Shown: one piece after another, positions 1 through 54,213 of the stretch
Position numbering within the stretch: position 1 is the first letter of the stretch
How the letters are laid out: every line of letters starts with the position of its first letter
Virus record (IMG/VR): IMGVR_UViG_2721755676_000004
Reading direction: 5' to 3' (one strand)
DNA: 54,213 bases
Origin: a virus
Lineage: Duplodnaviria; Heunggongvirae; Uroviricota; Caudoviricetes
Program-made: the position numbers and the translations under genes
The notes under the pieces: generated by a model
Told to the model about the DNA's origin: nothing
The model's input: only the letters and a program-made list of their open reading frames with translations
Databases searched by the model: none

Positions 1-234
1 ATGAAATCAAAAGACACCCTAAAGTGGTTCCCTGCGCAGCTTCCTGAAGTAAGAATTATCCTAGGGGATGCTGTAGTGGAAGTAGCAAAACAGGGAAGAC
101 CTATCAATACCAGAACATTGCTTGATTACATTGAAGGAAACATAAAGAAAAAATCATGGCTGGATAACAAAGAATTATTACAAACAGCGATATCAGTTCT
201 TAAAGACAACCAAAATTTAAATGGTAAAATGTAA
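1..234 (+). CDS. ynaE: YnaE/YdfK-like small prophage protein (77 aa)
   Basis: ORF starting at window position 1; translation matches my memory of the 77-aa YnaE/YdfK proteins that sit next to pin in Rac/Qin prophages; upstream context is outside the window. Confidence 0.55.
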   Translation: MKSKDTLKWFPAQLPEVRIILGDAVVEVAKQGRPINTRTLLDYIEGNIKKKSWLDNKELLQTAISVLKDNQNLNGKM

Positions 235-550
235 TATAATAAACTTACTTTTTTATCATTTTTCCACTTTAACAACATTTTGCTCCACTTTTCCACGACC
301 AAACAACTTGAAATCTGGTTAAAATAACACGCAACACTATTCTTCTTCCTTGAGTCCGCCCGGAACTCGAAAAACAAACCGAGTTAAAGCCATTTTTCAC
401 AAAATCGATTTTGGGTCTCACCAAAATTACGGGGTTGCATACGCATTCGTTTATTTTCGAACGTGTACATACAAATATGCACAAAAATAATCATAATTAT
501 TTTCTGAGATGCATTATGATATGAACACCAATTTCGTATAGAGTCTCACT

Positions 551-1141
551 ATGTCTCAAATTTTTGCTTACTGTCGGATATCAACGCTGGATCAGACCAC
601 CGAAAATCAACGCCGGGAAATCGAAAGTGCAGGTTTTAAAATCAAACCTCAGCAAATAATCGAAGAACACATTAGTGGCTCAGCAGCAACCAGTGAGCGT
701 CCTGGTTTTAACCGGTTGCTTGCTCGCCTGAAATGTGGTGATCAATTGATTGTGACAAAACTGGATCGCCTTGGTTGTAATGCAATGGATATCAGGAAAA
801 CAGTGGAACAACTGACCGAAACAGGTATCAGAGTGCATTGCTTAGCATTGGGGGGCATTGACCTGACCAGTCCAACAGGAAAAATGATGATGCAAGTAAT
901 TTCAGCAGTCGCTGAATTTGAACGAGACCTTTTACTTGAACGCACTCATTCCGGGATAGTAAGAGCCCGCGGCGCAGGGAAACGTTTTGGTCGACCACCT
1001 GTGTTAAATGAAGAACAGAAACAGGTGGTATTCGAACGAATTAAGTCAGGTGTAAGTATAAGTGCCATTGCCCGGGAATTCAAAACCTCGCGGCAAACCA
1101 TTTTAAGAGCCAAAGCAAAACTTCAGACACCTGACATATAA
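551..1141 (+). CDS. pinR: Serine-recombinase DNA invertase (Pin/Gin/Hin family)
   Basis: 196 aa; N-terminal motif [11 protein letters not shown] typical of the resolvase/invertase catalytic serine region; C-terminal HTH; adjacent to tail fibre genes. Confidence 0.9.
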
Positions 1142-1238
1142 AAAATAATCTCGGTGTGAGATGCTTTACGTCTTCCAAGCCCCCTTCCTTGCCGTAAATG
1201 GAAAGATACATCTAATTATAGAATTTATATGTTTTACG

Positions 1239-1814
1239 CTACGGCAGTGCTGGCCATTCAATATCCTGTGAAGTTGACGTATCAACACGGTTCAGCAATA
1301 CCCGATACTTTTTCCATGCTTCCAGCAACGAGATTTCTTCCTCCGTTGCAATTTCCAGATCTGCAGCATCCTGAAGCGGCGCAATATGCTCACTGGCTAC
1401 CTGCATCAGGTTGTTTTTTGTTTCTTCCGCCTCCCGGATCCGGAACAGTTTTTCTGCTTCCGTATCCTTCACCCAGGCTGTGCCGTTCCACTTCTGAAAC
1501 TCCCCTTCCGGCGATAACCAGGTAACATTTTCCGGTAACGGACCGAGTTCAGAAATAAATAACGCGTCGCCGGAAGCCACGTCATAAACCGTTTTACCCC
1601 GATGATCTTCAACGAGATGCCACGATGCCTCATCACTGTTGAAAACAGCCACGAAGCCTGCCGGAATATCTGGCGGTGCAATATCGGTACTGTTTGCTGG
1701 CAGACCTGTATGAGGCGGAATATATGCATCACCTTCACCAATAAATTCATTAGTTCCGGCCAGCAGATTATAAATTGTTATGGTCCGTGGTTGTTCACTC
1801 ATTCTGAATACCAT
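1239..1814 (-). CDS. tfaR: Tail fibre assembly protein Tfa
   Basis: 191 aa; translation resembles lambdoid Tfa proteins; start overlaps stf stop (ATGA); immediately downstream of stf. Confidence 0.85.
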
Positions 1815-4800
1815 TATGCAAGCCTCACAATATAGTTAAATGCGATGTTTTTGACGGTGTTTTCCGCGTTACCAGCAGCGTTAACGGTGATGGTGTGTCC
1901 ATGTGAACCAATCGCAACGGAGTGCGTATGAGCACCAATACCGACAGTATGCGCGTGTGCACCTGCAGATGCTGCTGTGCCGGACAGTGAGTGGCTATGA
2001 TTACCATCTGTACTGGTATTAGCTAACCACCCCGTAGACATACCTACTGAGCCTTGTACACCCCAGGTATTTTGACCTGAGCTTGTATAACCATATTGAT
2101 AAGTATCTTTAAAAACACTGGGGTTAAATCGACGGCCATCTCTATGGCTGTGATTACCAGCTGCATTCGTGCTGCCACTTAAACTATGGGTATGCGCACC
2201 AGTGTTATTCGTGGATTTAGTGCCGTAATCAAACGACGATGTGGTTTTCGTCCCCAAATCCGTACTGGATGCGCTGGCGCTGTGGGTATGCGATTTAATG
2301 CCGTCCTGTTCCTGAGACAATACGGCCCGACCACTGGCAGGTTTGCCCTTAATCGTCCAGCCACGCATATCAGGGATCACGCCTGACGGATAAGCCGCTG
2401 CAAGTTTCGGGTATGCAGATTTGTCAAAAGTCTGCCCCTGCATCAGGGCATAGCCAGACGGAACGGTATCTGATGGCCACGGGATTGGTGCACCGACTGG
2501 ATAAAACTCTGCAGGAGGATGAGCCGAGGTGTAAAGCTGCGCCCACGGCGACCAGTTTGCGTCGGTCGTATCCCGTCGTGAACGAATAAATGCCGGAGCA
2601 TGAGCACCGCTTGTACCACTCCAGCCGATGAGTAACTCACCTTCGCCAACGGCTGTCATCCCTTTCAGGTGAATGATATTTCCATACGCTGTTGGATATC
2701 CGTTGTTATACACCTCGTATAACTCAAGACCTGTTGCCCCCTGCGTATTGTCTGTCAGCGCGGTTACCCGACCTTTTGAAGACAGATTAACTGATGATAC
2801 TGCTGTTCCACCTGACGGTAATGCCCCGATCTCTGATGCCGTTGGCTTATTTCTGGAGTTATAGTCCCTTCGCCAGCCAGGTGAATAATCTGTTCCGTGA
2901 TTAATATAGGTAAACTGGGCGTTAGTTGTTCCGCCACCAGTGGAGGTAGTCGGTGTGGTAATGCGGATCGTCATCGCTGACTTTATCCCCATTACTTCAA
3001 TGACAGCTCCTGCGAGATGAATATTACCGCAGCCAGTATCAGTAATGATTTTATTATTGCCATAAGACCAGGAACCCTTGCACATCCAGTATGGATGGTT
3101 AAATGCTCCCTGAGAATCCAGCCACTCGATAAACTGTGCAGTCGTCCAGTCTCCTGTTGTTGTGCTTACTGACCCACCGAAGGCACGGCTGGCACCAATA
3201 TTTTTCGTAAAGGTGTCTTTGCCAGGGATATCCGCACCGTTCTTATCTTTCTGCAGACGTTTCTCAGCATTGTCATTGGCTGCTTTTACTGCCTTTGGCG
3301 TTGCTGCCAGCGTTTCAGACGTGCTGTTGGTCGCGCTGCTTAGCTGGACTATCCCTTTCTGTGCTGTCGTTGCATCCTGTGCGGTGTATTTCCCGTCAGC
3401 CAGGTCATACGCGGCCTTAACTGCTTTTGGCGTTGCCGCCAGTGACTCGGAAGTGCTGTTGGTCGCACTGCTGAGCTGTACTATCCCCTTTTTCGTCGTG
3501 CTCGCATCCTCAAGCGCCACGGCGGATGCAATATCCTCTGCCCGTTTTGCCGCTGTCTCAGCGCGCGTTGCCGCGGATTCCGCCGTACTTTTGCTCTGTG
3601 CTGCCGCCGTCGCACTGCCAGCTGCCTCTGTCGCCTTCGTGGATGCTGTCGTGGCGCTGCCCTTCGCTGCTGACGCTTGTCTGGTCGCCTCATCTTTTGA
3701 AGCAGACGCAGATGATGCCGATGACGCCGCCGAACTGGCGGACGATGCGGCAGCCGTTTTTGAGGATTCTGCGCTGGTTTCCGACGCTTTCGCGTTCGTC
3801 TCGGATGTCTTCGCTGCGGAAGCAGACCTCGCTGCTGCGCTGGCCTGTTCAGTGGCTTCGCCAGCCTTCGTTGTGGCTGTTGAAGCAGACGATGCGGCAC
3901 TTTCTGCCGATTTTCCGGCGGCGGTGGCACTGGCTGAGGCCTGCCCGGCACTTGTTGACGCGGCACTGGCAGACGACGCAGCCGCTGTTTTTGAGCCTGC
4001 CGCAGCCGAGGCGCTCTGTCCCGCTGCCGTTTCAGAAGACCTGGCGTTTGTCTCAGACGTCTTTGCCGCCTTCGCGGAATTGCCTGCCGCCGTTGCCGAG
4101 GAAGCGGCACTACTGGCGCTTGATGATGCGTTCGTTTCTGATGATTTCGCTGCCTCTTTTGAGGCCGCCGCATCCCGGGCTGAGGTGGCTGCTTCTGACG
4201 CCTTCGTGGTCGCGGCGGATGCAGAAGTGGCTGCTGATTGTTGTGACGCTGCCGCATTCGTTTCTGACGTTTTCGCCGCAGCGGCACTGGTAGCTGCCGC
4301 GCTTTTTGAGGACTCTGCAGCAGCAGCACTTTTCGATGCTTCACTGGCCTTTGTTGATGCCGTTCCTGCGCTGGAAGATGCTGACTGAGCCGACGACGCG
4401 GCCTGTCCGGCTGACGTGCTGGCTGCGCGTGCTGAGCCTGCAGCATCAGTCGCATGGGTTGCCGCCTCACGTGCTGATGTGCCGGCATCGCTGGCTGACT
4501 TCTTCGCGGCTGCCGTGTTCTGTGCCACCGCGGACGCGTTACGCACCACCTCTTCCACCATCAGTTCAAAACGGCGCAGAGCCTCCGGACGGGCATCATC
4601 CTCCGTCATGGCACCGAGAAAATCATTCAGCGTACCGGGTTGAGAATCTTCATACACGGTGATGGTCCCGGCATGTGACGGCGGGAATCCTTCCACCAAC
4701 AGAATAACGCTGTACTGACCGTACTCAACGTCCATGCTGTAACGCCCGGCTTCATCCGGATTTTCTGAGGCCAGCGTGTTTACCACCACCGTGGTACTGT

Positions 4801-4885
4801 TACGTTTTGCTTTCAGCTGGATTGTGCAGTTCTGTACCGGTTTTCCTGTGCCGTCTTTCAGTACACCTGAAATCTTTACTGCCAT
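1814..4885 (-). CDS. stfR: Side tail fibre protein Stf with Ala/Ser-rich repeat region
   Basis: ORF track gives 1814..4891 from a GTG; ATG at 4885 gives N-terminus [12 protein letters not shown] typical of Stf; C-terminal His/Gly/Thr-rich fibre tip; internal tandem repeats. Confidence 0.85.
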
Positions 4886-4894
4886 ATTCACCCC

Positions 4895-4923
4895 ACAAAA
4901 AAGCCCGCCTGAACCGGCGGGCT
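4895..4923 (-). terminator. Rho-independent terminator candidate between lom and stf
   Basis: GC-rich inverted repeat AGCCCGCC...GGCGGGCT followed by a T-run on the minus strand. Confidence 0.5.
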
Positions 4924-4949
4924 GTCATAACACTGTGTTACCTGGCTAA

Positions 4950-5549
4950 TCAGAATTTATAACCAACACCCACGATGAACCCGTCAGTGCGCCAGTCACC
5001 ACTGCCGGAGCCTTCATAAGCGACATCAATGGCCACGGATTCGGTCGGGTTAAACTGCACGCCAGCCCCCCACACCAGAGACGTGTTGCTGTGGCGACCG
5101 TCATCACTTCCGGTCAGCACATCGTGCGTTTTCCCCTTATTGTCAGTTACGCGGATATAATCCCCGGAAAAAGTCGACACACGGCTGTAAGCCACACCCG
5201 CCATCGCATACGCGCTGAACCATTCATTCACGCGTACAGACGGCCCCGCCATCACGCTGAACCAGCGGTTACGCACGGAATCTTCATACCAGCGGGTATC
5301 GCTGTAACGGGTCAGCTGGCGATTCTTGTCTCCTGCATAGCTGAACGACGTCACCATCCCCAGTGTGTCCGTAAACTCATAACGGTATTTCACGTTAATC
5401 CCGTTCAGATCATCACTGCCGGGAACGTTCGTCCGGGCATGAAGATACCCCGCGCTCAGCGTGGACTGATGTTCAGATGCCCATGCAGGCGCACCGGATA
5501 CGGCCAGACAAATGGCTGCGGAAAAAATGGCGGCATAAAGTTTACGCAT
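4950..5549 (-). CDS. lom: Outer membrane beta-barrel protein Lom (Ail/Lom family)
   Basis: 199 aa; signal peptide; alternating amphipathic strands; C-terminal aromatic residue (GYKF); position between J and stf as in lambda. Confidence 0.85.
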   Translation of the reverse strand: MRKLYAAIFSAAICLAVSGAPAWASEHQSTLSAGYLHARTNVPGSDDLNGINVKYRYEFTDTLGMVTSFSYAGDKNRQLTRYSDTRWYEDSVRNRWFSVMAGPSVRVNEWFSAYAMAGVAYSRVSTFSGDYIRVTDNKGKTHDVLTGSDDGRHSNTSLVWGAGVQFNPTESVAIDVAYEGSGSGDWRTDGFIVGVGYKF

Positions 5550-5572
5550 AATTACCTCTCGCTTTTCTGCAA

Positions 5573-5600
5573 TAAAAAAGGCACCATTTCTGGTGCCCTT
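5573..5600 (-). terminator. Rho-independent terminator candidate downstream of J
   Basis: Hairpin GGCACCAGAAATGGTGCC followed by TTTTTTATT on the minus strand. Confidence 0.5.
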
Positions 5601-5618
5601 ATATGGGTTATAACAATT

Positions 5619-8600
5619 TCAACGAATACTGATGCCGGAAGCGGCTTTTTTGGTCACAATCACCGTACAGTCGGTGATATTGCCTGCCCCCTGATTGCCT
5701 TTCTGGAAAATCTTAAACTCCAGAGTGACGCTACCACCACCACTAGGCATATCAATAACTGCACTGTAACTACCGGGAATGGCCCCTTTAGTTTCTCTGG
5801 ATGCGATTAATACGCCGTTTTTGCGAACTTCAAAACCATAACCCGTGTATCGCGTGCCTCCTGGGTTATTTCCGCTCCCCGGATCGTCATACGCTATACC
5901 GTTAAAAATAATGGGCGGAATAATAATCTGGCGGTCAAAGTTATGATCATCGCTGATGGTGACTGTAACCGTACCGTTTGGTGTTTCCGTGTTACCCCAC
6001 GTACCGACTTTTTTCGGGAAGGCTTTTGATACAGCTTTAACGAAATCCCCTCTGACCTGGGTCGCCTCCAGCATGCCCTTAATCGTACAGTTCTGGTTAA
6101 TCGTGACATTGTTGAGCGTTCCTGAGTTCGCATTCACACTACCACTGATATCCGCATTTTTAGCGGTCAGCTTTCCGTCTGATGTCAGGGAAAATACCGG
6201 AGGACTGCCACCGCTGGTAATGGTGGGGGCTGTCAGGCGCTTCAGGAACACGTCGTTCATGAATATCTGGTTGCCCTGCGCCACAAACATCGGCGTTTCA
6301 TTCCCGTTTGCCGGGTCAATAAACGCGATACGGTTAGCGGCAACCAGAAACTGGCTCAGCTTGCCTTCCTCCGTGTCCTCCATGCTGAGGCCAATACCCG
6401 CGACATAATGTTTGCCGTCTTTGGTCTGCTCAATTTTGACGCCCCACATGGCATTCCATTTATCGTTAGCGTCCTTCCACTCTTTCGAAAACTCATCCAG
6501 TCTGCTGGCGTTATCCTCCGTCAGATCAACTTTTTCCAGCAGCTCTTTACCGAGATGGGATTCGGTTATCTTGCCTTTGAAAAAATCCAGGTAACCTTCC
6601 GCATCATCGCTCGCCCGACCGACAGCCTCCACGAATGCCGATGTGCCAACGGTGTTCACACTGCGAACGTAAAAATAATAATCATGGCCCGGTTTGATAT
6701 TGATACTGGCGGCTATCCAGTACAGCGCCGTACCAAGATAGCGGGCTGTGGTTTCAACCTGCCTGATATCGGTAATCCGCTTTTCCGAGAACCAGAACTC
6801 AAACTGTACCGTCGGGTCATAAACAGCAAGATGCGGCGTGGCGGTTATCTGAAAATAGCCCGGCGTCAGCTCAATCCTCGACGGTGCTGCCGGTGCGGCA
6901 ATCCGGAACGATACCGACGCCGGATCACCCTGCTGCCCCCGGGCATTTACCGCCCGGACTGTCAGCCTGTAGTTCCCCAGCGCCAGTTGCGTGAAGCGGT
7001 ATGTGGTTTCCGTCGTCCGGGCCGTGCTGACCAGCCGCTCACTGCCGTCGTCCGCTGTTACGGTCAGACGGAGCAGGAAGCTCACGCCCTTCACCACCTT
7101 CGGTGTGTCCCATCGCGCCAGCACCTGGTATTCCCCACTGTCTGCGGTGACTTCTGCGGTCAGGTGCTGCACCGCTGGCGGCGTGACACCATTCACCGTG
7201 CCGCTCTGGTCGCCGTCAAAGTGCGCCCCGTTATCCACGATGGCTTCTTTTTCCGGTACATGCTGCACGGCGGTGATGGCATACGTGCCGTCGTCGTTCT
7301 CACGGATACTCACGCAGCGGAACAGGCGCTGGCGCAGCGTCGGCAGCTTCAGCCCCCACACGCTGTATTCAGCAACGCCGTCAGGAACACGGCTCACTTT
7401 CACCTTCACGCCGTCGGTGACGGACTGAACCTCCACGCTGACCGGATTGCCACTTCCGTCAACCAGGCTTATCAGCGTGGTACCGGAGGATGGCAGCGTG
7501 ATTTCACGGTCGAGCGTCAGCGTCCGGGTCTGGCTGTTTACCGCCAGCACGCGCCCGCCGGTGCTGATACCGGCATAGTCATCATCACAGATTTCAATGA
7601 CATCGCCCGGCACATGGCGAAGCCCTTCGGCACCCACGCTGAAGTCCACGGTCTGCGTTTCCAGCAGTTCTGTTTTAATCAGCCACAGCCCGGCTCGGTG
7701 CGCCTGCCCCCGACTGGTACAGCCAAACGCATCCATCTTCGTGACGTTACGACCGTAACGGGCAATGGCCTGCGAGTCCTCCACAAGCTCTGTTGCCGTC
7801 TCCCAGCCGTTATCCGGGTCAATCCAGTTCACCTCAACGGCATTATGGCGGTCTTTCAGGGCGCTGAAGCTGTAGCGGAACGGCGCGCCATCATCCGGCA
7901 TCACCACATTACTGCGGTTATAGGTCCACACCTTATCCGACGGTCGGTCCTGCACGAACATCAGCGTCTGCCCGTTCCATACCGGCATACAGCGCATCGC
8001 CGAGCAGAAATCACTGAGCACATCCCACGCCTTGCGCTGTGTGGTCAGGTACGCATTACAGGTGATGCGCGGCTCCGTGCCGCCAAAACCGTCCGGCACC
8101 GACTGATCGCAATGCTGGCCGATGACATACAGCGCCCATTTGTCCACATCCGCCGCACCAAGACGTTTCCCCATGCCGTAGCGCGGATGGGTCAGCATAT
8201 CCCACAGACACCAGGCCATGTTGTTGCTGTATGCTGGCTTAAACGTTCCGTCCCAGATACCGCTGTATTGCCGCGTCTGCGGGTTATAGTTCGACGGCAC
8301 CTGCAGAATGCGCCCGCGCAGATGATAATTACGGCTCACCTGCTGGCTGCCGAACTGCTCCGAATCCACCTGCACGCCGACCAGTGCCGTGTTCGGGTAG
8401 CACTGTTTCACATCGATGATTTCGGTGTATGACGACCAGAGCGTTTTGTTCTGCAGCTGGTCTGTGGTGCTGTCCGGCGTCATCCTGCGCATCCGGATAT
8501 TGAACGGGCGCGGCGGCAGGTTACCCACCACCACCGATGCCAGATACTGTGAGGTGGTTTTGCCTTTAATGGTGATGTCTTTTTCCGTCACCCAGCCACC

Positions 8601-9032
8601 GTTACGCTGTATCTGAACCAGCAGGCGGACTTCCGACGGATTCCGGTCCCCCTTTGAGGTGGTTTCCACCAGTGCCTGCACACCGAAGGTAAAGCGCAGA
8701 CGGTCGATGTTTGCCGACGTGATGGTCCGGGTAATCGGCGTGTCGTACTTCACTTCCGTACCCAGCACCGTCTCGGAGCCGGAGGATTCAAATCCCTCCG
8801 GCGGTGTCTGCTCCTGCTCACCTGCCCGGAAAACCACCGTGACACCGGAGATATTGGTATTCCCCTCACTGTCCAGCACCGGCGTACTGTTCAGCAGCAC
8901 ACTTTTTAATCCGTCCACCGGACCTTCAACCGGCCCTTCACTGATGGCGTCTATCACGCTCAGCATCTGGGATGATTTCAGGTTGTCCTTCGCTTCGCGC
9001 GGGGTATGCCCCTTACTGCTGCCTTTACCCAT
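5619..9032 (-). CDS. J: Tail tip / host specificity protein J
   Basis: 1137 aa; N-terminus [20 protein letters not shown] and most of the length match lambda gpJ as I remember it; C-terminal ~150 aa diverge. Confidence 0.9.
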
Positions 9033-9092
9033 TCCTCACGCTCCATAAACGACAAAACCGCCCGGAGGCGGTTTCACATAAAACGTTTTTCA

Positions 9093-9740
9093 TCAGCGAC
9101 CAATCACCACAACCTGACCACCATCCCCTTCGTCTGCCGTGCTGATCTCCTGAGAGACCACCCGCGACCCCACGCGCATTTCACCGTACAGAACGGGCAG
9201 AACATTGCCCTGGGCAACCATGTTATCCAGTGACGAGAAATACGTGTTCTGTTTGCCGTTATCTGTACTGGCTGCCGTGGGCGTCCTGGCTTTCGGTGCC
9301 AACATCTGCGCCACACCGCCCAGGATCATACTGGCCCCTGCCGCATACATACCCGATACAGCCGTGGCCCCCAGCCAGCCCACAGGGTTCCACCATGCAA
9401 CCGCAATCAGCGCCGCCCCCAGCACTGCCTGAAAAATACCGCCACTTTTAGCACCCGCCGGACGCGGTACGATGTGGATCACGGCACCATTTTCCAGCGG
9501 CTCATTAAGACGGGCAGACAATTCAGTTTCACCTGCATCACGCCCGGCAATGCGTACCTGGTACCAGCCGTCGCTCAGTTTCTGACGAAATGCCGGGATC
9601 TGCATGGCCAGCGCCCGGATGGCTTCGGACCCCGTTTTCACTCGAAGGTCGATGCGGCGGCCAAATCGTTGTAAATCCCCGTAAAGGCAGATGCGTGCCA
9701 TGCCCGGTGACGCCAGAGGGAGTGTGTGCGTCGCTGCCAT
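9093..9740 (-). CDS. I: Tail assembly protein I
   Basis: 215 aa; translation resembles lambda gpI; overlaps K by ~100 nt as in lambda. Confidence 0.85.
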   Translation of the reverse strand: MAATHTLPLASPGMARICLYGDLQRFGRRIDLRVKTGSEAIRALAMQIPAFRQKLSDGWYQVRIAGRDAGETELSARLNEPLENGAVIHIVPRPAGAKSGGIFQAVLGAALIAVAWWNPVGWLGATAVSGMYAAGASMILGGVAQMLAPKARTPTAASTDNGKQNTYFSSLDNMVAQGNVLPVLYGEMRVGSRVVSQEISTADEGDGGQVVVIGR

Positions 9741-10381
9741 TTGTCGGTGTACCTCTCTCGTTTGCTCAGTTGTTCAGGAATATGGTGCAGCAGCTCGCTG
9801 TCACCACAGTAAATGGCGGCATGATTCGGCACCGATGAACCAAAACAGCACAGCAGCACATCGCCCGGCTGCGCCGCTGACAACGGCACCTGATACAGCC
9901 CTGTGGCCTCCAGATTATCCAGATAGAGATTCTGACCGTGACGCCACCAGTTATCCCCGCGATGAAAATCCGGCATCTCAATTCCCGCCAGATGGTAAGC
10001 GTCCCGGAACAGCGTGTAACAGTCCGTCACCCCGTGCTCAAAGCGCCGCCCGGTGAGATGCGGCACACAGCGGAATTTATGAATCGCCCCCCGGCAGACC
10101 AGCCACCACGGCAAATCACTCTGTACCTGCAGCCGCCGGTCGGCCTCACTCAGCCAGGGCAGACCACCGGGGTGGCTGTGGACCAGCGCCACAATCTCTC
10201 CCTGCATTTCTGCACTCAGCCAGTCCTCCGGCGACATCCGGAAATACGCCTCCGGCTCACCGGAGATATTCACGCAGGGAAAATATCTTTCCTCCTCCGG
10301 CGTTCTCACCACGAAGCCGCACGACTCCGCTGGCGCACATCGCCGGGCGTGCGCCAGAATCGCTGATTCTGTCTCTGTCAT
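9638..10381 (-). CDS. K: Tail assembly protein K (JAMM/MPN plus NlpC/P60-like)
   Basis: HSHP metal-binding motif and downstream Cys/His motif; synteny L-K-I; true start may be internal to the 247-aa ORF. Confidence 0.8.
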   Translation of the reverse strand: MTETESAILAHARRCAPAESCGFVVRTPEEERYFPCVNISGEPEAYFRMSPEDWLSAEMQGEIVALVHSHPGGLPWLSEADRRLQVQSDLPWWLVCRGAIHKFRCVPHLTGRRFEHGVTDCYTLFRDAYHLAGIEMPDFHRGDNWWRHGQNLYLDNLEATGLYQVPLSAAQPGDVLLCCFGSSVPNHAAIYCGDSELLHHIPEQLSKRERYTDKWQRRTHSLWRHRAWHASAFTGIYNDLAAASTFE

Positions 10382-10386
10382 GGGAT

Positions 10387-11085
10387 TTACTGCGAAAGTT
10401 TGTTAATGGAAAGGAAGCTGCCAAAGTTGCCGACATTATTGCGAAACTTACAGCCACTCAGGCATTTGCTGCATTTATCCTTCGTGATATCGGACGTCGG
10501 CTGGTCATATTCATCCGCGACCGCCGGACCGCTATAACCGCACTCATCGCCGCGATAGGTCCAGGTGCAGGTGTTGGCCAGCATGATACGTCCCGGAAAA
10601 ACAGCGCCATCCGTTTCAGTCGGCGTGGACAGTACAAAAGAGGCACTGACCGCGCTCAGTTCGCTGCACTGCTCGATGCGCCAGCGGCTGATCACCTCCT
10701 GCTCCGGATCGGCTTCGCTGTTTCCGTTGACGAAGTTCACCGCATCCAGAAAGCGGGCGTAAACCTTACGCCGGACCACCGTTCCGCCGACCAGACTCTG
10801 CAGATCTTCCGCCATCCCGGTGATCATGCCGTGCAGGTTAGAGACCGTCAGTGTCGGACGGGCAGCACTGCCCTTGCCGTTCATCTCAAATCCACTCCCC
10901 TGAATGGGATAGGCCTGATACTGCCGACTCTGCCAGGTGACAGACTCACCTTTTTCGTTCTGCTCATTACAGAAAAAGTAGCGATCCCCGCCTACCTCGG
11001 TCAGGTCGATTTCCCAGAGCACCACGCTGGCCGACTGCTCCGCACGAATGCATTCATTCAGCGTTTCCTGTTGTATGTCCTGCAT
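10387..11085 (-). CDS. L: Minor tail protein L
   Basis: 232 aa; resembles lambda gpL including C-terminal Cys cluster; synteny. Confidence 0.85.
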   Translation of the reverse strand: MQDIQQETLNECIRAEQSASVVLWEIDLTEVGGDRYFFCNEQNEKGESVTWQSRQYQAYPIQGSGFEMNGKGSAARPTLTVSNLHGMITGMAEDLQSLVGGTVVRRKVYARFLDAVNFVNGNSEADPEQEVISRWRIEQCSELSAVSASFVLSTPTETDGAVFPGRIMLANTCTWTYRGDECGYSGPAVADEYDQPTSDITKDKCSKCLSGCKFRNNVGNFGSFLSINKLSQ

Positions 11086-11423
11086 CAGATCACCACTTCG
11101 TCAAACTGACACGAAAAATCTGTATAGGTGATATGTTCTGTCGCTGACCACGTTCGACACACCACTCTGATTTTTCTGTTAATACCCGGCGGGCGCCAAA
11201 AAAAAGATTTATAGCCTTCATGCCGGGCTAAAAATTTTTCAAATGAATCACGTTCATTCGCCTCAACTTTGAAATCACAGGTGAAAACGCGCAGAGAATG
11301 ATTAAGTCCATTTGGACTTCGTTGCTCATAACCATCGCCAAATCTTACAGTTTTTATCGATGGTTTATTTTCTGTTTTCATTCCATCCTCTGGTAACCAG
11401 TGAAATTCTTCCGTATTAGCCAC
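11085..11423 (-). CDS. M: Minor tail protein M
   Basis: 112 aa; VRFGDGY motif as in lambda gpM; ATGA overlap with L. Confidence 0.8.
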
Positions 11424-14400
11424 TTAATATTCCCCCATCACGTCGCATATTTAACAGATTGCCCTGCACCCGCTGATCAACCATCCCCATAAGTGCTTTT
11501 ATTGCCTGAGGGCCAATCTCTCCATTCTGGCCGTCATTTTGAATAGTGATTTGGTATACAGGGGCATAGGTAATATCTCCGCCTCCATTACCACTTTTAC
11601 TATTAATAGCTCTGACACCAAGAGAACCATCGGAAGTTCGTGTTAATGGCATAATGGCTTCCGGTCCAGCCTCACCAAAAACACCAGCCCCTTTTGCAAA
11701 AGCAAAAAATTGCGGGGAATCATAAATACCGTTCGAATACGTGCTCAATGACGGAGACTCATAAACACCGCCCTTTGCATTCGGAATAAATTTACTAATA
11801 GCACTCCCGATAGTTCCTAAAATCTCCCCAGAAGAACTGTTACTAATGCTGTCGAAAATCCCAGTAATTGAAGCCTTTAATGCCATTCGACTAAGATCCG
11901 AAATCACGGAAGTAGCGAAAGAACGAAAATTTGCCTTGCCTGTCGTGACAAAATCACCCAGCGCATCGGTCATCCCATCAAACATCTGAGTCGTGGTTGA
12001 TTTTATCTGCTCACTGATATCCTTAGTGTCATCCAGCCAGTTATTGAATCCCTGGGAGGCACCACTAACCCAGTCTCCTGCCTGAATATCGAGTTGCTCG
12101 TTTTTCTGTCTGACAATTTCTTTTTCCCGTTCCAGAGCATCATTCAGAGCCTGCATTTTCTCTTGAAAAACATGATCTGACATTCCACGGGATTTATCTG
12201 CATAGTCACGTTCAAGTTGCAGACGCTGATTGTTATATCCATGTTCAATCCGCAGTAATTCCTGCTGGCGTTGCTGATTTTTATCGCCAACCCCATAACC
12301 AGCAATCTGAATATCATACCCCTGCTGACGATTATCAATCGAAGCCTGCAATGAATCACGCCATGCTGTTATTTCGGCGGATTCCTTGATTAGCCTGTTA
12401 TTCTTTTCAATCGCAACATTTTTCTCCATCAACGCGGTTATTTCTTCCCGGTGTAAGAGAAGCGATTTCTGATCCTGGGTTAATTTCGATGATGGTCGTG
12501 ACTCTAGGTCGGCAATCCGCTGACGCCACTTAACCAGTTCCTGTTCAGAGGAACTTAATTTAACGGTCAACTCAGCTTGTGAACTTAGTAACGCATTCTG
12601 TTGATTCAGATGATCAATCATTCGTTGGGCTGCATCATCAGAATAACCTTTCGCCTTTGGTTGCTTTGGATCTTTATAACGCTCATTTATTTGAGCGATA
12701 AGATTATTATATTCTTCCTTTGAATACTGATTCTTTAGCTTTTCCAGTTTTGCAAGTTCACTAGCTCTCTGCTGCTCCCGGGTCTGATATTGTTTTGAAA
12801 AGGCATCTGCTCTCTGTCTGAGTTCAATTCCTTCCTGTTGTCGCTTGTTGTAATCGTTTATTGATGAATTTAGTACGTCCTGAGCAATTTTTTCTGCTTG
12901 AAGTACGCCCAATTGCTGCTTTAATCGTGCCAGCCTTTTATTTTGAGCTCCGCCATCTCCAATGCCACCTAACCCGAAAACTCCGGGTCGGGTATTTTTT
13001 TCTATTTCATCAATTTGACGGAGAACATCTGAGATTTTTTGATCAAGGGAGGCCTCACGGCCAATATCCAGCATGGAATCCCATGCCCATTTTGCGGAGT
13101 CTGCGACAGCTTTCCATGCAGTCTCAAGATAACCAAGATTTTCTTTAATCTGGTTGGTGCGCTGGATCATTGAGGATGAGTATTCTTCTGTCGCAATGCG
13201 GGCGGCCTCCTGCTGGTTCCCTTCATCCTGTAGCGCCTTAATCTGGTTATAAGTCGCAAGTGTCAGAAAATGGTACTGATCATTAAGTTTTGATATGGCA
13301 CTGACAGGATCCTTTGCAATTTCATTGAAGTCATTAACCAGTTGTTCGGTTGATATTCCTGTTACTTCGCTCGTTTTTACTATCGCTGTCGTCACTTGCT
13401 CCAGCGAACTGCTCGCTACCTTTCCCGAACGCACAAGCTGATTTAATACTGCCGCCGCAGCACCAGTTGTCGAATCAGCCGCATTCCCGGCACGTTGAGC
13501 TATATCGCCCAATTGCCCGCTGGTTGTCCCCAACTGATTTCCGGTAAGAATAAGAGATTTATTAAATTCGTCCTGCTCCTGAGAGCCTTTATAGTAAGCC
13601 AGTCCTAAGACCCCAACGGCTGCTGCGGCCAGGGTAAAAGGATTAATTAATCCCAGCACATAAGAACCTACACCTTTGATCGCCGGGCCAATCCCACCGA
13701 ACATATCTTTTAGCTGGCCGCCCTGCTGCATTAACACCATAAATGGCGACTGACCAGTGGACAACCCAACAACAATATCCGTCATTTGTGCAGGCAACAT
13801 GCGCATAGCAAAAGCCGTTTGTTTTGCCGACATTCCGGTTTTGCTTAATTGTGATTGAGTAACCTCAAGCTCACTCCGCATAGCACGAAGTTTTCCAGAA
13901 AGCTCCTCATACATTTCAGGAGAAAGCATCCCCTTAGCTTTTGCTTCATTGAGCTGTTTCTGTTGTTCTACCAGACGATTAAAAGCAGTTCCGACAGGAT
14001 CAAGTTGAGCAATCAGACGTTGCAAAGCAACAACCTGTTCATCATGCGCTTTTGCTGCTTCTCGCTCTGCCTGAGCCTCTCCGGTAAGCTCTCGCCGTGT
14101 TTCCTGTATTTTTCGGCTATAATTCTCAAACTGAGAACCATTTATTTTCCCGGATGCAAACGCAGCATTAAGTTCATCATGCTGTTGTTCAAGATTTCTT
14201 AGCGCCGCAGCCAGAGGGTCGATCTTGTCCAGCATTCTTTGAAAGGCCTGAGCCTGCGCTTCCTGCTGGGCGGCAGCAAGTTTTCCGGCCTTCTCGGCTT
14301 CTCTCTGCGCTTGCGCAACCCCGCTCAATTCCTCTGTGGTTTCATTAAGTTTACGGACAAGAAATTCATATTCTTCTTTATCAATAAGCCCTTTATCGAA

Positions 14401-14649
14401 AAATTTCTTTAATTCAGAATAGCGTCGACCGACAGTATCAATTGCGGCACCAACTGGATCAATAGCTGCTTTTAATTTTGCGAGCGCGTTCTTCTCATCT
14501 TCTGTTGCCTTAGTCACTTTCCCTGCGCTATTTGCAGCAGTTTCCCCAGCCTGCGTCATTTTGACTAATGAGGAGGTCAGATTGTCAGCATTATTTTTCG
14601 CTCCAGTGCTATCAATAATTATTGCGAGACGCGAGGTTTGCTCTGCCAT
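11416..14649 (-). CDS. H: Tail tape measure protein
   Basis: 1077 aa; long coiled-coil N-terminal half, hydrophobic central segment, glycine-rich C-terminus; positioned between G/GT and M. Confidence 0.85.
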
Positions 14650-14814
14650 TTATTAAAACTCCTGACAACAAAAAACCCACCGCGAAGTGGGTTTCAGGCG
14701 ACATAATAGTAGATATAGCGATTACGAGGCCACGCAATGCTTTTCTCCAGGAGCATCATCGATTTAATTAAAGACACCATCACATCTCTGTAACAGAGTG
14801 TACGTAATTAACAA

Positions 14815-15135
14815 CTACACACACTGCTCCTGAAAATACTGGTCATCCAGTGCAAAGATCACTGCTTCAAATTCATCGCGCTCAATCAATACCGGATGAG
14901 TGGCTAAATATTCATTTATCTCTGTCAGAGATAAAGGCAAAGGCACCCCAGCCATTCCAGCATAACGTCGGGCACGGGATATTACCGAATAGGCGTACAA
15001 CAACTCCTTAAGCACCGGGTCTATTTCTGGTTCCGGTATCGGTGGCAACCTGAGTTTTTCTCGCTTCCATCTTGCCTTTTCCCCCCTTTCTCCCCCGAAC
15101 TCCGATAACCACCGCTGGGCAGCTATGGCTTTTTT
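14815..15135 (-). CDS. T-frame segment of tail assembly chaperone GT (-1 frameshift product)
   Basis: The -1 frame is open from the slippery site at 15129..15135 through to the stop at 14815; the annotated 77-aa ORF is only the part after the first in-frame start. Confidence 0.65.
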   Translation of the reverse strand, partial: KKAIAAQRWLSEFGGERGEKARWKREKLRLPPIPEPEIDPVLKELLYAYSVISRARRYAGMAGVPLPLSLTEINEYLATHPVLIERDEFEAVIFALDDQYFQEQCV

Positions 15136-15584
15136 ATCGTATCCTGCTTCTGCTGCTCTTTACCCTGGGCGATGCTGGCTGCTTCTGCAAGGATCTGCCA
15201 GTACAACTCTGGATTCTGCTTAAGCAGCGCGATCCCTCGTTCTGCCGTATATTCCAGTGCAACCTCAACACCATTAACCAGTTCACCAACCCCTTTCCAG
15301 TCTTTCAGCAGATAACGAGCGGCATTATCAATGAGTAAATCATCAACAGAATCCACCTCGGAAACCTTTGAAATATCAAACTCCTTCGTTCCGACGTGCA
15401 AACTGGCATCCATTTTCTCAATGTGGCGACGGATTAATGCATTACGGGAGCGATACTGATCGTTATCGCTGCTTGCCACCAACAGTTTTAACCCGTCTAC
15501 AGGTTTTAAGTCCTTCATTGGCGTAAACCAGCGTTCTCCACCAATGATAATTTTCTGATTAAGAATAAACATCCATAACCTCAT
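15123..15584 (-). CDS. Tail assembly chaperone G
   Basis: 153-aa acidic protein between major tail protein and tape measure; ends just after the slippery heptamer. Confidence 0.7.
   Translation of the reverse strand: MRLWMFILNQKIIIGGERWFTPMKDLKPVDGLKLLVASSDNDQYRSRNALIRRHIEKMDASLHVGTKEFDISKVSEVDSVDDLLIDNAARYLLKDWKGVGELVNGVEVALEYTAERGIALLKQNPELYWQILAEAASIAQGKEQQKQDTIKKP
15129..15135 (-). promoter_or_regulatory. Programmed -1 ribosomal frameshift slippery heptamer A AAA AAG (G to GT)
   Basis: Minus-strand sequence ACG ATA AAA AAG CCA TAG; shifting -1 at AAAAAAG joins the G frame to the T frame. Confidence 0.65.
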
Positions 15585-15632
15585 TCAATGCGTCCCCCTG
15601 TAGGGCAGTACCACAGGAGGAATAACGGAAAA

Positions 15633-16595
15633 TCAACTAATCGCCTCAGCACTGGCTTTTGCGATCACGGCAGCCGGGGAATTTTTTTTTCTGGTTATCG
15701 TAGGTGCTTCATCTGCTGCGGTAATGCTCAATTGAACCTGGATAATGTCGCTATTACCCCCATCAGGCCATTCACCTGACACCTGAACCTTCGGGAAACT
15801 GAAAGTGTATGCCCCCTCTCCATTCGAAAGCGTGAAGCTGAACGGAACTGTTTCTCCAGTCAGTGTTTTACTCCAGATTTCCCACGCGGCTTTAGACCAT
15901 GAAAGCGTCACCGTACCGGACGGTGTAAAAGTAGTCGGAATATTTGCTCCTGCATAAGGCGAGCCAGTCCCGATACAACGCTGTGTCTGGAGTTTGTTAT
16001 CGAACTGAATATCAAAACTGTCGATACAAAAACCGTTACCTCCGGCAACACCATTCAGGCTTACTGCTGAAACCTCCTTAAACGAATAACGTAGCTTTCC
16101 TGCACTATCCACAGGTTCGCCTTTGATAAAATTCGTATCATCGGCCTTTGATTCCCAGTCCAGTCCGGCAAAGGTTACGGTCGCTGTAATATCGCCGTCG
16201 TTAGGGATCTGCATTTTCCATGAGCCAACCTGCGCTCCTCTGACGACAGAGGCAATTCCGACATCGGACGCATAGGTCGCCAGAGAAAATGTTATTCGCT
16301 CATTCCCCATTGTCAGAGAATCGCCTGACCATTCCGCGCCGAAACAGGATGCAAGAAAATCATCATGTTGACCCCAGCGAAATTTGGTACCAACATCACC
16401 GCCGACATCCACAGTGCCAGGCGTCGCCCCCTGAGCCATCCGGGAGCCACCAATCTCATTATTTTCGCCTTTATTCTGGGTGGGTTTTACTCCCCAGCTT
16501 GTGCGTTTTAATAAACTCCAGTCACCACTTGCTGGCGTAGTGCCTGCAACCGTCTCCCGGATAAATGCCGAGATAACCTTTGCACCTGAACTCAC
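15633..16595 (-). CDS. Major tail protein (V-like, C-terminal Ig-like extension)
   Basis: 320 aa; position immediately upstream of G/GT; Gly/Ser/Thr-rich composition; family assigned by position. Confidence 0.75.
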   Translation of the reverse strand: MSSGAKVISAFIRETVAGTTPASGDWSLLKRTSWGVKPTQNKGENNEIGGSRMAQGATPGTVDVGGDVGTKFRWGQHDDFLASCFGAEWSGDSLTMGNERITFSLATYASDVGIASVVRGAQVGSWKMQIPNDGDITATVTFAGLDWESKADDTNFIKGEPVDSAGKLRYSFKEVSAVSLNGVAGGNGFCIDSFDIQFDNKLQTQRCIGTGSPYAGANIPTTFTPSGTVTLSWSKAAWEIWSKTLTGETVPFSFTLSNGEGAYTFSFPKVQVSGEWPDGGNSDIIQVQLSITAADEAPTITRKKNSPAAVIAKASAEAIS

Positions 16596-16621
16596 AGGAG
16601 CCTCCTATGTCATTAATTGCG

Positions 16622-17014
16622 CTAGAGCGCGCGATATGGAATTTGAAGATTAAGCTGGAACCAGCCATTCTTTTCGCCAACGGCTATTGAGGAAACAGCC
16701 TGGTAACTGAGACGATCGTCATCCTGAAACTCAAACAGTTCCCGCAATTTATCGGCTGTCTCAGTAATGAGTTTTGAACCAGAACCTGCGGGGACAAATA
16801 ACTGAATAATGATTATCCCCGTGCGATAAACAATCGGCCCCGCGCCAATTTCATTAACTCCAGCCTGCCCGGGAATATTACTTAACCGCGCCCAGATTAA
16901 CTTACCGGAAGGATCGAACGTTGGCGCGTTCGGATACAATACGTCTTTTCCATCAATAATCGTCTGTGCCGTCATTCTGGAAATAACCGTATTTCTGATT
17001 TCAGTAAACGTCAT
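16622..17014 (-). CDS. Tail terminator protein (U-like)
   Basis: 130 aa; assigned by conserved gene order. Confidence 0.55.
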   Translation of the reverse strand: MTFTEIRNTVISRMTAQTIIDGKDVLYPNAPTFDPSGKLIWARLSNIPGQAGVNEIGAGPIVYRTGIIIIQLFVPAGSGSKLITETADKLRELFEFQDDDRLSYQAVSSIAVGEKNGWFQLNLQIPYRAL

Positions 17015-17391
17015 TTGTAAGCCTGTAAAACACCATGAAAAGCGTTGGCATACACGCCAGTTGGCGCTTGTTGTGAATGACCGTTTTCAAGAGCCTCTGC
17101 ATAAGGAAGGTTATTCTGGATATAAATAACTCCGTAATTTGCAGCTTTCGAAATAACCCCGATCCCACGCTGAACAGCAATCGTACCGTTCGGATCCACG
17201 TTATCAGATATACCAAAATCGGGATGCTGTAACGACACCAGGTTGTTATTTCTGAAACGTCCGGTATCAACCGGAGCAGCAATATCAATAGCAGTAAGAA
17301 TCTGAATAGCGATGTAGCGAATCTTCAGCCCTACATCTTCCTCAATCATCCCGGCAAATATTGACGGTTCTATATCCCATGCCTTTGCCAT
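17011..17391 (-). CDS. Tail completion protein (Z-like / HK97 gp10-like)
   Basis: 126 aa; assigned by gene order and size; overlaps neighbours. Confidence 0.55.
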   Translation of the reverse strand: MAKAWDIEPSIFAGMIEEDVGLKIRYIAIQILTAIDIAAPVDTGRFRNNNLVSLQHPDFGISDNVDPNGTIAVQRGIGVISKAANYGVIYIQNNLPYAEALENGHSQQAPTGVYANAFHGVLQAYK

Positions 17392-17775
17392 TTACGCTCT
17401 CCTTAACTGGATAGAGTAAACTGATGCGGAAGGATCTACACTTGCTGTAATTACCTCGTATCGTTGTAACTGCCTTGATACAGGATCATAAATCTCAATA
17501 ATATGGTCGACAGCTGGTTTATCCGTAACCTCGCATACCAGAGCGGTTAATTTAAGGTCACCATGCAAAATATTAATCCCATCAATTCTGCCCAGCTTAT
17601 AACGTGTCAACACGCCTCGCCCGGTATAGATTGCGGTGGATTCGCCGCCAGTTTCCGTCACAGGATCCCAGTGCCGGTGCGTAACGTAAGAACCAGAAAA
17701 ATCACTCACGGCGTCCGTTAAATCCTCATCAAAAGCAGCGGCAACCTCTGACTGAATCTCTTCACGAAGCCCCAT
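17392..17775 (-). CDS. Head-tail joining protein
   Basis: 127 aa; translationally coupled between connector and tail completion genes. Confidence 0.5.
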   Translation of the reverse strand: MGLREEIQSEVAAAFDEDLTDAVSDFSGSYVTHRHWDPVTETGGESTAIYTGRGVLTRYKLGRIDGINILHGDLKLTALVCEVTDKPAVDHIIEIYDPVSRQLQRYEVITASVDPSASVYSIQLRRA

Positions 17776-18170
17776 TATCCCCCCCTCACAACCCTGACTT
17801 GTGAGCGACTAAGTCCGTACGGTTTCAGCAGTGCTATCGCAAGCTGTAAATCGGGTTCAAGCAATGCAGTGCTGTTTGCTGGCAACTCAGAAAATGATTT
17901 CGATACACTGACCCCGTCAGCCGACACGGCTTTACTGATAACAACGCCAGAATCATTTTTCTGCTGAAACAACTTACCGAATGAGGCAATTCTGGCTGCA
18001 TATGCTCCCGCAAGTTTTACCTCTTCCGGAATACGGGATGGGTTAATTTTCAGGTTGAAGCCATTAAGCCAGGCATTAGCCATTAAAACAGCTTTATTTT
18101 TAGCGTTCTCACTCGTCCAGGCGTTCCCAAACGCATTATCAACGTCATCACAGGTCACGTAAGTGATCAT
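17775..18170 (-). CDS. Head-tail connector protein
   Basis: 131 aa; ATGA overlap with downstream gene. Confidence 0.5.
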   Translation of the reverse strand: MITYVTCDDVDNAFGNAWTSENAKNKAVLMANAWLNGFNLKINPSRIPEEVKLAGAYAARIASFGKLFQQKNDSGVVISKAVSADGVSVSKSFSELPANSTALLEPDLQLAIALLKPYGLSRSQVRVVRGG

Positions 18171-18173
18171 GTG

Positions 18174-18350
18174 TTACTCCTGAGTTTTCCAGCCCATAGC
18201 CTTCCAGTTGTCAACTTCATCAGGATGAACATTAGCGATAGTTGGTGCGCCGGGAAACATCTGATAATCGGTCACCATAACCACTAACTCAATTTGCGTT
18301 TTTTGTGCGGCTTCACGCTGTGCTCTTTGCTCTTTAGTTAATCCGGCCAT
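18174..18350 (-). CDS. Small hypothetical head-module protein (58 aa)
   Basis: Not in ORF track (below cutoff); ATG at 18350 after a G-rich SD; stop 3 nt before the next gene start. Confidence 0.4.
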   Translation of the reverse strand: MAGLTKEQRAQREAAQKTQIELVVMVTDYQMFPGAPTIANVHPDEVDNWKAMGWKTQE

Positions 18351-18360
18351 ATGCCCCCCA

Positions 18361-18382
18361 TTAAAAATGGGGCCGAAGCCCC
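18361..18382 (-). terminator. Terminator/attenuator hairpin after major capsid gene
   Basis: GGGGC-TTCG-GCCCC hairpin followed by a T-run on the minus strand, just downstream of the capsid stop. Confidence 0.5.
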
Positions 18383-18392
18383 GTTTGAATGT

Positions 18393-19532
18393 TTAACCAA
18401 GAATCAGACAACCATGTGCCGGCTTCACTGATGAAACACCCCATGCCAGTCCAACTTCATAGCGCACCTGGCGATACTGACGATACAGTGCAATCTGGAA
18501 CGTAATCCCTGAAATCGGGTCCGTAACATTCATTACATCATCAGCATTATCGCCACCTTCCGGCATTGCCGGAGTACGGGATGCCAGCAGAAACGCGTTG
18601 CGATCAAACGCCATATTTGCCGTAAAGGCCCCAACAACTGTGATGGCAGTATCATCGGCCAGATCCTGACGCAGTCCGGGCGCTGCAAGAGTAATCAGAT
18701 TGCTGGTCGCTGCTGCCACAACATACTGATTCGGATCACCAGCGAACGTAACAATCTGACCTGCAGAAATACTCCCCGAACCAGTATCAATGGAAATAAG
18801 AACATCGCCTTCTTTTTTCTCTCCATTCACGAGATAACCAGTTGCAGCAACCTTTGGCGCTCGTTTCACACCTGCCGAACTGTGAATATTGAATCCCTCC
18901 AGACGCCCCAACACGCCCTCACGCAGTAGCTGTTCAGTGCCGGATTCATTCACTTTAAACAATACAGACTGTTTTCCGCGCAAATTAGCAATGGCAGTGG
19001 AGCCAAGCACCATCTGCAGATCGGTTGTCGGTGCGCCGTTATCCTCCAGAACCTGACGAGCCAGAGCAGCATCAGAAAGATCATCTTTAACACCAAACGG
19101 CGTTGTCCCTGCGGTTCCCACGGCGCGGGAAGCACCGAAATACAACGCACCAAGATCAGCCTCAACCTCGTTTGCAAGGGCGCGAAAAGCCTGCTTGAAC
19201 TGATCAGCCAGAATGGTGTTGTAAGTCCCTGAAGGGCCAAGAGCCAGTTGTTCTTCACCATTCCATTTAACCGGTGCCATTTTGGATTTAGTAATTTTTA
19301 CATCAACAGTGCCAATATTTTGATCACCGGTATTCGGAGCTGACGGCCCCGGTACGATATCTTCGGTTTTCGCCTCAGGCGCAACTGGCGCGGTTACCGT
19401 CTGATCTTTTGCTGCGGCGTCAGCTTTTGCGTTTTTTGCTACCGCAGGGATAAAACCTACCTGCTCACAGGATACAACATCCAGGGCGGTATAAATAGTC
19501 GGGATCAACCCGGTCAGGGTATTTCCAGCCAT
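18393..19532 (-). CDS. Major capsid protein
   Basis: ATG at 19532 is preceded by AAGGAA; the upstream 31 codons of the 410-aa track ORF lack an RBS; lies between scaffold and connector genes. Confidence 0.75.
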   Translation of the reverse strand: MAGNTLTGLIPTIYTALDVVSCEQVGFIPAVAKNAKADAAAKDQTVTAPVAPEAKTEDIVPGPSAPNTGDQNIGTVDVKITKSKMAPVKWNGEEQLALGPSGTYNTILADQFKQAFRALANEVEADLGALYFGASRAVGTAGTTPFGVKDDLSDAALARQVLEDNGAPTTDLQMVLGSTAIANLRGKQSVLFKVNESGTEQLLREGVLGRLEGFNIHSSAGVKRAPKVAATGYLVNGEKKEGDVLISIDTGSGSISAGQIVTFAGDPNQYVVAAATSNLITLAAPGLRQDLADDTAITVVGAFTANMAFDRNAFLLASRTPAMPEGGDNADDVMNVTDPISGITFQIALYRQYRQVRYEVGLAWGVSSVKPAHGCLILG

Positions 19533-19630
19533 AATTAAATATTCCTTAAAAATTTGCGTAATTGTGAATAGATGGAGTAATGAGCTATCCAGCCCTGACA
19601 CCAGCTCCCATCCGGAAGCTGACAAATGTG

Positions 19631-20395
19631 TTAATCAACGATTGTGATACCGTCTTTCAATGCGTTTTGCTTACCTGCAACATCCAGTGCATCAAAAGCA
19701 GAGCGTTTCATCGTTTTCTGACCAATATCATGCTGTGTCGGACGGGAGCCGCCGCCATTGTTGCCACTGGCTTTCAGGATGTAGTCTTTCTGAGGGTAAT
19801 TTTCGACAAGGAACTCCAGCGCCTCATCAAACTGCGCCAGTTCGCCAGGCTTCGCGCGGGAATAAATTTTGTTGCCGGAAGCGTCATAAGCAACGATCCT
19901 CCCTTCTTCCACTTTGAATGCCTGCCCGAAGCGGGCTTGTAATAAATCTGCCGGGATCGCAATTTTATCGGCAATATATTTTGAACCCGCAAAACTACCG
20001 CCAATCATAGAATCGTAAAGCTGCTTCTCCAGCATCTGAGAGCGTTGCTTTTCTTCATCTAATTGCTGCTGAAAATTTTTCGTAATTTCTGCCTTAACCT
20101 GGTCAACCTGTCCCGCATCGAGCAGCTTTTTCTGGTCGATTTTTGACAGCATTTCCAGTGCCTCGATCGCCTTCTTCGGGTCTTCGATAGCGGCAAACTT
20201 AGCCAGTTTTTCCTCTGCAGCTTCTTTAGCCAGGCGATGATTTTTTGCCTCGCCATTAAGCTCTGTAATTTTTTTTGTCGCCAGCGGTGCATCGAAGCCA
20301 ATTTCTTTACCATCGTCGTGCACATAAACTGGCAGGCCAGCAGTATCAATTTCTGCGTATTGTTTTCCGTTAATCTCGACCGTTTTCAGTTTCAT
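19631..20395 (-). CDS. Head scaffolding protein
   Basis: Coiled-coil-rich acidic protein directly upstream of capsid gene; ATG at 20395 chosen over the longer track ORF. Confidence 0.6.
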   Translation of the reverse strand: MKLKTVEINGKQYAEIDTAGLPVYVHDDGKEIGFDAPLATKKITELNGEAKNHRLAKEAAEEKLAKFAAIEDPKKAIEALEMLSKIDQKKLLDAGQVDQVKAEITKNFQQQLDEEKQRSQMLEKQLYDSMIGGSFAGSKYIADKIAIPADLLQARFGQAFKVEEGRIVAYDASGNKIYSRAKPGELAQFDEALEFLVENYPQKDYILKASGNNGGGSRPTQHDIGQKTMKRSAFDALDVAGKQNALKDGITIVD

Positions 20396-20499
20396 ATTAG
20401 TACCTGGTTTAAGTCTTCCGACAGTTACGCTGCTCACCATCCGGATCGCAGCAATAAAAAAGGCCACCCGAAGGTAGCCTGTTGTAATAAATGATTTAT

Positions 20500-21615
20500 T
20501 TAAATCCCTGCTTTTCTGAATACCTGTGCATCACGCTCACGGAGCTGCTTCAGCGTCAGCCATTCGCCTTTATCGGTGTAAAATTCATCTGGCGACATAC
20601 CACCATCCCGAATCAGCTTTGCTCGGGTTTCCCCCACAATCTGTTTTTGTCTGGTGTAAGGCTGACGCAAAAACCATTCCCTGTAGGTTGTATCTCCGGC
20701 CACCACGCCATCCATGCTGGCCCGCTCAGCCGGGGAAATATCGCGAACATCAATACCCAGTTCCTTCGCTGATTTCAGAATGAACGTTTCCGTTGAGCGG
20801 CAGCAGAAATGAATTTTTCCCGGCCCCTGCAAATAAGGCACGCTGTGACCTACAGGTTTATTATTCAGCGTATATTTGAGGCGATCCCTGATTCGACATT
20901 GTGGCGTAGTACGATTATCAAGCGTTGATAACCATTGCTTACCCTTAATCAAATCATTATTCGCGCTGGCAAAACTCTCACGGGCAGTAGCAGCAAGATG
21001 TCCAACCGCTGTTTTTGCAATGCTGGCCGCATTAGCCCGGCTCATCTGCAATGCACCATCCTGAAATCCCTTACTGACATGTCCCCGAATTTTTCTTGCG
21101 ATCTGCTCATTGGTATCCCCCAGCAAAAAACCCTGACGCACTGTATTTGTTATGCGTCTGAGCCGATCCGCCTCAAGATCTGAGGCCCACTCACTGAGCA
21201 GTCGTCCCTGGAATGGTCGCGCCATTGCAGCGGCATAAAGTGCATCAGGAGAGATACCAACCAGAGGGTGAACATCAGCAACAAAATCAGGTAGCATAGA
21301 ATCAAACAGACTTAACTGATAACCAGCCTCATAAATTGCCAGCTCGTTCAGCTCTCCGGAGAGACTGGTAAACATGCTGTTAATAGCAGTGCGGTTAACC
21401 TTTCTGACGCTCGCCAGAAGTGACTCCAGGCGCTTAACGGTAAAATTACCTGGATCGAGGCTGTCCAGTGCTATCAGCAGGCGAGCAGTAAGTTCCGCAT
21501 CGCTGTCATTCAGTATTTTCACCATTCTGGCAGCCACGCCAGTGCTATAGCGGGATATCCAGACTGCATGAGCAATTGATTCATCACGCAGCCGTTCATT
21601 CACGGTTTGCATCAT
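20500..21615 (-). CDS. Head morphogenesis protein (Mu gpF / SPP1 gp7-like)
   Basis: 371 aa; follows portal; composition typical of this family. Confidence 0.7.
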   Translation of the reverse strand: MMQTVNERLRDESIAHAVWISRYSTGVAARMVKILNDSDAELTARLLIALDSLDPGNFTVKRLESLLASVRKVNRTAINSMFTSLSGELNELAIYEAGYQLSLFDSMLPDFVADVHPLVGISPDALYAAAMARPFQGRLLSEWASDLEADRLRRITNTVRQGFLLGDTNEQIARKIRGHVSKGFQDGALQMSRANAASIAKTAVGHLAATARESFASANNDLIKGKQWLSTLDNRTTPQCRIRDRLKYTLNNKPVGHSVPYLQGPGKIHFCCRSTETFILKSAKELGIDVRDISPAERASMDGVVAGDTTYREWFLRQPYTRQKQIVGETRAKLIRDGGMSPDEFYTDKGEWLTLKQLRERDAQVFRKAGI

Positions 21616-23002
21616 TGATTTCCATCAGCATTACACTCTGATTTTTTAATTCATCGATCACTTCCTCTGGACGGGAATCCTGATCGATAAATTTCAACGC
21701 CTGCAACACCCGAACCGCATCAATCTGACGTATATCACCGCCCTGACGCAATGACTGAACAGCCAGCGCGGAGGATGAGTCAAACACCTGGGCAGATACA
21801 TCCAGTTCAGTGCGCACATCCACATTGCCACCGCAACTCTCTCCGATCCATTCCGCCATTATCTGGAGAATATTATCGAGGGCATCTTCGAGGGAGTTCG
21901 CCATTGTATAAAGCGGCGAGTTTTCCTGCATTCGCTCTTCATTAGTCTGATCAACAGATTTGGTGGATGTATTTTCAGCACGCAGAAGTTTAGCGCCGGC
22001 ATGACGCATCTGATTTTCCAGCTTCTCAAGTGATGTTTCGCCAGATTCTATCGCTGCGCCACTATGTTCAACATATTCGAGGCCATTTTTTGTTCTGTCC
22101 TCAAAAATCGTAGCGGTGGATGCACCAACCGTCAGTTCTTCATTCCTGTCCAGCCCGTAGGCCACCAGCAATGGAACGCGGGTAACATGAAGAATATTGT
22201 CCTGCTCGCTCTGGCTTTGCCAGTGCTTGATATTCAGCAAGCCAAGATTAAGCAATGGCGGTGTACCACGCATAAATCCTGTTTTCTTCGTGTACAGTGT
22301 TACCAGAGGAATATCATCACGGCTGGTATTCCATGACTCATGAAGCGTCCAGACAGATTCGCCATTAGTGCCTTCGCTACGTCGATAAATTTCAACTCGA
22401 CGGGGCATAATATGGCGGATCTGCTCCACCTTCTTCTGCCCGAAATCATCACCATCAATAATGATGACCTCTTTTATACGCAAATCAGTGAGAACAACTT
22501 TCCCTTTTTCAACTTTCGATTTCCATCCAATAACCTGGCGTGGATTCAGCATCGTAACGTACGGACGACCACCGGTCGCGTTTTCATCGGCTTTTGTACG
22601 AATCTCTTTCATATCCGTTCGTGGATAGTCCACCAGCGCATGTGCCACACCATACTGAAATGCGAGGCTGAAAAATTGCTGCGCCCACACATCCAGTCGG
22701 CTCCCCTCCATGTCGATATTTTCTGCATATTCCCTGATTTTTGCCGGCGTTTCCTCACTCAATACTGTCGGCTCTGCAAATATGCGCCCAATATTTTGCT
22801 TGATGCTTTCTTCATACACAGGAAGTAGCGTAGCCACAGACAGGCGTTTTTTATAAGCGTCTTCATCTTCGTTAGGCCATTTTGGGAGATAATTTTCCCC
22901 CTGCCTGCGCATTTCAAGCGTACCGCCCATCAGTGCGTCGTTAATATCCCACGCCTCCAGCATATCGTTATAGTCGAGGTTGGGTGTTGATATATCAGCC
23001 AT
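21596..23002 (-). CDS. Portal protein
   Basis: 468 aa; immediately downstream of large terminase. Confidence 0.8.
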   Translation of the reverse strand: MADISTPNLDYNDMLEAWDINDALMGGTLEMRRQGENYLPKWPNEDEDAYKKRLSVATLLPVYEESIKQNIGRIFAEPTVLSEETPAKIREYAENIDMEGSRLDVWAQQFFSLAFQYGVAHALVDYPRTDMKEIRTKADENATGGRPYVTMLNPRQVIGWKSKVEKGKVVLTDLRIKEVIIIDGDDFGQKKVEQIRHIMPRRVEIYRRSEGTNGESVWTLHESWNTSRDDIPLVTLYTKKTGFMRGTPPLLNLGLLNIKHWQSQSEQDNILHVTRVPLLVAYGLDRNEELTVGASTATIFEDRTKNGLEYVEHSGAAIESGETSLEKLENQMRHAGAKLLRAENTSTKSVDQTNEERMQENSPLYTMANSLEDALDNILQIMAEWIGESCGGNVDVRTELDVSAQVFDSSSALAVQSLRQGGDIRQIDAVRVLQALKFIDQDSRPEEVIDELKNQSVMLMEINDANRE

Positions 23003-23004
23003 AA

Positions 23005-24315
23005 TTAAATCCGAAGTGATGTGACTCTTCCGGTCGGTTTGACAATAGGGAATTGCTTAACGATGAAATAACCTCCGGCATCATTCGGGTGATCATTGCC
23101 AGATTTTTTATCAGGCTCCCCCTTCTCATCCCAGACCTGTTGCTCCAGAGATTCGGCATATAACGGGCAACGCTTCACATTAACTTTATAGCGACGCTCA
23201 CCATTGGCATTGCAGAACATTGCATTCATTGAGTTAACGCGATCTTTTACTGGCGGGTTCGAGCTGTTCACCACAACGTTAAAACCAGCCTGCTTAAGCT
23301 GGGCTATATCCGTCGTACTTGCGTTACTTGATTTTCTGGAATCCCCGGAAGCATCTGGATAAATATAAATTTCCCTCACTTTCCGGTAATCATTCCCATC
23401 ATACAGCCAGAAGCGTTCTTTAATGATGCGGATCATATCCGGCGTATCGTAGGCATTGATGATTTCAGTTACCGCACATGGAAGCCCCAAACGCAGCACA
23501 TGGACGATTCCCGCCATCTTTCCAACGTTAAAATCCATCCCAATATAAATCGGCTCCCCTGGCTGCTCCACTTCTTCGCAATTATTCAGTTTCCGGTCAA
23601 ACTGATGGTAAACAGTACCACTTGTCAGGTTAGTAAACTGTCCTCGAAGATAGGCTTTAATCAGCTCTGGAGGGTATGATTCAAGAAGCGAAGGAATGTA
23701 ATCTGCTGGCAGGTTCTTTTCATTATCGAAAGTAGATGCCTGCACCAGACCATACAGTGAGGCCAGCTCTGTTTTTTCACGCACGGCTTTAACAAACTGC
23801 TCGTAGACAAATTTGAATCCTTCCGGCGTGGTTGTAACGTCAATACCGTTGCGAAGTCCATCAATCTTATAACGCATACGTGCAATTATCTTGCGCCACG
23901 CCGTTCTGGCTTTTTCCTTCGGCAAAATGTCCAGTTCATCCACCAACGCATTACCAATTTTGAAACCGACGATCGTTTGTGGCTTCTCCATCGATCTGCA
24001 GATAGTGGTTCCCCGATACTGGCGTCCGTAATAAAAGTGAACCTCTTTATTTCCCTCATTAATTTTTACGTTCAATCCCCAGTCAGCAGCAACTTCTTCC
24101 ACTGTAGGGTAAAAAATATCGCGAATTTGGGGATACGTTGGCGCAAAATATCCCTGATTTATACCTGGATGCTCCCAAATCCCCTTGCATATGCCGCCAC
24201 ACCCAACCCATGTTTTGCCCGAGCCAAAACCAGCAATATAGGCTTTAAATTTATGGGGCATTGAAAGAAATCGCGCCTGAGGCACATTAAGCGTCGGAGA
24301 GATCATCTTCATCAC
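23005..24315 (-). CDS. Terminase large subunit
   Basis: 436 aa; Walker A-like GFGSGKT near N-terminus; acidic nuclease-type C-terminal region. Confidence 0.9.
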   Translation of the reverse strand: MMKMISPTLNVPQARFLSMPHKFKAYIAGFGSGKTWVGCGGICKGIWEHPGINQGYFAPTYPQIRDIFYPTVEEVAADWGLNVKINEGNKEVHFYYGRQYRGTTICRSMEKPQTIVGFKIGNALVDELDILPKEKARTAWRKIIARMRYKIDGLRNGIDVTTTPEGFKFVYEQFVKAVREKTELASLYGLVQASTFDNEKNLPADYIPSLLESYPPELIKAYLRGQFTNLTSGTVYHQFDRKLNNCEEVEQPGEPIYIGMDFNVGKMAGIVHVLRLGLPCAVTEIINAYDTPDMIRIIKERFWLYDGNDYRKVREIYIYPDASGDSRKSSNASTTDIAQLKQAGFNVVVNSSNPPVKDRVNSMNAMFCNANGERRYKVNVKRCPLYAESLEQQVWDEKGEPDKKSGNDHPNDAGGYFIVKQFPIVKPTGRVTSLRI

Positions 24316-25381
24316 TCCTTACTCTGGCATCAACCACATTAATATTGATCGCCACAGGCTGGGGATGTTCATTATCTTCCACCGTTTCGATCTCTTTGCG
24401 CAGCTTCTGGTTTTCCATTCTGCGCCGTTCAATTTCCAGTTCTTGTAGCCGTTTATCTGCACATAAAGCCCCGCCAGCAGAAAACAAACGCAACAATTCA
24501 CGCCGGGCGGCAGCCTTATCCTCCAGCAGGATCTCAACGCCGAATTTTCCGAATTTTGCCCCTGCATATAATTGCCGCGCATCCCCATCAAGCAGAGTGG
24601 TATCAGCCATATAAAGCTGTCCCGTTCCCTCACCGCAGCACTTCGGGCAGTCCGGATTGGGTATGGCGTTATCAACAAAGCCGAGGCCTCCATATTCCGG
24701 TTCGGGTTTGCCATCTCTGGAAGCCTGCGCCGCTGCCTTGTCGAATTCTGCTATATCGCGCCACTGGTAGAGATGATTCTCGCCCCAGCAATAACGGCAG
24801 TTAACACGGCGAAATTGTGCAAGCTGATTGGGGTCGGCCAGGACAATAGCCATCAACTGACTCACTAGTAAATCCAGGTCTGCGGTATAGCGTTTCTGGT
24901 ACTGATTGCGGAAGTAGCTGATAGCGCGAAAAACCCTGGCATTTCTAAGCATACGACTGGCGTTGCTGTTAGCTGTCGCACCTTGCCCCTCATAACCGGC
25001 TAGTCGGTACGCCTCTGTCGGCTTTTTACCCTGAGCAACAAGCATCGCAAACTTAGCCTGCTGGTCAGAAATGCCGAATTCATCGGGACAGAACGAAAAT
25101 TCCTCCGCGTCGCCCTCATTCAGGCCCGCATCGAATACTGGCTTTTTTTCCTGAGATTTTTCGTTCCGCTTTTGTGCAGTCTGCGCAGATTTTTTCTGCG
25201 CACTTTTTTGCGCAGTTTTGCACATTTCTGTCTGCGCATTTTTCGGAGTTTTTTTGATGTAACGACGGGCTGTTGCGTAATTCAGTCCCCTTGCTTCACA
25301 CCATGCCACCGGAGATATACCGGAGCGGGTGTATTCAGCAATATACTCCTGCTGCAACGCCCCCCAGTCCGGTCTGCTCAT
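24287..25381 (-). CDS. Terminase small subunit with C-terminal Cys-rich extension
   Basis: 364 aa; N-terminal HTH; central AYRLAGY...ASRMLRN motif typical of P27-type small terminases; overlaps terL start. Confidence 0.7.
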   Translation of the reverse strand: MSRPDWGALQQEYIAEYTRSGISPVAWCEARGLNYATARRYIKKTPKNAQTEMCKTAQKSAQKKSAQTAQKRNEKSQEKKPVFDAGLNEGDAEEFSFCPDEFGISDQQAKFAMLVAQGKKPTEAYRLAGYEGQGATANSNASRMLRNARVFRAISYFRNQYQKRYTADLDLLVSQLMAIVLADPNQLAQFRRVNCRYCWGENHLYQWRDIAEFDKAAAQASRDGKPEPEYGGLGFVDNAIPNPDCPKCCGEGTGQLYMADTTLLDGDARQLYAGAKFGKFGVEILLEDKAAARRELLRLFSAGGALCADKRLQELEIERRRMENQKLRKEIETVEDNEHPQPVAININVVDARVRSDEDDLSDA

Positions 25382-25384
25382 CAG

Positions 25385-25636
25385 TTAGTCCTGATTTTTA
25401 TCCACCCTGAGTAGTTCGCGCAGAGCAAAGGCATCCCCTTTTCTGGCAAGCTTAAACAATGCCGCTCGTAACTCGGCTTCACCTTTCGCTCTGCCCTTAC
25501 GGATGGCCGCATAAAAATCTGTCATTGCTTCCCGATTTTCTTTCAGTCGGTTCAGATCAACATCCAGAACGTCAGCGATTTGTTGTGCAGTCATCCGGCA
25601 CGCTGCCAGAGACTCGACTTTCGAATACGGAATCAT
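25385..25636 (-). CDS. Small HTH DNA-binding protein
   Basis: 83 aa; predicted HTH (TAQQIADVLDVDLNRL); overlaps the upstream gene end, so true start may be internal. Confidence 0.45.
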   Translation of the reverse strand: MIPYSKVESLAACRMTAQQIADVLDVDLNRLKENREAMTDFYAAIRKGRAKGEAELRAALFKLARKGDAFALRELLRVDKNQD

Positions 25637-26525
25637 TTGTCACCCCCATTGATATGCAGGGTGTCTTCTTCCTGTATTTTTCGTGAAGGATTTTTACTGC
25701 AGCGTTGTTCCAGGTGACCTGATGGTGAATGCGTTTATGGCTGGCACCCATCAGTGAGATTTTTACGCACGACGGCGCATACATGACGGAGTAAAAACTT
25801 TTAACGTAGGTTCCGGAATCCAGATACAGCTCGGTCATTCCGCCGCTGTTTTTCTGCGTCTGTTTCTGCCCTAACTGGACAGCACCGATCGTCATAAACA
25901 ATTCACCACAGCGACCGAGATTCGTGTACGTATTCACATCCTCGTTAATGCGCCCCATGAATGAGAACGGTCGATCAACCGAACAGATAAAGCTGTTCAT
26001 TGCCTTGCGTTTCACCCACGAAGCATGGCCGCCATTGTCACCAAGAAAATCCCCGCCCTGCGACATAGCGATGGAAAGAGCAGGTATTGATTCGTAGTAC
26101 GCCAGCATTTCAGAAAGGATCGCATCCAGTTTCCTTATCGGAAAATAGGCCTGGTCATAGTTGCGATCCACCCGAAACTGGAACTCGTGATAATCATCAT
26201 CGAGCTGAATGAAGTATTTACACCCGACCAGTTTTGCCAGGTCGAAACAGGCATTACGGGCGTAAAAAATTGAGCGGCGGTCACAGAAATTATCGGCTTC
26301 GTCAAAACGACTGGCGATATCGGCTTTGGAAAACACCAGCACCTGTTCACCAAATTCAGCCATGTACTGATTCCGTGTCTTATCTTCATCATCAACAACG
26401 ATAAAAATTTTCCCGGTATAGCCAGCACGACGCAACGTCCGGTAAGTCAGAACTTTGTCCGGTCGCCCGTGAGTCAGAATAAAGGCGCAAAAATCATCAC
26501 GCATATTCCTCCTCCTCACCACCAT
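25572..26525 (-). CDS. Soluble GT-A-fold glycosyltransferase-like protein
   Basis: 317 aa; N-terminal ILTHGRP...IFIVVDDED and later QLDDDY resemble GT2 strand-loop and DxD motifs; no TM segments. Confidence 0.55.
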   Translation of the reverse strand: MVVRRRNMRDDFCAFILTHGRPDKVLTYRTLRRAGYTGKIFIVVDDEDKTRNQYMAEFGEQVLVFSKADIASRFDEADNFCDRRSIFYARNACFDLAKLVGCKYFIQLDDDYHEFQFRVDRNYDQAYFPIRKLDAILSEMLAYYESIPALSIAMSQGGDFLGDNGGHASWVKRKAMNSFICSVDRPFSFMGRINEDVNTYTNLGRCGELFMTIGAVQLGQKQTQKNSGGMTELYLDSGTYVKSFYSVMYAPSCVKISLMGASHKRIHHQVTWNNAAVKILHEKYRKKTPCISMGVTNDSVFESRVSGSVPDDCTTNR

Positions 26526-27288
26526 GCATGATCTCCACCATGCGCTGCGTCATCCGGACAAATCCATTTTCAATAGCCTGCTGATAATCAATGATCACCA
26601 GCGCCGACTCCTCGAAAAAACACTGAATTTCAGAGGGGGCGTGAGCGTAATAGTCCGCAATTCTGCTGAAATTAAACACCGTGTGACGTTCTGCCGCACA
26701 CAGGAGGAATTTCTCAATATCAGGCTCAAGGGACGCCGAACGTATCCGGCTGATCAGCTCCTGAGTTTTCGTATCGTCGTACAGTTCACTGATATCCGGT
26801 TTACCGCCCGACGGCTCATAAACAGGCGTATCAATTTTCGTCGTATACGGCTCCTCCTCATTTCCTGTACCGGGCAAAACATCCGTCAACAGTTCATCAA
26901 TTTCTGTCGGGATGAAGCCTGTCAGGGAGACATCAAAATCAGCATTGATTAGGTCCGACAGCTCCATCCGCAACAGATCTTCATCCCAGCCAGCATTCAT
27001 CGGCAGGCGATTATCTGCCAGGCGGTACGCCTTTTTCTGCTCATCCGTCAGGCCAGACAGAACAATGACCGGAACAGAATCCATTTTGAGCATTTCAGCC
27101 GCCATAACACGACCGTGACCCGCAATAATTTCGCCCTTTTCGTCAATCAGCACCGGATTAGTCCAGCCGAATTGCTTAATACTTTCTACCAGTTGTGCCA
27201 CCTGCTCAGGGCTGTGCGTCCTGGCGTTGTGCGCATACGGTGACAATTCTTGTAATGGGCGATAGACTATCTTTAATTTCTCGCTCAT
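26497..27288 (-). CDS. ParB/Srx N-terminal domain (ParB-like nuclease) protein
   Basis: 263 aa; IIAGHGRVMAA core motif typical of the ParB N-terminal domain; acidic C-terminus. Confidence 0.8.
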   Translation of the reverse strand: MSEKLKIVYRPLQELSPYAHNARTHSPEQVAQLVESIKQFGWTNPVLIDEKGEIIAGHGRVMAAEMLKMDSVPVIVLSGLTDEQKKAYRLADNRLPMNAGWDEDLLRMELSDLINADFDVSLTGFIPTEIDELLTDVLPGTGNEEEPYTTKIDTPVYEPSGGKPDISELYDDTKTQELISRIRSASLEPDIEKFLLCAAERHTVFNFSRIADYYAHAPSEIQCFFEESALVIIDYQQAIENGFVRMTQRMVEIMHGGEEEEYA

Positions 27289-27302
27289 ACAGCCTTGCTT
27301 TA

Positions 27303-27339
27303 TGAATAAAACGCACCCCAGCAGCCAGTGCTACTGGGG
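27303..27339 (-). terminator. Terminator candidate downstream of trkG
   Basis: CCCCAG...CTGGGG hairpin followed by a T-rich tract on the minus strand. Confidence 0.35.
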
Positions 27340-27425
27340 ACGGAGGGGTTGCTGGTAAAGTTAGGTATTGGATCAATGAGTGAGTCAACATAATATTAAA
27401 CTCACAATTATAAATCAGCCATATA

Positions 27426-28901
27426 TTAGGAGCGCCAAAAAAAACCTGAAAACAATATAATAACAGGATAAATTTCAAGGCGACCAAGAATCATAGCTAT
27501 GCACATTAAACATTTTGCAATGTCATTAAGCACTCCGAATGACGATGCAGTAGCCCCAAAACCTAATCCCATATTATTAATACATGCAGCCACTGTTGCA
27601 AATGATGTAAGAAAATCATATCCCATACCATTTAACACCAGTATAAAAAACACCGTGAAGAGAGTATAAAGAAAAAAGAAACTCCATACAGACCTCATTA
27701 CACGATCTGTAACTATCTTCCCTCCTACATTTACACTCAACAACGCTCTGGGATGAGAAAGCTGATTTATCTCGTGTTTGCTTTGTTTGAAAAGTATAAG
27801 AAATCGAAGTGACTTAATTCCACCACAAGTTGAACCTATACATCCCCCAAAGAAACTTGACAACAGCAAAAACACTATCGTGTGCGTGGGCCAACTTGCA
27901 TAATCCTGCGTAGCTAAACCATTATCAGTGAGCATGGAGCTGGCAAGAAAAAACGAATGAATAAAACTTCCATGCAAGTCATACATACCTATATGCCAGA
28001 CCTGGAAAGAGGTAACAATGATCACCCCTAAGGCTATTAACAGAAAGAAACGAAGTTCAATATCTCTGATTAAAGGTTTTATCGTTTTCCTGCTAATAAC
28101 AATATACCAAAGAGTGAAGTTGAAAGCCGATAGCAGGGAAAAAGAACCAGCCACCAGCTCAACCAAATAGTTATTAAAATATCCGATACTCTCGCTATGA
28201 GTTGAGAAACCACCAAGCGAAACTGTGGAAATCCCGTGACAAATAGCATCAAACAAAGGCATTCCTGCAAGTCTATAACAGACAATACAAGCAATACCTA
28301 ATAAAGAATAAGTTATCCACAGTGTCCGTGACGTATCGGCCAGGCGGGGAGTGAGTTTGTCATCCTTAAATGGCCCCGGCATTTCTGACTGATAAAGCTT
28401 TGCACCACCAATACCCAATAATGGCAATACAGCAACCGCCAGAACAATAACTCCTAAACCACCTATAAAATTTAACTGTGACCGATAGTACAAATATGCC
28501 CGAGGTAATGAACTAACATCATCAATTACAGTTGCTCCTGTTGTTGTTATTCCAGAAACCCCTTCAAACAGAGCATCAATGAACGTTAAATTAAGTTCTG
28601 AGTCAATCCATAAAGGGAATGCACTAATAACAGAAAACAAAATCCAAAACATTACAATTATAATAAACCCATCACGGGTACGTAATTGAATGCCAGATTT
28701 CTTAGTTGTATACCACGCTCCGCCACCAATGCAAAAAAATATAACGAAAGTTATAAAGAAAACGAACAGGCTTTTTTCTTTATAAAACAATGCTACAACC
28801 ATTGGTGGCAACATTGAAAGACTATAGAGCCAAACCAGGAACCCACACATATGAGTAACAACTCTTACATGAGATGTATTCATATCTAAATATTCTTTCA
28901 A
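27426..28901 (-). CDS. trkG: Trk-system potassium uptake protein (TrkH/TrkG family)
   Basis: 491 aa polytopic membrane protein with repeated GG-containing pore-loop motifs; visibly AT-rich relative to flanks. Confidence 0.85.
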   Translation of the reverse strand: MKEYLDMNTSHVRVVTHMCGFLVWLYSLSMLPPMVVALFYKEKSLFVFFITFVIFFCIGGGAWYTTKKSGIQLRTRDGFIIIVMFWILFSVISAFPLWIDSELNLTFIDALFEGVSGITTTGATVIDDVSSLPRAYLYYRSQLNFIGGLGVIVLAVAVLPLLGIGGAKLYQSEMPGPFKDDKLTPRLADTSRTLWITYSLLGIACIVCYRLAGMPLFDAICHGISTVSLGGFSTHSESIGYFNNYLVELVAGSFSLLSAFNFTLWYIVISRKTIKPLIRDIELRFFLLIALGVIIVTSFQVWHIGMYDLHGSFIHSFFLASSMLTDNGLATQDYASWPTHTIVFLLLSSFFGGCIGSTCGGIKSLRFLILFKQSKHEINQLSHPRALLSVNVGGKIVTDRVMRSVWSFFFLYTLFTVFFILVLNGMGYDFLTSFATVAACINNMGLGFGATASSFGVLNDIAKCLMCIAMILGRLEIYPVIILFSGFFWRS

Positions 28902-29020
28902 TTATAACCACCTTGCTGCAATATTATGATTATACTGTATAAAATTTAACTCCTCTTAGATCTTACTTCACTGTTCCTTATGAAACAATCATCAAAATGA
29001 ATCATATTGTAGTTAAGATT

Positions 29021-29485
29021 TTACTTTAAACACTGCTCGGTTATGTATTGCTGAGCACCTTCAAGTTGGGCCTGCATCATTACCAGTCGTTCCCGGAGGG
29101 TGAAATAATCCCGTTCAGCGGTGTCTGCCAGTCGGGGGGAGGCTGCATTATCCACGCCGGAGGCGGTGGTGGCTTCACGCACTGACTGACAGACTGCTTT
29201 GATGTGCAACCGACGACGACCAGCGGCAACATCATCACGCAGAACATCATTTTCAGCTTTCGCATCAGCTAACTCCTTCGTGTATTTTGCATCGAGCGCA
29301 GCAACATCACGCTGACGCATCTGCATGTCAGTAATTGCCGCGTTCGCCAGCTTCAGTTCTCTGGCATTTTTGTCGCGCTGTTCTTTGTAGGCGATGGCGT
29401 TATCACGGTAATGATTAACACCCCATGACAGGCAGACGACGATGCAGATAACCAGAGCGGAGATAATCGCGGTTACTCTGTTCAT
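29021..29485 (-). CDS. Rz i-spanin
   Basis: N-terminal TM then coiled coil; start [12 protein letters not shown] at 29485 overlaps endolysin stop (ATGA); resembles lambda Rz. Confidence 0.8.
29080..29265 (-). CDS. Rz1 o-spanin lipoprotein embedded in Rz (+1 frame)
   Basis: 61 aa; lipobox LVVVGC; proline-rich (PPPPPAW); fully nested in Rz. Confidence 0.75.
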
Positions 29486-29711
29486 TGCTGACCCCACAAA
29501 CAGATTTCACGCTCAATCTCACGACGAGTCATGAGACCTTTCCATTGCTTACCGCCAGCATATGTCCAGCGACGTAGCTGATCACATGCGCCTTTGATAT
29601 CGCCCTGGTTTATTTTGCGAAGAAGCGTCGATGTTCTGAAATTGCCAGCACCCACGTTGTAAACGAATGAGTAAAGAGCGCCGCGCGTTGTTTCCGGTAT
29701 ATCGACTTTGA
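29482..29711 (-). pseudogene. SAR endolysin, C-terminal fragment (IS2-disrupted)
   Basis: Encodes ...[23 protein letters not shown]...CLWGQQ; reading frame runs into the IS2 left end. Confidence 0.85.
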
Positions 29712-29802
29712 TAGACTGGCCCCCTGAATCTCCAGACAACCAGTATCACTTATTTAAGTGATAGTCTTAATACTAGTTTTTAGACTAGTCATTGGAGAGC
29801 AG

Positions 29803-30168
29803 ATGATTGATGTCTTAGGACCGGAGAAACGCAGACGGCGTACCACACAGGAAAAGATCGCAATTGTTCAGCAGAGCTTTGAACCGGGGATGACGGTCTC
29901 CCTCGTTGCCCGGCAACATGGTGTAGCAGCCAGCCAGTTATTTCTCTGGCGTAAGCAATACCAGGAAGGAAGTCTTACTGCTGTCGCCGCCGGAGAACAG
30001 GTTGTTCCTGCCTCTGAACTTGCTGCCGCCATGAAGCAGATTAAAGAACTCCAGCGCCTGCTCGGCAAGAAAACGATGGAAAATGAACTCCTCAAAGAAG
30101 CCGTTGAATATGGACGGGCAAAAAAGTGGATAGCGCACGCGCCCTTATTGCCCGGGGATGGGGAGTAA
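29803..30168 (+). CDS. insC: IS2 transposase OrfA (InsC)
   Basis: 121 aa from [13 protein letters not shown]; HTH; A AAA AAG slippery site at 30120..30126 near its end. Confidence 0.85.
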
Positions 30169-31031
30169 GCTTAGTCAGCCGTTGTCTCCGGGTGTCGCGT
30201 GCGCAGTTGCACGTCATTCTCAGACGAACCGATGACTGGATGGATGGCCGCCGCAGTCGTCACACTGATGATACGGATGTGCTTCTCCGTATACACCATG
30301 TTATCGGAGAGCTGCCCACGTATGGTTATCGTCGGGTATGGGCGCTGCTTCGCAGACAGGCAGAACTTGATGGTATGCCTGCGATCAATGCCAAACGTGT
30401 TTACCGGATCATGCGCCAGAATGCGCTGTTGCTTGAGCGAAAACCTGCTGTACCGCCATCGAAACGGGCACATACAGGCAGAGTGGCTGTGAAAGAAAGT
30501 AATCAGCGATGGTGCTCTGACGGGTTCGAGTTCCGCTGTGATAACGGAGAAAAACTGCGAGTCACGTTCGCGCTGGACTGCTGTGACCGTGAGGCACTGC
30601 ACTGGGCGGTCACTACGGGCGGCTTCAACAGTGAAACAGTACAGGACGTCATGCTGGGAGCGGTGGAACGCCGCTTCGGCAACGAGCTTCCGGCGTCTCC
30701 AGTAGAGTGGCTGACGGATAATGGTTCATGCTACCGGGCTAATGAAACACGGCAGTTTGCCCGGATGTTGGGGCTTGAACCGAAGAGCACGGCGGTGCGG
30801 AGTCCGGAGAGTAACGGCATAGCAGAGAGCTTCGTGAAAACGATAAAGCGTGACTACATCAGTGTCATGCCCAAACCAGACGGGTTAACGGCAGCAAAGA
30901 ACCTTGCAGAGGCGTTCGAGCATTATAACGAATGGCATCCGCATAGTGCACTGGGTTATCGCTCGCCACGGGAATATCTACGGCAGCAAGCCAGTAATGG
31001 GTTAAGTGATAACAGGTGTCTGGAAATATAG
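30126..31031 (+). CDS. insD: IS2 transposase OrfB (InsD), DDE catalytic domain
   Basis: 301 aa in the -1 frame relative to insC; rve/DDE-type integrase core. Confidence 0.85.
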
Positions 31032-31042
31032 GGGCAAATCCA

Positions 31043-31315
31043 TTTGATGTACGGGTTAATTTGTCTGGCGACCGTGGCAAGGTCTTTATTCAAGAGTGTT
31101 TTGCATTCTGCTTTGGTATACGTTTTACCGAGCATGATGTCTTTTCCTGTATGCCCGTGACATACAGTCCATACACCAACAATATCTTTGTATGGTATGT
31201 AGCTGACACCTTCCAGACCATCGTTACCACTTGGGCCAGTGATTAACACTGATGCTATAGCAATTGCTCCGCCACCAATAGCAGCAGCAACGACTTTTCG
31301 TAATGATGGAGGCAT
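31043..31315 (-). pseudogene. SAR endolysin, N-terminal fragment (IS2-disrupted)
   Basis: [27 protein letters not shown]... signal-anchor-release domain as in phage 21 R; frame continues into IS2 right end after INPYIK. Confidence 0.85.
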
Positions 31316-31530
31316 TATTCACCTCTCGCAGCCTTGCGCTTATCTTCTTTAATCTTGAAATAAAGGTTTGTCAGGTACGTCAGCAGGCCAAATACCAGAC
31401 TACCCAGCACACCGATTGCAGCCCACTGTGACGGAGTTACTCTATCGAGCAACTGTAAAAACCAGTAGCCAGCACTGCCTGCGGAGGTGCCGTAGGCAAT
31501 GCCTGTTGAAATTTTGTCCATGGATTTCAT
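31315..31530 (-). CDS. Pinholin (phage 21 S-like), dual-start motif
   Basis: Starts [10 protein letters not shown] (two Met codons three codons apart); two TM helices; AGGTGAGG SD upstream; ATGA overlap with endolysin start. Confidence 0.8.
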
Positions 31531-31781
31531 AGCCTCACCTCCGCACGGAACGGATGGCATAGTTATTATGTGTAGGCTTTCAGACACATCAATCAGAGCC
31601 TTAATTGATATATATGCTGGAGACGATGCAATATAAAAAGCTCGCCGTAGCGAGCTAATAAAATGTATTTCTCTGATATTATGTTTATTTGTATTAGCTC
31701 AGACTTGACATCACAGGTTTCGTATATAGAACATCATCAAATCTGTCAGTTTGCTATGAATGAGATATAGTAATTGAAGAG

Positions 31782-32177
31782 CTAACCTCGCATGTCAAAG
31801 CCAGATTTCTGAAAATCTCTGTAGACTTCCGGATTGTTGAAGGCCGGAAATTTGGCTTTATGAGCTGCGGACTTTATCGCTTCGCAATAGGCTTTATCAC
31901 CGTTACTGGTAGATATTTTTAACGCCGTGCCATCCTGAGAGAATTCCATATGCAACCTGCATTTTTTCCCTTTCCAGTTATGCGGCTCATCAAGTTTGGC
32001 ATTAATTGCAGCTCTGATTCCCCGCGCTTGCGCCCCCCATTCATCCTGATCATCCCAGCGTCCTGAACTGCAACTACCTGTAGCAGTAGTTTTGTGGCAA
32101 TCTGAAGGGTGTAAAGGTGTGCATCCCGCAACAAAACCGACCCAAAAAGTCAACATAACGATTTTCTTTAATCCCAC
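31782..32177 (-). CDS. Lipoprotein with TolA domain III-like C-terminal domain (paralog 1)
   Basis: 131 aa; signal peptide with lipobox FVAGC; C-terminal KGKKCRLHMEF...CEAIKSAAHKAKFPAFNNPEVYRDF matches the TolA C-terminal pattern. Confidence 0.65.
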   Translation of the reverse strand: MGLKKIVMLTFWVGFVAGCTPLHPSDCHKTTATGSCSSGRWDDQDEWGAQARGIRAAINAKLDEPHNWKGKKCRLHMEFSQDGTALKISTSNGDKAYCEAIKSAAHKAKFPAFNNPEVYRDFQKSGFDMRG

Positions 32178-32327
32178 TTCTTGCTCCTCAATCCATTAAA
32201 ATCTCAGCAATAGTAGTTGTTACGTCCGCCACTGGCTCAGAGCTGACTATCCGCTAAATTTAGCTCAGTGCCGTAGCTGTGTCAGAACAAACCTAAGCCG
32301 AAACCGTTTATTACAAAACAATAAATA

Positions 32328-32756
32328 TCAGGGTTTAAAATCCAGCACCCCATTTTGAAATACTTTATATACTTCCGGCGAAGGGGGGGCAGGTATATCA
32401 GCATTCTTTATCGCATTCATCGCTTCACGACATAAATCGAGGTCTCCACTTTCTCTTTTAACCTCCAGTAGAAGGCCATTCGGGGCCATATGCATTCTCA
32501 GTGTACACTCTTTTCCTGAATACTTACTCGCATCCCCGAACTGTTTTTCGATGGCGCTCTTGATTTGATGGGCATACAGACGGATATCCTCACTAACATC
32601 AGAAGTACGTTCAGATGAACTCACATACTGTGTCTCTATTGCTTTATCGGAGTAATATGATGTACGGTCATGATAATTTGTCGATACAGCATCAGTGCAC
32701 CCGATAATAATCCCACTAATAATCAACGTAAGAATTGATGCGCTACGAAAACCCAT
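32328..32756 (-). CDS. Lipoprotein with TolA domain III-like C-terminal domain (paralog 2)
   Basis: 142 aa; lipobox IIIGC; C-terminal YAHQIKSAIEKQFGDASKYSGKECTLRMHMAPNGLLLEV...PPSPEVYKVFQNGVLDFKP closely resembles the E. coli TolA C-terminus as I remember it. Confidence 0.7.
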   Translation of the reverse strand: MGFRSASILTLIISGIIIGCTDAVSTNYHDRTSYYSDKAIETQYVSSSERTSDVSEDIRLYAHQIKSAIEKQFGDASKYSGKECTLRMHMAPNGLLLEVKRESGDLDLCREAMNAIKNADIPAPPSPEVYKVFQNGVLDFKP

Positions 32757-33344
32757 TTTTCCTCACATATGTCATATAGTAAAGGATTATATATACCGTT
32801 GTTTTGGACGCTCAAACAGCGAATCAGATCAAATAAAACGCACATTTGTTAACATTTACACAAAGTCTGCGTGGGATATTCTGAAAGAATATCCATAATG
32901 TGGATAGAATCTATTGAAGTGCATGGTGCCGGGTGCCTCCCGGTGAACAAAATGTTCGTGATACCTGTCGGCGACAGAAAAGGTTAATGGTATCACCCCA
33001 CCGCACAGGGGGATTCACCATGCAGGAGTTTTCTTAGCAAACTCACTGCGCGCCCGGCAACTCCCAACCACATAAAATGCGGAGTTTGTGGTATTTATGC
33101 ATATAACTCGCAGGAATTATCTTAAAAAACTGATGTCGATCCGGATTAAAAAGAAGCAGGTCATCATCAGATGACTGGAAAAAAGGAAAACAAAAAATAC
33201 TCATCATACAGTTTTGATTGCAGGGATGAGCCTGCTATGCACAATATGCAGAATATAAGCAAGATAAAAATATGCAGGCATATTATTTCGGATTTTGTTA
33301 TTAACACAACCTTTTTAATAATCATTTGGCATACAATAAACCAG

Positions 33345-33373
33345 CCCAAAAAGAACCGCCTAAACAGGCGGTT
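33345..33373 (-). terminator. Rho-independent terminator candidate in Q-to-lysis spacer
   Basis: AACCGCCT-loop-AGGCGGTT hairpin followed by CTTTTTGGG on the minus strand; a TATAAT hexamer lies ~40 nt upstream on the same strand. Confidence 0.4.
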
Positions 33374-33693
33374 GGTCAATACAAAGGATGCTTCGTCTTT
33401 ATTATAGTAATCTGAGGCGTCGGGTGTCTTGTATCAGACAACATATTGTCCCGCTAAACAGCGAATTACAAACCACCCTGCAATGATCTCTCATCTCATT
33501 TTATATGAGTTGACGACATCAGGATAACGCATCATCAGCCCCTGCCAAGAAATATCAAAACTCCCGCCAGCAATGTGTTATCACAATATTGTAAAAAAAA
33601 CACAGCACCGAAACTATAACTGGTCTCTGTTATAATTTGGAGCAGAAAGACCAGTTGCCCAACTAGCAGCATTCTCCCCTGCTTTCCTGACGT

Positions 33694-33722
33694 AAAAAAA
33701 CCGCATTAAGCGGTTTTTTTAC
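33694..33722. terminator. Bidirectional terminator-like hairpin downstream of Q-like gene
   Basis: AAAAAAACCGCATTAAGCGGTTTTTTT: short GC stem flanked by A-run and T-run. Confidence 0.45.
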
Positions 33723-33800
33723 GATGTCCATGTCTGCAATCCGCCTCGCGATACAGCTTTGCGAAGCATAGCAAAATTGAAGCAGTTTATACGTAAGAAA

Positions 33801-34343
33801 TCAAGCCATTTTCTCAGCAAATGATTCACGCATGGGAATATATAGGGCATACTCAGCAACAGCTAACCAATTAGCAATCCGTTTTTCGCATGTGCTAAAA
33901 CACCACTCTGGGTGTGCATCATTTAGCAATTCAGCCATTTTGCGCTTAGTCATCCCCCGCCCTTCATAGCGTTGCCGGAGAATGCAAATCAATCCTGGAT
34001 GCTCTGCCAGCACCTCACTTATGACTCGATCAATACATAACGCCTCTGCATCAGTACAATGCGCCAGCCAGCTCTTTTGCTTGCCGTTGATCATCTCTCG
34101 CAAAAACGCTTCCAGCTCAGCTTTCTCTATTCCCGCTTTTTTCATTCTGCGCAGGGCTTCATTAATGGCTGTTTTCGTCAGTTTTTTGGATGCCAACAAC
34201 TGATTGAACATATTCCCTGACCTGCCACCGCCAATATACGACCAGCGCCCCCACATACGTAGTTTTCCCTGAATCCAGACACTTTCCAGCGTGGTGAGGC
34301 GAAGGTGTTCTCCGCTTTTTCCTGTATTCGTTGGGTAAATCAT
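33801..34343 (-). CDS. Putative late-gene antiterminator (Q-like by position)
   Basis: 180-aa basic protein immediately upstream of terminator/promoter-like spacer and lysis genes; family not confirmed; start may be internal. Confidence 0.4.
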   Translation of the reverse strand: MIYPTNTGKSGEHLRLTTLESVWIQGKLRMWGRWSYIGGGRSGNMFNQLLASKKLTKTAINEALRRMKKAGIEKAELEAFLREMINGKQKSWLAHCTDAEALCIDRVISEVLAEHPGLICILRQRYEGRGMTKRKMAELLNDAHPEWCFSTCEKRIANWLAVAEYALYIPMRESFAEKMA

Positions 34344-34630
34344 AAATGACCTTTCTTTCTCCAGATTTCTTGTGTGCGAAAAACCCCTTCAGCATGCATC
34401 AGGCGCAATTCTTCTTTGGTGTAATCGCTGGTTTTTACCCGCCCGTCGATTAGATCGTGGCATGAGCTACAGGCTATCGCCGCCTGCATATCGTGTGGTT
34501 TTGTCGCTGTTCCGCACGTCCCCGCCAGCCTGTAATGCGCCAGCACAGAGGTTTCGGGATTGTGATTGCAGTAGCCAGGGATTCTGATCTGGCACATCTG
34601 GCCTTTAGCCGCTTTACGTAAATTCACCAT
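34340..34630 (-). CDS. Cys-rich nin-region protein (YbcO/DUF1364-like)
   Basis: 96 aa; conserved Cys/His pattern (CQIRIPGYCNHNPETSVLAHYR...CSSCHD) resembling DLP12 YbcO. Confidence 0.55.
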   Translation of the reverse strand: MVNLRKAAKGQMCQIRIPGYCNHNPETSVLAHYRLAGTCGTATKPHDMQAAIACSSCHDLIDGRVKTSDYTKEELRLMHAEGVFRTQEIWRKKGHL

Positions 34631-35229
34631 TACGCAAACTCCAGTAGTTGTGCGGCCACATTTTCAACTTCCTCCTGAGAGGAGAATTTACGGAACAGAA
34701 TCCAGTTCCACAGCACATTCAGTACAGATTTATAAACCTGCTGAAACTCGACTTCGTCCATATTCGCAAAAGCGATGGATTTTGCCCGACGCCCACGGCT
34801 ACCGTCCGGATAAATATGCTCGGTGTAAAATCCGGCCTGAATGGTTACCCACTCGCGGAAAGCCTCAAACGACTTTAGCAACGCCGTATCCCGGGTTCTA
34901 CGAGTCGCAACGGTGTTAAGGTATTGCTCTGCGGCATCACTCAGGGCTGGCGTGTGTTCCCGACCAACTGATTCGCACAGGTAATCAACGAAACCAGACA
35001 GCAGTTCTCGTTCGCGAGGCGTGATCGCCCCACCGACCGGAGTCCAGTAATCGAATCCCAGTTGCAGGAGTTTGAAAAAACGCTTGTGGAATGCGTAGTT
35101 ACGCACACGCTTAAAGTCTGCGTGTATCCACTCACCTATTTTGATTTGATGCAGAAAATCGCAACTCTCCGGCGTCGCCGGGAGAAGTAAACCAGAAGAA
35201 GTTTGTTTGACCAGTTGTATATGCGCCAT
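34630..35229 (-). CDS. Hypothetical nin-region protein (possibly DUF1367-like)
   Basis: 199 aa; translationally coupled to the downstream gene; family assignment tentative. Confidence 0.45.
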   Translation of the reverse strand: MAHIQLVKQTSSGLLLPATPESCDFLHQIKIGEWIHADFKRVRNYAFHKRFFKLLQLGFDYWTPVGGAITPRERELLSGFVDYLCESVGREHTPALSDAAEQYLNTVATRRTRDTALLKSFEAFREWVTIQAGFYTEHIYPDGSRGRRAKSIAFANMDEVEFQQVYKSVLNVLWNWILFRKFSSQEEVENVAAQLLEFA

Positions 35230-35509
35230 TTCTCAATCTCTCGATGGCGCAGCGCAGCAGATGCCAGTTGTTCAGGCTGACGAATAAAGTATAAATAAAC
35301 TGGCTATGGTGTAAAGCCCCACATAGCATGAACAAACACTACATATCAAATAGCTGGTACAAGGATAGAAATACGACATTTATTATTAAAAACGATTAGA
35401 TAAATTACATTTTAATGTTATGCAAAAGTTCTTTTTTATCATAACATTTCAATAAAAGCATTACAGATGCAATCATCCCGTCATCATCAATTATTTAAGG
35501 TGGTTAAAC

Positions 35510-35596
35510 ATGGAAAATAACAAGTTCGCACATCTCGCTCCTTTTTTATCCGTAATCCTTTTCGCTTGTTGTTTTATATGGGCATTATTTTTATAA
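35510..35596 (+). CDS. Small hydrophobic peptide (28 aa), candidate small membrane protein
   Basis: ATG preceded by AAGGTGG at optimal spacing; MENNKFAHLAPFLSVILFACCFIWALFL; lies in a very AT-rich spacer. Confidence 0.3.
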   Translation: MENNKFAHLAPFLSVILFACCFIWALFL

Positions 35597-36042
35597 AGTA
35601 GCCACATGATAAGTTGCTGGAATCATATTTCCCACTCAAGTCATTAACATTTGATAAGATATATCTAAAAGGACGCCTTTACATTATTTATGTGTATATA
35701 ATTTATTTATATACACAGTAAAGGTATCCTGGGAAAATACTTATCGTTAAAAAATACATCATAAATAATCAAGCTGAAATTTCAGAACACAACTAATACA
35801 CACAATAAGGTTCAGTAACAATAATCTATGTGGACTACATCGAGATTTTTTGATTAAACTTTAATAACTTATTCCTAACACACAGAATGCATAAACTAAA
35901 AGTAAAACAAATAGTTATACGAAAAACAACCATATTTATTATATCTTCTCCTCTAATCAACATATCAATTATGTGTTTCATAACAGCTTGACATAACCCT
36001 CAAAAACACGCATTTATAATGCATGTTTTTGAGGAGGTGGTT

Positions 36043-36381
36043 ATGACACACAAGAGAATTCCTAAAGATTGGGTAATCAAACGCTCAACTCCGTTCTTCA
36101 CAAAAGAGAACGTACCTTCAGCGTTATTAACACATCATAATACAGCAGCAGGTGTTTTTGGGCAGTTGTGCGTAATGGAAGGCACTGTAACATATTATGG
36201 TTTTACTGATGAGAATGCTACTGAACCGGAGATAAAAGTAGTCATTAATGCTGGCGCTTTTGCAACAAGCCCACCACAATACTGGCACCGTGTTGAACTA
36301 AGCGATGATGCTCAGTTTAATATTAACTTTTGGGTCGCTCCAGACTTCTCGGGCGAAAAAGTCTATAGCACCAAAAAATAG
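36043..36381 (+). CDS. YeaR-like DUF1971 protein
   Basis: GAGGAGG SD before ATG at 36043; RSTPFF...VMEGTVTYYGFTDE...AGAFATSPPQYWH...FNINFWVAP resembles E. coli YeaR. Confidence 0.7.
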   Translation: MTHKRIPKDWVIKRSTPFFTKENVPSALLTHHNTAAGVFGQLCVMEGTVTYYGFTDENATEPEIKVVINAGAFATSPPQYWHRVELSDDAQFNINFWVAPDFSGEKVYSTKK

Positions 36382-37104
36382 ATGATCATATTAAAAATGC
36401 TTTAACAGTCAGACCCGGCAGGGCTATCCCCGACGGGTCTCATTTTTGTAAATATATTGGTTCTACATTGACAGGAGACTTCAACCATAAGAAGTAATCT
36501 GAATACTTGAGCAATAAATTTACTTAAGATTAATGAGCGCACCTTGCCGGACAAAGATAAACCAAGGTAACACCTTTTTTCTAGCCAGTATGTAATCAAT
36601 CAGAAAGCCGCTCCATAAGAACAACAGCAAGACAATAAATTGCCATTACAGCCGCAATAGCTAGCGCACATTTGAGAACCAGCACGACAACCTCCTGTAT
36701 TGGACGTACACCAGTTCTGATAAATATGAGGCTGTCTCATCATTGATTCAATATAACTATTGGGTATAGTTTCTGTGATTTTGTTCTGTAGAAATGGAAC
36801 ACAACAACCAGTCACCACCAGCACTTCTTTAAATACGCCAAGTCCGACGCAAGCTAACCTTCTAGTCCGCTTTGAGCGAGGAGCGGACCAAACCCGGCCA
36901 ACTGACTCTTAAAGGGGCCGCAGGAATTTTTCGTCTGAACTTTCGAAGCTCCTCTCCCTGAAGACAGAAAACTTCTGTGTGCTGTGGGAATATTGAATCT
37001 TTGCCTTAGATATAAATAATTTTATCCCGCCTGAAGTTTACATTATTTTATTTATCTGTTTTTCTAAATCAGACTGCACTCCTTACTTAAATCAGGAGCC
37101 AGTC

Positions 37105-38304
37105 ATGCCATTTGTTATTTATGTGTTTACTATCAGTGCCTTTGCGCTCGGACTCGCGGAATTTGTCCCCATTGGGCTGACAGACGTTATGGCTCAGGGG
37201 TTGTGTGTGGGTGTGGAGCAGACCGGGGCAGCGGTTACAACCTATGCACTGGGGGCAACGTTCGCGGCACCCGTACTGTCTGCGCTGACAGCAAGCTGGA
37301 GCCGGAAAAATGTAATGCTTACAACTGCCGTTGTGTTTACTGCCGGTAGTCTGGCGGCCGCGTTTGCAGCCACATTACCTCAGCTCCTGTTAGCGCGGTT
37401 CATTGCTGGTCTGGGACACGGCCTGTTTCTGGCTGCGGCATCCAGTACCGCAGCTCGTCTTGCTGGACCGGGTAAAGCAGGCAGAGCGGTGGCTGTGGTA
37501 TTTGGTGGCTTTACTCTGGCGATGGCAATCGGCGTACCGCTGAGTACATGGTTGGGGGGGGTGGTCTCATGGCGTCCAGTTCTCGGCGCTATTGCCGCTT
37601 TTGGCGCGTTCGGATTCCTTGGACTGTTGTTCGGTATGAAAGATCCCGTACGCAGCGTGCCCGGTGAACATAGTGACTCAGCAATGCAGAATATCGGCAT
37701 GCTGTTTAACCGTAAGTTGCTGGCCGGCGCGCTGGTTACGGTGCTGGCGTATGCAGGCTCGTTTACGGCTTACACCTTTATCGCACCTATTCTGACGCAG
37801 GTGACAGGGGTTACCGGAGCAACGGTGAGTCTGTTTATGCTGGTTTACGGTATTACAGCTGCGGTAGGTAATATTCTTGGTGGGAAACTTACCGACAGCA
37901 TGGGGGTTAATCGTGCCAATATACTCATCATTAGCGGCATTGTTGTTGTCGTGCTTGGTATGTGGCTGCTGTCATCCTCACCGGTGAGCATGGGCATTCT
38001 GGTTGCGCTGCTGGGTATGGTGACATTTGCCGCAGTGCCGGCACTGCAGGCCCGTCTGATTGGTGTCGCTGAGCAACATGCTCCTCATGCGCATGGTGTT
38101 GCTGCCGGCCTGAATATTGCGGGCTTCAACTCAGGTATAGCGCTGGGATCAGTACTGGGCAGCATTACTATAAGCCACGCCGGTATCGTGTATACCGGTA
38201 TCAGCGGTGCGATTGTTTCTCTGCTCGGCCTGCTGTTGCTGCTTGCACAAATCCGTCGCAGCCACAGTCGTAAATTTCAACAGGTTAAAATCGTAGGCCA
38301 GTAA
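37105..38304 (+). CDS. MFS transporter (12 TM)
   Basis: 399-aa polytopic hydrophobic protein with MFS-like loop motifs. Confidence 0.85.
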   Translation: MPFVIYVFTISAFALGLAEFVPIGLTDVMAQGLCVGVEQTGAAVTTYALGATFAAPVLSALTASWSRKNVMLTTAVVFTAGSLAAAFAATLPQLLLARFIAGLGHGLFLAAASSTAARLAGPGKAGRAVAVVFGGFTLAMAIGVPLSTWLGGVVSWRPVLGAIAAFGAFGFLGLLFGMKDPVRSVPGEHSDSAMQNIGMLFNRKLLAGALVTVLAYAGSFTAYTFIAPILTQVTGVTGATVSLFMLVYGITAAVGNILGGKLTDSMGVNRANILIISGIVVVVLGMWLLSSSPVSMGILVALLGMVTFAAVPALQARLIGVAEQHAPHAHGVAAGLNIAGFNSGIALGSVLGSITISHAGIVYTGISGAIVSLLGLLLLLAQIRRSHSRKFQQVKIVGQ

Positions 38305-38315
38305 AGGGAGGTTAT

Positions 38316-39008
38316 ATGCTTACCCGTGAAAATATGCTTAATGGCACATTTGTCAGGGTGCATGAAGCGCTGCTCCCGGCGAATATGCTCTGGGACGCTG
38401 AAAAAATACGCGCATCAATGAACTCTACTCTGGAGGAGCGCCCGACGGGTGCTCCTGTCTGGATATTTGCCTACGGGTCATTGATGTGGAATCCCGTGCT
38501 GGCGATTGAAGAAATGCAACGGGCCCGTCTGAAAGGATGGCAGCGCAGTTTCTGCATTCGTTTGATATCCGGACGAGCGACTCCTGATGTCCCCGGCAGG
38601 ATGTTATCGCTCGACGAAGGTGGAATTACCGAAGGTATTGCGTTCAGACTGCCGGAATCGACTCTTATTAATGAGCTGGAAATTGTCTGGACGCGCGAGA
38701 TGATAACCGGTCTTTACCGTCCGGTCTGGGCAGACGTTTCGCTAGGAAACGGTGAGGAAATTCAGGCGCTGGCTTTCGTATCAGACAGACTGCATCCGCA
38801 TTATGAACAGGACAATCTTACAGCGACCGTAGCGTTGAGCATCGCATCTGCCCGTGGAGACATTGGCACGAATGCAGATTATGTATGGAAACTGCAGGCC
38901 ACTCTGGGTGCGTTGGGAATACGGAATGATTACGTGAGTGAACTGGCCCTTGCTCTGCATGAGGCTCCCTGTAACGATAAACTTCATCAGCGAGGCGCTT
39001 CACTATGA
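38316..39008 (+). CDS. ChaC-family gamma-glutamylcyclotransferase-like protein
   Basis: 230 aa; VWIFAYGSLMWNP motif and overall similarity to E. coli ChaC. Confidence 0.75.
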   Translation: MLTRENMLNGTFVRVHEALLPANMLWDAEKIRASMNSTLEERPTGAPVWIFAYGSLMWNPVLAIEEMQRARLKGWQRSFCIRLISGRATPDVPGRMLSLDEGGITEGIAFRLPESTLINELEIVWTREMITGLYRPVWADVSLGNGEEIQALAFVSDRLHPHYEQDNLTATVALSIASARGDIGTNADYVWKLQATLGALGIRNDYVSELALALHEAPCNDKLHQRGASL

Positions 39009-39886
39009 GCCATCTGAGCCATCTGCGAACGTTTCTTGAGGCCTATCGCTCTGGCTCCTTTTCAAAGGCGGCAGAACTACTGGGCATCACTCAGCCCGCG
39101 GCGTCACAGCATATCCAGTCTCTTGAGACTCTGGTTGGTAAGCGTCTGTTTATCAGGCAGGCCAGAGGCGTGACGGCAACCGAAGCTGCGGATGAGCTTG
39201 CCCGCTCAGTTTCACCCTTCATTGATGGTCTGGAAGAAAAGCTGTCCTCTTTCCGGTCAGGCTCTGTACGCGGGGGAACAATTAATCTGGCAGGACCGCC
39301 AGATTTTATTCATTCCCGGCTTGGGACAGTAATGGCTCCACTAATGAAGGAGGGGTATCGCCTACGCTTTCATACCGGCAATAAGCAACGTATTTATTCC
39401 CTTTTGCATGACGGGAGCGCCGATCTCGCTGTTACCGCATCTATGCCTGATGACCGTCTGTACGGCTATGCACATCTACTGACTGAACGCATGCTCCTTG
39501 TTCATGCTCCCGCCATGTCAGAGATCATCGGATCAGAACCTGGTGCTGAAACGCTTGCCTCATTACCGCTGATTGCTTATGACGAAGAGTTGCCACTGAT
39601 TAGAGCGCTCTGGGCCTCCATGTTTCAGAGAGCCCCTGAGATGCAGGCTACATTCACCATTCCGGATTTACGTATTATCCGCGACTTGGTCTGTGACGGC
39701 CACGGGTGGACAGTGCTGCCGGATTATCACTGTGACAATGACCTGAAAAGTGGTCGCCTGATTTCAGTGACACCTGCAGACCTCGCTCCGACTAATCATC
39801 TTTATCTGGTCTGGAACAAAAGGACGGCTAATAACAGCCGAACCGCCTATGTTCGGGATTACATTCTTAAAACGTTTCCGCGTTGA
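39005..39886 (+). CDS. LysR-family transcriptional regulator
   Basis: 293 aa; N-terminal HTH (FSKAAELLGITQPAASQHIQSLE) plus LysR substrate-binding domain; overlaps ChaC-like stop. Confidence 0.85.
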   Translation: MSHLSHLRTFLEAYRSGSFSKAAELLGITQPAASQHIQSLETLVGKRLFIRQARGVTATEAADELARSVSPFIDGLEEKLSSFRSGSVRGGTINLAGPPDFIHSRLGTVMAPLMKEGYRLRFHTGNKQRIYSLLHDGSADLAVTASMPDDRLYGYAHLLTERMLLVHAPAMSEIIGSEPGAETLASLPLIAYDEELPLIRALWASMFQRAPEMQATFTIPDLRIIRDLVCDGHGWTVLPDYHCDNDLKSGRLISVTPADLAPTNHLYLVWNKRTANNSRTAYVRDYILKTFPR

Positions 39887-39932
39887 TGTTTGAAACGGAT
39901 GATTGGCGATGCGTATCATAAGTTACGTATGT

Positions 39933-39960
39933 CCGCTTCTGGCACAAAGCAGACGCCCAC
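39933..39960. repeat. 28-bp repeat copy A (TTGGCACAAAGCNGAC..CCAC core)
   Basis: Near-identical to 43606..43633, direct orientation. Confidence 0.5.
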
Positions 39961-40016
39961 TCTCACGCGAATGCTTTGCCCTTGACTTGCCAACAACCGT
40001 ATCGCTTGCTCCGCAA

Positions 40017-41309
40017 CTATGGTTTTTTATTAGAATCTTCGCCACTAAATAAATTATAATAAATTGATTTTATTAGATATCTATCAGAATCTATATGGTC
40101 AGCACGAGTAGCATGCTCTAATGTTTCAAATGCTAGGGTTTGTGCGGCTTCAGCAAAAATTCCAGGCCAACCCTTACTCAGCATCGACAGTCCTTTAAGT
40201 ACCCTTATCTGAATTTCCCTCATACTGGCACCATCGCGCGCAACAGGTGAGAAAAAGTCTTCAAGTAGATCGTTATTCTGAAGTGGTGCAACATGTACAG
40301 AAGGATATTTCACTTCTATTTCATCAGATTTATTCTGCGCGTAAGCGGAAAGTATACGTACACCTCTGCCAATGACATCAATGGCGGTTCCAGGATCGTT
40401 CACTGCGGGGGAAAGGGCTCGGCAGGCTATTTCGGCCATGACGCTAAGACAAAATCGGGGGTCCTGAGCAAATGAACGTACATCCGAGACAATAATCGTC
40501 TCAAGTAAATCGGTGCTGATTGATGACTCCTGGCCCTGACTCAGGTACAAAACTGGCGTGGACGGATGTATGAAACTGCCCGGCTGCGCCACGAGGTATA
40601 CATGACGGGGATCATTGGTCAGCAGCTTGCTGAGTTTCACCATATCAACATATTCAACATAGCCAATCTTTTTCGGATAAACTGCAACCGTTCCTTTCGG
40701 CTGTTCATTGTTCTCAAGCCATGGATATCCGCCGAGACAGGGATTTCTTGCTCTCGCAATAAATGTTTCGATGGCCGCCTGTTCTACTTTTGCCGTTGTC
40801 TCACCAACCCTCCCCAGAGAGGTCAAATGCTGTATCCAGCGAAGCAATGTGATGAGGATTAAGGCAATGACAACCAGTGTTACAATGAATAAAATGACTC
40901 TCCCCCTTTCTCCATAAGCTCCCATATTGAGGGCAATAATCCCTACCAGACTGAAGAGAAAAGAACCGATGAAGGTGGCCAGTACATTTTGTGTGGTGAC
41001 GTCTTCAACAACTAAACGAGTAGCTCTGGGAGTCACATTAGTAGTGGCTGAACCGTAGGCTGTGACCATGATGCTCAGCGAAAATGTGGTCACGGCCAGC
41101 ATACTCGATGCCAGTATGTTCAGAATGTTATCGACTGCTTCCGCACCAACCTTCACGGAAACCGACTCAGGTATCATTGATTTAAAAAGAATTGATAAAA
41201 GGGCCGTTATTATTGCGACAATTGCGAATAACGTTGCCCTGAACCATAGTTTTTTAAATGTCTGCTTCAGCATCCATTTCCAGCGTGAAATCATTCTGCA
41301 TTCTCTCAT
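40017..41309 (-). CDS. Integral membrane protein with C-terminal soluble domain
   Basis: 430 aa; several N-terminal TM helices; start may be internal. Confidence 0.6.
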   Translation of the reverse strand: MRECRMISRWKWMLKQTFKKLWFRATLFAIVAIITALLSILFKSMIPESVSVKVGAEAVDNILNILASSMLAVTTFSLSIMVTAYGSATTNVTPRATRLVVEDVTTQNVLATFIGSFLFSLVGIIALNMGAYGERGRVILFIVTLVVIALILITLLRWIQHLTSLGRVGETTAKVEQAAIETFIARARNPCLGGYPWLENNEQPKGTVAVYPKKIGYVEYVDMVKLSKLLTNDPRHVYLVAQPGSFIHPSTPVLYLSQGQESSISTDLLETIIVSDVRSFAQDPRFCLSVMAEIACRALSPAVNDPGTAIDVIGRGVRILSAYAQNKSDEIEVKYPSVHVAPLQNNDLLEDFFSPVARDGASMREIQIRVLKGLSMLSKGWPGIFAEAAQTLAFETLEHATRADHIDSDRYLIKSIYYNLFSGEDSNKKP

Positions 41310-41357
41310 ATTGCAGCCGGGATAAATAAATGCCGCCTCTGTGGCGGCATGTTGCTG

Positions 41358-43361
41358 TTAACGAACCAGATGCAGGAAGTGCAGGTGTTTTTCGTACTGG
41401 TCCAGTATGTCATTAATCAGCTGTTCCTGATTCCAGCCCATTACATCATAATTTTGGCCGCCCTCTTTGAGATAGACTTCAGCGCGATAATATCGATGTT
41501 GTTCACTCTGCTGCTCATCATTATCCAGCGCAGCGAGCGCGAAGGTCGGTGAGTTATACCCGCGAAGCCTCACTTCATATATATAATTCAGCTCGTTGCC
41601 CAAATCGACTTCAAGGCGAATACGATCCTCGGCGGCGTCACTGATGTGGCTTATCGTTCCCTGCTTGTTAAGTTCCTCCTGAACCAGCGTCATGGCGGGT
41701 TGGATAATGTCGTCCATAAAACGTTTCACAAGAGAGCGCTTCGGCAAATACGCGATATTGCGTAACCTTCTCTGCCAGGGAATTGGGTTACGTGCAGCCG
41801 TAGGAGCAATAGTCGCCATGCTAAGGCTTTCACGCTTGGTCAAATCCCGACGCAGGGCTTTTAACAGTCCGTATATGGATATTAATAAGATAACTGAGAA
41901 GGGCAATGCACTCGCTATCGTTACGGTTTGCAACGCACTCAGCCCCCCTGCGATCAGCAGGGCAATAGCAACAACGCCCATGAGCGATGCCCAGAAAATT
42001 CGCTGCCAGACGGGCGTGTTTGCCACCCCACCTGATGCCAGAGTATCCACAACCATTGCCCCCGAATCAGCAGACGTTACAAAGAAGACGATGACCATCG
42101 CCATTGCAATGAATGACAGCACGGAAGAGAACGGGAAATGCTCCAGGAAATTAAACAGGGCAAGCGCAACATCCTGCTGAACGGTATTGGCGAGGTCAGT
42201 GGCGCCCTGGTTCATGATGAGATAGATGGCGCTGTTTCCAAACACCGTCATCCACATGAGCGTAAAGCCGGCGGGAACAAACAACACGCCAGTCACGAAC
42301 TCACGAATTGTCCTGCCGCGGGAAACGCGTGCAATGAACATACCTACAAACGGCGACCATGAAAGCCACCATCCCCAGTATAATAATGTCCAGCCCCCCA
42401 GCCAGTTGCTCGACTTGGGTTCATACGCGTAAAGGTTGAACGTTTTACTCACCAGTTCCGACAGATAACCACCCGTATTTTCCACAAATGACTTCAGCAG
42501 AAGCACAGTGGGACCCAGGCACAAGACCAGCGCCAGGAGCAACACTGCCAGGCCCAGATTAAGCTCAGACAGGATGCGTATTCCCTTGTCCAGGCCGGAC
42601 ACCACCGAAATCGTCGCTAACCCCGTGATGACCACGATCAAAATGACCTGTACCGTTTCATTGATGGGCACGCCGAAAAGATGGTTCAAACCGGCATTCA
42701 CCTGCAATACACCGTAACCCAGCGATGTTGCAACGCCAAAGACAGTGCCTATCACGGCGAAGATATCAACCGCGTGGCCTATAGGCCCGTAAATGCGATC
42801 GCCGATAATGGGATAGAGCGCAGAACGCAGCGTTAAAGGCAGACCGTGACGGTAACTGAAAAAGGCCAGAATCAGCGCCACGATGGCATAAATTGCCCAT
42901 GCGTGCAGACCCCAGTGGAAGAACGTCAGGCGCATGGCTTCCTTCGCTGCCGCAACGGTCTCTGGAGTGCCGACAGGTGGCGAAAGATAATGCATCACAG
43001 GTTCGGCAACGCCAAAGAACATCAGGCCGATCCCCATCCCTGCCGAAAAAAGCATCGCGAACCAGGAGTGGTAGCTGAAATCAGGCTGCGCATGGTCTGG
43101 GCCCAGCTTTATATCACCGTAACGTGAGAGTCCAAGGAACGTGACGCTCAGTAAAATCAGGGCCACAGCAAGTATGTAGAACCAGCTGGCATTCGTGAAG
43201 ATTTGTTGCTGAAGTAGTTTAAAATTTTTGTCGGCGACATCCGGGAATACGGCGGCAAAGGCGACAAGAAGGAAAATTAGCAAAGCAGATGTAAAGAATA
43301 CCGCTTTGTTAATCTGGCTTGTAGACTTCTTTGGGGTTGTATCATTTTCACTCATAATCAT
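41358..43361 (-). CDS. BCCT-family transporter (BetT/CaiT-like)
   Basis: 667 aa; strong resemblance to E. coli BetT including WTLFYW/WWxAWSPFVG-type motifs and long cytoplasmic C-tail. Confidence 0.85.
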   Translation of the reverse strand: MIMSENDTTPKKSTSQINKAVFFTSALLIFLLVAFAAVFPDVADKNFKLLQQQIFTNASWFYILAVALILLSVTFLGLSRYGDIKLGPDHAQPDFSYHSWFAMLFSAGMGIGLMFFGVAEPVMHYLSPPVGTPETVAAAKEAMRLTFFHWGLHAWAIYAIVALILAFFSYRHGLPLTLRSALYPIIGDRIYGPIGHAVDIFAVIGTVFGVATSLGYGVLQVNAGLNHLFGVPINETVQVILIVVITGLATISVVSGLDKGIRILSELNLGLAVLLLALVLCLGPTVLLLKSFVENTGGYLSELVSKTFNLYAYEPKSSNWLGGWTLLYWGWWLSWSPFVGMFIARVSRGRTIREFVTGVLFVPAGFTLMWMTVFGNSAIYLIMNQGATDLANTVQQDVALALFNFLEHFPFSSVLSFIAMAMVIVFFVTSADSGAMVVDTLASGGVANTPVWQRIFWASLMGVVAIALLIAGGLSALQTVTIASALPFSVILLISIYGLLKALRRDLTKRESLSMATIAPTAARNPIPWQRRLRNIAYLPKRSLVKRFMDDIIQPAMTLVQEELNKQGTISHISDAAEDRIRLEVDLGNELNYIYEVRLRGYNSPTFALAALDNDEQQSEQHRYYRAEVYLKEGGQNYDVMGWNQEQLINDILDQYEKHLHFLHLVR

Positions 43362-43605
43362 TTATTCCATTAATTAAATCCGCACTGGATAGAAGGTACT
43401 ACCTCTCACAGAGTAGCAAAGTTCAACTGGCTATGCGGGGTTAATCGGAATGCATGGTGGAATGAGTGCCGATACAAATCATCCTATATTCTAAGGAGTT
43501 TTAAGTTACTCAGCCTGCCAATTACTGGGGCATTTAATTTGTATGATCTGTATCAAAGCTGGGATATAAGTTAAGTGAAGTATATTAGGCACGAATTACC
43601 AGCGT

Positions 43606-43633
43606 CTGCTCTTGGCACAAAGCGGACAACCAC
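43606..43633. repeat. 28-bp repeat copy B (TTGGCACAAAGCNGAC..CCAC core)
   Basis: Direct repeat of 39933..39960; sits upstream of the BCCT gene. Confidence 0.5.
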
Positions 43634-43695
43634 GCTAGCTCTACCCTGTGCCACAAAATGTCAATTTGCATCTGAACTAATGCACTTTAATCTCG

Positions 43696-44118
43696 TCACT
43701 TCAATAAATACCGAACATCCCCCTGATAAAACGACAATATGCGCTGCATAACTTCGCTCTTCCGGCACTCGCGACAGATTATGTTTAGGCGACTGTCGTA
43801 GCGACGTATTTCTCCGTCAGGTAATGACCAGATAAGGTCCGGATCAACCACAACCGGTTTCTTCAGCTTTGCCCTCGATAATTTTTTGCGGGCATTTTGC
43901 CAGTCTTTACGAGCCTGTTCAGACGGGAATAACCCGTAGCCAGAATTGTATACATCGCCACTGGCAACCAGCTCTCTGGCCAGAACGCTCATCAGATATC
44001 TTGTTGCCCCAGTTTTAGCTTCCAGTTGTCGTAACGTCTCGCGCCCACTCTGGCGTACGAGTTCAAGAACCTGCCCTTTAATTTTTTCCCGCTCTTCTTG
44101 TGTAAAAACTTTTGCCAC
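43696..44118 (-). CDS. Hypothetical early-region protein with C-terminal Cys cluster
   Basis: 140 aa; downstream of replication initiator; CRECR motif. Confidence 0.5.
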   Translation of the reverse strand: MAKVFTQEEREKIKGQVLELVRQSGRETLRQLEAKTGATRYLMSVLARELVASGDVYNSGYGLFPSEQARKDWQNARKKLSRAKLKKPVVVDPDLIWSLPDGEIRRYDSRLNIICRECRKSEVMQRILSFYQGDVRYLLK

Positions 44119-44158
44119 AAGCCCTCCTGAAAATTACCTCATGACCAGAAATTAACAC

Positions 44159-45235
44159 TTACCCCCTGAAGCCCGGCGGAATTTCGTTATCCGGTTCAGA
44201 AATATGATTCACACAACGCTGGTTGTTCGTGCCGCTTACCGGGAGCAACCAGGGGTTCTCAAAATTCCGGTCCGGTCCAAAAAACGTCGTCGCTCGCTGA
44301 ACAAATTCCGTTCCCGTTTTCCCGGTAGCCGCCAAGTATCTTGCGTAACGCCTCACGCCATCCAGCATGGCCTCTGGTGGCACCCCCTCGCGTAATCTGG
44401 CCTTCCAGGCACTGAAAGCGGATTTCTTCGGGTTTGCCCCAGCACGCAACGGGTACTCCCGCCAGACCTGTTCGAACACATCCGGATAATCCACTCGTCC
44501 CACAGACTGCCCGGTGTTTTCCGGGACTACCCGATCGGCTTCCCGCTGAATGGCGGAATCGGCTTCAGGCTGCTGCAGTTGGTGTGATTGCTCCGCCCTT
44601 GCGGTCATCACCTGCTGCACAGCGCCCGAATCGGCTTTCAGCGCATACGCTGAATCGGCTTCCGGTGTCGTGCCTGCTGGCTGACCAAGATTGACGGTCT
44701 GAACATCCCCTGCCTGGTTCGTGGCGTTTTTTACGCCATGGACCATAGTGTTTTGATCTTCTTGATCTGTATCTTTATCTGTATCTTTATCTGTCGTGAC
44801 TCGTCGTGACATGTGCGTGACATTTCGTGACGCGCCGTGACAATCGCCATTTTGTTCCCGCTTTCTTTCCCTCTCTCGCTGCGCCCTCTTGCGCTCTGCA
44901 GGAGATTTTGCGGTTTGCGAAATATTGCCGTTGTCCTCTTTAAGCACCTGGCGTTTTTCCCATCCAGTGATTAAATCACCATCAAGTACCCGCCCCTGCA
45001 TCGTCTGCAAAATTGAATCAATTACCTCTTCTGTCACGTCGAGCGCACTTGCCAAATCTTCTGTCGTGACATCAATGTGACCTCGCGTGACATTTCGTGA
45101 CGCGCTCACCAGGAGGTGGATATACACTGCCATCACTGTTGCAATTGGCTGTCCTGACACCCTGGCAATTGTTCGCCACTTAGGGTCATTTGGCATGTCA
45201 TGCCATAATCTGAGCCAGGCGTTAGCCATACTCAC
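44159..45235 (-). CDS. Phage replication initiation protein with internal iterons
   Basis: 358 aa; N-terminal winged-helix-like region, basic linker, C-terminal domain; contains two clusters of CGTGAC direct repeats. Confidence 0.65.
   Translation of the reverse strand: MSMANAWLRLWHDMPNDPKWRTIARVSGQPIATVMAVYIHLLVSASRNVTRGHIDVTTEDLASALDVTEEVIDSILQTMQGRVLDGDLITGWEKRQVLKEDNGNISQTAKSPAERKRAQRERERKREQNGDCHGASRNVTHMSRRVTTDKDTDKDTDQEDQNTMVHGVKNATNQAGDVQTVNLGQPAGTTPEADSAYALKADSGAVQQVMTARAEQSHQLQQPEADSAIQREADRVVPENTGQSVGRVDYPDVFEQVWREYPLRAGANPKKSAFSAWKARLREGVPPEAMLDGVRRYARYLAATGKTGTEFVQRATTFFGPDRNFENPWLLPVSGTNNQRCVNHISEPDNEIPPGFRG
44784..44831. repeat. Iteron cluster 1 (5 x CGTGAC at ~10-bp spacing), candidate ori
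   Basis: tgtCGTGACtcgtCGTGACatgtgCGTGACatttCGTGACgcgcCGTGACa; preceded by ATCTTTATCTGT tandem repeats. Confidence 0.6.
45061..45105. repeat. Iteron cluster 2 (CGTGAC repeats)
   Basis: ctgtCGTGACatcaatGTGACctcgCGTGACatttCGTGACgcg. Confidence 0.55.
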
Positions 45236-45300
45236 CTCTTTTGATACCGAATCTTTTTACTCACAAATTGCCGGAAGTGATCCGGTATGAATATTGCGAG

Positions 45301-45726
45301 TCAATGCACAGCCACAATATTTCCTGCAGGGCCACCACGATTCATCTGGTTGAAACCAGCGATCGCCACTGCGACAAAATCATCAGCGTCTCTCACCAGT
45401 CGTTCCCGCGTCTCCACTAGTTCCCGAAAATAGGCTGAGCTATGGCTGCGCATTCGGGCCACCAGCAGAGGTGGCATTGCTTTTTCGATAGCTGGTAACA
45501 ACGCCTGAATTTTTTCAACTGCATCAGGGGTGTCTTTCTCTACCCAGCGGAAAATTTTCTGGGTATTGCGAGCCAGGGCTTCCGGATGGCTGTCGTCATA
45601 CAGTTCTGGGAACGTCATACCCAGTTCAAAATAAGCCCTGGTTATTTCAGCTGCCGGAACTTTTTCACCGTCCGGATGCGCCCAGGCATTCATCGCCATG
45701 CGGATGTGTTCATGCTTGATTTTCAT
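45301..45726 (-). CDS. ydaT: YdaT-like protein
   Basis: 141 aa; position downstream of Cro-like gene as in Rac; assignment from memory of Rac gene order and size. Confidence 0.55.
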   Translation of the reverse strand: MKIKHEHIRMAMNAWAHPDGEKVPAAEITRAYFELGMTFPELYDDSHPEALARNTQKIFRWVEKDTPDAVEKIQALLPAIEKAMPPLLVARMRSHSSAYFRELVETRERLVRDADDFVAVAIAGFNQMNRGGPAGNIVAVH

Positions 45727-45991
45727 GAATCAAGCTCCTAGAAAGTGGTTGTGTTAACATTTTGGTATCTTCCAGCTCGGGCCAAATATTCATCCAATCA
45801 AAAGGCCTTAGTTGCTGACGTGTAACTTCACCATTACTGGCTCGCTCAATAAGGACACATAACGATGCCCCTAACACTTGACCTTTACTCAATGCCTTTC
45901 TTAGATAACCGATGCTGGTACCACACTCGCATGCAAACATACGCTGTTCATCTGACGAAAGAGAATTGAGAAATATTCTTAATTCTTCCAT
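45710..45991 (-). CDS. ydaS: Cro/YdaS-like HTH regulator
   Basis: 93 aa; divergent from repressor gene; HTH region; overlaps ydaT-like start. Confidence 0.6.
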   Translation of the reverse strand: MEELRIFLNSLSSDEQRMFACECGTSIGYLRKALSKGQVLGASLCVLIERASNGEVTRQQLRPFDWMNIWPELEDTKMLTQPLSRSLIHENQA

Positions 45992-46091
45992 AGCTACTCC
46001 TTAGTAAACACAGCAAAGAATACCCATAGGTAAACAAAAGTCAATACCCACAGGTTGTTTACCTTGCAGTAATCGCATCTATTATTTACCT
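45992..46091. promoter_or_regulatory. Divergent promoter/operator region between Cro-like and repressor genes
   Basis: Inverted copies of TACCCATAGGTAAAC / TTTACCTATGG; related palindromes recur at 46553..46592. Confidence 0.5.
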
Positions 46092-46511
46092 ATGGACAAA
46101 TATGAATTTAGACGACAGCAACTCATCAAAATTCGTGATGAGAAATGCGATGGTAAAGCGGTTAACGTGGCCAGAAAGATCGGGCGCGAGCCTTCTTATG
46201 TATCAAGAATGTTGTACCCAGAGGGGAAAAAGGGAAAAAAACGGATCGCTGATGATATGGTGGAGATTATCGAAGAGTCCTTTGGGTTACCCCGGGGATG
46301 GATGGATGGTATCGTTTCATCATCAACGAACACAGCCTCCAGTTATGAAACAAGGGTTCTAACGCCACGACAACGTATTTTTTTAGATCTCTTAGACGAA
46401 CTGCCAGAAAGTGAAGCGGATAACTTATTAAAAACTCTTGAAGAGAAAAAACAGTATTACAATATGATCTACGAAGAAATCCGTAAAAAGAAAGCACAAA
46501 ACGCATCATAG
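46092..46511 (+). CDS. racR: Prophage repressor (RacR-like)
   Basis: 139 aa; HTH; divergently transcribed from Cro-like gene. Confidence 0.65.
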   Translation: MDKYEFRRQQLIKIRDEKCDGKAVNVARKIGREPSYVSRMLYPEGKKGKKRIADDMVEIIEESFGLPRGWMDGIVSSSTNTASSYETRVLTPRQRIFLDLLDELPESEADNLLKTLEEKKQYYNMIYEEIRKKKAQNAS

Positions 46512-46765
46512 CTCACCAAACAACTAGTCACCAGTTAAGACACCGCAAAAAGTTACCCATGGGTATTTACTTTTTAAATACCTATGGGTATCCTTCTTTT
46601 CATACCAACCCACCCCGCCCCACAGAATGCAGGGCAATACTTCGAGTTACCAGGCAGTGGTCAGGGGTTAAGTAGCCAGCCCGAGGCGTAAGAACATGAC
46701 GGCGGGATTCAAATTTTGCAGTGCAGCAGTTAGTTCCGCCACCCGGCGTTAAGGGGAGAGATAAG

Positions 46766-46900
46766 ATGGTGCATTACGAAGTAGTTCAGTATTTGATGGA
46801 TTGTTGCGGTATCACTTACAACCAGGGTGTGCAGGCTTTACGCAGCAACGACTGGGATCTCTGGCAGGCAGAAGTCGCTATACGTAGCAACAAGATGTGA
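46766..46900 (+). CDS. Small protein (44 aa), YdaG-like
   Basis: Not in ORF track; AAGGGGAGAG SD before ATG at 46766; MVHYEVVQYLMDCCGITYNQGVQALRSNDWDLWQAEVAIRSNKM. Confidence 0.4.
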   Translation: MVHYEVVQYLMDCCGITYNQGVQALRSNDWDLWQAEVAIRSNKM

Positions 46901-46910
46901 GATTCGCAAA

Positions 46911-47066
46911 ATGCAAAAAATCGACCTCGGCAACAACGAATCCCTGGTGTGCGGCGTGTTCCCCAACCAGGATGGAACGTTCACTGCCATGACGTATACC
47001 AAAAGCAAAACATTTAAAACCGAAACTGGTGCGCGCCGATGGTTGGAGAAGCACACAGTAAGCTAA
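46911..47066 (+). CDS. Small protein (51 aa), YdaF-like
   Basis: Internal ATG of the 79-aa track ORF gives MQKIDLGNNESLVCGVFPNQDG...; size matches Rac YdaF. Confidence 0.45.
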   Translation: MQKIDLGNNESLVCGVFPNQDGTFTAMTYTKSKTFKTETGARRWLEKHTVS

Positions 47067-47551
47067 CGATTAAAACGTCTACTCCTGCTGTTCCATAATA
47101 ACTTCATAAAATGGGAGTATTTTTCGGTGACGAGATAATAAGAACAGTTTGCGCTATCACTCTGATGTTGAATGATGCCCTTCCGTTCTAATTTTTTCAT
47201 AACCGGGTTACGGCAAGGAGAAGTGATAATAAGATTTCCTGTTTTAAGGAAATCTTTAAATACAGCGATTTCTTTCTCAGATAAACGAAGCAATACTCGT
47301 TGCTCTGGTAGTAATGAATAATGCTTTTGAATATGTGCTCGCAATCTTGAGAAGGAAATGGCGACCACGAAAGAAAAGGCAAAAACGATAATCTGAAAGA
47401 GCCAAGGTATTTCAGTATAAGCATTGAATGCGACAGTAAACTCTTTCGGTATCAGCCAGAGAGTGAGACCAAAAATGATAATCGTATACATAAGTCTTTC
47501 GAGTGGCTCGTTAGCAAAAAGTTTCAACAATGGAGTAAATACATCCAACAT
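47063..47551 (-). CDS. sieB: Superinfection exclusion protein SieB-like
   Basis: 162 aa from internal start MLDVFTPLLK; two TM segments. Confidence 0.65.
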   Translation of the reverse strand: MLDVFTPLLKLFANEPLERLMYTIIIFGLTLWLIPKEFTVAFNAYTEIPWLFQIIVFAFSFVVAISFSRLRAHIQKHYSLLPEQRVLLRLSEKEIAVFKDFLKTGNLIITSPCRNPVMKKLERKGIIQHQSDSANCSYYLVTEKYSHFMKLLWNSRSRRFNR

Positions 47552-47992
47552 ATCAATAACTCTCAACTGTAAGGGTATTGAAATGTTAACACAAGCTCTC
47601 GCTGTAGGGGTATAGCCGAGACCACCGAAGCCCGGAGGTGGTGAAATAAAACCGGGCACAACACGAAGGCGCATTTCCGATATCCATAAAGAGTCGGTCT
47701 TGTCTGTTAAATTTAAATGGTGGGAGTGCGCCTCCGGTTGTAAATAACGACATTGCTGTGTGTAGTCCTGGCGGCATCAGTTTTTTTCTTGAAGTTCGGC
47801 TGATGTCCGCCCTTTTTAAAGTGAATTTTGTGATGCGGTGAATGCGGCTAAGCGCACGTGGCACAGTTAAAAGTCATGTCAGTCCTTATTGGTTTGGGTG
47901 GGAAAGCCGACTGTAATTGTTAACTGGTTGCAGTCACCTGGAGGCACCAGACACCGCATCAACAAAGTTCATTTGTAAAAATGGAGATAATT

Positions 47993-48214
47993 ATGATTGC
48001 ACATCACTTCGGAACTGATGAAATACCACGTCAGTGTGTGACTCCTGGCGATTATGTTCTTCATGAAGGCCGGACATATATTGCCTCGGCAAACAATATT
48101 AAAAAGCGAAAACTATATATTCGTAACCTGACCACAAAAACATTCATTACTGACCGCATGATTAAAGTCTTCCTCGGTCGTGATGGTTTACCTGTAAAGG
48201 CGGAGTCATGGTGA
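47993..48214 (+). CDS. kilR: Killing protein KilR
   Basis: 73 aa from [14 protein letters not shown]; matches Rac KilR from memory. Confidence 0.75.
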
Positions 48215-48385
48215 TGACTAAGAAAATAAAATGTGCTTACCACCTTTGCAAAAAAGACGTTGAAGAAAGCAAAGCTATTGAAAGAATGCTTCACTTCATG
48301 CACGGGATTTTATCAAAAGACGAACCGAGAAAATATTGCAGTGAAGCTTGTGCCGAAAAAGACCAGATGGCACATGAACTTTAAT
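48215..48385 (+). CDS. Small Cys-containing protein (56 aa), YdaE-like
   Basis: Not in ORF track; ATG directly after kilR stop; [56 protein letters not shown]. Confidence 0.5.
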
Positions 48386-48458
48386 TAATTGACTATTCGA
48401 AACTGAATTTATGCCAGAAATGGCAGGTATTCGCTCAACCTTAATTAAGGAGAAAAAC

Positions 48459-48734
48459 ATGATTACCAATTATGAAGCCACTGTTGTAACTACCGATGAC
48501 ATTGTTCACGAGGTGAATCTGGAAGGAAAGCGCATTGGCTACGTAATTAAAACAGAAAATAAAGAAACCCCATTCACTGTGGTTGATATCGATGGTCCAT
48601 CAGGCAACGTAAAAACACTTGATGAAGGTGTCAAAAAAATGTGCCTGGTGCATATCGGAAAGAATCTGCCCGCAGAAAAAAAAGCCGAATTTCTGGCAAC
48701 TCTAATTGCAATGAAATTAAAAGGTGAAATCTGA
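48459..48734 (+). CDS. racC: RacC-like small protein (91 aa)
   Basis: AAGGAGAAAAAC SD before ATG at 48459; position just upstream of recE. Confidence 0.55.
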   Translation: MITNYEATVVTTDDIVHEVNLEGKRIGYVIKTENKETPFTVVDIDGPSGNVKTLDEGVKKMCLVHIGKNLPAEKKAEFLATLIAMKLKGEI

Positions 48735-48835
48735 AAGAAATAGCCTGCGTATGGCGCAGGCTATGAACAGTGTGTATCCGGCAAGATCATTCACTGAACA
48801 AAACGAATTTTAATCTGAGTTGAGGTTAAAAAACA

Positions 48836-51427
48836 ATGAGCACAAAACCACTCTTCCTGTTACGGAAAGCGAAAAAATCATCCGGTGAACCTGACGTCGT
48901 CCTGTGGGCAAGCAACGATTTTGAATCGACCTGTGCCACTCTGGACTACCTGATCGTTAAGTCAGGTAAAAAACTGAGCAGCTATTTTAAAGCTGTTGCC
49001 ACGAATTTTCCTGTCGTTAATGACCTGCCCGCTGAAGGTGAGATCGATTTTACCTGGAGTGAACGCTATCAACTCAGCAAAGACTCCATGACATGGGAAC
49101 TAAAACCGGGAGCAGCACCAGACAACGCTCACTATCAAGGCAATACCAACGTCAACGGCGAAGACATGACTGAGATTGAGGAGAATATGCTACTCCCAAT
49201 TTCTGGCCAGGAACTGCCCATTCGTTGGCTTGCTCAACACGGCAGCGAAAAACCGGTAACGCACGTTTCACGCGACGGACTCCAGGCATTACACATTGCT
49301 CGGGCTGAAGAACTACCGGCTGTTACTGCCCTGGCTGTTTCCCACAAAACCAGCCTGCTCGACCCGCTGGAAATTCGCGAACTCCACAAACTGGTTCGTG
49401 ACACTGACAAAGTTTTCCCTAATCCTGGTAATTCAAACCTGGGACTGATAACTGCTTTTTTCGAAGCATACCTGAACGCTGACTACACCGATCGAGGACT
49501 GCTGACAAAAGAGTGGATGAAGGGTAATCGTGTTTCACACATCACTCGCACGGCTTCCGGTGCTAATGCTGGCGGCGGAAACCTCACCGATCGCGGCGAA
49601 GGTTTCGTACACGATCTGACGTCACTGGCGCGCGACGTAGCCACTGGCGTACTGGCCCGTTCAATGGATCTGGACATCTATAACCTTCATCCGGCACACG
49701 CTAAACGCATTGAGGAAATTATCGCTGAAAATAAACCGCCCTTTTCTGTTTTCCGCGACAAATTCATCACCATGCCTGGCGGGCTGGATTATTCCCGCGC
49801 CATCGTGGTTGCGTCCGTAAAAGAAGCACCAATTGGGATCGAGGTCATCCCCGCGCACGTCACTGAATATCTGAACAAAGTACTGACTGAAACCGATCAT
49901 GCCAACCCTGATCCGGAAATCGTGGATATTGCCTGCGGTCGCTCCTCTGCCCCGATGCCGCAGCGAGTAACAGAAGAAGGAAAACAGGATGATGAAGAAA
50001 AACCGCAACCATCTGGAACAACGGCAGTTGAACAGGGAGAGGCTGAAACAATGGAACCGGACGCAACTGAACATCATCAGGACACGCAGCCGCTGGATGC
50101 TCAGTCACAGGTAAATTCTGTTGATGCGAAATATCAGGAACTGCGGGCAGAACTCCATGAAGCCCGGAAAAACATTCCATCAAAAAATCCTGTCGATGAC
50201 GATAAATTGCTTGCTGCATCACGTGGTGAATTTGTTGACGGAATTAGCGATCCGAAATGGGTAAAGGGGATCCAGACTCGCGATTGTGTGTACCAGAACC
50301 AGCCAGAAACGGAAAAAACCAGCCCAGATATGAATCAACCTGAGCCAGTAGTGCAACAGGAACCGGAAATAGCCTGCAATGCCTGCGGCCAGACTGGCGG
50401 GGATAACTGCCCTGACTGTGGTGCGGTGATGGGCGACGCAACATACCAGGAAACATTCGCTGAAGAGAGTCAGGTTGAAGCTAAGGAAAATGATCCGGAG
50501 GAAATGGAAGGCGCTGAACATCCGCACAATGAGAATGCTGGCAGCGATCCGCATCGCGATTGCAGTGATGAAACTGGCGAAGTCGCAGATCCCGTAATCG
50601 TAGAAGACATAGAGCCAGGTATTTATTACGGAATTTCGAATGAGAATTACCACGCGGGTCCCGGTATCAGTAAGTCTCAGCTCGATGACATTGCTGATAC
50701 TCCGGCACTATATTTGTGGCGTAAAAATGCCCCCGTGGACACCACAAAGACAAAAACGCTCGATTTAGGAACTGCTTTCCACTGCCGGGTACTTGAACCG
50801 GAAGAATTCAGTAACCGCTTTATCGTAGCACCTGAATTTAACCGCCGTACAAACGCCGGAAAAGAAGAAGAGAAAGCGTTTCTGATGGAATGCGCAAGCA
50901 CAGGAAAAACGGTTATCACTGCGGAAGAAGGCCGGAAAATTGAACTCATGTATCAAAGCGTTATGGCTTTGCCGCTGGGGCAATGGCTTGTTGAAAGCGC
51001 CGGACACGCTGAATCATCAATTTACTGGGAAGATCCTGAAACAGGAATTTTGTGTCGGTGCCGTCCGGACAAAATTATCCCTGAATTTCACTGGATCATG
51101 GACGTGAAAACTACGGCGGATATTCAACGATTCAAAACCGCTTATTACGACTACCGCTATCACGTTCAGGATGCATTCTACAGTGACGGTTATGAAGCAC
51201 AGTTTGGAGTGCAGCCAACTTTCGTTTTTCTGGTTGCCAGCACAACTATTGAATGCGGACGTTATCCGGTTGAAATTTTCATGATGGGCGAAGAAGCAAA
51301 ACTGGCAGGTCAACAGGAATATCACCGCAATCTGCGAACCCTGTCTGACTGCCTGAATACCGATGAATGGCCAGCTATTAAGACATTATCACTGCCCCGC
51401 TGGGCTAAGGAATATGCAAATGACTAA
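48836..51427 (+). CDS. recE: Exodeoxyribonuclease VIII (RecE)
   Basis: 863 aa; long acidic N-terminal region and C-terminal nuclease domain; followed by overlapping recT. Confidence 0.9.
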
Positions 51428-52229
51428 GCAACCACCAATCGCAAAAGCCGATCTGCAAAAAACTCAGGGAAACCGTGCACCAGCAGCAGTTAAAAATAGC
51501 GACGTGATTAGTTTTATTAACCAGCCATCAATGAAAGAGCAACTGGCAGCAGCTCTTCCACGCCATATGACGGCTGAACGTATGATCCGTATCGCCACCA
51601 CAGAAATTCGTAAAGTTCCGGCGTTAGGAAACTGTGACACTATGAGTTTTGTCAGTGCGATCGTACAGTGTTCACAGCTCGGACTTGAGCCAGGTAGCGC
51701 CCTCGGTCATGCATATTTACTGCCTTTTGGTAATAAAAACGAAAAGAGCGGTAAAAAGAACGTTCAGCTAATCATTGGCTATCGCGGCATGATTGATCTG
51801 GCTCGCCGTTCTGGTCAAATCGCCAGCCTGTCAGCCCGTGTTGTCCGTGAAGGTGACGAGTTTAGCTTCGAATTTGGCCTTGATGAAAAGTTAATACACC
51901 GCCCGGGAGAAAACGAAGATGCCCCGGTTACCCACGTCTATGCTGTCGCAAGACTGAAAGACGGAGGTACTCAGTTTGAAGTTATGACGCGCAAACAGAT
52001 TGAGCTGGTGCGCAGCCTGAGTAAAGCTGGTAATAACGGGCCGTGGGTAACTCACTGGGAAGAAATGGCAAAGAAAACGGCTATTCGTCGCCTGTTCAAA
52101 TATCTGCCCGTATCAATTGAGATCCAGCGTGCAGTATCAATGGATGAAAAGGAACCACTGACAATCGATCCTGCAGATTCCTCTGTATTAACCGGGGAAT
52201 ACAGTGTAATCGATAATTCAGAGGAATAA
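51420..52229 (+). CDS. recT: Single-strand annealing protein RecT
   Basis: 269 aa from [14 protein letters not shown]; start overlaps recE stop. Confidence 0.9.
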
Positions 52230-52285
52230 TTCAGCCTGGCGGTGTAATGCACCGCCAACTTGAAATATTTTTTATGAGAAAAATT

Positions 52286-52480
52286 ATGAGATATGACAAT
52301 GTTAAACCATGTCCATTTTGTGGTTGTCCATCAGTAACGGTGAAAGCCATTTCAGGATATTACCGAGCGAAGTGTAACGGATGCGAATCCCGAACCGGTT
52401 ATGGTGGAAGTGAAAAAGAAGCACTCGAAAGATGGAATAAACGAACCACTGGAAATAATAATGGAGGTGTTCATGTATAA
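52286..52480 (+). CDS. ralR: RalR (Lar) restriction-alleviation / DNase toxin protein
   Basis: 64 aa from MRYDNVKPCPFCGCPSVTV; Cys4 motif. Confidence 0.7.
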   Translation: MRYDNVKPCPFCGCPSVTVKAISGYYRAKCNGCESRTGYGGSEKEALERWNKRTTGNNNGGVHV

Positions 52481-52682
52481 AATTACCGCCACTATTGAAA
52501 AGGAAGGTGGCACTCCTACTAACTGGACAAGATATTCAAAATCTAAACTAACGAAATCAGAATGCGAAAAAATGCTCTCAGGTAAAAAAGAAGCAGGCGT
52601 TTCCAGAGAGCAGAAAGTAAAACTGATAAATTTTAATTGCGAGAAACTTCAGTCCTCGAGAATTGCATTGTATTCAAATTAA
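52473..52682 (+). CDS. Small protein (69 aa), YdaC-like
   Basis: GGAGGTG SD before ATG at 52473; overlaps ralR end. Confidence 0.5.
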   Translation: MYKITATIEKEGGTPTNWTRYSKSKLTKSECEKMLSGKKEAGVSREQKVKLINFNCEKLQSSRIALYSN

Positions 52683-52760
52683 AACTTCATAGCTGATTAT
52701 TAATAATCAACATCGGGCGTCAATTTCAGTCTAACATTGGCGCCTGCCAGAGGTGATGCG

Positions 52761-52976
52761 ATGGCACAAGTAATCTTTAATGAAGAGTGGATGGTTGAAT
52801 ACGGCCTGATGCTTCGCACTGGTCTGGGGGCCAGACAAATTGAAGCATACCGCCAGAACTGTTGGGTGGAGGGCTTCCACTTCAAACGAGTATCTCCTTT
52901 AGGTAAGCCAGACAGCAAACGAGGGATTATCTGGTACAACTATCCAAAGATAAATCAGTTTATCAAAGACTCATGA
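52761..52976 (+). CDS. xisR: Excisionase
   Basis: 71 aa from [10 protein letters not shown]; AGGTGA SD; immediately upstream of and coupled to integrase. Confidence 0.6.
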
Positions 52977-52977
52977 T

Positions 52978-54213
52978 ATGTCTAAATTACCAACAGGTGT
53001 CGAGATTAGAGGTAGATACATTCGCATCTGGTTCATGTTTCGAGGAAAACGATGTCGGGAAACATTAAAAGGCTGGGAGATTACAAACAGTAATATTAAA
53101 AAGGCCGGAAATTTAAGATCGCTGATAGTTCATGAAATAAACTCCGGTGAATTTGAGTATTTAAGACGTTTTCCCCAGTCCAGCACTGGGGCAAAAATGG
53201 TGACAACGAGAGTCATAAAAACGTTCGGAGAGCTTTGTGATATCTGGACAAAAATTAAAGAGACAGAGTTAACAACAAACACAATGAAGAAAACGAAATC
53301 ACAATTAAAAACACTCAGAATAATAATTTGTGAAAGTACCCCGATATCACATATTCGTTATAGCGATATCTTAAACTACCGGAATGAACTGCTGCATGGA
53401 GAAACGCTTTACCTGGATAATCCAAGATCCAACAAAAGAGGAAGAACCGTGCGCACAGTTGATAACTATATCGCCCTGCTCTGTTCGCTGTTGCGTTTTG
53501 CGTATCAGTCGGGATTTATATCAACTAAACCATTTGAAGGAGTAAAAAAATTACAGCGAAACAGAATAAAGCCTGATCCGTTATCTAAAACAGAATTCAA
53601 TGCATTAATGGAAAGTGAAAAAGGACAGAGCCAGAACTTGTGGAAATTTGCCGTTTACTCAGGACTTCGTCACGGGGAACTGGCAGCTCTGGCGTGGGAG
53701 GATGTGGATCTCGAAAAGGGAATAGTGAATGTCAGAAGAAACCTGACGATACTTGATATGTTCGGTCCCCCAAAAACAAATGCCGGGATCCGAACAGTAA
53801 CACTACTGCAGCCTGCTCTTGAAGCACTGAAGGAGCAATACAAACTGACCGGGCATCATCGCAAAAGCGAAATCACCTTTTATCATCGGGAGTACGGCAG
53901 AACCGAAAAGCAAAAACTGCATTTTGTTTTCATGCCCAGGGTGTGTAACGGAAAACAAAAACCTTATTACTCGGTAAGCAGTTTGGGGGCAAGGTGGAAT
54001 GCAGCAGTAAAACGTGCTGGTATTCGCCGCCGTAATCCGTACCATACGCGGCATACTTTTGCCTGCTGGCTGTTGACGGCAGGAGCGAACCCGGCATTTA
54101 TAGCCAGCCAAATGGGGCATGAAACTGCGCAGATGGTGTATGAAATTTACGGTATGTGGATTGATGACATGAACGACGAACAGATAGCCATGTTGAATGC
54201 GCGGTTATCGTAG
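52978..54213 (+). CDS. intR: Tyrosine integrase
   Basis: 411 aa; C-terminal catalytic motifs (HTRHTF...VYEIYG) of the tyrosine recombinase family. Confidence 0.9.
   Translation: MSKLPTGVEIRGRYIRIWFMFRGKRCRETLKGWEITNSNIKKAGNLRSLIVHEINSGEFEYLRRFPQSSTGAKMVTTRVIKTFGELCDIWTKIKETELTTNTMKKTKSQLKTLRIIICESTPISHIRYSDILNYRNELLHGETLYLDNPRSNKRGRTVRTVDNYIALLCSLLRFAYQSGFISTKPFEGVKKLQRNRIKPDPLSKTEFNALMESEKGQSQNLWKFAVYSGLRHGELAALAWEDVDLEKGIVNVRRNLTILDMFGPPKTNAGIRTVTLLQPALEALKEQYKLTGHHRKSEITFYHREYGRTEKQKLHFVFMPRVCNGKQKPYYSVSSLGARWNAAVKRAGIRRRNPYHTRHTFACWLLTAGANPAFIASQMGHETAQMVYEIYGMWIDDMNDEQIAMLNARLS

Follow-up and report, generated by a model that had tools for sequence, protein, structure and literature searches.

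Here, we describe two neighboring genes, ORF A and ORF B, which lie between a Q-like gene and the holin gene of an E. coli Rac prophage, in a 54,213-nucleotide stretch of viral DNA (IMG/VR record IMGVR_UViG_2721755676_000004; hereafter, the window). Profile searches and structural models indicate that each gene encodes a lipoprotein-type precursor whose sole recognizable domain is a complete TolA domain III (TolA III). We propose, with a probability of roughly 55%, that the two products act as periplasmic decoys or competitors for the ligands of TolA III, and make the cell tolerant to filamentous phages and to colicins that depend on Tol. All group A colicins, like filamentous phages, enter by way of TolA III. 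A natural, transferable decoy of this domain, if it exists, would be a broad-spectrum tolerance determinant.

Results

Two genes between Q and holin

The features of the locus are collected in Table 1. The Shine-Dalgarno sequence of ORF A, GAGGA at 32764-32760, can be read directly from the sequence, and that of ORF B, GAGGAG at 32189-32184, lies 6 nt upstream of the GTG start. This GTG supplies the KK n-region of the ORF B signal peptide; the RefSeq product (WP_001348108.1, 124 aa) is taken from a later ATG. For ORF A, RefSeq/PGAP calls just the 3′ 261 bp, as a "tolA" pseudogene, because models of the full-length TolA equivalog match with their C-terminal ends alone. Judged by its sequence, ORF A is an intact lipoprotein gene and not a pseudogene of tolA. 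The domain name is already present in RefSeq.

Table 1. Coordinates of ORF A, ORF B and surrounding features in the window
Feature	Coordinates	Strand	Details
Q-like gene (DUF1133)	33801..34343	(-)	Upstream bound of slot; Pfam DUF1133 E 2.5e-107
STnc100-family sRNA element	32865..33053	(-)	Directly upstream of ORF A; Rfam RF02076, 85.6 bits vs gathering 47
Sigma-70-like promoter match	32786..32815	(-)	TTGAGC-18-TATAAT; ~30 nt upstream of ORF A; 10/12 consensus positions
ORF A	32756..32328	(-)	ATG, 142 aa; predicted prolipoprotein, C-terminal TolA domain III
ORF A signal peptide and lipobox	32697..32756	(-)	MGFRSASILTLIISGIIIG, then C20, +2 Thr; lipobox IIIGC
ORF A linker, residues 21-54	32595..32696	(-)	Ser/Thr/Tyr/Asp-rich; pLDDT <50 for residues 18-50
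ORF A TolA III domain, residues 55-142	32331..32594	(-)	59% identical to E. coli TolA 334-421
ORF B	32177..31782	(-)	GTG, 131 aa; predicted prolipoprotein with TolA domain III
ORF B signal peptide and lipobox	32121..32177	(-)	MGLKKIVMLTFWVGFVAG, then C19, +2 Thr; lipobox FVAGC
ORF B N-terminal segment	32049..32120	(-)	Two extra cysteines; PLHPSxCHKTTATGSCSSGRWDDQDEW
ORF B TolA III domain, residues 44-131	31785..32048	(-)	31% identical to E. coli TolA III
Intrinsic-terminator-like hairpin and T-run	31639..31656	(-)	ORF B/holin gap; AGCTCGCTACGGCGAGCT then TTTTTATATTG
Holin EssD, P21 S family	31315..31530	(-)	Downstream bound of slot; Pfam Phage_holin_2_1 E 2.1e-35; PGAP essD

The location between a Q-like gene and the holin gene, given in a preliminary description of this DNA, is upheld by the Pfam and PGAP calls. 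The Q-like gene matches Phage_antitermQ only marginally (26.1 bits against a cutoff of 26), and its product has no match in the PDB. Phage records that match window positions 33742-34400, at 89.8–94.7% identity over the Q-like gene and the start of the next gene, annotate these as "antitermination protein Q" and "putative protein YbcO". Downstream of ORF B lies the complete lysis cassette (holin, endolysin, Rz). In this prophage, which is damaged, IS2 splits the endolysin gene.

An STnc100-family element accompanies ORF A in other prophages as well, and a module spanning 33429..32327 is common to loci L017 and L018. With their location in the Q-to-holin slot, directly after an STnc100-type element, the two ORFs are positioned for late transcription that depends on Q. 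The promoter- and terminator-like sites of Table 1 are consensus matches, and the number of such sites is not above shuffled expectation. Matches to Rfam isrK and STnc350 near the two ORFs score below the gathering thresholds.

The gene content of the slot varies. ORF A follows Q genes of both the DUF1133 type and the PF03589 type, sometimes accompanied by ORF B and sometimes not, and is found behind three Q types overall. Other cargo (SASA esterase, AraC-type gene) also occurs in the slot, and ORF B is missing from other prophages that bear ORF A. These comparisons agree with the earlier view of the slot as a moron position, and both genes behave like cargo of a Rac-type lambdoid prophage.

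Lipoprotein signals

Both ORFs satisfy a PROSITE PS51257-type rule (K/R within the first 7 residues, an uncharged h-region, [AGS]-Cys, and Cys at positions 15–35), applied with the pattern [LVI][ASTVI][GAS]C / PS51257 and a basic n-region. The two lipoboxes named in the preliminary description are thus present and pass a rule-based check. Across alleles of ORF A, the lipobox Cys is almost invariant even where the signal peptides otherwise differ. From the lipoboxes we infer that both proteins are lipidated. Sorting to the outer membrane is suggested solely by the Thr at position +2 (no Asp), following the established +2 rule.

The segments that separate lipobox and domain differ between the two proteins. 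The linker of ORF A is probably disordered, as judged by the predicted model. The N-terminal segment of ORF B, which is nearly invariant across genera in the allele alignment, likewise has pLDDT <50 and is without confident predicted structure.

TolA domain III

The C-terminal match to TolA III noted earlier goes far beyond chance. Against Pfam TolA_C (PF06519, gathering threshold 25 bits), ORF A scores 82.6 bits (E 2.4e-23, model positions 4–96 of 96) and ORF B 54.6 bits (E 1.3e-14, model positions 10–92 of 96). In phmmer searches of the PDB, the TolA III chains 1s62, 3qdp, 2x9a and 1tol are matched with E-values of 5e-28 (ORF A) and 5e-9 (ORF B), and the TolA sequence quoted in the preliminary description agrees with the PDB alignment. 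AlphaFold models of both proteins have pLDDT of ~90 over the domain. Foldseek, the structural comparison suggested at that stage, aligns the ORF A model with 2x9a_B (TM 0.96, rmsd 0.6 Å, 88 residues, 59% identity) and the ORF B model with 3qdp (TM 0.92, rmsd 1.1 Å, 86 residues, 31% identity). TolA III consists of three strands and three helices, and the predicted folds superpose on the solved domain. The cysteine pair C363/C388 (E. coli TolA numbering) is aligned in ORF A, ORF B and plasmid homologues, which is consistent with folding in the periplasm.

The similarity to TolA is confined to this domain. Both proteins lack the membrane anchor of domain I and the long helical domain II, and their genes lie outside a tol-pal operon. 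Against the full-length TolA model NF007065, ORF A (107.8 bits) and ORF B (53.7 bits) fall below the cutoff of 213. ORF A exceeds the cutoff of 59.45 for the TolA equivalog model TIGR02794 with 75.6 bits, but over model positions 265–362 alone; ORF B, with 47.2 bits, is under this cutoff.

We compared ligand-binding surfaces using interface positions taken from earlier structural work (PMC4339652, PMC3365938). g3p-N1, ColN and TolB all bind TolA by strand addition, at a site mapped to helix α1 and strand β3 (PMC4339652). In the alignment to TolA III, ORF A keeps the α1 motif DIxxYAxQIKSAIE and the β3 strand LDFKP. Its ColA box is near-conserved (LLEVKR against LLDIKP), and two of the three cation-π lysines are retained. 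In ORF B, β3 reads FDMRG and all three lysines that contact colicin A are lost. Independent TolA III lipoproteins of plasmids retain β3 as LDFR. ORF A closely imitates the surfaces of E. coli TolA, while its relative ORF B has diverged, moves horizontally and may differ in the ligands it recognizes. The loss of the ColA lysines, the changed β3 and the invariant Cys-containing segment suggest that ORF B may bind ligands other than those known for TolA.

Distribution and selection

ORF A and ORF B had been described as diverged paralogs. They are homologous, but the picture of a local duplication does not stand: the two are only 28% identical over the TolA III domain, their closest relatives differ, and they belong to separate homology blocks. 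The block that ORF A shares with other prophages stops exactly at its stop codon, and that shared by ORF B with plasmid and chromosomal copies comprises the ORF and ~30 nt only. Tandem duplication was rejected on these grounds; the two appear to be distant homologues placed side by side.

Their distributions also differ. ORF A was found only in lambdoid prophages of E. coli, and is present in 888 of 5426 complete E. coli genomes (16%); the Rac prophage of strain K-12 is not expected to contain either gene. ORF B occurs in 1269 of the same 5426 genomes (23%), being absent from most, and belongs to a mobile single-gene family represented on ~600 plasmids (IncI1/B/O types, pO157) and on the chromosomes of at least 33 Enterobacterales species representatives. 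The earlier label of phage lipoproteins is therefore too narrow for ORF B, which is mostly plasmid-borne or chromosomal across the Enterobacterales, and a phage-restricted family was rejected in its case. The gene travels as a cassette of ~430 bp (bare ORF plus RBS), seen in ~20 different neighborhoods among 32 loci. In four Leclercia and four Enterobacter species, placement of the B-like gene is constant, judged by one shared flank. Among 50,697 deposited phage genomes, one record (mEp460_ev081) bears either gene. In prophage-type contigs of IMG/VR the pair is common (77 of 80 loci).

Alleles of ORF A with 91%, 74% and 66% identity are all intact 142-aa genes in which frame, lipobox Cys and domain are kept. 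The dN/dS ratio is 0.09–0.34 for the TolA III domain of ORF A, with the linker evolving more quickly (0.3–0.6), and 0.08–0.17 for ORF B against plasmid and other-genus copies. These values indicate purifying selection, and argue that both genes are functional. Lipoboxes are found in 45 of 72 short cluster representatives related to ORF A, implying that the combination of lipobox and TolA III is old and diverse.

Discussion

How might these proteins act? If our reading is right, each would be exported, lipid-modified at the lipobox Cys and, having Thr rather than Asp at +2, sorted to the inner leaflet of the outer membrane. An N-terminal stretch of ~25–35 residues would then hold a free TolA III out into the periplasm. 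Since domains I and II are missing, the decoy could not be energized by TolQR and could only bind. It would compete for agents that need the real TolA III for cell entry. Candidate targets are g3p of filamentous phages (its N1 domain), the Tol-dependent or group A colicins (their translocation domains), and TolB, whose N-terminus is exploited by E-type colicins. Lysogens, and for B-type genes the cells that harbor the plasmid, would be tolerant to these agents, possibly at the cost of a mild Tol-Pal defect. Binding of TolB by the decoy could harm the host via a tol phenotype. We infer the ligand binding and the protective phenotype.

There is experimental precedent for this logic. Levengood-Freyermuth et al. 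(J Bacteriol 175:222) reportedly found in 1993 that periplasmic TolA III gives rise to colicin- and phage-tolerant, leaky cells. Conversely, TolA is sequestered by g3p-N1 placed in the periplasm; phage uptake then falls by 4 logs, and sensitivity to colicin A is altered (PMC10424213). As with these laboratory dominant-negatives, a periplasmic copy would titrate a partner and block import of colicins or Ff phages; but those were engineered and over-expressed, whereas ORF A and ORF B are natural, selected genes of mobile elements, with predicted lipid anchors. Affinities measured for TolA III are micromolar (ColN 1.8, ColA 1.3, g3p 12–15 and TolB ~40 µM; PMC4339652, PMC3365938), so a decoy would need abundance or good placement. 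TolA is scarce, at 400–800 copies per cell, and an ordinary lipoprotein could therefore outnumber it. One caveat is that both genes belong to the late operon, downstream of Q: most of their expression may come during lytic growth, at a stage where protection would matter less.

We consider it unlikely that the proteins are instead modulators of Tol-Pal that serve the element itself. In that scenario, the tethered TolA III would capture the N-terminus of TolB (or Pal) while transmitting no force, and Tol-Pal would be partly uncoupled when the late operon fires. Loosening of the outer membrane, additional vesicle release or a block of outer-membrane constriction would then aid lysis and virion release (or mating, for plasmids), and tolerance to colicins and phages would be a by-product. 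The location between Q and holin, after an STnc100-type Q-proximal element, suits such a role, as does the retention in ORF A of the β3 strand required by TolB. TolA variants that do not bind TolB (D418P, K420P) leak alkaline phosphatase about as much as cells without TolA (PMC4339652), which also accords with it. Yet a complete lysis cassette is already present downstream, and most B-type genes are found on plasmids or chromosomes without lysis context. Moreover, a terminator-like hairpin between ORF B and holin and a promoter-like site before ORF A would fit morons expressed in the lysogen, and modulation leaves the association with a bacteriocin plasmid and a TonB_C partner unexplained.

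Rather improbable, in our estimation, is a physiological envelope role unrelated to defense for ORF B, and perhaps for the wider family of short TolA III lipoproteins. For example, such a protein might work with Tol-Pal, or regulate it, from the outer membrane, or bind a periplasmic ligand via the Cys-containing segment, with the prophage and plasmids having merely acquired the gene. Chromosomal carriage across many species under strong purifying selection, the near-invariant segment and the age of the lipobox architecture lend support to this idea, and constant placement in Leclercia and Enterobacter could point to a housekeeping envelope role. On the other hand, the number of neighborhoods in which the bare cassette is found, its enrichment on conjugative plasmids and its absence from most E. 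coli are the behavior of an accessory gene.

Finally, it is very improbable, and largely refuted by the data, that the ORFs are non-functional debris, namely tolA fragments from illegitimate recombination that are decaying in a defective prophage: PGAP does label ORF A a partial tolA pseudogene "missing N-terminus", and the prophage is damaged by IS2, but neither ORF is disrupted, each has a strong RBS and a canonical lipobox, which truncated tolA would lack, dN/dS is well under 1 for both, diverged alleles preserve frame, lipobox Cys and domain, and the label is explained by C-terminal-end matches of the full-length models.

As proposed decoys of TolA III, ORF A and ORF B can be compared with several known systems. 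They are homologous to host TolA III (1s62, 3qdp, 1tol, 2x9a), with the same fold and disulfide, and ORF A also shares its α1 and β3 ligand-binding surfaces. Host TolA, encoded in the tol-pal operon, is tethered to the inner membrane by transmembrane domain I and has helical domain II, whereas ORF A and ORF B carry an N-terminal lipoprotein signal instead, are encoded at another locus and are presumed to be tethered to the outer membrane, beyond energization by TolQR. Small accessory lipoproteins that protect the host are familiar from temperate and lytic coliphages: Cor (phi80, N15) and Llp (T5) act on FhuA, and Bor is a lambda protein. ORF A and ORF B resemble these as small lipoproteins encoded by accessory phage genes with a (here proposed) protective role; but Cor and Llp inactivate an outer-membrane receptor, whereas ORF A and ORF B would mimic a periplasmic hub domain. 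We saw no sequence relationship of ORF A or ORF B to Cor, Llp or Bor, their best PHROG being 5772 ("unknown function"), and neither matches a defense-protein model of PADLOC-DB v2.

Lipobox and TolA III are also combined in proteins of Klebsiella plasmids (10-kb ColRNAI bacteriocin plasmids and IncFII/MPF_I plasmids) and of small E. coli ParE2 plasmids ("tolA"; PMC6807383). These plasmid TolA_C lipoproteins, 36–39% identical to ORF A and with β3 LDFR, form a separate lineage. In contrast to ORF A and ORF B, they have as partner either a periplasmic TonB_C-only protein or a thioredoxin-fold gene. On the 10-kb Klebsiella Col-type plasmid, the TolA III lipoprotein gene overlaps that of a TonB_C-only protein with a signal peptide, and the pair adjoins bacteriocin, immunity and lysis genes. 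B-type genes are found after the relaxase gene nikB on conjugative, pilus-making IncI1/B/O plasmids, with no terminator-like site between nikB and the B-type gene. TolA III is the coreceptor of the I-pilus phage IF1 (title of PDB entry 2x9a). One chromosomal copy adjoins GmrSD/HEPN defense genes. The surfaces retained in ORF A and these gene associations lend the decoy idea indirect support. Our full-text literature search found no functional study of mobile-element TolA III lipoproteins; copies on small plasmids appear in passing under the label "tolA ... cell envelope integrity protein", and no role is assigned to them (PMC6807383). A remark on ciprofloxacin-induced "TolA" (EDL933_2012) concerned a tail-fiber gene and was discarded.

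It is quite conceivable, if somewhat short of probable, that TolA III lipoproteins of Enterobacterales mobile elements, sometimes joined by a copy of the TonB C-domain, form a general, previously unrecognized class of hub-domain decoys that provide immunity to Tol- and Ton-dependent bacteriocins and filamentous (pilus-dependent) phages. Conjugative IncI1/B/O plasmids would express the decoy along with their transfer genes, to protect cells bearing pili against phages that make use of these. As a cargo gene of Rac and other lambdoid prophages, the decoy would serve lysogenic conversion, and roughly one in six E. coli would carry it.

If true, this would be a new principle of defense, in which a mobile element imitates a periplasmic hub domain of its host. 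Such a decoy, carried on the scale observed here, including pO157 and common IncI1/B/O resistance plasmids, would matter for therapeutics based on colicins or bacteriocins, for hosts used in phage display, and for attempts to combat resistance plasmids with plasmid-dependent phages, and could help explain colicin-tolerant natural isolates without tol mutations. A more immediate consequence concerns annotation, where ORF A would be corrected from tolA pseudogene to intact lipoprotein gene.

ORFs, signals and selection

Two minus-strand genes, ORF A and ORF B, lie exactly where the preliminary description of this DNA had placed them, and the lipoprotein signals it assigned are borne out, as both N-termini pass the PROSITE PS51257-type rule. 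Residue +2 is Thr in each, and under the established +2 rule for lipoprotein sorting, the outer membrane is the predicted destination of both proteins. In the PGAP annotation, ORF B starts at a later, internal ATG, a choice that costs the signal peptide its basic n-region; the GTG is the better-fitting start. ORF A is listed in RefSeq/PGAP as a partial "tolA pseudogene, missing N-terminus", because full-length TolA equivalog models match it only at their C-terminal ends. Despite that label, ORF A is an intact, conserved ORF.

Coordinates of features in the window and at the comparison loci
Feature	Location	Strand	Details
ORF A	32756..32328	−	ATG start, 142 aa; N-terminus MGFRSASILTLIISGIIIG-C20
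Shine-Dalgarno of ORF A	four to five nt 5′ of start	−	GAGGA
ORF B	32177..31782	−	GTG start, 131 aa; N-terminus MGLKKIVMLTFWVGFVAG-C19
Shine-Dalgarno of ORF B	six nt 5′ of start	−	GAGGAG
STnc100-family sRNA element	32865-33053	−	Rfam 85.6 bits; just 5′ of ORF A
IS2	~29740-31070		orfA 29758-30168, orfB 30126-31031; inside endolysin gene
Endolysin (SAR-type, rrrD) fragments	30956-31315 and 29482-29739		split by IS2
RalA antitoxin sRNA (Rac RalR/RalA system)	52479-52657		225 bits
IS009 RNA element	1273-1471		221 bits
A-B pair, STnc100 element and holin start, phage mEp460_ev081 (L002, LR597641.1)	5709-7443		96.8% identical over 1.7 kb
ORF B homologue, pHUSEC41-1 (L012)	6965-7396		~88% identical; directly 3′ of nikB
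ORF B homologue, pO157 (L021, NZ_CP076239.1)	4964-5395		~88% identical; 3′ of truncated nikB, near toxB
TolA_C/TonB_C pair, Klebsiella plasmid (L022, NZ_CP031718.1)	1512-2245		123-aa TolA_C lipoprotein, overlapped by 4 nt by 121-aa signal-peptide TonB C-terminal-domain-only protein; adjoins bacteriocin genes

Both genes are maintained by selection. Comparison of ORF B with plasmid and other-genus copies gives dN/dS of 0.08–0.17 (dS 0.2–1.05). For ORF A, the ratio is 0.09–0.34 in the TolA domain, the constrained part of the protein, and 0.3–0.6 in the looser linker. That A and B are decay products is effectively excluded by dN/dS together with the intact ORFs and signals.

The TolA domain III module and its surfaces

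The match to TolA domain III (TolA III), proposed earlier from sequence alone, is real. Against Pfam TolA_C (PF06519; cutoff 25 bits), ORF A scores 82.6 bits and ORF B 54.6 bits. The top phmmer matches of both among solved structures are E. coli TolA III entries only (E-values: ORF A, 5e-28; ORF B, 5e-9), including complexes with M13 g3p (1tol), IF1 g3p (2x9a) and colicin A (3qdr). In AlphaFold models computed from small family alignments, the C-terminal domain of each protein has a pLDDT of ~90 and the order helix-strand-strand-helix-helix-strand, and confidence is low for the N-terminal segment. By Foldseek, ORF A aligns with 2x9a_B (TM 0.96, 0.6 Å, 59% identity) and ORF B with 3qdp (TM 0.92, 1.1 Å, 31% identity). 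Unlike TolA proper, A and B lack a membrane anchor, a long helical domain II and tol-pal operon context; they are members of the TolA_C domain family, not TolA proper.

Sequences were aligned, in E. coli TolA numbering, to the interface maps of PMC4339652 and PMC3365938. Strand β3 of TolA is the strand-addition site for g3p-N1, colicin N and TolB, and substitutions D418P and K420P abolish interactions with all three (PMC4339652). Because the independent Klebsiella plasmid lipoproteins retain β3 as LDFR while their colicin A box is altered, the comparison points to β3 as the surface likely to matter across the wider TolA-III lipoprotein group. In ORF B, an N-terminal stretch with two extra cysteines is nearly invariant among homologues.

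TolA III surfaces kept or changed in the lipoproteins
Site	E. coli TolA	ORF A	ORF B	Klebsiella plasmid lipoproteins
Helix α1	DINNYAGQIKSAIE	DIRLYAHQIKSAIE	EWGAQARGIRAAIN	KISSYAAAIKTAVE / KIVVYAAQIRNAIV
Strand β3	LDFKP	LDFKP (unchanged)	FDMRG	LDFRP / LDFRL
Colicin A box	LLDIKP	LLEVKR	ALKIST	LNSAIA / VNSATA
Cation-π lysines	three	two kept	none	none

Separate histories of ORF A and ORF B

The preliminary description took A and B for a paralog pair of phage lipoproteins. The homologous domain and the prophage location both stand; the two terms are too narrow, since A and B are of separate histories, and relatives of ORF B occur on plasmids and Enterobacterales chromosomes. Over the domain A and B are 28% identical, which rules them out as duplicates.

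Relatives of ORF A at 91%, 74% and 66% identity are all from E. coli and 142 aa long, and retain the lipobox cysteine, with the remainder of the signal peptide differing. They occupy the same slot, between Q gene and holin, in other lambdoid prophages, where ORF B is absent, the Q gene is DUF1133-type or PF03589-type, and other cargo may or may not be present. The DNA block common to these prophages and the window (33429 to 32327) stops at the stop codon of ORF A and spans the STnc100 element, which travels with the gene. The nearest full-length TolA is of the E. coli type (55–59% identity). ORF A is found in 888 of 5426 complete E. coli genomes, nearly always on the chromosome, and in IMG/VR the window's allele is accompanied by ORF B at a fixed 154-nt spacing at 77 of 80 loci. 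Among 50,697 deposited phage genomes, the A/B genes were found in mEp460_ev081 only; there the module sits behind a different Q gene from the window's, consistent with its gain by recombination with a resident prophage.

ORF B ranges more widely. Relatives at 80–89% identity (131–149 aa) come from Citrobacter, Enterobacter, Klebsiella, Raoultella, genomes labelled Serratia, and others. A one-genome-per-species scan yielded 33 loci in ~20 different neighbourhoods (Leclercia, Kluyvera, Pantoea, Buttiauxella, Rouxiella, Yokenella and other genera), all in Enterobacterales except two short contigs in non-enterobacterial MAGs. These two, 8 kb each and labelled Lachnospiraceae and Treponemataceae, carry homologues of 89% identity and most likely represent pieces of enterobacterial plasmids that were mis-binned. 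Full-length copies are present on 604 PLSDB plasmids, mostly from E. coli and Shigella, and in 1269 of 5426 complete E. coli genomes (~784 chromosomal at at least 99% identity, ~515 on plasmids at 80–90%). In the plasmid examples examined, the homologue sits directly 3′ of nikB, the relaxase gene of an IncI1/B/O conjugative plasmid, and no promoter- or terminator-like site was found between the two genes. Homology between the window and the other copies is confined to the ORF and ~30 nt upstream (32207/32214 to about 31780), which makes ORF B a minimal mobile cassette. One chromosomal copy adjoins GmrSD/HEPN defence genes.

The lipobox-plus-TolA-III architecture is common. With ORF A as query, a full HMMER search across 1.84 billion cluster representatives returned 333 relatives; among the best 150 of these, 72 are 100–195 aa long, 45 of them with an N-terminal lipobox. 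A 10,060-bp Klebsiella ColRNAI plasmid (L022) encodes a TolA_C/TonB_C pair beside a tRNase-type bacteriocin with its immunity and lysis genes. The pair may be a dual decoy. On a plasmid with bacteriocin genes, free copies of the outer-membrane-facing domains from the two energy transducers are hard to explain other than by interference with Tol- and Ton-dependent import. On a different Klebsiella plasmid, a TolA_C lipoprotein gene lies 3′ of a thioredoxin-fold gene.

Possible functions

The best-supported reading is that A and B act as periplasmic decoys or competitors, a function that the comparative evidence makes plausible. A lipid-anchored TolA III copy, which could not be energised, would bind ligands that require the real TolA III. 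TolA is present at only 400–800 copies per cell. In a 1993 study, periplasmic TolA III reportedly gave colicin and phage tolerance along with leakiness. Periplasmic g3p-N1 sequesters TolA and lowers phage uptake by 4 logs (PMC10424213). According to the title of 2x9a, TolA III serves the I-pilus phage IF1 as coreceptor, which offers a reason why IncI1/B/O plasmids might carry a decoy in their transfer region. The decoy reading has weak points in the micromolar affinities of TolA III ligands (PMC4339652, PMC3365938), in the diverged surface of ORF B, and in the late-operon location, which makes the timing of expression uncertain. A rival explanation is that A and B antagonise Tol-Pal in the service of lysis, vesiculation or mating; another is that the ORF B family has a housekeeping role in the envelope.

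A and B are neither a new fold nor a new gene, given that RefSeq product names already carry the domain assignment; both fall in PHROG 5772 ("unknown function"). A full-text literature search found no functional work on mobile-element TolA-III lipoproteins; one paper only lists "tolA" on small plasmids (PMC6807383). PADLOC models match neither protein. A and B are a widespread, uncharacterised and testable variant of mobile-element host-protective lipoproteins, for which an unusual principle is proposed: mimicry of a hub domain of the host.

Prophage setting

The window is a Rac prophage in reverse orientation, with intR, xisR, ralR and the RalA sRNA, recET, kilR, sieB, trkG and tail genes. 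On the minus strand, the order is DUF1367, YbcO, a DUF1133 Q-like gene (marginal Phage_antitermQ match), ~750 nt, the STnc100-family element, ORF A, 150 nt, ORF B, a hairpin with T-run, a P21-type holin, the IS2-split endolysin and Rz. The moron position attributed to A and B is correct. A sigma-70-like site (TTGAGC-18-TATAAT) lies ~30 nt 5′ of ORF A and a terminator-like hairpin 3′ of ORF B, a promoter-genes-terminator arrangement like that of morons; both sites, however, are consensus matches only, and such sites are no more numerous than shuffling would predict. A second promoter-like and terminator-like pair is seen at 33430-33354. Just past the Q-like gene, a strong hairpin, bidirectional and with runs of A and T (33690-33767), has weak, sub-threshold isrK matches on both strands.

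A second partial STnc100 copy sits just 3′ of ORF A in other prophages (L017 and L018, 6608-6760); recombination at these elements may thus be what shuffles cargo in the slot. A 2026 preprint connects the region 3′ of Q with STnc100 and PasD.

Because IS2 splits rrrD, this strain has a broken lysis cassette. IS2 lies instead between ORF B and the holin in another strain with the same region, and this difference in position suggests a local insertion hotspot. Inside Rac, a non-phage-looking block at ~35300-43400 separates the replication genes from the nin/Q region; its products are an MFS transporter, a gamma-glutamylcyclotransferase, a LysR regulator, a DUF2254 protein and a BCCT transporter. 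It is bordered by an AT-rich junction (GC 0.28–0.31 at 35300-35900), and another strain has IS903B and IS1 at or within the block.

Follow-up and report, generated by a model that had tools for sequence, protein, structure and literature searches.

What fills a gap of more than 1 kb in the late operon of a prophage, and does it take part in the control of the genes behind it? This question is raised by a 54,213-nt stretch of viral DNA (the window), in which a Q-like gene is separated from the next gene of its strand by 1044 nt, counted from the Q-like stop codon (TGA, 33803-33801) to the start codon of a lipoprotein gene (ATG, 32756-32754). The original prediction, made without database searches, had described an approximately 1-kb non-coding gap between these genes, and this description was confirmed, as neither a conserved open reading frame nor a tRNA was found in the 1044 nt. 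All spacer features noted at that time lie on the minus strand, which is the late-operon strand and carries, in this order, genes for DUF1367, YbcO and DUF1133 proteins, the spacer, two TolA-C lipoprotein genes, a phage 21-type holin gene and a lysozyme gene cut by IS2.

With a probability of about 0.75, we read the spacer as an ordinary non-coding late-operon leader of a lambdoid prophage at the Rac site of E. coli, built from known types of modules. It does not constitute a novel type of element and leaves the current view of lambdoid late regulation unchanged. The spacer had also been called much longer than usual. Its length is indeed unusual but can be accounted for, because a tR' module, a non-coding segment found behind the tRNA array in related loci, and an STnc100 unit are joined here. 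Sequence features, their conservation, and the families to which the Q protein and the STnc100 copy belong are observed directly. The letter by Jobling on Rac prophages contains nothing on the late region.

A proposed control region at the DUF1133 stop codon

The Q-like gene (33801-34343, minus strand) encodes a protein of 180 amino acids that matches Pfam family DUF1133 with 356 bits and PF06530 (Phage_antitermQ) with 26.1 bits, against a cut-off of 26. When a profile of seven homologues was searched against the PDB, the structures of the phage 21 Q protein (Q21; 6p18/6jnx) were retrieved with E=5e-8, covering residues 95-177 and 14-52. By these comparisons, the DUF1133 protein and the Q21 antiterminator are distantly homologous. 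Several phage records label the DUF1133 protein "antitermination protein Q", and a literature search on DUF1133 yielded no paper mentioning the family or showing antitermination by one of its members.

A candidate late promoter, pR' (33776-33804, minus strand), was located by comparing 39 distinct sequences 3' of DUF1133 genes. Its -35 hexamer TTGATT (33804-33799) overlaps the Q stop codon TGA and is followed, after a 17-nt spacer, by the -10 hexamer TTCAAT (33781-33776). A hexamer pair of matching position and spacing occurs 3' of every DUF1133 gene examined, for instance TTGACT-16-TATAGT in Providencia, TTGACA-16-TAGTAT in Edwardsiella, TTGATT-17-TATCTT in Rac-SA53 and TTGCTT-17-TTCAAT in O157. 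The TTCAAT of the E. coli variants lacks the critical A at -11, and pR' is absent from the promoter-scan list. Hence, the start site is uncertain by about 10 nt, and the hexamer TATGCT further downstream could be the real -10.

Inside the pR' spacer lies a conserved block, TTACGTATAAAC (33785-33796, minus strand), as a candidate Q-binding element. The pattern TTAC(C)G-A-AAA(C/G) is retained 3' of Q proteins that are just 31-43% identical to that of the window, and the block is found about one promoter spacing 5' of TATGCT, the position expected for a QBE according to the published architecture (bioRxiv 10.1101/651190). From its position and conservation, this block probably binds Q. TATGCT itself (33765-33770, minus strand; approximately +1 to +6) is a candidate sigma-dependent pause element, which probably pauses sigma-bound polymerase; the variants from E. 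coli, Providencia, Edwardsiella and Rac-SA53 have TAnGCT or TAAGAT at the matching place (with ambiguous loci in Klebsiella). Its alternative role as the true -10 is suggested because TGCTATGCT reads as an extended -10. Among IMG/VR loci with a Q protein 93-100% identical to that of the window, the first part of the sequence behind the stop codon is kept in 80 of 80 cases (57-59 nt where the DNA suffices), and the rest of the spacer in only 24 of these 80.

Right after the Q stop codon, an A-run/hairpin/T-run terminator had been predicted, and sequence, fold and comparison bear out its presence at 33694-33720 (AAAAAAACCGC-TTAAT-GCGGTTTTTTT). With the layout A7-CCGC-TTAAT-GCGG-T7 from 33720 to 33694, it is palindromic with A and T runs and, thus, formally bidirectional. 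It would not, however, merely be the terminator of the Q gene: since the candidate late promoter is situated at the Q stop codon, the hairpin is read as tR', ending a leader RNA of about 75 nt from pR'. The terminator scan did not list tR', probably because its stem runs into the A and T runs, leaving no T tail for the scan rule. A GC hairpin followed by a U run occurs at the same distance in 39 of 39 unique variants, including those of Providencia, Edwardsiella and Klebsiella phages, with at least seven different stems.

The predicted leader RNA (33694-33769, minus strand) would have a length of approximately 72-76 nt and resemble 6S, StxS and IsrK RNAs, combining a 5' hairpin (33767-33743) with the terminator hairpin. 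For the 83-nt stretch 33772-33690, an MFE of -33.1 kcal/mol was calculated (z=-4.9). The Rfam isrK model matches the leader in full length, with both hairpins aligned and a start at 33767, at 21.6 bits against a threshold of 50; as this score is below threshold, the leader RNA is not filed as an isrK member. Identity with IsrK was rejected on the basis of this sub-threshold match and because AntQ of Gifsy-1 (STM2617), unlike the Q protein of the window, is annotated as phage 82-type and not as DUF1133. Further Rfam matches at tR' to Thr, Leu and Trp leaders, AgrB and OrzO-P were discarded as terminator-driven noise.

A candidate unit for an antisense small RNA (33628-33720, plus strand) reads towards the same hairpin from the other side. 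Motif and fold suggest an extended -10 TGTTATAAT at 33628-33636, a start at about 33640-33642 and an RNA of some 80 nt up to the bidirectional terminator. The sequence TGNTATAAT is unique in the 54-kb window with both strands counted, and the 83-nt plus-strand RNA folds into a 5' hairpin and the terminator with -28.4 kcal/mol (z=-6.1). Hence, TGTTATAAT may drive an antisense RNA of about 80 nt ending at the tR' hairpin. Because this RNA and the PR' leader RNA share the bidirectional terminator, their two 3' ends would be complementary.

Taken as a candidate promoter region, this arrangement corresponds to the cassettes PR'-6S RNA-tR' of lambda and PR'21 of phage 21, which likewise have a promoter directly behind the gene of a Q homologue, a -10-like element among the first bases of the transcript and an intrinsic terminator within about 80 nt, with morons and lysis genes next on the same strand. 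The general order of Q gene, PR', SDPE, terminator and late genes has been described (bioRxiv 10.1101/651190). The Q protein is also detectably homologous to Q21 (6p18/6jnx). The locus differs from both phages in that its Q protein belongs to Pfam DUF1133, an experimentally uncharacterised branch, that the -35 overlaps its own Q stop codon, and that the E. coli variants have a weak -10. Additionally, the candidate block TTACGnATAAAC displays no clear direct repeat, in contrast to the Q21 site with its direct repeat of 8-bp subsites. A predicted short RNA running from a promoter just 3' of Q to the first terminator has counterparts in StxS of Stx phages (PMC7547250) and IsrK of Gifsy-1 (RF01394, PMC4825925), the latter also sharing the two-hairpin architecture. 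In the O157 relatives, the succession of DUF1133 gene, short RNA, small ORF and HTH protein mirrors antQ-isrK-orf45-anrP. The O157/O111 prophages carry two extra genes between the DUF1133 cassette and the tRNAs, which counts against our explanation.

A Q cassette at the DUF1133 stop codon would, hence, consist of the promoter (33804-33776), the Q-binding block, the pause element and tR' (33720-33694). In the lysogen, it would yield only the RNA of about 75 nt. With Q present, polymerase would undergo modification at the cassette and then pass tR' and the terminators behind it to reach the lipoprotein and lysis genes. Where transcription starts, and that polymerase pauses, Q binds and the terminators are read through, is inferred.

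The post-tRNA segment, the STnc100 copy and the moron boundary

In M15, E22, ETEC1749 and about 24 viral loci, a tRNA array is located between tR' and the segment starting with t2. The window thereby has the same flanks as the tRNA-array loci of Stx and other lambdoid prophages (Ile-Arg-Arg, Ile-Arg-Thr-Gly), with tR' upstream and t2-P2-t3-t4 downstream, but differs from them in that the array itself is absent. ARAGORN found 0 tRNA genes in the whole window and Rfam none, in agreement with the earlier remark that the spacer contains no tRNA-like structures. Homology with the relatives resumes at the T-run of tR', the position of the gap being set by inspection and anchored comparison rather than by a MAFFT alignment. 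A tRNA remnant was searched for by short-word BLAST with the tRNAs of six relatives against the spacer; the only hit, a 12-nt identity to tRNA-Gly, does not extend and is probably due to chance. The post-tRNA segment (33693-33090) would, on this comparison, abut tR' directly and add three more hairpin/U-run terminators, t2, t3 and t4.

The first conserved island of this segment is t2 (33593-33627, minus strand), a weak hairpin followed by U8 with 89% identity to E22 compared to 60% background, whose stem GAGAC/GUUUC is changed to GAGGC/GCCUC in M15. It is followed by P2 (33401-33430, minus strand), a promoter-like site AAGACA-18-TATAAT from the promoter scan. Its -10 (33406-33401) is the TATAAT which the original prediction had pointed out. 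At P2, TATAATAA is invariant across four diverged lineages, with a poor -35 in all of them, and the P2 block as a whole is just 66% identical to E22 compared to 60% background. The second hairpin of the original prediction is t3 (33348-33373, minus strand), identified by scan and fold as an intrinsic terminator with an 8-bp stem (-12.4 kcal/mol) and composed of AACCGCCTGTTTAGGCGGTT and CTTTTT (33373-33348); E22 retains both hairpin and U run but differs in the loop. Both the TATAAT and the hairpin with its T-tract are, thus, present as predicted, but 28 nt apart instead of about 40. P2-t3 is considered a separate mini-unit, whose TATAAT may drive a candidate RNA of about 47 nt ending at t3. 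A wider search of IMG/VR for this unit yielded only two alleles, a number that does not allow covariation statistics. Finally, t4 (33148-33177, minus strand; scan and fold) is a hairpin followed by CUUCUUUUU, and the corresponding position of E22 has a different and stronger stem, GCCAGCCA/UGGCUGGC with U7 (-16.5 kcal/mol).

The suggestion that the spacer may hold a small RNA proved correct, although at a site that had been missed (33053-32865): the covariance-model scan with Rfam, which had been proposed as a check, gave a match to STnc100 above threshold and no tRNA. This STnc100 member (RF02076; 32865-33053, minus strand) scores 85.6 bits against a gathering threshold of 47 over the full model positions 1-206 (E=2e-18; whole-window E=6e-17). 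The RNA itself probably extends from 33023 to about 32831, comprising a core multi-helix domain (33023-32921), a hairpin towards the 3' end (32894-32874) and, last, a weak hairpin of terminator-like type with UUUUAUUU (32871-32831). The core folds with -50.4 kcal/mol (z=-4.1). In the cmscan alignment, its 5' domain is closed by GCAUGGUG/CACCAUGC, and an independent MFE fold resulted in the same closing helix with internal hairpins. The 3' hairpin of the model does form but, unlike in the STnc100 model, is followed by CACGCAG without a U tract; the hairpin with UUUUAUUU, 40 nt later, is weaker (-9.3 kcal/mol). Since Rfam formally decides family membership by the gathering score, we count the copy as a member whose 3' end is atypical.

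Upstream of this core, comparison revealed a candidate promoter (33031-33060, minus strand) with -35 TTGCCG, an 18-nt spacer and -10 TAAGAA (preceded by TGC), 7 nt from G33023. The geometry TTGnCn, 17-18 nt, TAnnnn and 6-7 nt to the G of GCAUGG is common to seven copies, including PasD1 and PasD2, for which this G is the reported 5' end (coordinates in PMC8550237, table S6). The unit is a small RNA gene of the STnc100/PasD family, predicted to have its own promoter (33060-33031) and an RNA starting from G33023. Against the STnc100 model, PasD reaches 38-41 bits (below threshold), and a relation of the two is in line with bioRxiv 10.64898/2026.05.13.724894. With STnc100, PasD1, PasD2 and EcOnc27, the copy shares the full-length model match, the GCAUGGUGAAUCC...CACCAUGC multi-helix 5' domain and the promoter geometry, as well as, with STnc100, PasD and EcOnc27, its place between Q and lysis genes at a moron boundary. 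In its 3' part, with seed region and terminator, it shows no relation to PasD, and by BLAST only the first 17 nt of PasD are in common with the spacer; PasA and PasC (E2348/69, published coordinates) display no similarity to it. STnc100 copies are expressed in EDL933 (PMC5331693), and expression or Hfq association has been reported for other copies (PMC5331693, PMC8550237, PMC12711010). The three copies of M15 and that of O157 are also situated at moron boundaries, and homology of the window to other prophages ends inside the STnc100 unit.

Morons of lambdoid phages are accessory genes of the late region that are transcribed independently. Here, the first gene for a lipoprotein with a TolA C-terminal domain (32328-32756, minus strand; Pfam TolA 82.6 bits, tolA-like in RefSeq) forms the downstream boundary of the spacer. 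It is preceded by a promoter-like site, TTGAGC-18-TATAAT (32786-32815, minus strand; consensus match), followed by the RBS GAGGA and ATG 32756, so the moron may have its own promoter at 32815-32786. A terminator follows the second lipoprotein gene (31656-31639, consensus match only), and the phage 21-type holin gene (31587-31315) and the lysozyme gene lie beyond, both on the minus strand. With a promoter-like site upstream and a terminator downstream, the TolA-C lipoprotein pair, hence, resembles other lambdoid morons.

Competing readings of the spacer

Apart from tR', the spacer could be inert, made up of the deletion scar of a former tRNA region and an STnc100 copy in decay, with hairpins and hexamers that have no function today. 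This is unlikely in our view, even though the missing tRNA array and the non-canonical 3' end of the STnc100 copy would fit and background identity to other lineages amounts to just 60-68%. Moreover, about 445 complete E. coli genomes carry the spacer in near-identical form, with no annotation within it, which would reflect recent ancestry and not selection. Motif counts do not exceed chance either: TATAAT occurs three times (1.4 expected), terminator-like sites number 3 (2.1+/-1.4 expected) and promoter-like sites 10 (5.4+/-2.4 expected). With the counts themselves at chance level, significance can come only from the comparison with related loci. There, however, t2, t3 and t4 retain a hairpin and U run across lineages despite changed stems or loops. 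Furthermore, the STnc100 core is intact with conserved promoter geometry, and STnc100 copies elsewhere are expressed (PMC5331693).

Alternatively, the hairpin at 33720-33694 might simply end the Q or early transcript, with the TATAAT at 33406-33401 as the late promoter of a transcript of about 47 nt, which ends at 33373-33348 unless Q extends it. In favour of this very improbable reading speak the perfect TATAAT and the good terminator behind it, both retained in four diverged lineages. In relatives, however, the P2-t3 unit is located 300-400 nt past the tRNA array and up to about 1 kb from Q, and a lambda-type Q gene can also precede it. Its occurrence therefore does not follow the type of Q, whereas the approximately 59 nt adjoining the stop codon vary together with the DUF1133 gene. 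Q proteins load beside their own gene (bioRxiv 10.1101/651190), and the interval between TATAAT and t3 contains neither a -10-like pause element nor a conserved Q-type block. About 400 nt from Q, and beyond the tRNA array in relatives, this TATAAT can thus hardly be the Q-loading promoter. What survives of the late promoter in the original prediction is the type of leader, with a short terminated transcript that Q could extend; the elements had been assigned wrongly, the candidate promoter being that at the Q stop codon.

A hidden small protein gene, such as the 78-aa ORF at 33171-33407 (plus strand) or the 70-aa ORF at 33379-33167 (minus strand), is hardly conceivable: the 78-aa ORF has a weak PHROG match (phrog_8279, E=0.023) and same-frame ORFs in M15 and E22, but each lineage has a different start codon and N-terminus, a frameshift separates the closely related E22 and ETEC1749 within the ORF, its conserved C-terminal residues are merely the antisense of the t3 hairpin, Pfam gave no matches for spacer ORFs and RefSeq annotates nothing in the spacer. 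The seven spacer ORFs yielded noise-level matches only against PHROGs and Pfam, and none is conserved in relatives. The degraded moron that had been suspected in the spacer was likewise not found, since the elements present are of RNA level only and include no degraded protein-coding gene.

A possible antiterminator branch and its natural variants

Preferring the reading as an ordinary late-operon leader, one may tentatively go further. DUF1133 might constitute an uncharacterised branch of Q21-like antiterminators with its own loading site, made up of the stop-codon-fused -35, the TTACGnATAAAC block and the TAnGCT pause element. At the same time, the leader might encode two undescribed small RNAs of the lysogen, the P2-t3 RNA of about 47 nt and the plus-strand RNA of about 80 nt from the only TGnTATAAT of the window. 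We regard this combination as possible rather than probable.

For annotation, the value of the locus is that an unannotated spacer holds the predicted control point of late and lysis gene expression of the prophage, along with a member of a widespread family of prophage small RNAs. With approximately 59 nt linked to the DUF1133 gene, followed by exchangeable terminators, tRNA arrays and morons, these loci form a natural set of variants for site recognition by a relative of Q21.

A probable Q cassette at the DUF1133 stop codon

The window is an E. coli prophage of the lambdoid type, located at the Rac/trkG site. It carries RalA, the RNA antitoxin of RalR in Rac prophages, and in identical RefSeq copies trkG adjoins the lysis genes; an Rfam scan of the whole window gave RalA at 52479-52657 (-) with 225 bits and IS009 at 1273-1471 (-) with 221 bits. 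Its late region, on the minus strand, runs from DUF1367 (35229-34630) through YbcO/DUF1364 (34630-34340) and the Q-like DUF1133 gene (34343-33801) into a spacer of 1044 nt, followed by two TolA C-terminal-domain lipoproteins (32756-32328 and 32177-31782) and a phage 21-type holin (31587-31315). Downstream of the holin, the lysozyme gene (30956-31315, minus strand) is split by an IS2 orfB-type transposase gene (30126-31031, plus strand) and, hence, the lysis cassette is probably defective. A full-length copy of the spacer is found in about 445 of 5426 complete E. coli genomes, mostly with at least 99% identity; RefSeq annotates nothing inside it.

Pfam assigns the Q-like protein to DUF1133 over its full length (356 bits), and its score for PF06530, to which Q21 belongs (bioRxiv 10.1101/651190), is only just at the threshold. 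When seven homologues from phages of E. coli, Klebsiella, Providencia and Edwardsiella were combined into a profile (alignment A2), the Q21 structures 6p18/6jnx came up at E=5e-8 as the sole match of note, and the Q-like assignment in the original prediction therefore holds. The literature searched makes no mention of DUF1133, so that antitermination by this family is putative.

The DNA 3' of DUF1133 stop codons was compared in nine annotated records and 80 IMG/VR loci. Its first part is retained in all 80 viral loci (Q 93-100% identical) at 83-100% identity and spans 57-59 nt in loci with enough DNA, while the remainder of the spacer is present in only 24 of the 80, the others diverging sharply past about 59 nt. 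All 39 distinct variants place a GC-rich hairpin with a trailing U run at the same distance from the stop, and its stem comes in at least seven different sequences (ACCGC/GCGGU, CCACC/GGUGG, AACCCGC/GCGGGUU, GCCCGC/GCGGGU, CCUCGC/GCGGGG and GCCCAAGG/CCUUGGGC, for example). Upstream of the hairpin on the minus strand, a -35-like hexamer TTGATT (33804-33799) overlaps the Q stop codon and is followed after 16-17 nt by a -10-like hexamer TTCAAT (33781-33776), with TATAGT (Providencia), TAGTAT (Edwardsiella) and TATCTT (Rac-SA53) as counterparts. The block TTACGTATAAAC between both hexamers (33796-33785) persists at Q protein identities as low as 31-43%, and a further -10-like hexamer (TATGCT, 33770-33765; general form TAnGCT) lies at about +1 to +6. 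This layout would match the published architecture of a Q cassette, where the Q gene comes first, then PR' with its sigma-dependent pause element, and then a terminator ahead of the late genes (bioRxiv 10.1101/651190). On these grounds, the first hairpin (33720-33694) is best read as the terminator tR', which would end a leader transcript of about 75 nt. The palindrome A7-CCGC-TTAAT-GCGG-T7 at this place was confirmed, and the 83-nt stretch containing it folds with -33.1 kcal/mol (z=-4.9); the terminator scan did not list it, probably because its stem runs into the A and T runs. Since TTCAAT lacks the -11 A and TGCTATGCT itself could act as an extended -10, the leader start can be placed only to within about 10 nt, which does not affect where the unit lies. 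A late promoter with a short terminated transcript, as originally proposed for the spacer, was right in spirit, but the promoter probably lies at the Q stop and not at the TATAAT at 33406.

Comparable by-product RNAs are StxS of Stx phages (PMC7547250) and IsrK, a short RNA just 3' of Gifsy-1 antQ (PMC4825925). The Rfam isrK model aligns to the leader at full length, covering the 5' hairpin from 33767 and the terminator, with a sub-threshold 21.6 bits vs 50, and the annotation of AntQ (STM2617) likens it to phage 82 Q. Membership in isrK was therefore dropped, the likeness being one of position and shape. The Gifsy-1 order antQ-isrK-orf45-anrP is paralleled in E. coli O157:H7 (2679-3655 of its locus) and O111 (2744-3719), where the DUF1133 gene and short-RNA module precede a 65-aa ORF, a 237-aa HTH protein and then tRNAs.

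Missing tRNA array and the segment beyond it

E. coli M15 shares the Q gene and the lipoprotein gene with the window, and its spacer of 1574 nt carries tRNA-Ile, Arg, Thr and Gly directly after tR'. In E22 and ETEC1749, lambda-type Q genes and tRNA arrays are followed by a non-coding segment of about 1.1 kb, which is 60% identical to window 33640-33141, and tRNAs stand at the corresponding place in about 24 of the viral loci. Homology of the window to these post-tRNA segments restarts exactly at the T run of tR', so that the tR' module is joined straight to the post-tRNA segment, without an array. The reported absence of tRNA-like structures was borne out, with zero tRNAs in the entire window. 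A 12-nt exact match to the M15 array tRNA-Gly (GCTGATGATGCG, 33539-33528) without extension scores only just above every shuffled control and is probably due to chance. The E22/ETEC1749 segment holds a tRNA 3'-half-like stretch (GGTTCGAGTCCCCGGTGACGGTCCA, within 2418-3514 of the E22 locus), apparently a decayed or partial tRNA, which is not found in the window.

Several features of the segment are kept across three lineages. These are the weak hairpin with U8 t2 (33627-33593, 89% identical to E22; stem GAGAC/GUUUC in the window, GAGGC/GCCUC in M15), the invariant TATAATAA (33406-33399), the terminator t3 (33373-33348) and the hairpin with U run t4 (33177-33148, with a different, stronger stem in E22), all on the minus strand. 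Both elements noted originally are present, the perfect TATAAT (33406-33401, listed as AAGACA-18-TATAAT) and the T-tract hairpin t3, which has an 8-bp GC stem. Counts of TATAAT (3 vs 1.4 expected) and terminator-like sites (3 vs 2.1±1.4) are unremarkable alone, and their meaning depends on comparison with related loci. In relatives, this TATAAT stands past the tRNA array and accompanies unrelated Q types, which rules it out as the Q-loading promoter. The predicted RNA of about 47 nt from TATAAT to t3 has a poor -35, only two alleles in the IMG/VR scan and no matching Rfam family; its chance of being a small RNA is put at slightly below even.

No hidden gene, such as the degraded moron also considered originally, came to light, seven spacer ORFs giving only noise against PHROGs and Pfam. 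The best of them (78 aa, 33171-33407, plus strand), antisense to the leader, weakly matches phrog_8279 (E=0.023). It was rejected as a gene, because its starts differ per lineage and a frameshift sets E22 apart from ETEC1749, to which it is otherwise nearly identical; the conserved C-terminal end simply reflects the opposite strand of the t3 hairpin.

A small RNA of the STnc100/PasD family

The alternative suggestion of a small RNA in the spacer fared better, as a covariance-model scan located STnc100 (RF02076) at 33053-32865 (-), with 85.6 bits over the full model vs a gathering score of 47. Prophages carry this sRNA in multiple copies: of the 11 in EDL933, most gave RNA-seq reads and a Northern blot confirmed one (PMC5331693). 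A copy found 75 nt 3' of stx2B overlaps in part with the Hfq-binding EcOnc27 (PMC12370729, PMC12711010). Relatives of the family are the Hfq-dependent PasD1/PasD2 of EPEC (bioRxiv 10.64898/2026.05.13.724894; PMC8550237), whose sequences, extracted via published coordinates, share the 5' start GCATGGTGAATCC with the window copy and match the model with 38-41 bits. Seven aligned copies (window, three of M15, O157, PasD1 and PasD2) all display a -35 TTGnCn, 17-18 nt, a -10 TAnnnn and 6-7 nt before the G of GCAUGG, the reported PasD 5' end. This places the predicted promoter of the window copy at 33060-33055 (-35) and 33036-33031 (-10), with a predicted start at G33023. The 5' domain (33023-32921) adopts the expected multi-helix junction fold (z=-4.1), whereas the 3' part deviates from PasD as well as from the Rfam consensus: no U's follow the last model hairpin (32894-32874), and a weaker hairpin with UUUUAUUU lies 3' of it at 32871-32831. 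Because of this departure, the window allele is a putative Hfq-type sRNA.

In M15, STnc100 copies at 1440-1647, 1698-1902 and 2624-2797 of the locus bracket the TolA-like lipoprotein gene, and the single O157 copy (607-779) precedes an esterase gene, each with promoter-like geometry of its own. For several other prophages and phage mEp460_ev081, the match to the window (99% or more) stops at 32947, within the STnc100 unit and just upstream of the conserved CCGGGAGGCACCCGG hairpin, which suggests that the element acts as a recombination joint between mosaic prophages. Thus, it marks moron boundaries and mosaic joints.

Moron boundary and a candidate antisense RNA

As expected for a moron, a promoter-like TTGAGC-18-TATAAT (32815-32786, -) lies ahead of the lipoprotein genes and a terminator (31656-31639, -) after the second. 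The extended -10 TGNTATAAT occurs only once in the 54-kb window, either strand counted, as TGTTATAAT (33628-33636, +); it faces the bidirectional terminator from 58 nt upstream. The antisense RNA of about 80 nt predicted from this unit (33628-33720, +) would be strongly structured, with a 5' hairpin and the terminator (-28.4 kcal/mol, z=-6.1), and this candidate would give purpose to the terminator's bidirectionality.

Overall, the region is an ordinary late-operon leader made of known kinds of parts. These are a probable Q cassette from an unstudied, Q21-related family, further terminators, an STnc100/PasD-family sRNA and a moron promoter, and the tRNA array is missing. The modest remaining novelty would lie in a candidate loading site for DUF1133 and in two candidate small RNAs, the TATAAT-t3 RNA and the plus-strand RNA of about 80 nt.

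Follow-up and report, generated by a model that had tools for sequence, protein, structure and literature searches.

The island at 36889-43603 of the window (the whole 54,213-nucleotide stretch of DNA that was analysed) is made up of two cassettes, and a 24-bp motif present in three copies bounds them. It is cargo within one coherent lambdoid prophage of the Rac type. Taken as a whole, the account we consider very probable is that two motif-bounded cassettes replaced a cassette of about 1 kb in a single Rac-type slot, and that their cargo serves the host. Direct observations support the identity of the genes, the junctions, the donor or alternative hosts of each cassette, a motif at every junction and exchange points inside the motif. 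The island as such is ordinary cargo, and the boundary motif is its interesting part.

The island lies in an accessory slot of a Rac-type prophage

A Rac-type prophage of E. coli 2017.15.01CC, with the order intR-xisR-recET-kilR-sieB-repressor/cro-replication-island-nin/Q-lysis-trkG-head-tail-pinR, shows 99.96% collinearity with the window. A 26-bp att core is present once at the ttcA end and once at the uspF end, the pair that marks the K-12 Rac site, and there is a single integrase. This collinearity, the single att pair and the presence of the same flanks in relatives identify the island as cargo in one prophage. They uphold the sequence-only reading, which had taken the flanks as one lambdoid genome. 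That the island is instead chromosomal host DNA caught between two prophages, one of them perhaps a remnant, is scarcely credible. Its genes are bacterial in type and the first cassette has a homologue in an Enterobacter chromosome, as host DNA would. However, such an origin is contradicted by the single integrase and att pair, by a continuous, lambda-like gene order across the island, by the complete phages Tritos and 666R9, in which both flanks are adjacent around other fillings, and by the E. coli K-12 chromosome, which has no such genes at the locus.

Early rightward phage transcription corresponds to the minus strand of the window. The slot is bounded on one side by a Ren-like DUF977 gene at the end of the replication block (43696-44118, minus strand; Pfam DUF977; PHROG 142, Ren-like) and on the other by a ninB-like DUF1367 gene (34630-35229, minus strand; Pfam DUF1367, 6.4e-98; PHROG 319, NinB/Orf), which is the position of the ren/ninB junction in lambda. 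The left flank also contains YbcO (34340-34630; Pfam YbcO, 5e-45) and a Q-like antiterminator (33801-34343; PHROG 753, Q-like). Between the same flanks, related phages and prophages have very different contents, namely a 984-bp cassette, CBASS, AbiH, methyltransferases or an FRG-domain gene.

Comparison with island-less relatives defines the insert

The stretch from 35230 to 43700 had been described as free of phage-like genes. This does not hold for the 1.65 kb to the left of 36889-43603, which recurs in island-less relatives. As described earlier, that part begins with a very AT-rich spacer of about 0.8 kb (35230-36018), which has no ORF longer than 50 aa; GC content is 0.34-0.35 across 35001-36500. 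The spacer shares 94% identity with phage vB_EcoS-666R9 and 96% with the island-less ETEC1730 prophage, and is part of a phage-borne moron unit outside the insert. The adjoining DUF1971 gene (YeaR/TehB-N-like; 36019-36381, plus strand; Pfam, 2.6e-26; PHROG 34268, 2e-78) is a moron common to island-less phages and prophages: its protein, WP_000149055.1, is identical in ETEC1730, the gene is also found in phage 666R9, and spacer and gene together (35230-36382) show 94.5% identity with phages vB_EcoS-666R9/673R7/613R10. A conserved backbone segment follows at 36581-36888 and ends in the left motif. It is 94.5% identical to Tritos (L002, 4998-5305), where its counterpart adjoins hokD, and it contains a 29-aa hydrophobic ORF with a GGAGG site (36596-36685, minus strand).

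Homology with ETEC1730 extends at 95.9% through 36879, where it stops, and homology with both Tritos and ETEC1730 restarts exactly at 43604. In ETEC1730, the equivalents of 33742-36879 and 43604-44127 flank a 984-bp cassette. These comparisons define the exact junctions, with an insert relative to related prophages of 6.7 kb (36889-43603) whose right edge lies 68 nt beyond the stop codon of DUF977, the same position as in island-less relatives. The insert probably took the place of the roughly 1-kb cassette of relatives. The island is present in 281-296 of 5,426 complete E. coli genomes and is kept in one decayed Rac remnant; at the megablast level, neither MFS-ChaC-LysR nor DUF2254-BCCT was found in the phage collection records.

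The insertion had also been suspected of removing a DnaC-like helicase loader, and it is highly improbable that such a deletion left a replication-defective prophage. Between initiator and island there is indeed no DnaC- or P-like ORF, and the prophage is otherwise damaged by an IS2 in the endolysin gene. Yet the 358-aa initiator (44159-45235, minus strand; PHROG 3729, "replication initiation protein", and PHROG 1701) has its own loader half, with the C-terminal half matching a DnaD-like helicase loader (phrog_1701, 8.5e-63). The right flank, 43696-45235, is 96% identical at the nucleotide level to phage Tritos, which has the same initiator and DUF977 module without the island and without DnaC, and the identical two-gene module recurs in many island-less viral contigs. 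In strain CAVP776, an identical island adjoins another module type, DUF977-DUF1627-YdaV, whose YdaV we take to be DnaC-like (the RefSeq product of ydaV in K-12 Rac is "ATP-binding protein"). Together with the right junction, which occupies the same motif position in island-less relatives, these contexts contradict the loss of a loader.

Two cassettes with non-phage sources

The motif is a 24-bp dyad, GTCYGCTyy-6 nt-rrAGCRGAC. The 54 kb contain exactly three copies where 0.00-0.01 would be expected, and each of the three lies at a module junction. An L-type copy forms the left edge of the insert (36865-36888, plus strand, GTCCGCTTTGAGCGAGGAGCGGAC), an R-type copy is internal (39931-39954, plus strand, GTCCGCTTCTGGCACAAAGCAGAC) and a second R-type copy forms the right edge (43604-43627, plus strand, GTCTGCTCTTGGCACAAAGCGGAC). 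ORF positions and Pfam/NCBIfam matches confirmed the positions and strands previously given for all six cargo genes, DUF1971 included, and those on the plus strand do run against early phage transcription.

Cassette 1 (36889-39930, plus strand) extends from the L motif to an R motif and holds a three-gene operon with its own upstream region. The genes encode an MFS transporter (37105-38304, plus strand; MFS_1, 2.9e-42), a ChaC-like gamma-glutamylcyclotransferase (38316-39008, plus strand; Pfam ChaC, 2.4e-34) and a LysR regulator (39005-39886, plus strand; HTH_1 and LysR_substrate), the last overlapping the ChaC-like gene at an ATGA. The promoter region (36992-37104) contains a consensus promoter match at 36993-37020; promoter and terminator scans gave no enrichment over shuffled sequences. 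The segment 36992-39889, from 113 bp upstream of the MFS gene to 3 nt past the LysR stop codon, is 87% identical at the nucleotide level to the chromosome of Enterobacter sp. BIGb0383, where the same three genes stand in the same order with no directly flanking motifs. Cassette 1 was probably copied from an Enterobacter-like chromosome.

Cassette 2 (39955-43603, minus strand) extends from R motif to R motif. It encodes a DUF2254 membrane protein (40017-41309, minus strand; Pfam, 1.6e-92) and a BetT-like BCCT transporter of putative choline/quaternary-amine type (41358-43361, minus strand; BCCT, 7e-199) with a 242-bp upstream region, and a hairpin lies between the two genes (41330-41350). The segment 39929-43628 is 99.7-99.8% identical to IncY and IncF plasmids, where it adjoins relB...ISKpn19-qnrS1; homology with these plasmids and with strain 2022CK-00450 begins at 39929. 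About 1,557 records, from about 1,500 genomes, contain a chromosomal island copy with 94% identity, and the motif-to-motif unit is also found in a non-phage island and in an IS-rich island of E24377A. Both cassettes therefore have non-phage sources.

Over its whole length, C-terminal domain included, the BCCT protein is 42% identical to K-12 BetT, a choline:H+ symporter, and its score of 752 bits with the NCBIfam model of the BetT subfamily exceeds the cut-off of 695 bits. For the ChaC-like protein, which passes Pfam ChaC, the E. coli counterpart is ChaC, a glutathione-specific gamma-glutamylcyclotransferase, and the closest relative with a solved structure is human ChaC2. The two cargo proteins are paralogues of the BetT and ChaC of the host. 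The BCCT gene is paired with DUF2254 and not with betIBA, while the ChaC-like gene, unlike E. coli ChaC, shares an operon with an exporter-type MFS protein and a LysR regulator. The "stress/osmoprotectant" label of the sequence-only reading seems reasonable for the BetT-like gene but is a guess for the other cargo. Predicted choline uptake would feed the bet pathway of the host, and the predicted role of cassette 1 is gamma-glutamyl or glutathione turnover and efflux under LysR control. In a lysogen, this cargo would be expressed from its own promoters, to the benefit of the host rather than the phage.

The boundary motif marks exchangeable cassettes in unrelated elements

Swappable cassettes, many of them for anti-phage defence, are marked by the motif in further phages, satellites and plasmids of E. 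coli. The same motifs bracket P2 fun(Z) (R at 15335-15358, L at 17432-17455), K-12 flxA, and CBASS and AbiH cassettes, and motif-bounded cassettes occur at the G/FI locus, at the gpA/terminase locus and beside a P4-type primase. The motif is the sole sequence shared among the lambdoid, P2-like and P4-like elements, plasmids and one non-phage island that carry it. At other loci, adjacent sites are ordered either L then R, 0.4-7.4 kb apart (n=52), or R then L, 14-27 nt apart (n=10). L and R sites differ in the central 6 bp, and a core of about 11 bp is invariant across all sites, the R sites having been ascertained with a fixed core pattern. In pairs with one-sided homology, the break falls at the first nucleotide after the motif in 354 of 394, and the right arm goes with the right flank in 94% and the left arm in only 4%, although the viral loci include many near-duplicate E. 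coli prophages, so that these counts overstate independent events. Mosaic breakpoints map inside the motif.

The cassettes would have entered by recombination at the motif. Two explanations concern this entry step. In the first, which is quite possible if somewhat short of an even chance, the motif belongs to a dedicated site-specific system, in which a small Xer/FimB-like tyrosine recombinase acting in trans would move cassettes out of and into L and R sites, and the window is a recombinase-less array, like integron CALINs. As the putative enzyme is not encoded in the window, the entry route is read from scars only; the direct R repeats around cassette 2, with no L, would be the expected scar of a circle integrating into an R site. 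The 9-6-9 dyad layout recalls tyrosine-recombinase core sites, exchange points lie in the site centre, and the arms show no compensatory change, which suggests a protein-binding site rather than a hairpin. Furthermore, a gene for a 200-aa tyrosine recombinase, present in 864 of 5,426 E. coli genomes, sits exactly in the R/L junction of a plasmid array (R, 18 nt, int, 39 nt, L), and prophage copies of the gene have the motif at -39 nt, at +20 nt or at both. When loci were collected through the protein alone, motif sites were found with 22 of 24 close homologues (at least 82% identity), on both sides of the gene where the locus extends far enough, and 318 kb of recombinase loci held 63 sites against about 0.5 expected. 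However, most arrays, including this window, lack this recombinase, the motif is absent from most loci of more distant homologues (56-64% identity), and the gene could be a mere common passenger. The enzyme is a candidate by association, and the differing central 6 bp of L and R also speak against a dedicated system.

In the second explanation, possible and a little less likely than the first, the motif is a short conserved linker at which co-resident phages exchange cassettes by homologous or microhomology recombination (RecET/Red, RecA), with no dedicated enzyme. Rac itself encodes RecET, the slot adjoins ninB/Orf, and most arrays have no recombinase. The identical core is likewise in keeping with it; any crossover between two sites must map to that core, and exchange inside it would look alike whether site-specific or driven by microhomology. 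On the other hand, a length of 24 bp is borderline for homologous exchange to be efficient, and the motif alone is shared by unrelated elements. A linker also fails to predict that every cassette brings an L and an R end of its own and forms R-18 nt-L junctions, or that motif and recombinase are associated.

Comparison with known cassette systems

Like morons, the lysogenic-conversion cargo of lambdoid prophages (Rac trkG, Qin relBE-hokD and flxA are examples), the island consists of non-phage genes between conserved modules, varies among relatives and is oriented independently of phage operons; K-12 flxA occupies the homologous slot. The island is larger than usual morons (6.7 kb), has two independently sourced units, and is edged by a repeated 24-bp motif where morons have only a promoter/terminator pair. 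Its content is metabolic and transport-related, whereas the slots of relatives mostly hold defence genes.

Integron cassettes are likewise promoter-poor or self-contained, tandem, and separated by short repeats resembling recombination sites. Recombinase-less arrays are common in both systems, and some motif arrays do contain a tyrosine recombinase. In contrast to integrons, motif arrays have no IntI, and their sites are 24-bp dyads rather than 57-141-bp attC sites with RYYYAAC/GTTRRRY cores. Motif cassettes also have two ends each (L and R), vary in cargo orientation, and reach about 4.7 kb with several genes.

Acinetobacter plasmids carry pdif modules bounded by XerC/D sites. These too are discrete, with short Xer-type dyad edges, many plasmid contexts and varied cargo, and the weak Xer-likeness of the candidate recombinase recalls them. 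The motif, however, does not resemble the dif/pdif consensus, it occurs in phages, satellites and plasmids of E. coli, and the 200-aa candidate comprises a catalytic domain only, whereas pdif uses chromosomal XerC/D.

The boundary motif may have a precedent in P2-like phages, in which Nilsson et al. reportedly described the Z/fun and tin/old variable loci in 2004. In P2-like phages and P4 satellites, the variable loci likewise receive exchangeable cassettes at fixed positions, often with anti-phage functions, but the present slot is lambdoid and lies at the ren/ninB position. For the P2-like and P4 hotspots, the pathway of exchange was left open, with cos ends suggested (Rousset et al. 2022, PMC9122126).

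Elsewhere in the island-bearing prophage, trkG constitutes a second transporter cargo, and an IS2 sits inside the endolysin gene.

A non-phage island within one coherent Rac-type prophage

The six non-phage genes claimed by the sequence-only reading were confirmed in position and strand by ORF listing and family searches. On the plus strand lie a DUF1971 gene (36019-36381), an MFS transporter (37105-38304), a ChaC-like gamma-glutamylcyclotransferase (38316-39008) and a LysR regulator (39005-39886) that overlaps the ChaC-like gene by ATGA, while a DUF2254 membrane protein (40017-41309) and a BCCT transporter (41358-43361) lie on the minus strand. The AT-rich spacer is also present as described, covering ~0.8 kb (35230-36018) with a GC content of ~0.34 and no ORF above 50 aa. 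GC content, proposed as a check on the island, gave no separation between the island (0.45-0.54) and the phage backbone (0.40-0.55).

The BCCT protein matches Pfam BCCT (7e-199) and the BetT subfamily model NF007399 of NCBIfam (752 bits, cut-off 695), and aligns with K-12 BetT over its full length, with 42% identity across 672 aligned positions that extend into the long C-terminal tail. The ChaC-like protein scores 119 bits against PF04752 (cut-off 21); its best solved relative is human ChaC2, and it has no NCBIfam equivalog match. Both the N-terminal HTH_1 and the substrate-binding domain of the LysR protein are above threshold in Pfam, with an equivalog-level match absent from NCBIfam. The MFS protein is nearest to Cmx/AraJ-type exporters, every NCBIfam score being under cut-off, and a sequence search found no solved relative of DUF2254.

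According to Pfam and PHROG assignments, the right flank carries a CII-like gene, a 358-aa replication initiator and a Ren-like DUF977 gene, and the left flank a NinB/Orf-like DUF1367 gene, YbcO and a Q-like antiterminator. Both flanks follow the lambda gene order, which places the island at the position between ren and ninB of lambda. Early rightward transcription of the prophage runs on the minus strand.

A prophage in E. coli 2017.15.01CC is collinear with the window at 99.96% identity, save for three IS differences. This prophage is a full-length Rac relative, which runs from ttcA through intR, xisR, rcbA, ralR, recT, recE, racC, kilR, sieB, repressor/cro, ydaT and the replication genes to the island, followed by nin/Q, lysis, trkG, terminase, head, tail, tail fibres and pinR, ydfK and ynaM up to uspF. 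The 26-bp Rac att core, AAGAAAGAACAATACAACCTGAACAA, occurs once at each prophage end, and no further integrase or att pair was found inside the prophage; the window has Rac IntR, located at the end of the prophage, as its sole integrase. Host DNA lying between two prophages is excluded by this single integrase and att pair and by the phage gene order, which is unbroken on both sides. The claim that the genes are cargo inside one lambdoid genome therefore holds, given also their replacement in relatives and their non-phage sources.

Exact junctions and alternative fillings of the slot

Comparison with island-lacking relatives defined the exact junctions, and the island genes proved to be replaced in these relatives rather than conserved as phage core. 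Phages vB_EcoS-666R9, 673R7 and 613R10 share 33742-36382 with the window (94%), including the nin genes, the AT-rich spacer and DUF1971. Phage Tritos, like Evi and mEp460_ev081, matches 36581-36888 and, from 43604 on, the whole of the right-hand sequence (96%). In ETEC1730, an island-less Rac prophage matches 33742-36879 (95.9%) and 43604-44127, and is filled between these segments by a 984-bp cassette encoding WP_000161640.1. Together, the three comparisons show that the spacer, DUF1971 and 36383-36888 are either backbone or part of an older moron. By these alignments, the true insert is 36889-43603 (6.7 kb), which is a replacement and not a simple insertion. The earlier estimate of ~8.5 kb without phage-like genes is thus correct for 36889-43603, but not for the spacer, DUF1971 and 36383-36888, which are common to island-less relatives.

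In other E. coli prophages, the same flanks enclose type I CBASS, AbiH, DNA methyltransferases, SMEK/AIPR/DUF5677 genes or a small integrase, and in Tritos the slot holds an FRG gene. Just outside the insert, the minus strand at 36596-36685 encodes a very hydrophobic 29-aa ORF, MLVLKCALAIAAVMAIYCLAVVLMERLSD, downstream of a GGAGG site. Tritos and Evi conserve it at 94%, ~200 bp upstream of their hokD gene. Searches of NCBIfam and Rfam gave no match for this ORF, which may represent a small membrane toxin or the remains of a hok-type locus.

The replication module is independent of the island

The suggestion that the insertion had removed replication functions, made because no DnaC-like loader gene was visible, was refuted. 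The 358-aa protein belongs to PHROG 3729 ('replication initiation protein'), and its residues 124-358 match a DnaD-like helicase loader (phrog_1701, 8.5e-63), the C-terminus being weakly DnaT-like. The complete genome of Tritos has the same pair of initiator and DUF977 with neither the island nor DnaC, and many viral contigs carry this pair as well. In E. coli CAVP776, an identical island adjoins the other Rac module type, DUF977-DUF1627-YdaV; YdaV is a K-12 Rac gene, named 'ATP-binding protein' in RefSeq, which we take to be DnaC-like. Since the island occurs beside either module type and the module also occurs without the island, the two are independent. The right junction is identical in island-bearing and island-less genomes.

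The island consists of two separately sourced cassettes

The island is non-phage cargo in an accessory slot, assembled from two units of separate source that are joined at copies of a 24-bp motif. Cassette 1 (MFS-ChaC-LysR, 36889-39930) is 87% identical over 36992-39889 to the chromosome of Enterobacter sp. BIGb0383, where the same trio, with the same ChaC/LysR overlap, sits amid ordinary metabolic genes. The homology extends from 113 bp upstream of MFS to 3 nt past the LysR stop. This locus emerged from a large protein search through its ChaC-like protein (89% identity). GTDB species representatives were rejected as donors, their best ChaC match being 61% at the amino acid level (Serratia, Erwinia) with no MFS/LysR synteny. 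In the BIGb0383 locus (L223), degenerate sites in the order L ... R-17 nt-L surround a GNAT gene (11667-11690, 12477-12500 and 12518-12541), ~2 kb from the trio. Their proximity to the donor locus implies that the cassette system may also be present in that chromosome.

Cassette 2 (DUF2254-BCCT, 39955-43603) has, over 39929-43628, 99.7-99.8% identity to an IncY/IncF plasmid segment found in E. coli, Klebsiella and Enterobacter, where it adjoins relB ... ISKpn19-qnrS1. A 94% identical copy, found in ~1,557 records (~1,500 genomes), resides in a chromosomal island rich in IS elements, which in E24377A lies near lpxM/virK/capU. In strain 2022CK-00450, the unit lies in a non-phage island and ends exactly at the equivalents of 39929 and 43627, next to an ABC-three-component defence system and a recombinase trio.

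The island genes matched no record of the phage collection at megablast level. The whole island is present, and already annotated, in 281-296 of 5,426 complete E. coli genomes (~5%). The CAVP776 copy (L224, 6248-20787) is a Rac remnant trimmed by IS1 on both sides, with the late genes deleted and only the early region and the island left, which fits cargo kept after phage decay.

A 24-bp repeat bounds the cassettes

Junction alignment places an L-type copy of the motif at 36865-36888 (GTCCGCTTTGAGCGAGGAGCGGAC) and R-type copies at 39931-39954 (GTCCGCTTCTGGCACAAAGCAGAC) and 43604-43627 (GTCTGCTCTTGGCACAAAGCGGAC). The motif search matched nowhere else in the 54-kb window; shuffled sequences predict 0.00-0.01 matches. 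The motif is a dyad with 9-nt arms, GTCYGCTyy, around six central bases, which are TGGCAC in R and GAGCGA in L. A fourth, degenerate copy (32224-32247, GTCCGCCACTGGCTCAGAGCTGAC) has a TolA-C-terminal-like ORF on either side, in the moron region from Q to lysis, which is the slot that stx occupies in Stx phages.

The L...R pair also flanks the cassettes that ETEC1730, Tritos and other prophages carry instead, and the motif occurs in well-known elements. In P2 (L225, AF063097), the classical lysogenic-conversion gene fun(Z) lies between R (15335-15358) and L (17432-17455), with no motif around tin/old. In K-12 Qin (L220), flxA lies between R (13982-14005, genome 1645981-1646004) and L (14973-14996, genome 1646972-1646995). 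This R copy falls inside the annotated ORF ydfV, which may therefore be no real gene. Lambda (L226, J02459) has no site between ren and ninB. A single L-like motif with three mismatches is found at lambda 27322-27345, at the right end of b2 and ~400 bp from attP, with no partner R found.

We then scanned viral contigs with the 14 core bases only, leaving the outer 8 bases outside the pattern, and obtained 126 sites, 53 of them with the full 24-mer. Two 'GCTGGTGG' variants are probably chance matches to the search pattern. Near the R-selected sites there were 61 L sites, where about one is expected by chance. The predominant order was L then R (n=52), at a spacing of 0.4-7.4 kb; R was followed by L ten times, at 14-27 nt (mode 18), and by another R six times, five of which represent the 3,649-bp DUF2254-BCCT unit. 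The contigs contain 38 distinct motif-bounded cassettes. Among their cargo are type I CBASS (cyclase with 4TM or 2TM effector), AbiH, PDC-S35, PDC-S39, Lamassu-like genes and a patatin, as well as GNAT, glyoxalase, deaminase, HAD with NUDIX, MFS, and LysR with flavin reductase. The contexts include the P2 G-FI (Z/fun) locus, the P2 hotspot between gpA and terminase, and a P4-type int-primase region.

At a threshold of ~20/24 matching bases, at least one site is present in 2,096 of the 5,426 E. coli genomes, with a median of one and a maximum of six. The motif is a low-copy repeat tied to mobile elements and not a REP-type element.

Homology breaks at the motif

Breakpoints were compared among 88 R sites with 300-bp flanks on both sides. 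With the qualification that many loci are near-duplicates and that the R core is fixed by the search pattern, homology begins at the first nucleotide after the motif in 354 of the 394 pairs homologous only on the right, and stops 0-1 nt before it in 16 of the 18 pairs homologous only on the left. Where only the right flank is homologous (n=359), the right arm is identical in 94% of pairs and the left arm in 4%; where only the left flank is homologous (n=16), the values are 31% and 50%, against a background of 28% and 5% in pairs with neither flank homologous. The arms thus segregate with their flanks, which maps the exchanges to the central part of the 24-mer, the shared core in which a crossover between arm-differing sites must land under any mechanism.

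The arms show no covariation (score 0.070 versus 0.075 in shuffles, 337 of 500 shuffles scoring as high). Given the absence of compensatory arm changes, the dyad resembles two half-sites for a protein more than a hairpin under selection. A main role as an RNA or DNA hairpin or terminator was rejected because there is no covariation, Rfam match or T-run and the cargo lies on either strand; the Rfam search was negative at both gathering and E-value level.

Direct comparison also ruled out the Rac att core, which bears no likeness to the motif. A transposon inverted repeat, with the island as an IS or composite transposon, was discarded because 35230-43700 contains no transposase and there is no target duplication. 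The bases just outside L and R are unrelated (CTTCTA versus AACCAC).

Integrons have an IntI gene adjacent to attI, whereas the island has none and the only integrase is Rac IntR at the prophage end. Integron attC sites (RYYYAAC ... GTTRRRY, 57-141 bp) mark the 3' end of cassettes in uniform orientation; the motif is a different, 24-bp dyad, and its cassettes have an L and an R end each, with cargo on either strand. To our knowledge, the motif is also unlike Chi, the sigma-54 promoter, boxA/nut, the Xer dif site and the hix/gix invertase sites, and we know of no likeness to the dif, cer or psi sequences of pdif/Xer modules. The island is accordingly neither an integron nor a transposon and, as far as known Xer sites go, no pdif module either.

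A candidate recombinase at the R/L junction

Plasmid pPO125 (L004, NZ_MW077912.1) carries at 2249-9699 a four-unit array, L-X-R, int, L-Y-R-(DUF2254-BCCT)-R, which is the same in L006. The array lies beside ISKpn19-qnrS1 (IncY/IncF) and ends in a relB flank. As this flank also occurs in prophage contigs and K-12 Qin, the widespread resistance-plasmid segment looks prophage-derived.

The int gene of the array encodes a 200-aa tyrosine recombinase that consists of the catalytic domain only (Pfam Phage_integrase, 1e-17). It resembles Xer and FimB/E-type enzymes only weakly, with sub-threshold scores, and falls far under the integron and Xer model cut-offs. The gene is 18 nt from R and 39 nt from L, and therefore occupies the R/L junction.

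A search of viral contigs with the protein alone returned 67 loci. Close homologues (at least 82% identity) have motif sites in 22 of 24 cases, on both sides of the gene where the locus is long enough. All sites near the recombinase are antisense to the gene, and several loci have L at -39 nt and/or R at +20 nt. Altogether, the recombinase loci hold 63 sites in 318 kb, where ~0.5 would be expected. This association is suggestive of a recombinase that would serve the motif. The gene could instead be merely a frequent passenger; it is present in 864 of the 5,426 E. coli genomes and absent from the window.

A recombinase acting on the motif is part of a broader reading, which we offer tentatively and would sooner doubt than accept: the 24-bp L/R motif may be the recombination site of an unrecognised or unexploited cassette-exchange system of enterobacterial mobile elements, with the Xer/FimB-like 200-aa enzyme encoded at the R/L junction. 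Its cargo would be self-contained cassettes, such as CBASS, AbiH, Lamassu-like genes, fun(Z), flxA and, here, transport and metabolic operons. Such a system would connect lambdoid phages, P2-like phages, P4-like satellites, plasmids (including the vicinity of qnrS1) and chromosomal islands.

Assembly, expression and possible function of the island

Cassette 1 most likely entered as an L...R unit, and cassette 2 probably integrated at the R site, leaving direct R repeats. A hybrid of the R' left arm and the R right arm, GTCCGCTTC TGGCAC AAAGCGGAC, is the commonest R variant elsewhere.

Cassette 1 has kept its native 113 bp upstream, with a 9/12 consensus promoter match that the promoter scan did not place above shuffles, and cassette 2 retains 242 bp upstream of BCCT. 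These upstream regions suggest that both units can be expressed in the lysogen. On the minus strand, the scan gave no terminator-like site between DUF977 and BCCT, so that PR read-through during induction may also occur. The promoter and terminator scans gave no enrichment over shuffles and were not taken as evidence of regulation.

The BetT-like transporter would bring in choline or a related quaternary amine for the host bet pathway. The ChaC-like enzyme, MFS transporter and LysR regulator would form a small unit for gamma-glutamyl or glutathione-related turnover and efflux.

Relation to known cargo and hotspots

As a prophage cargo island, the insert is ordinary, and PGAP annotates all its genes. 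It carries little weight in itself, being one more prophage with host-type genes: Rac already carries trkG, and K-12 Qin has relBE-hokD and flxA at the equivalent place. A chaC gene with a LysR regulator was listed in passing for the 'Qin' prophage of strain CRE1540 (Ramisetty & Sudhakari 2019, PMC6379469). The open literature yielded no paper pairing the Rac prophage with BCCT, no occurrence of the motif sequence, and nothing specific on boundary sequences or hotspot cassettes. Nor did the open literature that could be searched describe motif-bounded cassettes in lambdoid phage, their occurrence in P2, P4, plasmids and islands as well, or a link to the recombinase; Nilsson et al. 2004 may be an earlier description of the motif for P2-like phages.

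The cassette boundaries are the feature of the island worth pursuing. Its anatomy is that of a Rac/Qin-type accessory slot filled by discrete units ending in a 24-bp repeat, and copies of this repeat also delimit cassettes at P2 Z/fun, in K-12 Qin, in P4-like elements, in plasmid DNA beside qnrS1 and in one non-phage island. Should the repeat prove to be a genuine recombination site, it would account for the movement of defence and accessory genes among unrelated phages, a question left open by Rousset et al. 2022 (PMC9122126), according to whom the recombination pathway at P2/P4 hotspots was still to be established. It would then supply the missing mechanism of fast turnover at phage defence hotspots and a sequence handle for discovering new defence cassettes, and would tie prophage hotspots to the DNA accompanying a quinolone-resistance gene of clinical importance.

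Other features of the prophage

A second transporter moron of the same prophage is trkG (27425-28882, minus strand), the known potassium-transporter cargo of Rac, which follows the lysis genes in a low-GC patch (0.37-0.42) and also occurs in phage vB_EcoS-666R9. A 1,331-bp IS2 (29712-31043; TnpA 29758-30168, TnpB 30126-31031) lies within the endolysin gene rrrD and is missing from the otherwise identical 2017.15.01CC prophage; this copy is therefore probably lysis-defective. Three RNAs reached the Rfam gathering level: the RalA antitoxin sRNA of the ralR/ralA type I TA system of Rac (52479-52657), STnc100 between Q and the lysis region (32865-33053), and IS009 near the tail-fibre end (1273-1471).

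What the first reader, a model, noticed from the sequence alone, without database searches (positions are those of the whole stretch)
35510..35596. Strongly ribosome-bound 28-codon hydrophobic ORF in the AT-rich spacer
An ATG with an AAGGTGG Shine-Dalgarno at ideal spacing opens a 28-codon ORF (MENNKFAHLAPFLSVILFACCFIWALFL) that would form a single TM helix, in an otherwise non-coding, extremely AT-rich ~0.8-kb stretch at the prophage/island boundary. Its size and hydrophobicity resemble type I toxin peptides or small membrane regulatory proteins.
Basis: seen in the sequence. Interest (0 to 1): 0.4.

Follow-up and report, generated by a model that had tools for sequence, protein, structure and literature searches.

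The report
Unannotated prophage gene for tiny membrane peptide
The 28-codon reading frame is very probably a real, never-annotated gene for a tiny membrane-spanning peptide, carried as a self-contained ~220-base unit by prophages in about one in five E. coli genomes; what the peptide does is still unknown.

Summary
The ORF is exactly as described: 35510-35596 (+), an AAGGTGG Shine-Dalgarno 6 nt upstream, in an 813-nt spacer of 27-33% GC.

It is not a chance ORF. Related copies occur in 1174 of 5426 complete E. coli genomes, including CFT073 and 042, and in Shigella flexneri, E. ruysiae, induced phages and more than 120 IMG/VR prophage contigs. Of 176 copies, 174 keep ATG, 28 codons and the stop. 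One is cut by IS1 and one lies at a contig edge.

Three lineages differ heavily at synonymous sites (dS 0.6-1.3) but dN/dS is only 0.06-0.3 (permutation P=0.00045).

Homology starts about 130 nt upstream, at a nearly invariant 46-nt AT-rich block, and stops at the stop codon. At least four different downstream contexts follow: hokD, the IetAS defence system, the window's spacer plus a DUF1971 gene, and a tail-fibre region. So the unit is mobile and autonomous.

It lies inside a Rac-type prophage, opposite to the early-right operon, not at a true prophage edge.

It matches no Pfam, NCBIfam, PHROG, PADLOC or Rfam family, and no RefSeq record annotates it.

A type I toxin role is possible but unsupported. 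No conserved antisense RNA gene could be shown.

The parts
35380..35425 (+). A 46-nt AT-rich block (TTATTATTAAAAACGATTAGATAAATTACATTTTAATGTTATGCAA) that is nearly invariant. It forms the left end of the mobile unit, about 130 nt upstream of the ATG. It probably holds promoter or UP-element sequence, or another regulatory element.
   Evidence: Homology of the most divergent copy (L079, different flanking genes) begins here. Only 2 differences per 46 nt separate lineages whose ORFs have dS of 0.6-1.3. The block was present at a fixed distance (129-135 nt) in all 158 copies with enough upstream DNA. An anchor inside the block always came with an intact ORF, 150 of 150.
35383..35411 (+). Candidate promoter A: TTATTA-17 nt-TACATT, predicted start near 35418. 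This is an inference.
   Evidence: It is one of the two sigma-70-like candidates found at the same place in all five lineages, at 7.5-8.2 bits. It falls below the threshold of the consensus scan.
35415..35447 (+). Conserved ATGTTATG, then a 17-nt variable spacer of fixed length, then CATAACAT. This is either candidate promoter B (-35 TATGCA 35419-35424, -10 TAACAT 35442-35447, start near 35454) or an 8-bp hairpin at the 5' end of the mRNA.
   Evidence: The arms are conserved and the 17 nt between them vary in sequence but never in length. They are 100% pairable, with only wobble-type changes. Those changes also fall on the two least important -10 positions. Covariation is not above the controls.
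35497..35503 (+). Shine-Dalgarno AAGGTGG, 6 nt before the ATG.
   Evidence: Read in the sequence. The duplex is -8.4 kcal/mol here and -3.9 to -5.8 kcal/mol in the other lineages (UAAGGUGAG, UAAAGUGAG), always at the same spacing.
35510..35596 (+). The 28-codon gene. Its product is MENNKFAHLAPFLSVILFACCFIWALFL: a polar N-terminal octapeptide followed by a 20-residue hydrophobic segment that runs to the C-terminus.
   Evidence: Searches show the ORF. 174 of 176 copies are intact, with 16 peptide variants. Invariant residues are M1 E2 N3 N4 H8 P11 L13 S14 I16 L17 F18 W24 A25 F27 L28. dN/dS is 0.06-0.3, against about 1 in the other frames. Permutation P=0.00045.
35584..35612 (-). Promoter-like site on the opposite strand (TTATCA-17-AATAAT) that would drive an RNA antisense to the ORF. 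Consensus match only; function not shown.
   Evidence: Found by the consensus scan. The total number of promoter-like sites in the region does not exceed shuffles (4 found, 5.2 expected). Not conserved in the IetAS context, by reading the sequence.
35490..35516 (-). Second opposite-strand promoter-like site overlapping the start codon: -35 TTTCCA (complement of 35511-35516), -10 AATAAT (complement of 35490-35495). The spacer is only 15 nt in the window.
   Evidence: In the CFT073, 042 and IetAS lineages it reads TTTCCA-16-CATAAT or TATGAT and passes the scan. In the window the spacer is sub-optimal, so the scan does not report it.
35597..36042 (.). AT-rich spacer specific to the window-type context. 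It is not part of the conserved unit, and no intrinsic terminator for the small gene is found in it.
   Evidence: Homology to the other lineages ends at 35597. The spacer and the DUF1971 gene are shared at 94% with phage ON470614. No + strand terminator was found.

Best explanation
This is a genuine protein-coding gene that annotation has missed.

The unit. It is a self-contained unit of about 217 nt (35380-35596). It comprises a nearly invariant AT-rich upstream block, a leader of roughly 55-90 nt, a Shine-Dalgarno sequence and 28 codons. Lambdoid prophages of Escherichia and Shigella carry it in the nin region, at the edge of a slot that holds variable cargo. It faces against the phage early-right operon.

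Inferred expression. The unit is transcribed from its own weak sigma-70 promoter inside the conserved block, as a moron is. It would therefore be made in the lysogen. Converging early-right transcription would oppose it after induction.

The product. The peptide has a short polar N-terminus, MENN(K/N)xAH, followed by a 20-residue hydrophobic segment that ends the chain. It most likely sits as a single helix in the inner membrane.

What is shown and what is inferred.
- Shown here: the ORF, its SD, its conservation, purifying selection on the peptide, and the module boundaries and mobility.
- Inferred: the transcription start, translation, membrane insertion and lysogen-specific expression.

Likely activity. 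Its activity in the membrane is unknown. My best guess is a small membrane effector that benefits the lysogen, either by modulating or excluding something at the inner membrane or by acting as a toxin-like abortive peptide. The type I-toxin version is the less likely of the two on present evidence.
For: Conservation and integrity:
- 1174 of 5426 complete E. coli genomes match, and the distant matches cover only the leader plus the ORF.
- 174 of 176 copies are intact. The one disruption is an IS1 insertion; the other copy lies at a contig edge.
- An anchor outside the ORF gave 150 of 150 intact copies.

Coding signature:
- Variable columns by codon position are 4/10/17.
- dN/dS is 0.06-0.3 with dS 0.6-1.3.
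- The other frames give about 1. The wobble-sharing antisense frame is the exception, but it carries internal stops.
- On a star tree, 15 changes are synonymous and 9 nonsynonymous, permutation P=0.00045.
- The SD is conserved at fixed spacing.
- The hydrophobic window averages 2.46, and the invariant residues include polar ones.

Autonomy:
- The left boundary is at the 46-nt block and the right boundary is at the stop codon.
- Homology breaks at those points in at least 4 downstream and 3 upstream contexts.

Orientation and setting:
- The unit faces against the nin/Q genes in every annotated context.
- A terminator follows it in the hokD and IetAS contexts.
- It is inside a Rac-type prophage.
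Against: - There is no expression, translation or localisation data for any copy.
- The + strand promoter candidates are weak, at 7-8 bits and below the scan threshold.
- No + strand terminator is seen in the window context.
- The family is narrow. A GTDB species scan found only Shigella flexneri and E. ruysiae. No allele with a different Pro-11 codon was found among viral contigs. All evidence therefore rests on three main lineages.
- Some synonymous sites are unusually invariant (GCTCCTTTTTTATC; TGGGCATTATTTTTATAA). Part of the conservation may therefore act at the RNA or DNA level.
Confidence: 0.8

Rival explanations
1. The unit is a new type I toxin-antitoxin (or abortive-infection) module. 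The 28-aa peptide damages or depolarises the inner membrane. An antisense RNA holds down its synthesis. That RNA would start at the promoter-like site overlapping the start codon, or within the 3' end of the ORF, and run through the leader and the conserved 46-nt block. This would explain why the block is more conserved than the coding sequence.
For: - The size and hydrophobicity fit.
- It is a mobile, autonomous unit on prophages.
- It sits beside hokD/sok and IetAS in a toxin/defence slot.
- Opposite-strand promoter-like sites TTTCCA-16-YATRAT occur in three lineages, and TTATCA-17-AATAAT occurs in the window.
- A small hairpin plus T-run lies on the minus strand at the left end of the block, with one perfect compensatory variant.
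- The upstream block is ultra-conserved.
- The SD is partly paired in predicted folds, with P(unpaired) 0.23-0.52.
Against: - No match to any known toxin family or antitoxin RNA.
- In the window lineage the antisense promoter has a 15-nt spacer and the hairpin is degraded to 3-4 of 5 pairs.
- The predicted minus-strand RNA has no consistent fold or strong terminator across lineages.
- Promoter-like sites are no more frequent than in shuffles.
- The SD is strong and not clearly sequestered.
- The invariant polar N-terminus suggests a specific partner rather than generic membrane damage.
Confidence: 0.3
2. The conservation is mainly non-coding. The segment would be a regulatory or recombination 'boundary' sequence of the lambdoid backbone: a promoter, a terminator of the early-right operon, or a linker that promotes cargo exchange. 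The ORF would then be incidental.
For: - The most conserved part is the non-coding 46-nt block.
- Several synonymous sites in the ORF never vary.
- The unit lies exactly at the edge of a cargo slot where homology breaks.
- A minus-strand hairpin plus T-run could be an early-operon terminator.
Against: - A non-coding element does not predict a 4/10/17 codon-position bias.
- It does not predict dN/dS of 0.06-0.3 in one frame only, nor permutation P=0.00045.
- It does not predict an unbroken 28-codon frame with no indels while the leader has indels.
- It does not predict a conserved ATG, SD and TAA in 174 of 176 copies.
- The unit also occurs in a tail-fibre context, away from the nin region.
Confidence: 0.1
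3. It is a chance ORF in AT-rich DNA with no function.
For: AT- and T-rich DNA readily encodes Phe/Leu/Ile-rich short ORFs. The spacer holds nine ATG ORFs of 20-60 codons. A second hydrophobic one on the other strand looks neutral.
Against: An ORF with this SD and hydrophobicity arises in 0.2% of simulated spacers. All the comparative evidence above also argues against chance.
Confidence: 0.03

Closest known systems
Type I toxins of enterobacteria with a short hydrophobic peptide (ShoB, Ibs, ZorO, TisB, DinQ; Fozo et al. 2010, PMC2887945, and my own knowledge)
   Same: Peptide of 19-35 aa with one predicted TM helix. In ShoB and Ibs, as here, it ends in hydrophobic residues. The gene is small enough to be missed by annotation, has a long conserved 5' region, and occurs on mobile or strain-specific DNA. 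ZorO, like this gene, is absent from K-12.
   Different: No sequence relationship. No demonstrated or convincingly predicted antisense RNA. The SD is strong and not clearly hidden. Toxicity is untested.
Small inner-membrane proteins of E. coli found through RBS models and conservation (YohP, YncL, YnhF, MgtS, PmrR, AcrZ; Hemm et al. 2008, my own knowledge). Also the new intergenic small membrane ORFs of CFT073 (bioRxiv 10.64898/2026.09.28.754932).
   Same: About 30 aa, a single TM segment, a good SD, detectable only by comparative or ribosome-based methods, and function usually through a membrane partner. CFT073 carries a copy of this gene at NC_004431.1 1338563-1338649 (-).
   Different: This gene is prophage-borne and mobile rather than core. 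It is unrelated in sequence. I could not check whether it is among the 15 small membrane ORFs of that study, because the coordinates of SMP10-14 are not in the text and the supplements are not held.
Phage morons (lambda bor and lom, HK97 gp15; my own knowledge of Hendrix/Juhala)
   Same: An autonomous transcription unit inserted between phage genes. It is AT-rich, faces against or independently of the flanking operon, is followed by a terminator in two contexts, and is found in several different phage contexts.
   Different: It is far smaller than described morons. The promoter is only predicted and weak. No terminator is seen in the window context.
hok/sok (hokD) of Qin-type prophages
   Same: Neighbour in most copies. 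The small gene converges on hokD and shares its terminator hairpin.
   Different: Not homologous. The window has no hok or sok. In K-12 Qin the slot next to hokD holds rem instead.

Membership tests
Protein-coding gene (generic criteria) | Start, stop and length kept across diverged copies, with no frame-breaking indels | tested here: met
   174 of 176 copies have ATG, 28 codons and a stop. One is cut by IS1 and one is at a contig edge. With an anchor outside the ORF, 150 of 150 were intact.
Protein-coding gene (generic criteria) | Purifying selection on the encoded peptide in this frame only | tested here: met
   dN/dS is 0.06-0.3, against about 1 in the other frames. The wobble-sharing antisense frame has internal stops. 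Permutation P=0.00045.
Protein-coding gene (generic criteria) | Ribosome-binding site at proper spacing | tested here: met
   The duplex is -8.4 kcal/mol in the window and -3.9 to -5.8 kcal/mol in the other lineages, at fixed spacing.
Protein-coding gene (generic criteria) | Direct evidence of translation | not testable with these tools
   No Ribo-seq or proteomics data are accessible. The supplementary list of the CFT073 study is not held.
Type I toxin-antitoxin system | Small hydrophobic peptide with a predicted TM helix | tested here: met
   28 aa; the 19-residue Kyte-Doolittle window averages 2.46; alignment.
Type I toxin-antitoxin system | Antisense or partly complementary small RNA gene with its own promoter and terminator | tested here: inconclusive
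   Promoter-like sites exist on the minus strand, but they are lineage-specific and no more frequent than in shuffles. The minus-strand hairpin is weak and degraded in the window lineage. No consistent fold was found. No Rfam family matches.
Type I toxin-antitoxin system | Homology to a known toxin family (Hok, Ldr, Ibs, ShoB, TisB, DinQ, ZorO and others) | tested here: not met
   No NCBIfam or Pfam match. The best hits have E of 0.03-0.1, to unrelated signal-peptide-like stretches. No PADLOC match.
Type I toxin-antitoxin system | Toxicity on overproduction, relieved by the RNA | not testable with these tools
   This needs an experiment.
Type I toxin-antitoxin system | Toxin mRNA folded so that the SD or standby site is hidden | tested here: inconclusive
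   Predicted P(unpaired) of the SD is 0.23-0.52, and the folds differ between lineages. RNA covariation is not above the controls.
Phage moron | Independent unit between phage genes, found in different phage contexts | tested here: met
   The same ~220-nt unit occurs next to DUF1367 or another nin gene on one side and hokD, IetAS or DUF1971 on the other. It also occurs in a tail-fibre region.
Phage moron | Own promoter | tested here: inconclusive
   Two weak candidates are conserved in all lineages. Neither passes the consensus scan.
Phage moron | Own terminator | tested here: inconclusive
   A hairpin with a T-run follows on the + strand in the IetAS context. It is shared with the converging gene in the hokD context, where the + strand T-run is poor. 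None was found in the window.
Lipoprotein or secretory signal peptide | Lipobox [LVI][ASTVI][GAS]C followed by a mature domain | tested here: not met
   The window reads LFAC, but other variants read FVLC, VFCC and FAGC. The chain ends 7-8 residues later. The weak lipoprotein and Rz1-like hits are below cut-off.
Leader peptide or attenuator | A fixed downstream gene whose expression it controls | tested here: not met
   The downstream sequence differs completely between contexts and is convergent in most.

The most novel reading that the evidence does not exclude
The unit is a new, very compact type I toxin-like or abortive-infection module. It would be a 28-aa membrane peptide controlled by antisense transcription, either from a dedicated small RNA running through the ultra-conserved 46-nt block or from the phage early-right operon itself. 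It would mark one edge of a defence and toxin cargo hotspot (hokD, IetAS) in lambdoid prophages. It would act in lysogen protection or prophage maintenance.
Probability: 0.3. Interest if true: 0.55.

Novelty: new member of a known kind. Interest (0 to 1): 0.42.

Why it matters
About a fifth of complete E. coli genomes, including well-studied pathogens (CFT073, 042, Shigella flexneri), carry a conserved gene that no annotation lists. None of the seven peptide variants looked up, the window's among them, is in a collection of about 15 billion proteins.

At 87 nt including the stop it is below the 90-nt floor of common gene callers (my own knowledge of Prodigal), and it is absent from K-12. That explains why it was missed.

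Its alleles are as diverged at silent sites as E. coli-Salmonella orthologues (my own knowledge for the comparison). The peptide has therefore been kept for a long time in the phage gene pool.

It sits at the edge of a slot where prophages swap toxin and defence cargo. It is a ready candidate for small-protein studies: exclusion, membrane modulation or toxin. Its 46-nt upstream block is an unexplained, highly constrained element.

Tried and rejected
- The search for related loci and the search for homologous proteins, with the peptide and with the alignment.
- Structure prediction and the representative-protein search need at least 30 aa, so I did not try them.

Searches that found nothing:
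- Exact look-ups of seven peptide variants.
- Sequence-string searches of the literature.
- A scan for diverged alleles with another Pro-11 codon.
- A PDB profile search.
- tblastn against plasmids returned only two records, both mislabelled chromosomes.

RNA structure in the leader:
- The 8-bp hairpin and the SD-flanking stem are pairable. However, covariation is not above the shuffle controls, and the third hairpin is lineage-specific.
- I therefore claim no RNA structure.

Antisense small RNA:
- There is no consistent fold or terminator.
- The left-end hairpin CGCTT/AAGCG has one perfect compensatory variant but is degraded in the window lineage.

Readings rejected:
- Lipoprotein signal peptide, because the lipobox is not conserved.
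- Programmed -1 frameshift at the in-phase T_TTT_TTA, because the -1 frame has dN/dS of about 1 and a variable end.
- Leader peptide for the DUF1971 gene, because the downstream context varies.
- A truncated 5' fragment of a longer gene, because the stop and last codons are the same in all contexts and no longer homologue exists in phages.

Papers read:
- The CFT073 Ribo-seq preprint, which does not give the coordinates needed.
- The Pas sRNA preprint, which concerns other prophage regions.

Full report
**Observation**

The ATG is at 35510, 28 codons follow, and the TAA is at 35594-35596. The peptide is MENNKFAHLAPFLSVILFACCFIWALFL.

AAGGTGG lies at 35497-35503, 6 nt before the ATG. Its predicted duplex with the 16S rRNA 3' end is -8.4 kcal/mol, about the first percentile of all 20-mers in the spacer.

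The intergenic stretch 35230-36042 is 813 nt with GC 0.27-0.33. The best 19-residue Kyte-Doolittle window averages 2.46.

From one sequence alone the finding is unusual but not compelling. In 1000 composition-matched simulated spacers, 4.4% held an ATG ORF of at least 25 codons with an SD of -7 kcal/mol or better. Only 0.2% also had a TM-like window. 'Strongly ribosome-bound' is an expectation, not an observation.

**Where it is**

The window is E. coli chromosome. The flanking genes on the minus strand are DUF1367, DUF1364 and a Q-type antiterminator, then lysis genes and trkG.

Downstream on the plus strand come DUF1971, MFS, GGCT, LysR, DUF2254 and BCCT genes. After those come DUF977, a replisome organiser, recT, ralR, xisR, intR and ttcA. 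Rfam finds RalA at 52479-52657 and STnc100 at 32865-33053.

So this is a Rac-type prophage. The ORF lies inside it, between the nin/Q region and a cargo block at about 36.4-43.7 kb, after which phage sequence resumes.

A sequenced phage, ON470614, carries the ORF, the AT-rich spacer and the DUF1971 gene at 94% identity. 'Prophage/island boundary' is therefore only partly right.

**Relatives**

No RefSeq record annotates anything under the match. A sensitive blastn of 221 nt around the ORF hit 1174 of 5426 complete E. coli genomes.
- 463 genomes have the window-type context.
- The others match at about 80% identity over only window ~35475-35597. That is the leader, SD and ORF, ending at the stop codon.

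In CFT073, 042 and strain EA13 the match is an intact 28-codon ORF, MENNKSAHYAPFLSVILFVLCC(V/A)WALFL. It lies between a nin-region gene and hokD, converges on hokD and shares its terminator hairpin. K-12 has rem in that slot and lacks the ORF.

Degenerate pattern scans found it on more than 120 IMG/VR prophage contigs. Among one genome per GTDB species, only Shigella flexneri and Escherichia ruysiae had it, plus two chance hits. Four phage records carry it.

**Is it coding?**

Integrity. Across all DNA fetched, 174 of 176 homologous places keep ATG, 28 codons and a stop. One is cut after codon 16 by an IS1 insertion and one lies at a contig edge. A 16-nt anchor upstream of the ORF, which is blind to ORF integrity, returned 150 related loci, all intact.

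Variation. There are at least 18 DNA alleles and 16 peptide variants. Invariant residues are M1 E2 N3 N4 H8 P11 L13 S14 I16 L17 F18 W24 A25 F27 L28. Variable columns fall 4/10/17 on codon positions 1/2/3.

Selection. Between the three main lineages (window type, CFT073/042 types, and the copy on L079), dS is 0.6-1.3, dN is 0.06-0.19 and dN/dS is 0.06-0.3. The other frames give about 1. The one exception is the antisense frame that shares wobble positions. It has internal stops in most alleles and no conserved start or end.

On a star tree there are 25 changes: 15 synonymous, 9 nonsynonymous and 1 mis-scored inside a doubly changed codon. Moving the same changes to random sites gives 7.1 +/- 2.2 synonymous, P=0.00045.

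The leader has indels between lineages; the ORF has none. The SD is kept at the same spacing in all lineages, though it is weaker outside the window type. I conclude that the peptide is under purifying selection.

**The unit and its boundaries**

The most divergent copy (L079) lies next to a 992-aa tail-fibre-like gene and has unrelated flanks. Its homology begins at CTTATTATTAAAAG, about 130 nt upstream of the ATG, and ends just after the stop codon.

In every other context, homology also breaks within a few bases of the stop codon. What follows is one of:
- the hokD terminator;
- a bidirectional terminator and the IetAS defence system (IetS E=1.4e-298, IetA E=8.9e-143; all 15 such loci with enough DNA);
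- the window's AT-rich spacer.

The first 46 nt of the unit (window 35380-35425) differ at only 2 positions between lineages whose silent sites are near saturation. The block sits 129-135 nt from the ATG in all 158 copies with enough upstream DNA.

Next come ATGTTATG, 17 nt of variable sequence but fixed length, and CATAAYAT. A variable leader and the SD follow. The unit is thus about 217 nt, self-contained and mobile between phage contexts. In all annotated contexts it faces against the nin/Q genes.

**Transcription signals (inference only)**

The consensus scan finds no + strand promoter upstream of the ORF. A position-weight scan finds two weak candidates at the same place in all five lineages:
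- TTATTA-17-TA(A/C)ATT, start about -92;
- TATGCA-17-TAA(C/T)AT, start about -55.

The pattern of conserved box, fixed-length variable 17 nt, then conserved box suits the second candidate, with the AT-rich block acting as an upstream element. The only variation in CATAAYAT falls on hexamer positions 3-4.

The same boxes can also pair as an 8-bp hairpin with only wobble-type changes. Covariation is not above the controls, so I cannot choose between these readings.

On the minus strand there are promoter-like sites:
- TTTCCA-16-YATRAT overlaps the start codon in three lineages. The spacer is 15 nt in the window.
- TTATCA-17-AATAAT lies at 35612-35584.

There is also a small minus-strand hairpin plus T-run at the left end of the block. 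These sites are no more frequent than in shuffles. The hairpin is degraded in the window lineage. The predicted minus-strand RNA has no consistent fold.

The SD is neither clearly exposed nor clearly hidden in predicted folds.

**Comparison with known families**

There is no Pfam, NCBIfam, PHROG or PADLOC match. The best E-values are 0.03-0.24, to signal-peptide-like stretches. There is no Rfam family over the unit in four contexts and no PDB match.

None of seven peptide variants is in a collection of about 15 billion proteins. No paper holds the sequence.

A 2026 preprint reports Ribo-seq of CFT073, with 15 intergenic small membrane ORFs, six of them new. The text gives coordinates only for SMP3, SMP7 and YohO, and the supplements are not held. 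I therefore cannot tell whether the CFT073 copy (NC_004431.1 1338563-1338649, minus strand) is among them.

Fozo et al. 2010 (PMC2887945) describe the type I families and the ZorO discovery. Nothing there matches this peptide.

**Interpretation**

The best-supported reading is a real small gene for a single-pass membrane peptide, carried as a moron-like unit (confidence 0.8). The orientation implies expression in the lysogen and opposition by early-right transcription after induction. That step is inferred from gene order and general phage biology.

What the peptide does is open.
- The type I toxin reading (0.3) fits the size, the mobility, the neighbourhood of toxin and defence cargo, and the ultra-conserved upstream block. 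It lacks a convincing antisense RNA and any homology.
- A mainly non-coding element (0.1) does not explain the frame-specific selection.
- A chance ORF (0.03) is very unlikely on the comparative evidence.

**Verdict**

The finding is a new family within a known kind: small hydrophobic proteins encoded by prophages. It is missed by annotation because it is 87 nt long and absent from K-12. Interest is moderate. It is a solid, testable candidate with one unexplained feature, the 46-nt block, but it is not a new kind of system.

Noticed in passing
window 35597 onward; L002 4109-4400; L007 3603-7050: The position just after the small gene's stop codon is a variable cargo slot of lambdoid prophages. 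It holds hokD/sok (with relBE in one strain), the IetAS anti-phage system (all 15 loci of that class with enough DNA), or the window's AT-rich spacer plus DUF1971 and a 7-kb block of MFS, GGCT, LysR, DUF2254 and BCCT genes.
   Followed up: partly
L204 2516-2580 (E. coli F1053, NZ_OY757949.1): The only disrupted copy seen. The ORF is cut after codon 16 by an IS1A end, and the prophage is deleted up to recE.
   Followed up: yes
window 35835-35981 (-): A second hydrophobic small ORF in the same spacer: 48 aa, or 32 aa from an internal ATG with an SD of -6.4 kcal/mol. Phage ON470614 annotates a shorter (43-aa) hypothetical protein on the same strand, apparently at this position. Its variants are mostly nonsynonymous and some have a premature stop, so it is probably not a gene.
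   Followed up: yes
window 35315-35288 (-); L002 3835-3808; L007 3329-3302: A good promoter-like site (TTTACA-16-TATACT, 10 of 12) on the minus strand just upstream of the first nin-region gene. It is conserved even where that gene differs (DUF1367 versus a 92-aa protein).
   Followed up: no
window 35988-36042: A perfect TTGACA at 35988-35993, and a 12-bp imperfect palindrome AAAAACACGCAT-TTATA-ATGCATGTTTTT at 36002-36030. The palindrome ends in a T-run just before the GAGGAGG SD of the DUF1971 gene. It could be an operator or an attenuator.
   Followed up: no
window 35540-35548: An in-phase T_TTT_TTA heptamer (codons 11-13), the classic -1 slippery pattern. The -1 frame shows no conservation (dN/dS about 1, variable end), so it is probably just Phe/Leu coding.
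   Followed up: yes
window 52479-52657 (-), 32865-33053 (-), 1273-1471 (-): Rfam matches above gathering score: RalA (antitoxin RNA of RalR), STnc100 near the lysis genes, and IS009.
   Followed up: no
window 33639-33767: Weak isrK-like matches on both strands (E 0.16-0.39, below gathering score) next to the Q-type antiterminator gene.
   Followed up: no
window 35537-35550 and 35579-35596: Within the ORF, GCTCCTTTTTTATC and TGGGCATTATTTTTATAA are almost invariant even at silent sites, while other silent sites are saturated. This hints at an overlapping RNA- or DNA-level constraint.
   Followed up: partly

Follow-up and report, generated by a model that had tools for sequence, protein, structure and literature searches.

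In a Rac-type lambdoid prophage of E. coli, two imperfect direct repeats bracket a gene pair that encodes a DUF2254 protein and a BCCT transporter, and homology between this region and four other genomic contexts begins and ends exactly at the two repeats. We believe that the two copies are probably hybrid sites, produced when a ~3.7-kb cassette was inserted by conservative site-specific recombination into a site of this family that the prophage's cargo slot already had. The stretch of prophage DNA that was analysed, 54,213 nucleotides in all, is called the window below.

The repeats and their surroundings

The initial annotation had placed co-oriented 28-bp repeats at 39933..39960 and 43606..43633 on either side of the gene pair, and their sequences, orientation and positions were confirmed. 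The two copies lie just outside the genes for the DUF2254 protein (40017-41309, minus strand; Pfam DUF2254, 1.6e-92) and the BetT-like BCCT transporter (41358-43361, minus strand; Pfam BCCT, 7e-199; 752 bits against the NCBIfam BetT subfamily, whose cut-off is 695). They match in register at 22 of 28 positions (26 of 33 when 39931-39963 is compared with 43604-43636), have the exact 11-mer TGGCACAAAGC in common, and are overall only 79% identical. Two features had been overlooked: each copy is itself a dyad of the form GTCYGCT-N10-AGCRGAC, and at least one extra copy (at 36865) is present in the window together with a weaker one at 32224. When up to three mismatches are allowed, the 24-nt consensus GTCCGCTCTTGGCACAAAGCGGAC has three matches in the window, where 0.00 are expected from shuffles, and these are copy 1, copy 2 and 36865-36888 on the opposite strand.

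The full site with its flanks is ~28 bp long and has an 11-6-11 layout with the core GTCCGCTnn-TGGCAC-nnAGCGGAC; in the site logo the arms ATGTCCGCTnn and nnAGCGGACAT surround the asymmetric 6-bp centre TGGCAC. Both copies are A-type sites on the plus strand: copy 1 (39929..39956, core 39931-39954) reads GTCCGCTTC-TGGCAC-AAAGCAGAC and copy 2 (43602..43629, core 43604-43627) reads GTCTGCTCT-TGGCAC-AAAGCGGAC. Measured from centre to centre, the cassette runs from 39946 to 43618 (minus strand, ~3.7 kb) and contains the two genes and their own 242-bp upstream region.

The slot that holds the cassette has the replication module of the prophage on one side and the nin/Q region on the other. Its left edge is a B-type site at 36865..36888 (minus strand; plus-strand reading GTCCGCTTT-GAGCGA-GGAGCGGAC, centre TCGCTC on the other strand), whose left arm and centre are common to loci L005, L006, L009 and L011, while its right arm and the sequence beyond it differ. 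From this site to copy 1 there is a neighbouring module (36889..39930, plus strand, delimited from open reading frames and annotation) with genes for an MFS transporter (37105-38304), a gamma-glutamylcyclotransferase (38316-39008) and a LysR regulator (39005-39886); in the Rac prophage of strain TA8571 the place of this module is taken by genes for TPR and DUF262 proteins, with sites at the bounds of each. To the right of copy 2 lies a DUF977 gene (43696..44118, minus strand, by profile annotation), with which the replication module ends. No other right-hand anchor of A-type sites is as common as the 3' flank of this gene, and in IMG/VR loci 52 such sites have a DUF977 homologue within 700 nt. 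The weaker site (32224..32247, plus strand, GTCCGCCAC-TGGCTC-AGAGCTGAC) has a third centre, which is also present in 4 IMG/VR loci, and is found between two tolA-like fragments. ARAGORN detected no tRNA or tmRNA fragment in the window as an island att site.

The cassette in other genomic contexts

The segment from site to site (39929-43628/43632) recurs at 99.5-99.7% identity beside other neighbours: in an island with YeeP/Ag43, on an IncFII plasmid, and in a P2-like prophage, where it occupies the Z/fun slot. For example, locus L003 shares window positions 39929-43632 (99.6% identity), L008 shares 39929-43628 (99.7%), and L103 holds the right-hand 2.76 kb of the cassette (window 40896-43653, 99.5%) adjoining P2 gene G. 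At copy 1 the homology to L003, L008 and L124 starts at 39929-39935, and the homology to cassette-free prophages sets in at 43604 and continues to the right. The repeats thus do bound the same cassette elsewhere, which the initial annotation had proposed to look for.

Its suggestion of a site-specific insertion is well supported by these exact boundaries and by the separate travel of the inner and outer halves of the repeats (below), but the empty sites that it envisaged did not turn up: a synthetic LysR-DUF977 junction is covered by none of 5426 E. coli genomes, and the exact 39-mer of that junction is absent from metagenome contigs. The synthetic junction of an excised circle or tandem copy is likewise absent from the E. 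coli genomes, and its exact 36-mer from the metagenome contigs. Since neither kind of junction was found, the array appears to be fixed in its ~300 carriers of Rac and shows no indication of being active at present.

Each arm travels with its own flank

If the repeats are recombination sites, where within them do the histories of their two sides part? In 92 distinct site contexts each arm remains with its own flank, so the breakpoints lie in the invariant 6-bp centre. When sites were grouped by right flank, the groups that had at least two different left flanks comprised 48 members, of which all 48 kept the right arm of their group and only 13 had the commonest left arm, and grouping by left flank gave a constant left arm in 16 of 18; few arm positions are polymorphic, and a crossover confined to the centre is not strictly separable by these counts from an exchange at short homology. 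The B site behaves in the same manner. At least 65 different left flanks accompany the sites in IMG/VR loci, and besides the DUF2254/BCCT pair the sites bound dozens of unrelated cassettes.

In the window itself, the right arm AAAGCAGAC of copy 1 and the flank gcccactctcac are constant with at least seven different left neighbours, and the flank cgaattaccagc and left arm GTCTGCTCT of copy 2 are constant over at least four right-hand contexts. The left arm of copy 1 thus belongs to the neighbour on the LysR side and its centre and right arm to the cassette; the left arm of copy 2 is part of the cassette, while its centre and right arm are prophage backbone, downstream of DUF977. Re-pairing the arms accordingly restores complementarity at position 4/21, and gives GTCTGCT...AGCAGAC for the predicted cassette circle (junction sequence ACCAGCGTCTGCTCTTGGCACAAAGCAGACGCCCAC) and GTCCGCT...AGCGGAC for the predicted empty target, whose 24-mer GTCCGCTTCTGGCACAAAGCGGAC occurs 14 times in IMG/VR loci. 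Across the site family position 4/21 does not covary (57 Watson-Crick pairs versus 59 expected), and independent half-sites explain the data better than a selected hairpin does. The A and B centre classes are kept distinct and their relative orientation is fixed, as is expected if the centres must match during strand exchange.

Proposed mechanism and alternatives

The 11-6-11 layout resembles the simple core sites of tyrosine recombinases, and the chemistry that we infer is as follows: copy 1 would arise when strands exchanged within the centre bring together the left arm of the neighbour and the right arm of the cassette, and copy 2 when they bring together the left arm of the cassette and the right arm of the backbone. 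The inverted B class with its TCGCTC centre (36865 in the window) bounds the other side of such slots, so whole segments from a B site to an A site could be exchanged as well. The pattern as a whole fits conservative site-specific recombination and not a target duplication, a genome-wide REP element or a LysR operator. A transposon target-site duplication was rejected for the reasons that the copies are only 79% identical despite 99.6% conservation of the cassette between contexts, and that their inner and outer halves differ in history.

Could the sites instead be conserved boundary sequences of some other function, at which cassettes are exchanged incidentally, through recombination at short homology by RecA or by enzymes of phages (RecET of Rac, Red-like or Erf-like), and not by a dedicated site-specific enzyme? 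Rad52-like phage recombinases are well known for relaxed recombination (PMC3945230). Rac encodes RecE and RecT, the small recombinase described below is absent near most site-bearing loci, and no excision circles or empty sites were detected in the E. coli genomes or metagenome contigs. We nevertheless judge this explanation unlikely, in view of the strict association of arms with flanks, the two distinct centre classes in fixed orientation, and the occurrence of the same architecture where these recombinases are not shared, in P2-like phages, islands, plasmids and distant Proteobacteria. In addition, partner sites often have just 7-15 bp of unbroken identity, which is well below the requirement of RecA or Red. 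Each copy can also fold as a 7-9-bp stem, and site doublets 42-45 or 91 nt apart occur, which brings to mind hairpin signals for single-strand transposition (IS200/IS605 TnpA) or REP-type propagation (RAYT), the repeats then being subterminal hairpins of a non-autonomous element; the REP-like frequency of the motif between ordinary metabolic genes of soil Alphaproteobacteria points the same way. This seems very unlikely to us, however, because half-sites that segregate with their flanks place the breakpoints inside the palindrome and not next to it, the stem lacks compensatory covariation (above), and the E. coli copy number is very low. The sites are moreover nearly always co-oriented within a locus (35 of 38 loci are pure), unlike the inverted doublets of REP elements. 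REP, BIME and REPIN elements, which have tens to hundreds of intergenic copies in a genome, often in inverted doublets and linked to a RAYT, were rejected on copy number (any site copy in 2422 of the 5426 E. coli genomes, median 1 and maximum 4) and co-orientation; the common genome-wide element that the initial annotation had named as refuting its reading is therefore not what is present in E. coli.

The initial annotation had offered paired binding sites for the adjacent LysR protein as its other explanation. LysR-type operators are dyads with a T-N11-A core close to the promoter that they regulate. The dyad found here would suit a dimeric DNA-binding protein, and copy 2 is ~245 bp upstream of the BCCT start codon, where an operator of LysR or another transcription factor might control the BCCT/DUF2254 operon. 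Copy 1, however, sits between two convergent 3' ends, the LysR gene is in a separately bounded module, the same sites bound the cassette with no adjacent LysR gene in L003, L004, L008 and L103, and they bound unrelated genes in more than 90 contexts, all of which leaves the operator idea with a negligible probability. Almost as improbable is that these small GC-rich palindromes in intergenic DNA are transcription terminators, structured RNA elements or chance similarities: neither strand has a T-run and a terminator scan called neither copy, Rfam gave no match over the window at gathering thresholds and none at E<=1 over both intergenic regions, and the consensus-match statistics (three against 0.00 expected) and wider searches exclude chance. 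Two other resemblances were considered and dropped. TGGCAC resembles the -24 box of a sigma-54 promoter, but the -12 element reads GGAC versus the expected TTGC, and in the case of a lambda-type boxA (CGCTCTT) the overlapping site positions 8-9 are the most variable ones.

Relationship to the P2 Z/fun repeats and to other systems

In P2-like coliphages the Z/fun region is flanked by inverted repeats, which were reportedly described by Nilsson, Karlsson and Haggard-Ljungquist in 2004 (Mol Biol Evol 21:1). In P2 (L328) we find a B-type site, GTCTGCTTT-GAGCGA-GGAGCGGAC, at 1403 beside gpFI and an A-type site, GTCTGCTCT-TGGCAC-AGAGCGGAC, at 3001 beside gene G, so that they flank Z/fun; the right flank tgtcagattagg is the gene-G side of P2-like phages. 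In P2-EC46 (GenBank AJ512680), whose record annotates a left and a right inverted repeat, the cores are at 92-115 and 3166-3189, at the inner ends of these two features. The Z/fun repeats thus have the same 24-nt cores as the window, and the window's cassette occupies that very slot in L103, where it adjoins gene G, as well as being found in Rac, the island and the plasmid. The proposed role is also the same: a review states that the P2 repeats enable site-specific exchange of fun, an accessory gene, among phages and enterobacteria (PMC8987985). Here, however, the cassette resides in a lambdoid prophage (Rac) instead of a P2-like phage, and it has two direct A-type sites (A+, A+) instead of the inverted A/B pair of Z/fun; in the window the sites are inverted only if one takes the larger unit, which extends from 36865 (B-) as far as 43604 (A+). 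Judged by their cores, we take the window sites to be members of the P2 Z/fun repeat family, so their kind is already known. The searched literature holds no description of these sites besides the P2 work, and ten different 15-mers of the site are absent from the text of papers.

The pdif modules of Acinetobacter plasmids are gene modules bounded by XerC/XerD-binding sites, and they are similar in having no recombinase of their own, 28-bp 11-6-11 sites, many contexts and an enzyme that acts in trans. Xer/dif-like sites, those of pdif modules and IMEX included, consist of an 11-bp XerC arm, a centre of 6-8 bp and an 11-bp XerD arm. The arms found here do not seem to resemble those of dif/pdif (GGTGCGCATAA / TTATGTTAAAT), and the candidate enzyme is a 200-aa stand-alone recombinase (below), whereas pdif uses the host XerC/XerD. 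Integrons are similar in their arrays of one- to three-gene cassettes with co-oriented imperfect palindromes as spacers, and in a tyrosine recombinase gene that has a specialised, half-degenerate site just upstream. Integron attC sites, however, are 57-141 bp long, with R''/L''...L'/R' boxes and a GTTRRRY core, and the IntI that serves them, from nearby or in trans, carries a specific insertion. The present sites measure 24-28 bp, and GTTRRRY is absent from both copies and from the sequence next to them; the upstream region of the genes is part of the cassette, unlike in integron cassettes; the recombinase has no N-terminal domain, and its scores against the integron/Xer models are far short of their cut-offs; and the covariation check gave no evidence of a folded single-strand substrate such as integrons use. 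The PeSL mobile regulatory cassettes of T4-type phages probably act via homologous recombination, unlike the present sites with breakpoints confined to a 6-bp centre. They too have short stem-loop repeats that flank variable genes in hyperplastic regions and for which shuffling has been proposed, but PeSLs are described as promoter-plus-stem-loop units (PMC2839356), and a scan found no promoter at either copy here.

A candidate recombinase

What enzyme might act on these sites? The accessible literature identifies none for this family, and the best candidate appears to be a 200-aa Xer-like tyrosine recombinase, encoded elsewhere, that would act in trans. The catalytic domain of Phage_integrase is all that it consists of, and Xer models come closest to it, although with the Xer/integron model it scores 54 bits where the cut-off is 220. 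One example is WP_001752951.1, encoded at 866-1468 of L003. At every E. coli or IMG/VR locus where its gene has at least 82% identity, a B-type site is present ~40-65 nt upstream of the ATG. These upstream sites have at least 12 different distal arms and flanks, and homology among them begins at the centre. Among homologues at 60-64% identity, four of seven have a recognisable upstream site, and an alphaproteobacterial homologue (57% identity) has an A-type site at -148. No such recombinase is encoded in the window; 885 of the 5426 E. coli genomes carry the gene, and it is within reach in only 6 of ~130 site-bearing loci. The gene could itself be one more passenger cassette. A Xer-like recombinase of this size that always has such a site just upstream of its gene looks new.

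Distribution and significance

Co-oriented arrays of the sites are also found in other Proteobacteria, and these look new as well. K-12 CP4-57 was considered as a well-studied carrier and set aside, having just one decayed copy, after yfjW. It is conceivable, and we propose it tentatively as rather less than an even chance, that the 28-bp sites and the 200-aa recombinase make up a Proteobacteria-wide system of cassette capture and exchange that is independent of integrons. Such a system would have at least two heterospecific classes (TGGCAC and TCGCTC, with TGACCC outside the enterics), would both insert circles and exchange segments from replicon to replicon, and would supply P2-like and lambdoid prophages with new contents for their cargo and defence hotspots; the co-oriented arrays of soil Alphaproteobacteria and Nitrosomonadaceae would then be its large cassette arrays on chromosomes.

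Anti-phage defence genes are now being sought in the variable hotspots of prophages, P2-like ones among them (PMC9122126), and the searchable literature on hotspots gives no account of how their contents are exchanged. The present analysis ties a cassette in a lambdoid prophage to the P2 repeats noticed in 2004, defines the site at base resolution as 11-6-11 with a probable crossover in the 6-bp centre, shows the same cassette to move among Rac, P2-like phages, islands and plasmids, and names a candidate enzyme. If the assignment of the enzyme is true, it would explain the shuffling of accessory and defence genes among enterobacterial mobile elements, and would provide a compact recombinase-and-site pair with natural heterospecific variants.

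The repeats and their prophage setting

Both of the 28-bp direct repeats described in the initial annotation were found where it placed them. Copy 1 (core 39931-39954, on the LysR side) and copy 2 (core 43604-43627, on the DUF977 side) match at 26 of 33 in-register positions (39931-39963 versus 43604-43636), have the exact 11-mer TGGCACAAAGC in common, and are each a dyad in their own right, GTCYGCT-N10-AGCRGAC. The 24-nt site consensus with up to three mismatches has three matches in the window, versus 0.00 expected from shuffles: the two copies and 36865-36888, which lies in the opposite orientation and marks the left boundary of the cargo slot. The repeat is genuine and not due to chance. 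The sites consist of two arms around a 6-bp centre, and in enterobacterial elements two centre classes dominate, A (TGGCAC, as in both copies) and B (TCGCTC, as in the inverted 36865 site, which reads GAGCGA on the + strand). A looser search with the arms gave a weak fourth site at 32224-32247, near the lysis genes and flanked by two tolA-like gene fragments; its centre, TGGCTC, is of a third kind that is also found in four IMG/VR (viral-genome database) loci. Neither copy resembles a terminator, a promoter or any known RNA.

The cassette between the copies holds two minus-strand genes: 40017-41309 encodes a DUF2254 membrane protein and 41358-43361 a BetT-subfamily BCCT transporter. The 48-bp gap between these genes contains a perfect 8-bp GC-rich hairpin (41330-41350) with T-rich tails on both strands, which is terminator-like on both strands in a terminator scan. 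A little to the right of copy 2, at 43640-43670, 'CCCTGTGCCACAAAATGTC' has an inverted A-type centre (GTGCCA) with decayed arms and may be what is left of a second site.

The window is a Rac-type lambdoid prophage of E. coli. Its positions 39000-44500 are 100% identical to strain 2017.15.01CC, in which the flanks carry terminase, lysis genes and trkG, and recET, ralR, xisR, intR and ttcA; an IS1A copy of this otherwise identical strain is missing from the window (about 32250-36860 versus 6449-11866 of comparison locus L001, an offset of 776 bp). RalA antitoxin sRNA (52479-52657), IS009 (1273-1471) and STnc100 (32865-33053) score above their Rfam gathering thresholds. The repeats sit in a stretch of cargo that separates the replication module, which ends with the DUF977 gene (43696-44118), from the nin/Q-type late-regulation genes. 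On the + strand the order is backbone, 36865 site, MFS/gamma-glutamylcyclotransferase/LysR genes (37105-39886, a module of their own), copy 1, DUF2254/BCCT, copy 2 and DUF977, an arrangement present in about 320 of 5426 complete E. coli genomes. In the Rac prophage of strain TA8571 the whole stretch from the 36865 site to copy 1 is swapped for TPR and DUF262 genes, each site-bounded.

The cassette in other contexts

The first of the two readings offered in the initial annotation, that the repeats could be marks of site-specific insertion of a two-gene cassette, proved correct: four independent contexts have the segment in common and nothing outside it, and it ends at the repeats. A YeeP-GTPase/Ag43 island shares window 39929-43632 at 99.6%, the IncFII plasmid pM71902 shares 39929-43628 at 99.7%, a P2-like prophage shares the segment up to 43653 at 99.5%, where it abuts the tail-fibre-assembly gene G, and the leuX-side island of E24377A carries a 94% variant from 39935 whose other end is cut by an IS. 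In lambdoid prophages that lack the cassette, similarity to the window begins only at 43604 and runs rightwards; left of the site their cargo is quite different: AbiH with a gene of unknown function, TPR with DUF262, lone genes of unknown function, or no more than about 230 bp.

E. coli genomes and metagenome contigs yielded neither an empty site nor a circle or tandem junction of the window's cassette, and nothing points to current activity of this copy. In a 92-94% chromosomal variant (E24377A, 6986-7016 of its locus, and about 960 other E. coli genomes) some 30 nt to the left of the left site (GCAGAATTAGCAACGTTTGCTTTTGGCAC) resemble the cassette's right end, so this junction looks like a circle junction.

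Joints at the site centre

Where in the site do the joints lie? From the E. coli and IMG/VR loci we gathered 92 distinct arrangements of the two flanks and the two arms. The right arm (positions 16-24) stays with its right flank in 48 of 48, whereas the commonest left arm of those groups accounts for only 13 of the 48; the left arm stays with its left flank in 16 of 18. The inner halves of the cassette are likewise constant ('...AAAGCAGAC gcccactctcac' and 'cgaattaccagc GTCTGCTCT...') next to at least seven different neighbours on the left and at least four on the right. One left neighbour (2.8 kb, 99.8%) joins at the site either to the P2 gene-G flank or to the cassette, and at the 36865 site the left arm and centre are common to five prophages while the right arm and all beyond it differ. 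Since the arms travel with their own flanks, all joints fall in the invariant 6-bp centre or at its edge. When the arms of copies 1 and 2 are swapped back, complementarity at position 4/21 is regained in both products, and the unoccupied target so predicted, GTCCGCTTCTGGCACAAAGCGGAC, with 14 occurrences in the IMG/VR loci, belongs to the two commonest variants there. From these comparisons we infer a mechanism in which cassettes would be exchanged at the centre. Exchange may instead have proceeded by short-homology recombination, but the 7-15 bp of identity is very short for it.

Beyond the 24-nt core the site logo reaches two further bases at either end (A, Y before G1; A, T after C24), most clearly outside enterics, which gives an 11-6-11 layout of 28 bp. 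Positions 4 and 21, the polymorphic arm positions that face each other, show no covariation (57 Watson-Crick pairs versus 59 expected, and 109 versus 117.5). This speaks for half-sites that are recognised separately in duplex DNA, and against selection for a hairpin in RNA or a single strand. B is nearly always oriented opposite to A, the typical slot reads B-...A+, and A+/B- doublets 42 nt apart part adjacent modules. Sites (at about 91% identity or more) occur in 2422 of 5426 E. coli genomes with a median of one and a maximum of four per genome; with so few copies, the genome-wide REP-like repeat that the initial annotation had weighed against its own reading does not describe them in E. coli.

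A candidate recombinase

At some site-bearing loci (L003 866-1531, L005 3201-3866, and L261-L290) there is a gene for a 200-aa protein, little more than a bare Phage_integrase catalytic domain. Its residues 35-184 match the Pfam Phage_integrase family, the closest models are of Xer type at scores far below cut-offs, and HxxR...H...Y is visible in the sequence. Wherever a close homologue is encoded, a B-type site precedes its start codon by about 40-65 nt, a layout similar to that of intI/attI. The arm of this site nearer the gene is degenerate (ATAAGGGAC or TTTCGGGAT), its distal arms and flanks come in at least 12 different versions, and homology between loci starts at the centre. In an alphaproteobacterial MAG, the gene of a homologue with 57% identity is accompanied by an A-type site at -148; of seven homologues with 60-64% identity, four have a site that can be recognised, its centre being of the TGACCC class. 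Where Proteus and Idiomarina encode the protein, additional sites occur within 1.5-10 kb. This is a large family whose degree of conservation is unusual (76-92% identity between members from enterics, Idiomarina and Cycloclasticus, which are distant Gammaproteobacteria), and 885 of 5426 E. coli genomes carry the gene. These sequence features make the protein, a tyrosine recombinase, a candidate enzyme for the sites. The gene is found neither in the window nor in most site-bearing loci. It may be just another passenger.

Much of the cargo at the sites looks defence-related. In Proteus mirabilis, an island in icd has sites and the small recombinase among defence-type genes (AbiJ, SIR2-STAND, Mrr-STAND, AbiGi and YaaC), and AbiH and DUF262 genes occur in E. 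coli slots.

Sites beyond enterics and in P2

A scan of one genome per species has, among the matches listed, sites in Serratia, Pantoea, Klebsiella, Citrobacter, Enterobacter, Mixta and Rahnella, in many Alphaproteobacteria MAGs (Pseudolabrys, Xanthobacteraceae, Hyphomicrobiales, Methyloceanibacter), and in Nitrosomonadaceae, Amphritea and Pseudomonas. In non-enteric genomes a stretch of 8 kb can contain as many as 14 copies of the same arms, around the centres TGGCAC and TGACCC. These copies separate groups of 1-3 ORFs whose functions are ordinary and very diverse (148 ORFs, 127 Pfam families). Orientation within a locus is pure in 35 of 38 loci versus 6.6 expected. Dense co-oriented arrays lie between ordinary metabolic genes in MAGs of soil Alphaproteobacteria and Nitrosomonadaceae (L134-L252, for example L159, L144, L182 and L183), and several short MAG contigs stop exactly at a site. 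The non-enteric arrays may be cassette arrays, or else a strand-biased intergenic repeat.

A search of sequenced phages found the core in P2 itself and in AJ512680 (the P2-EC46 'Z-region', a 2002-2004 GenBank entry), where it lies inside features annotated 'left inverted repeat' and 'right inverted repeat'; this kind of element was thus already known, and the repeats are members of a previously noticed site family. In P2 the Z/fun genes are bracketed by a B-type site beside gpFI and an A-type site beside gene G, and the two dominant right-hand anchors in the IMG/VR loci are the lambdoid DUF977 flank (52 sites) and the P2-like gene-G flank (29 sites). A paper on P2/P4 defence hotspots cites the 2004 P2 Z-region work for variable loci only (PMC9122126), and we found no mechanistic characterisation of the family in the searchable literature. 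Relative to the literature we could read, the base-level definition of the site, its two centre classes, the anchor in lambdoid prophages, this particular cassette with its movements, the connection with a small recombinase and the occurrence outside enterics appear to be new. The sites are a lead of moderately high value, both to the enzyme and to the way prophage cargo slots are reloaded.
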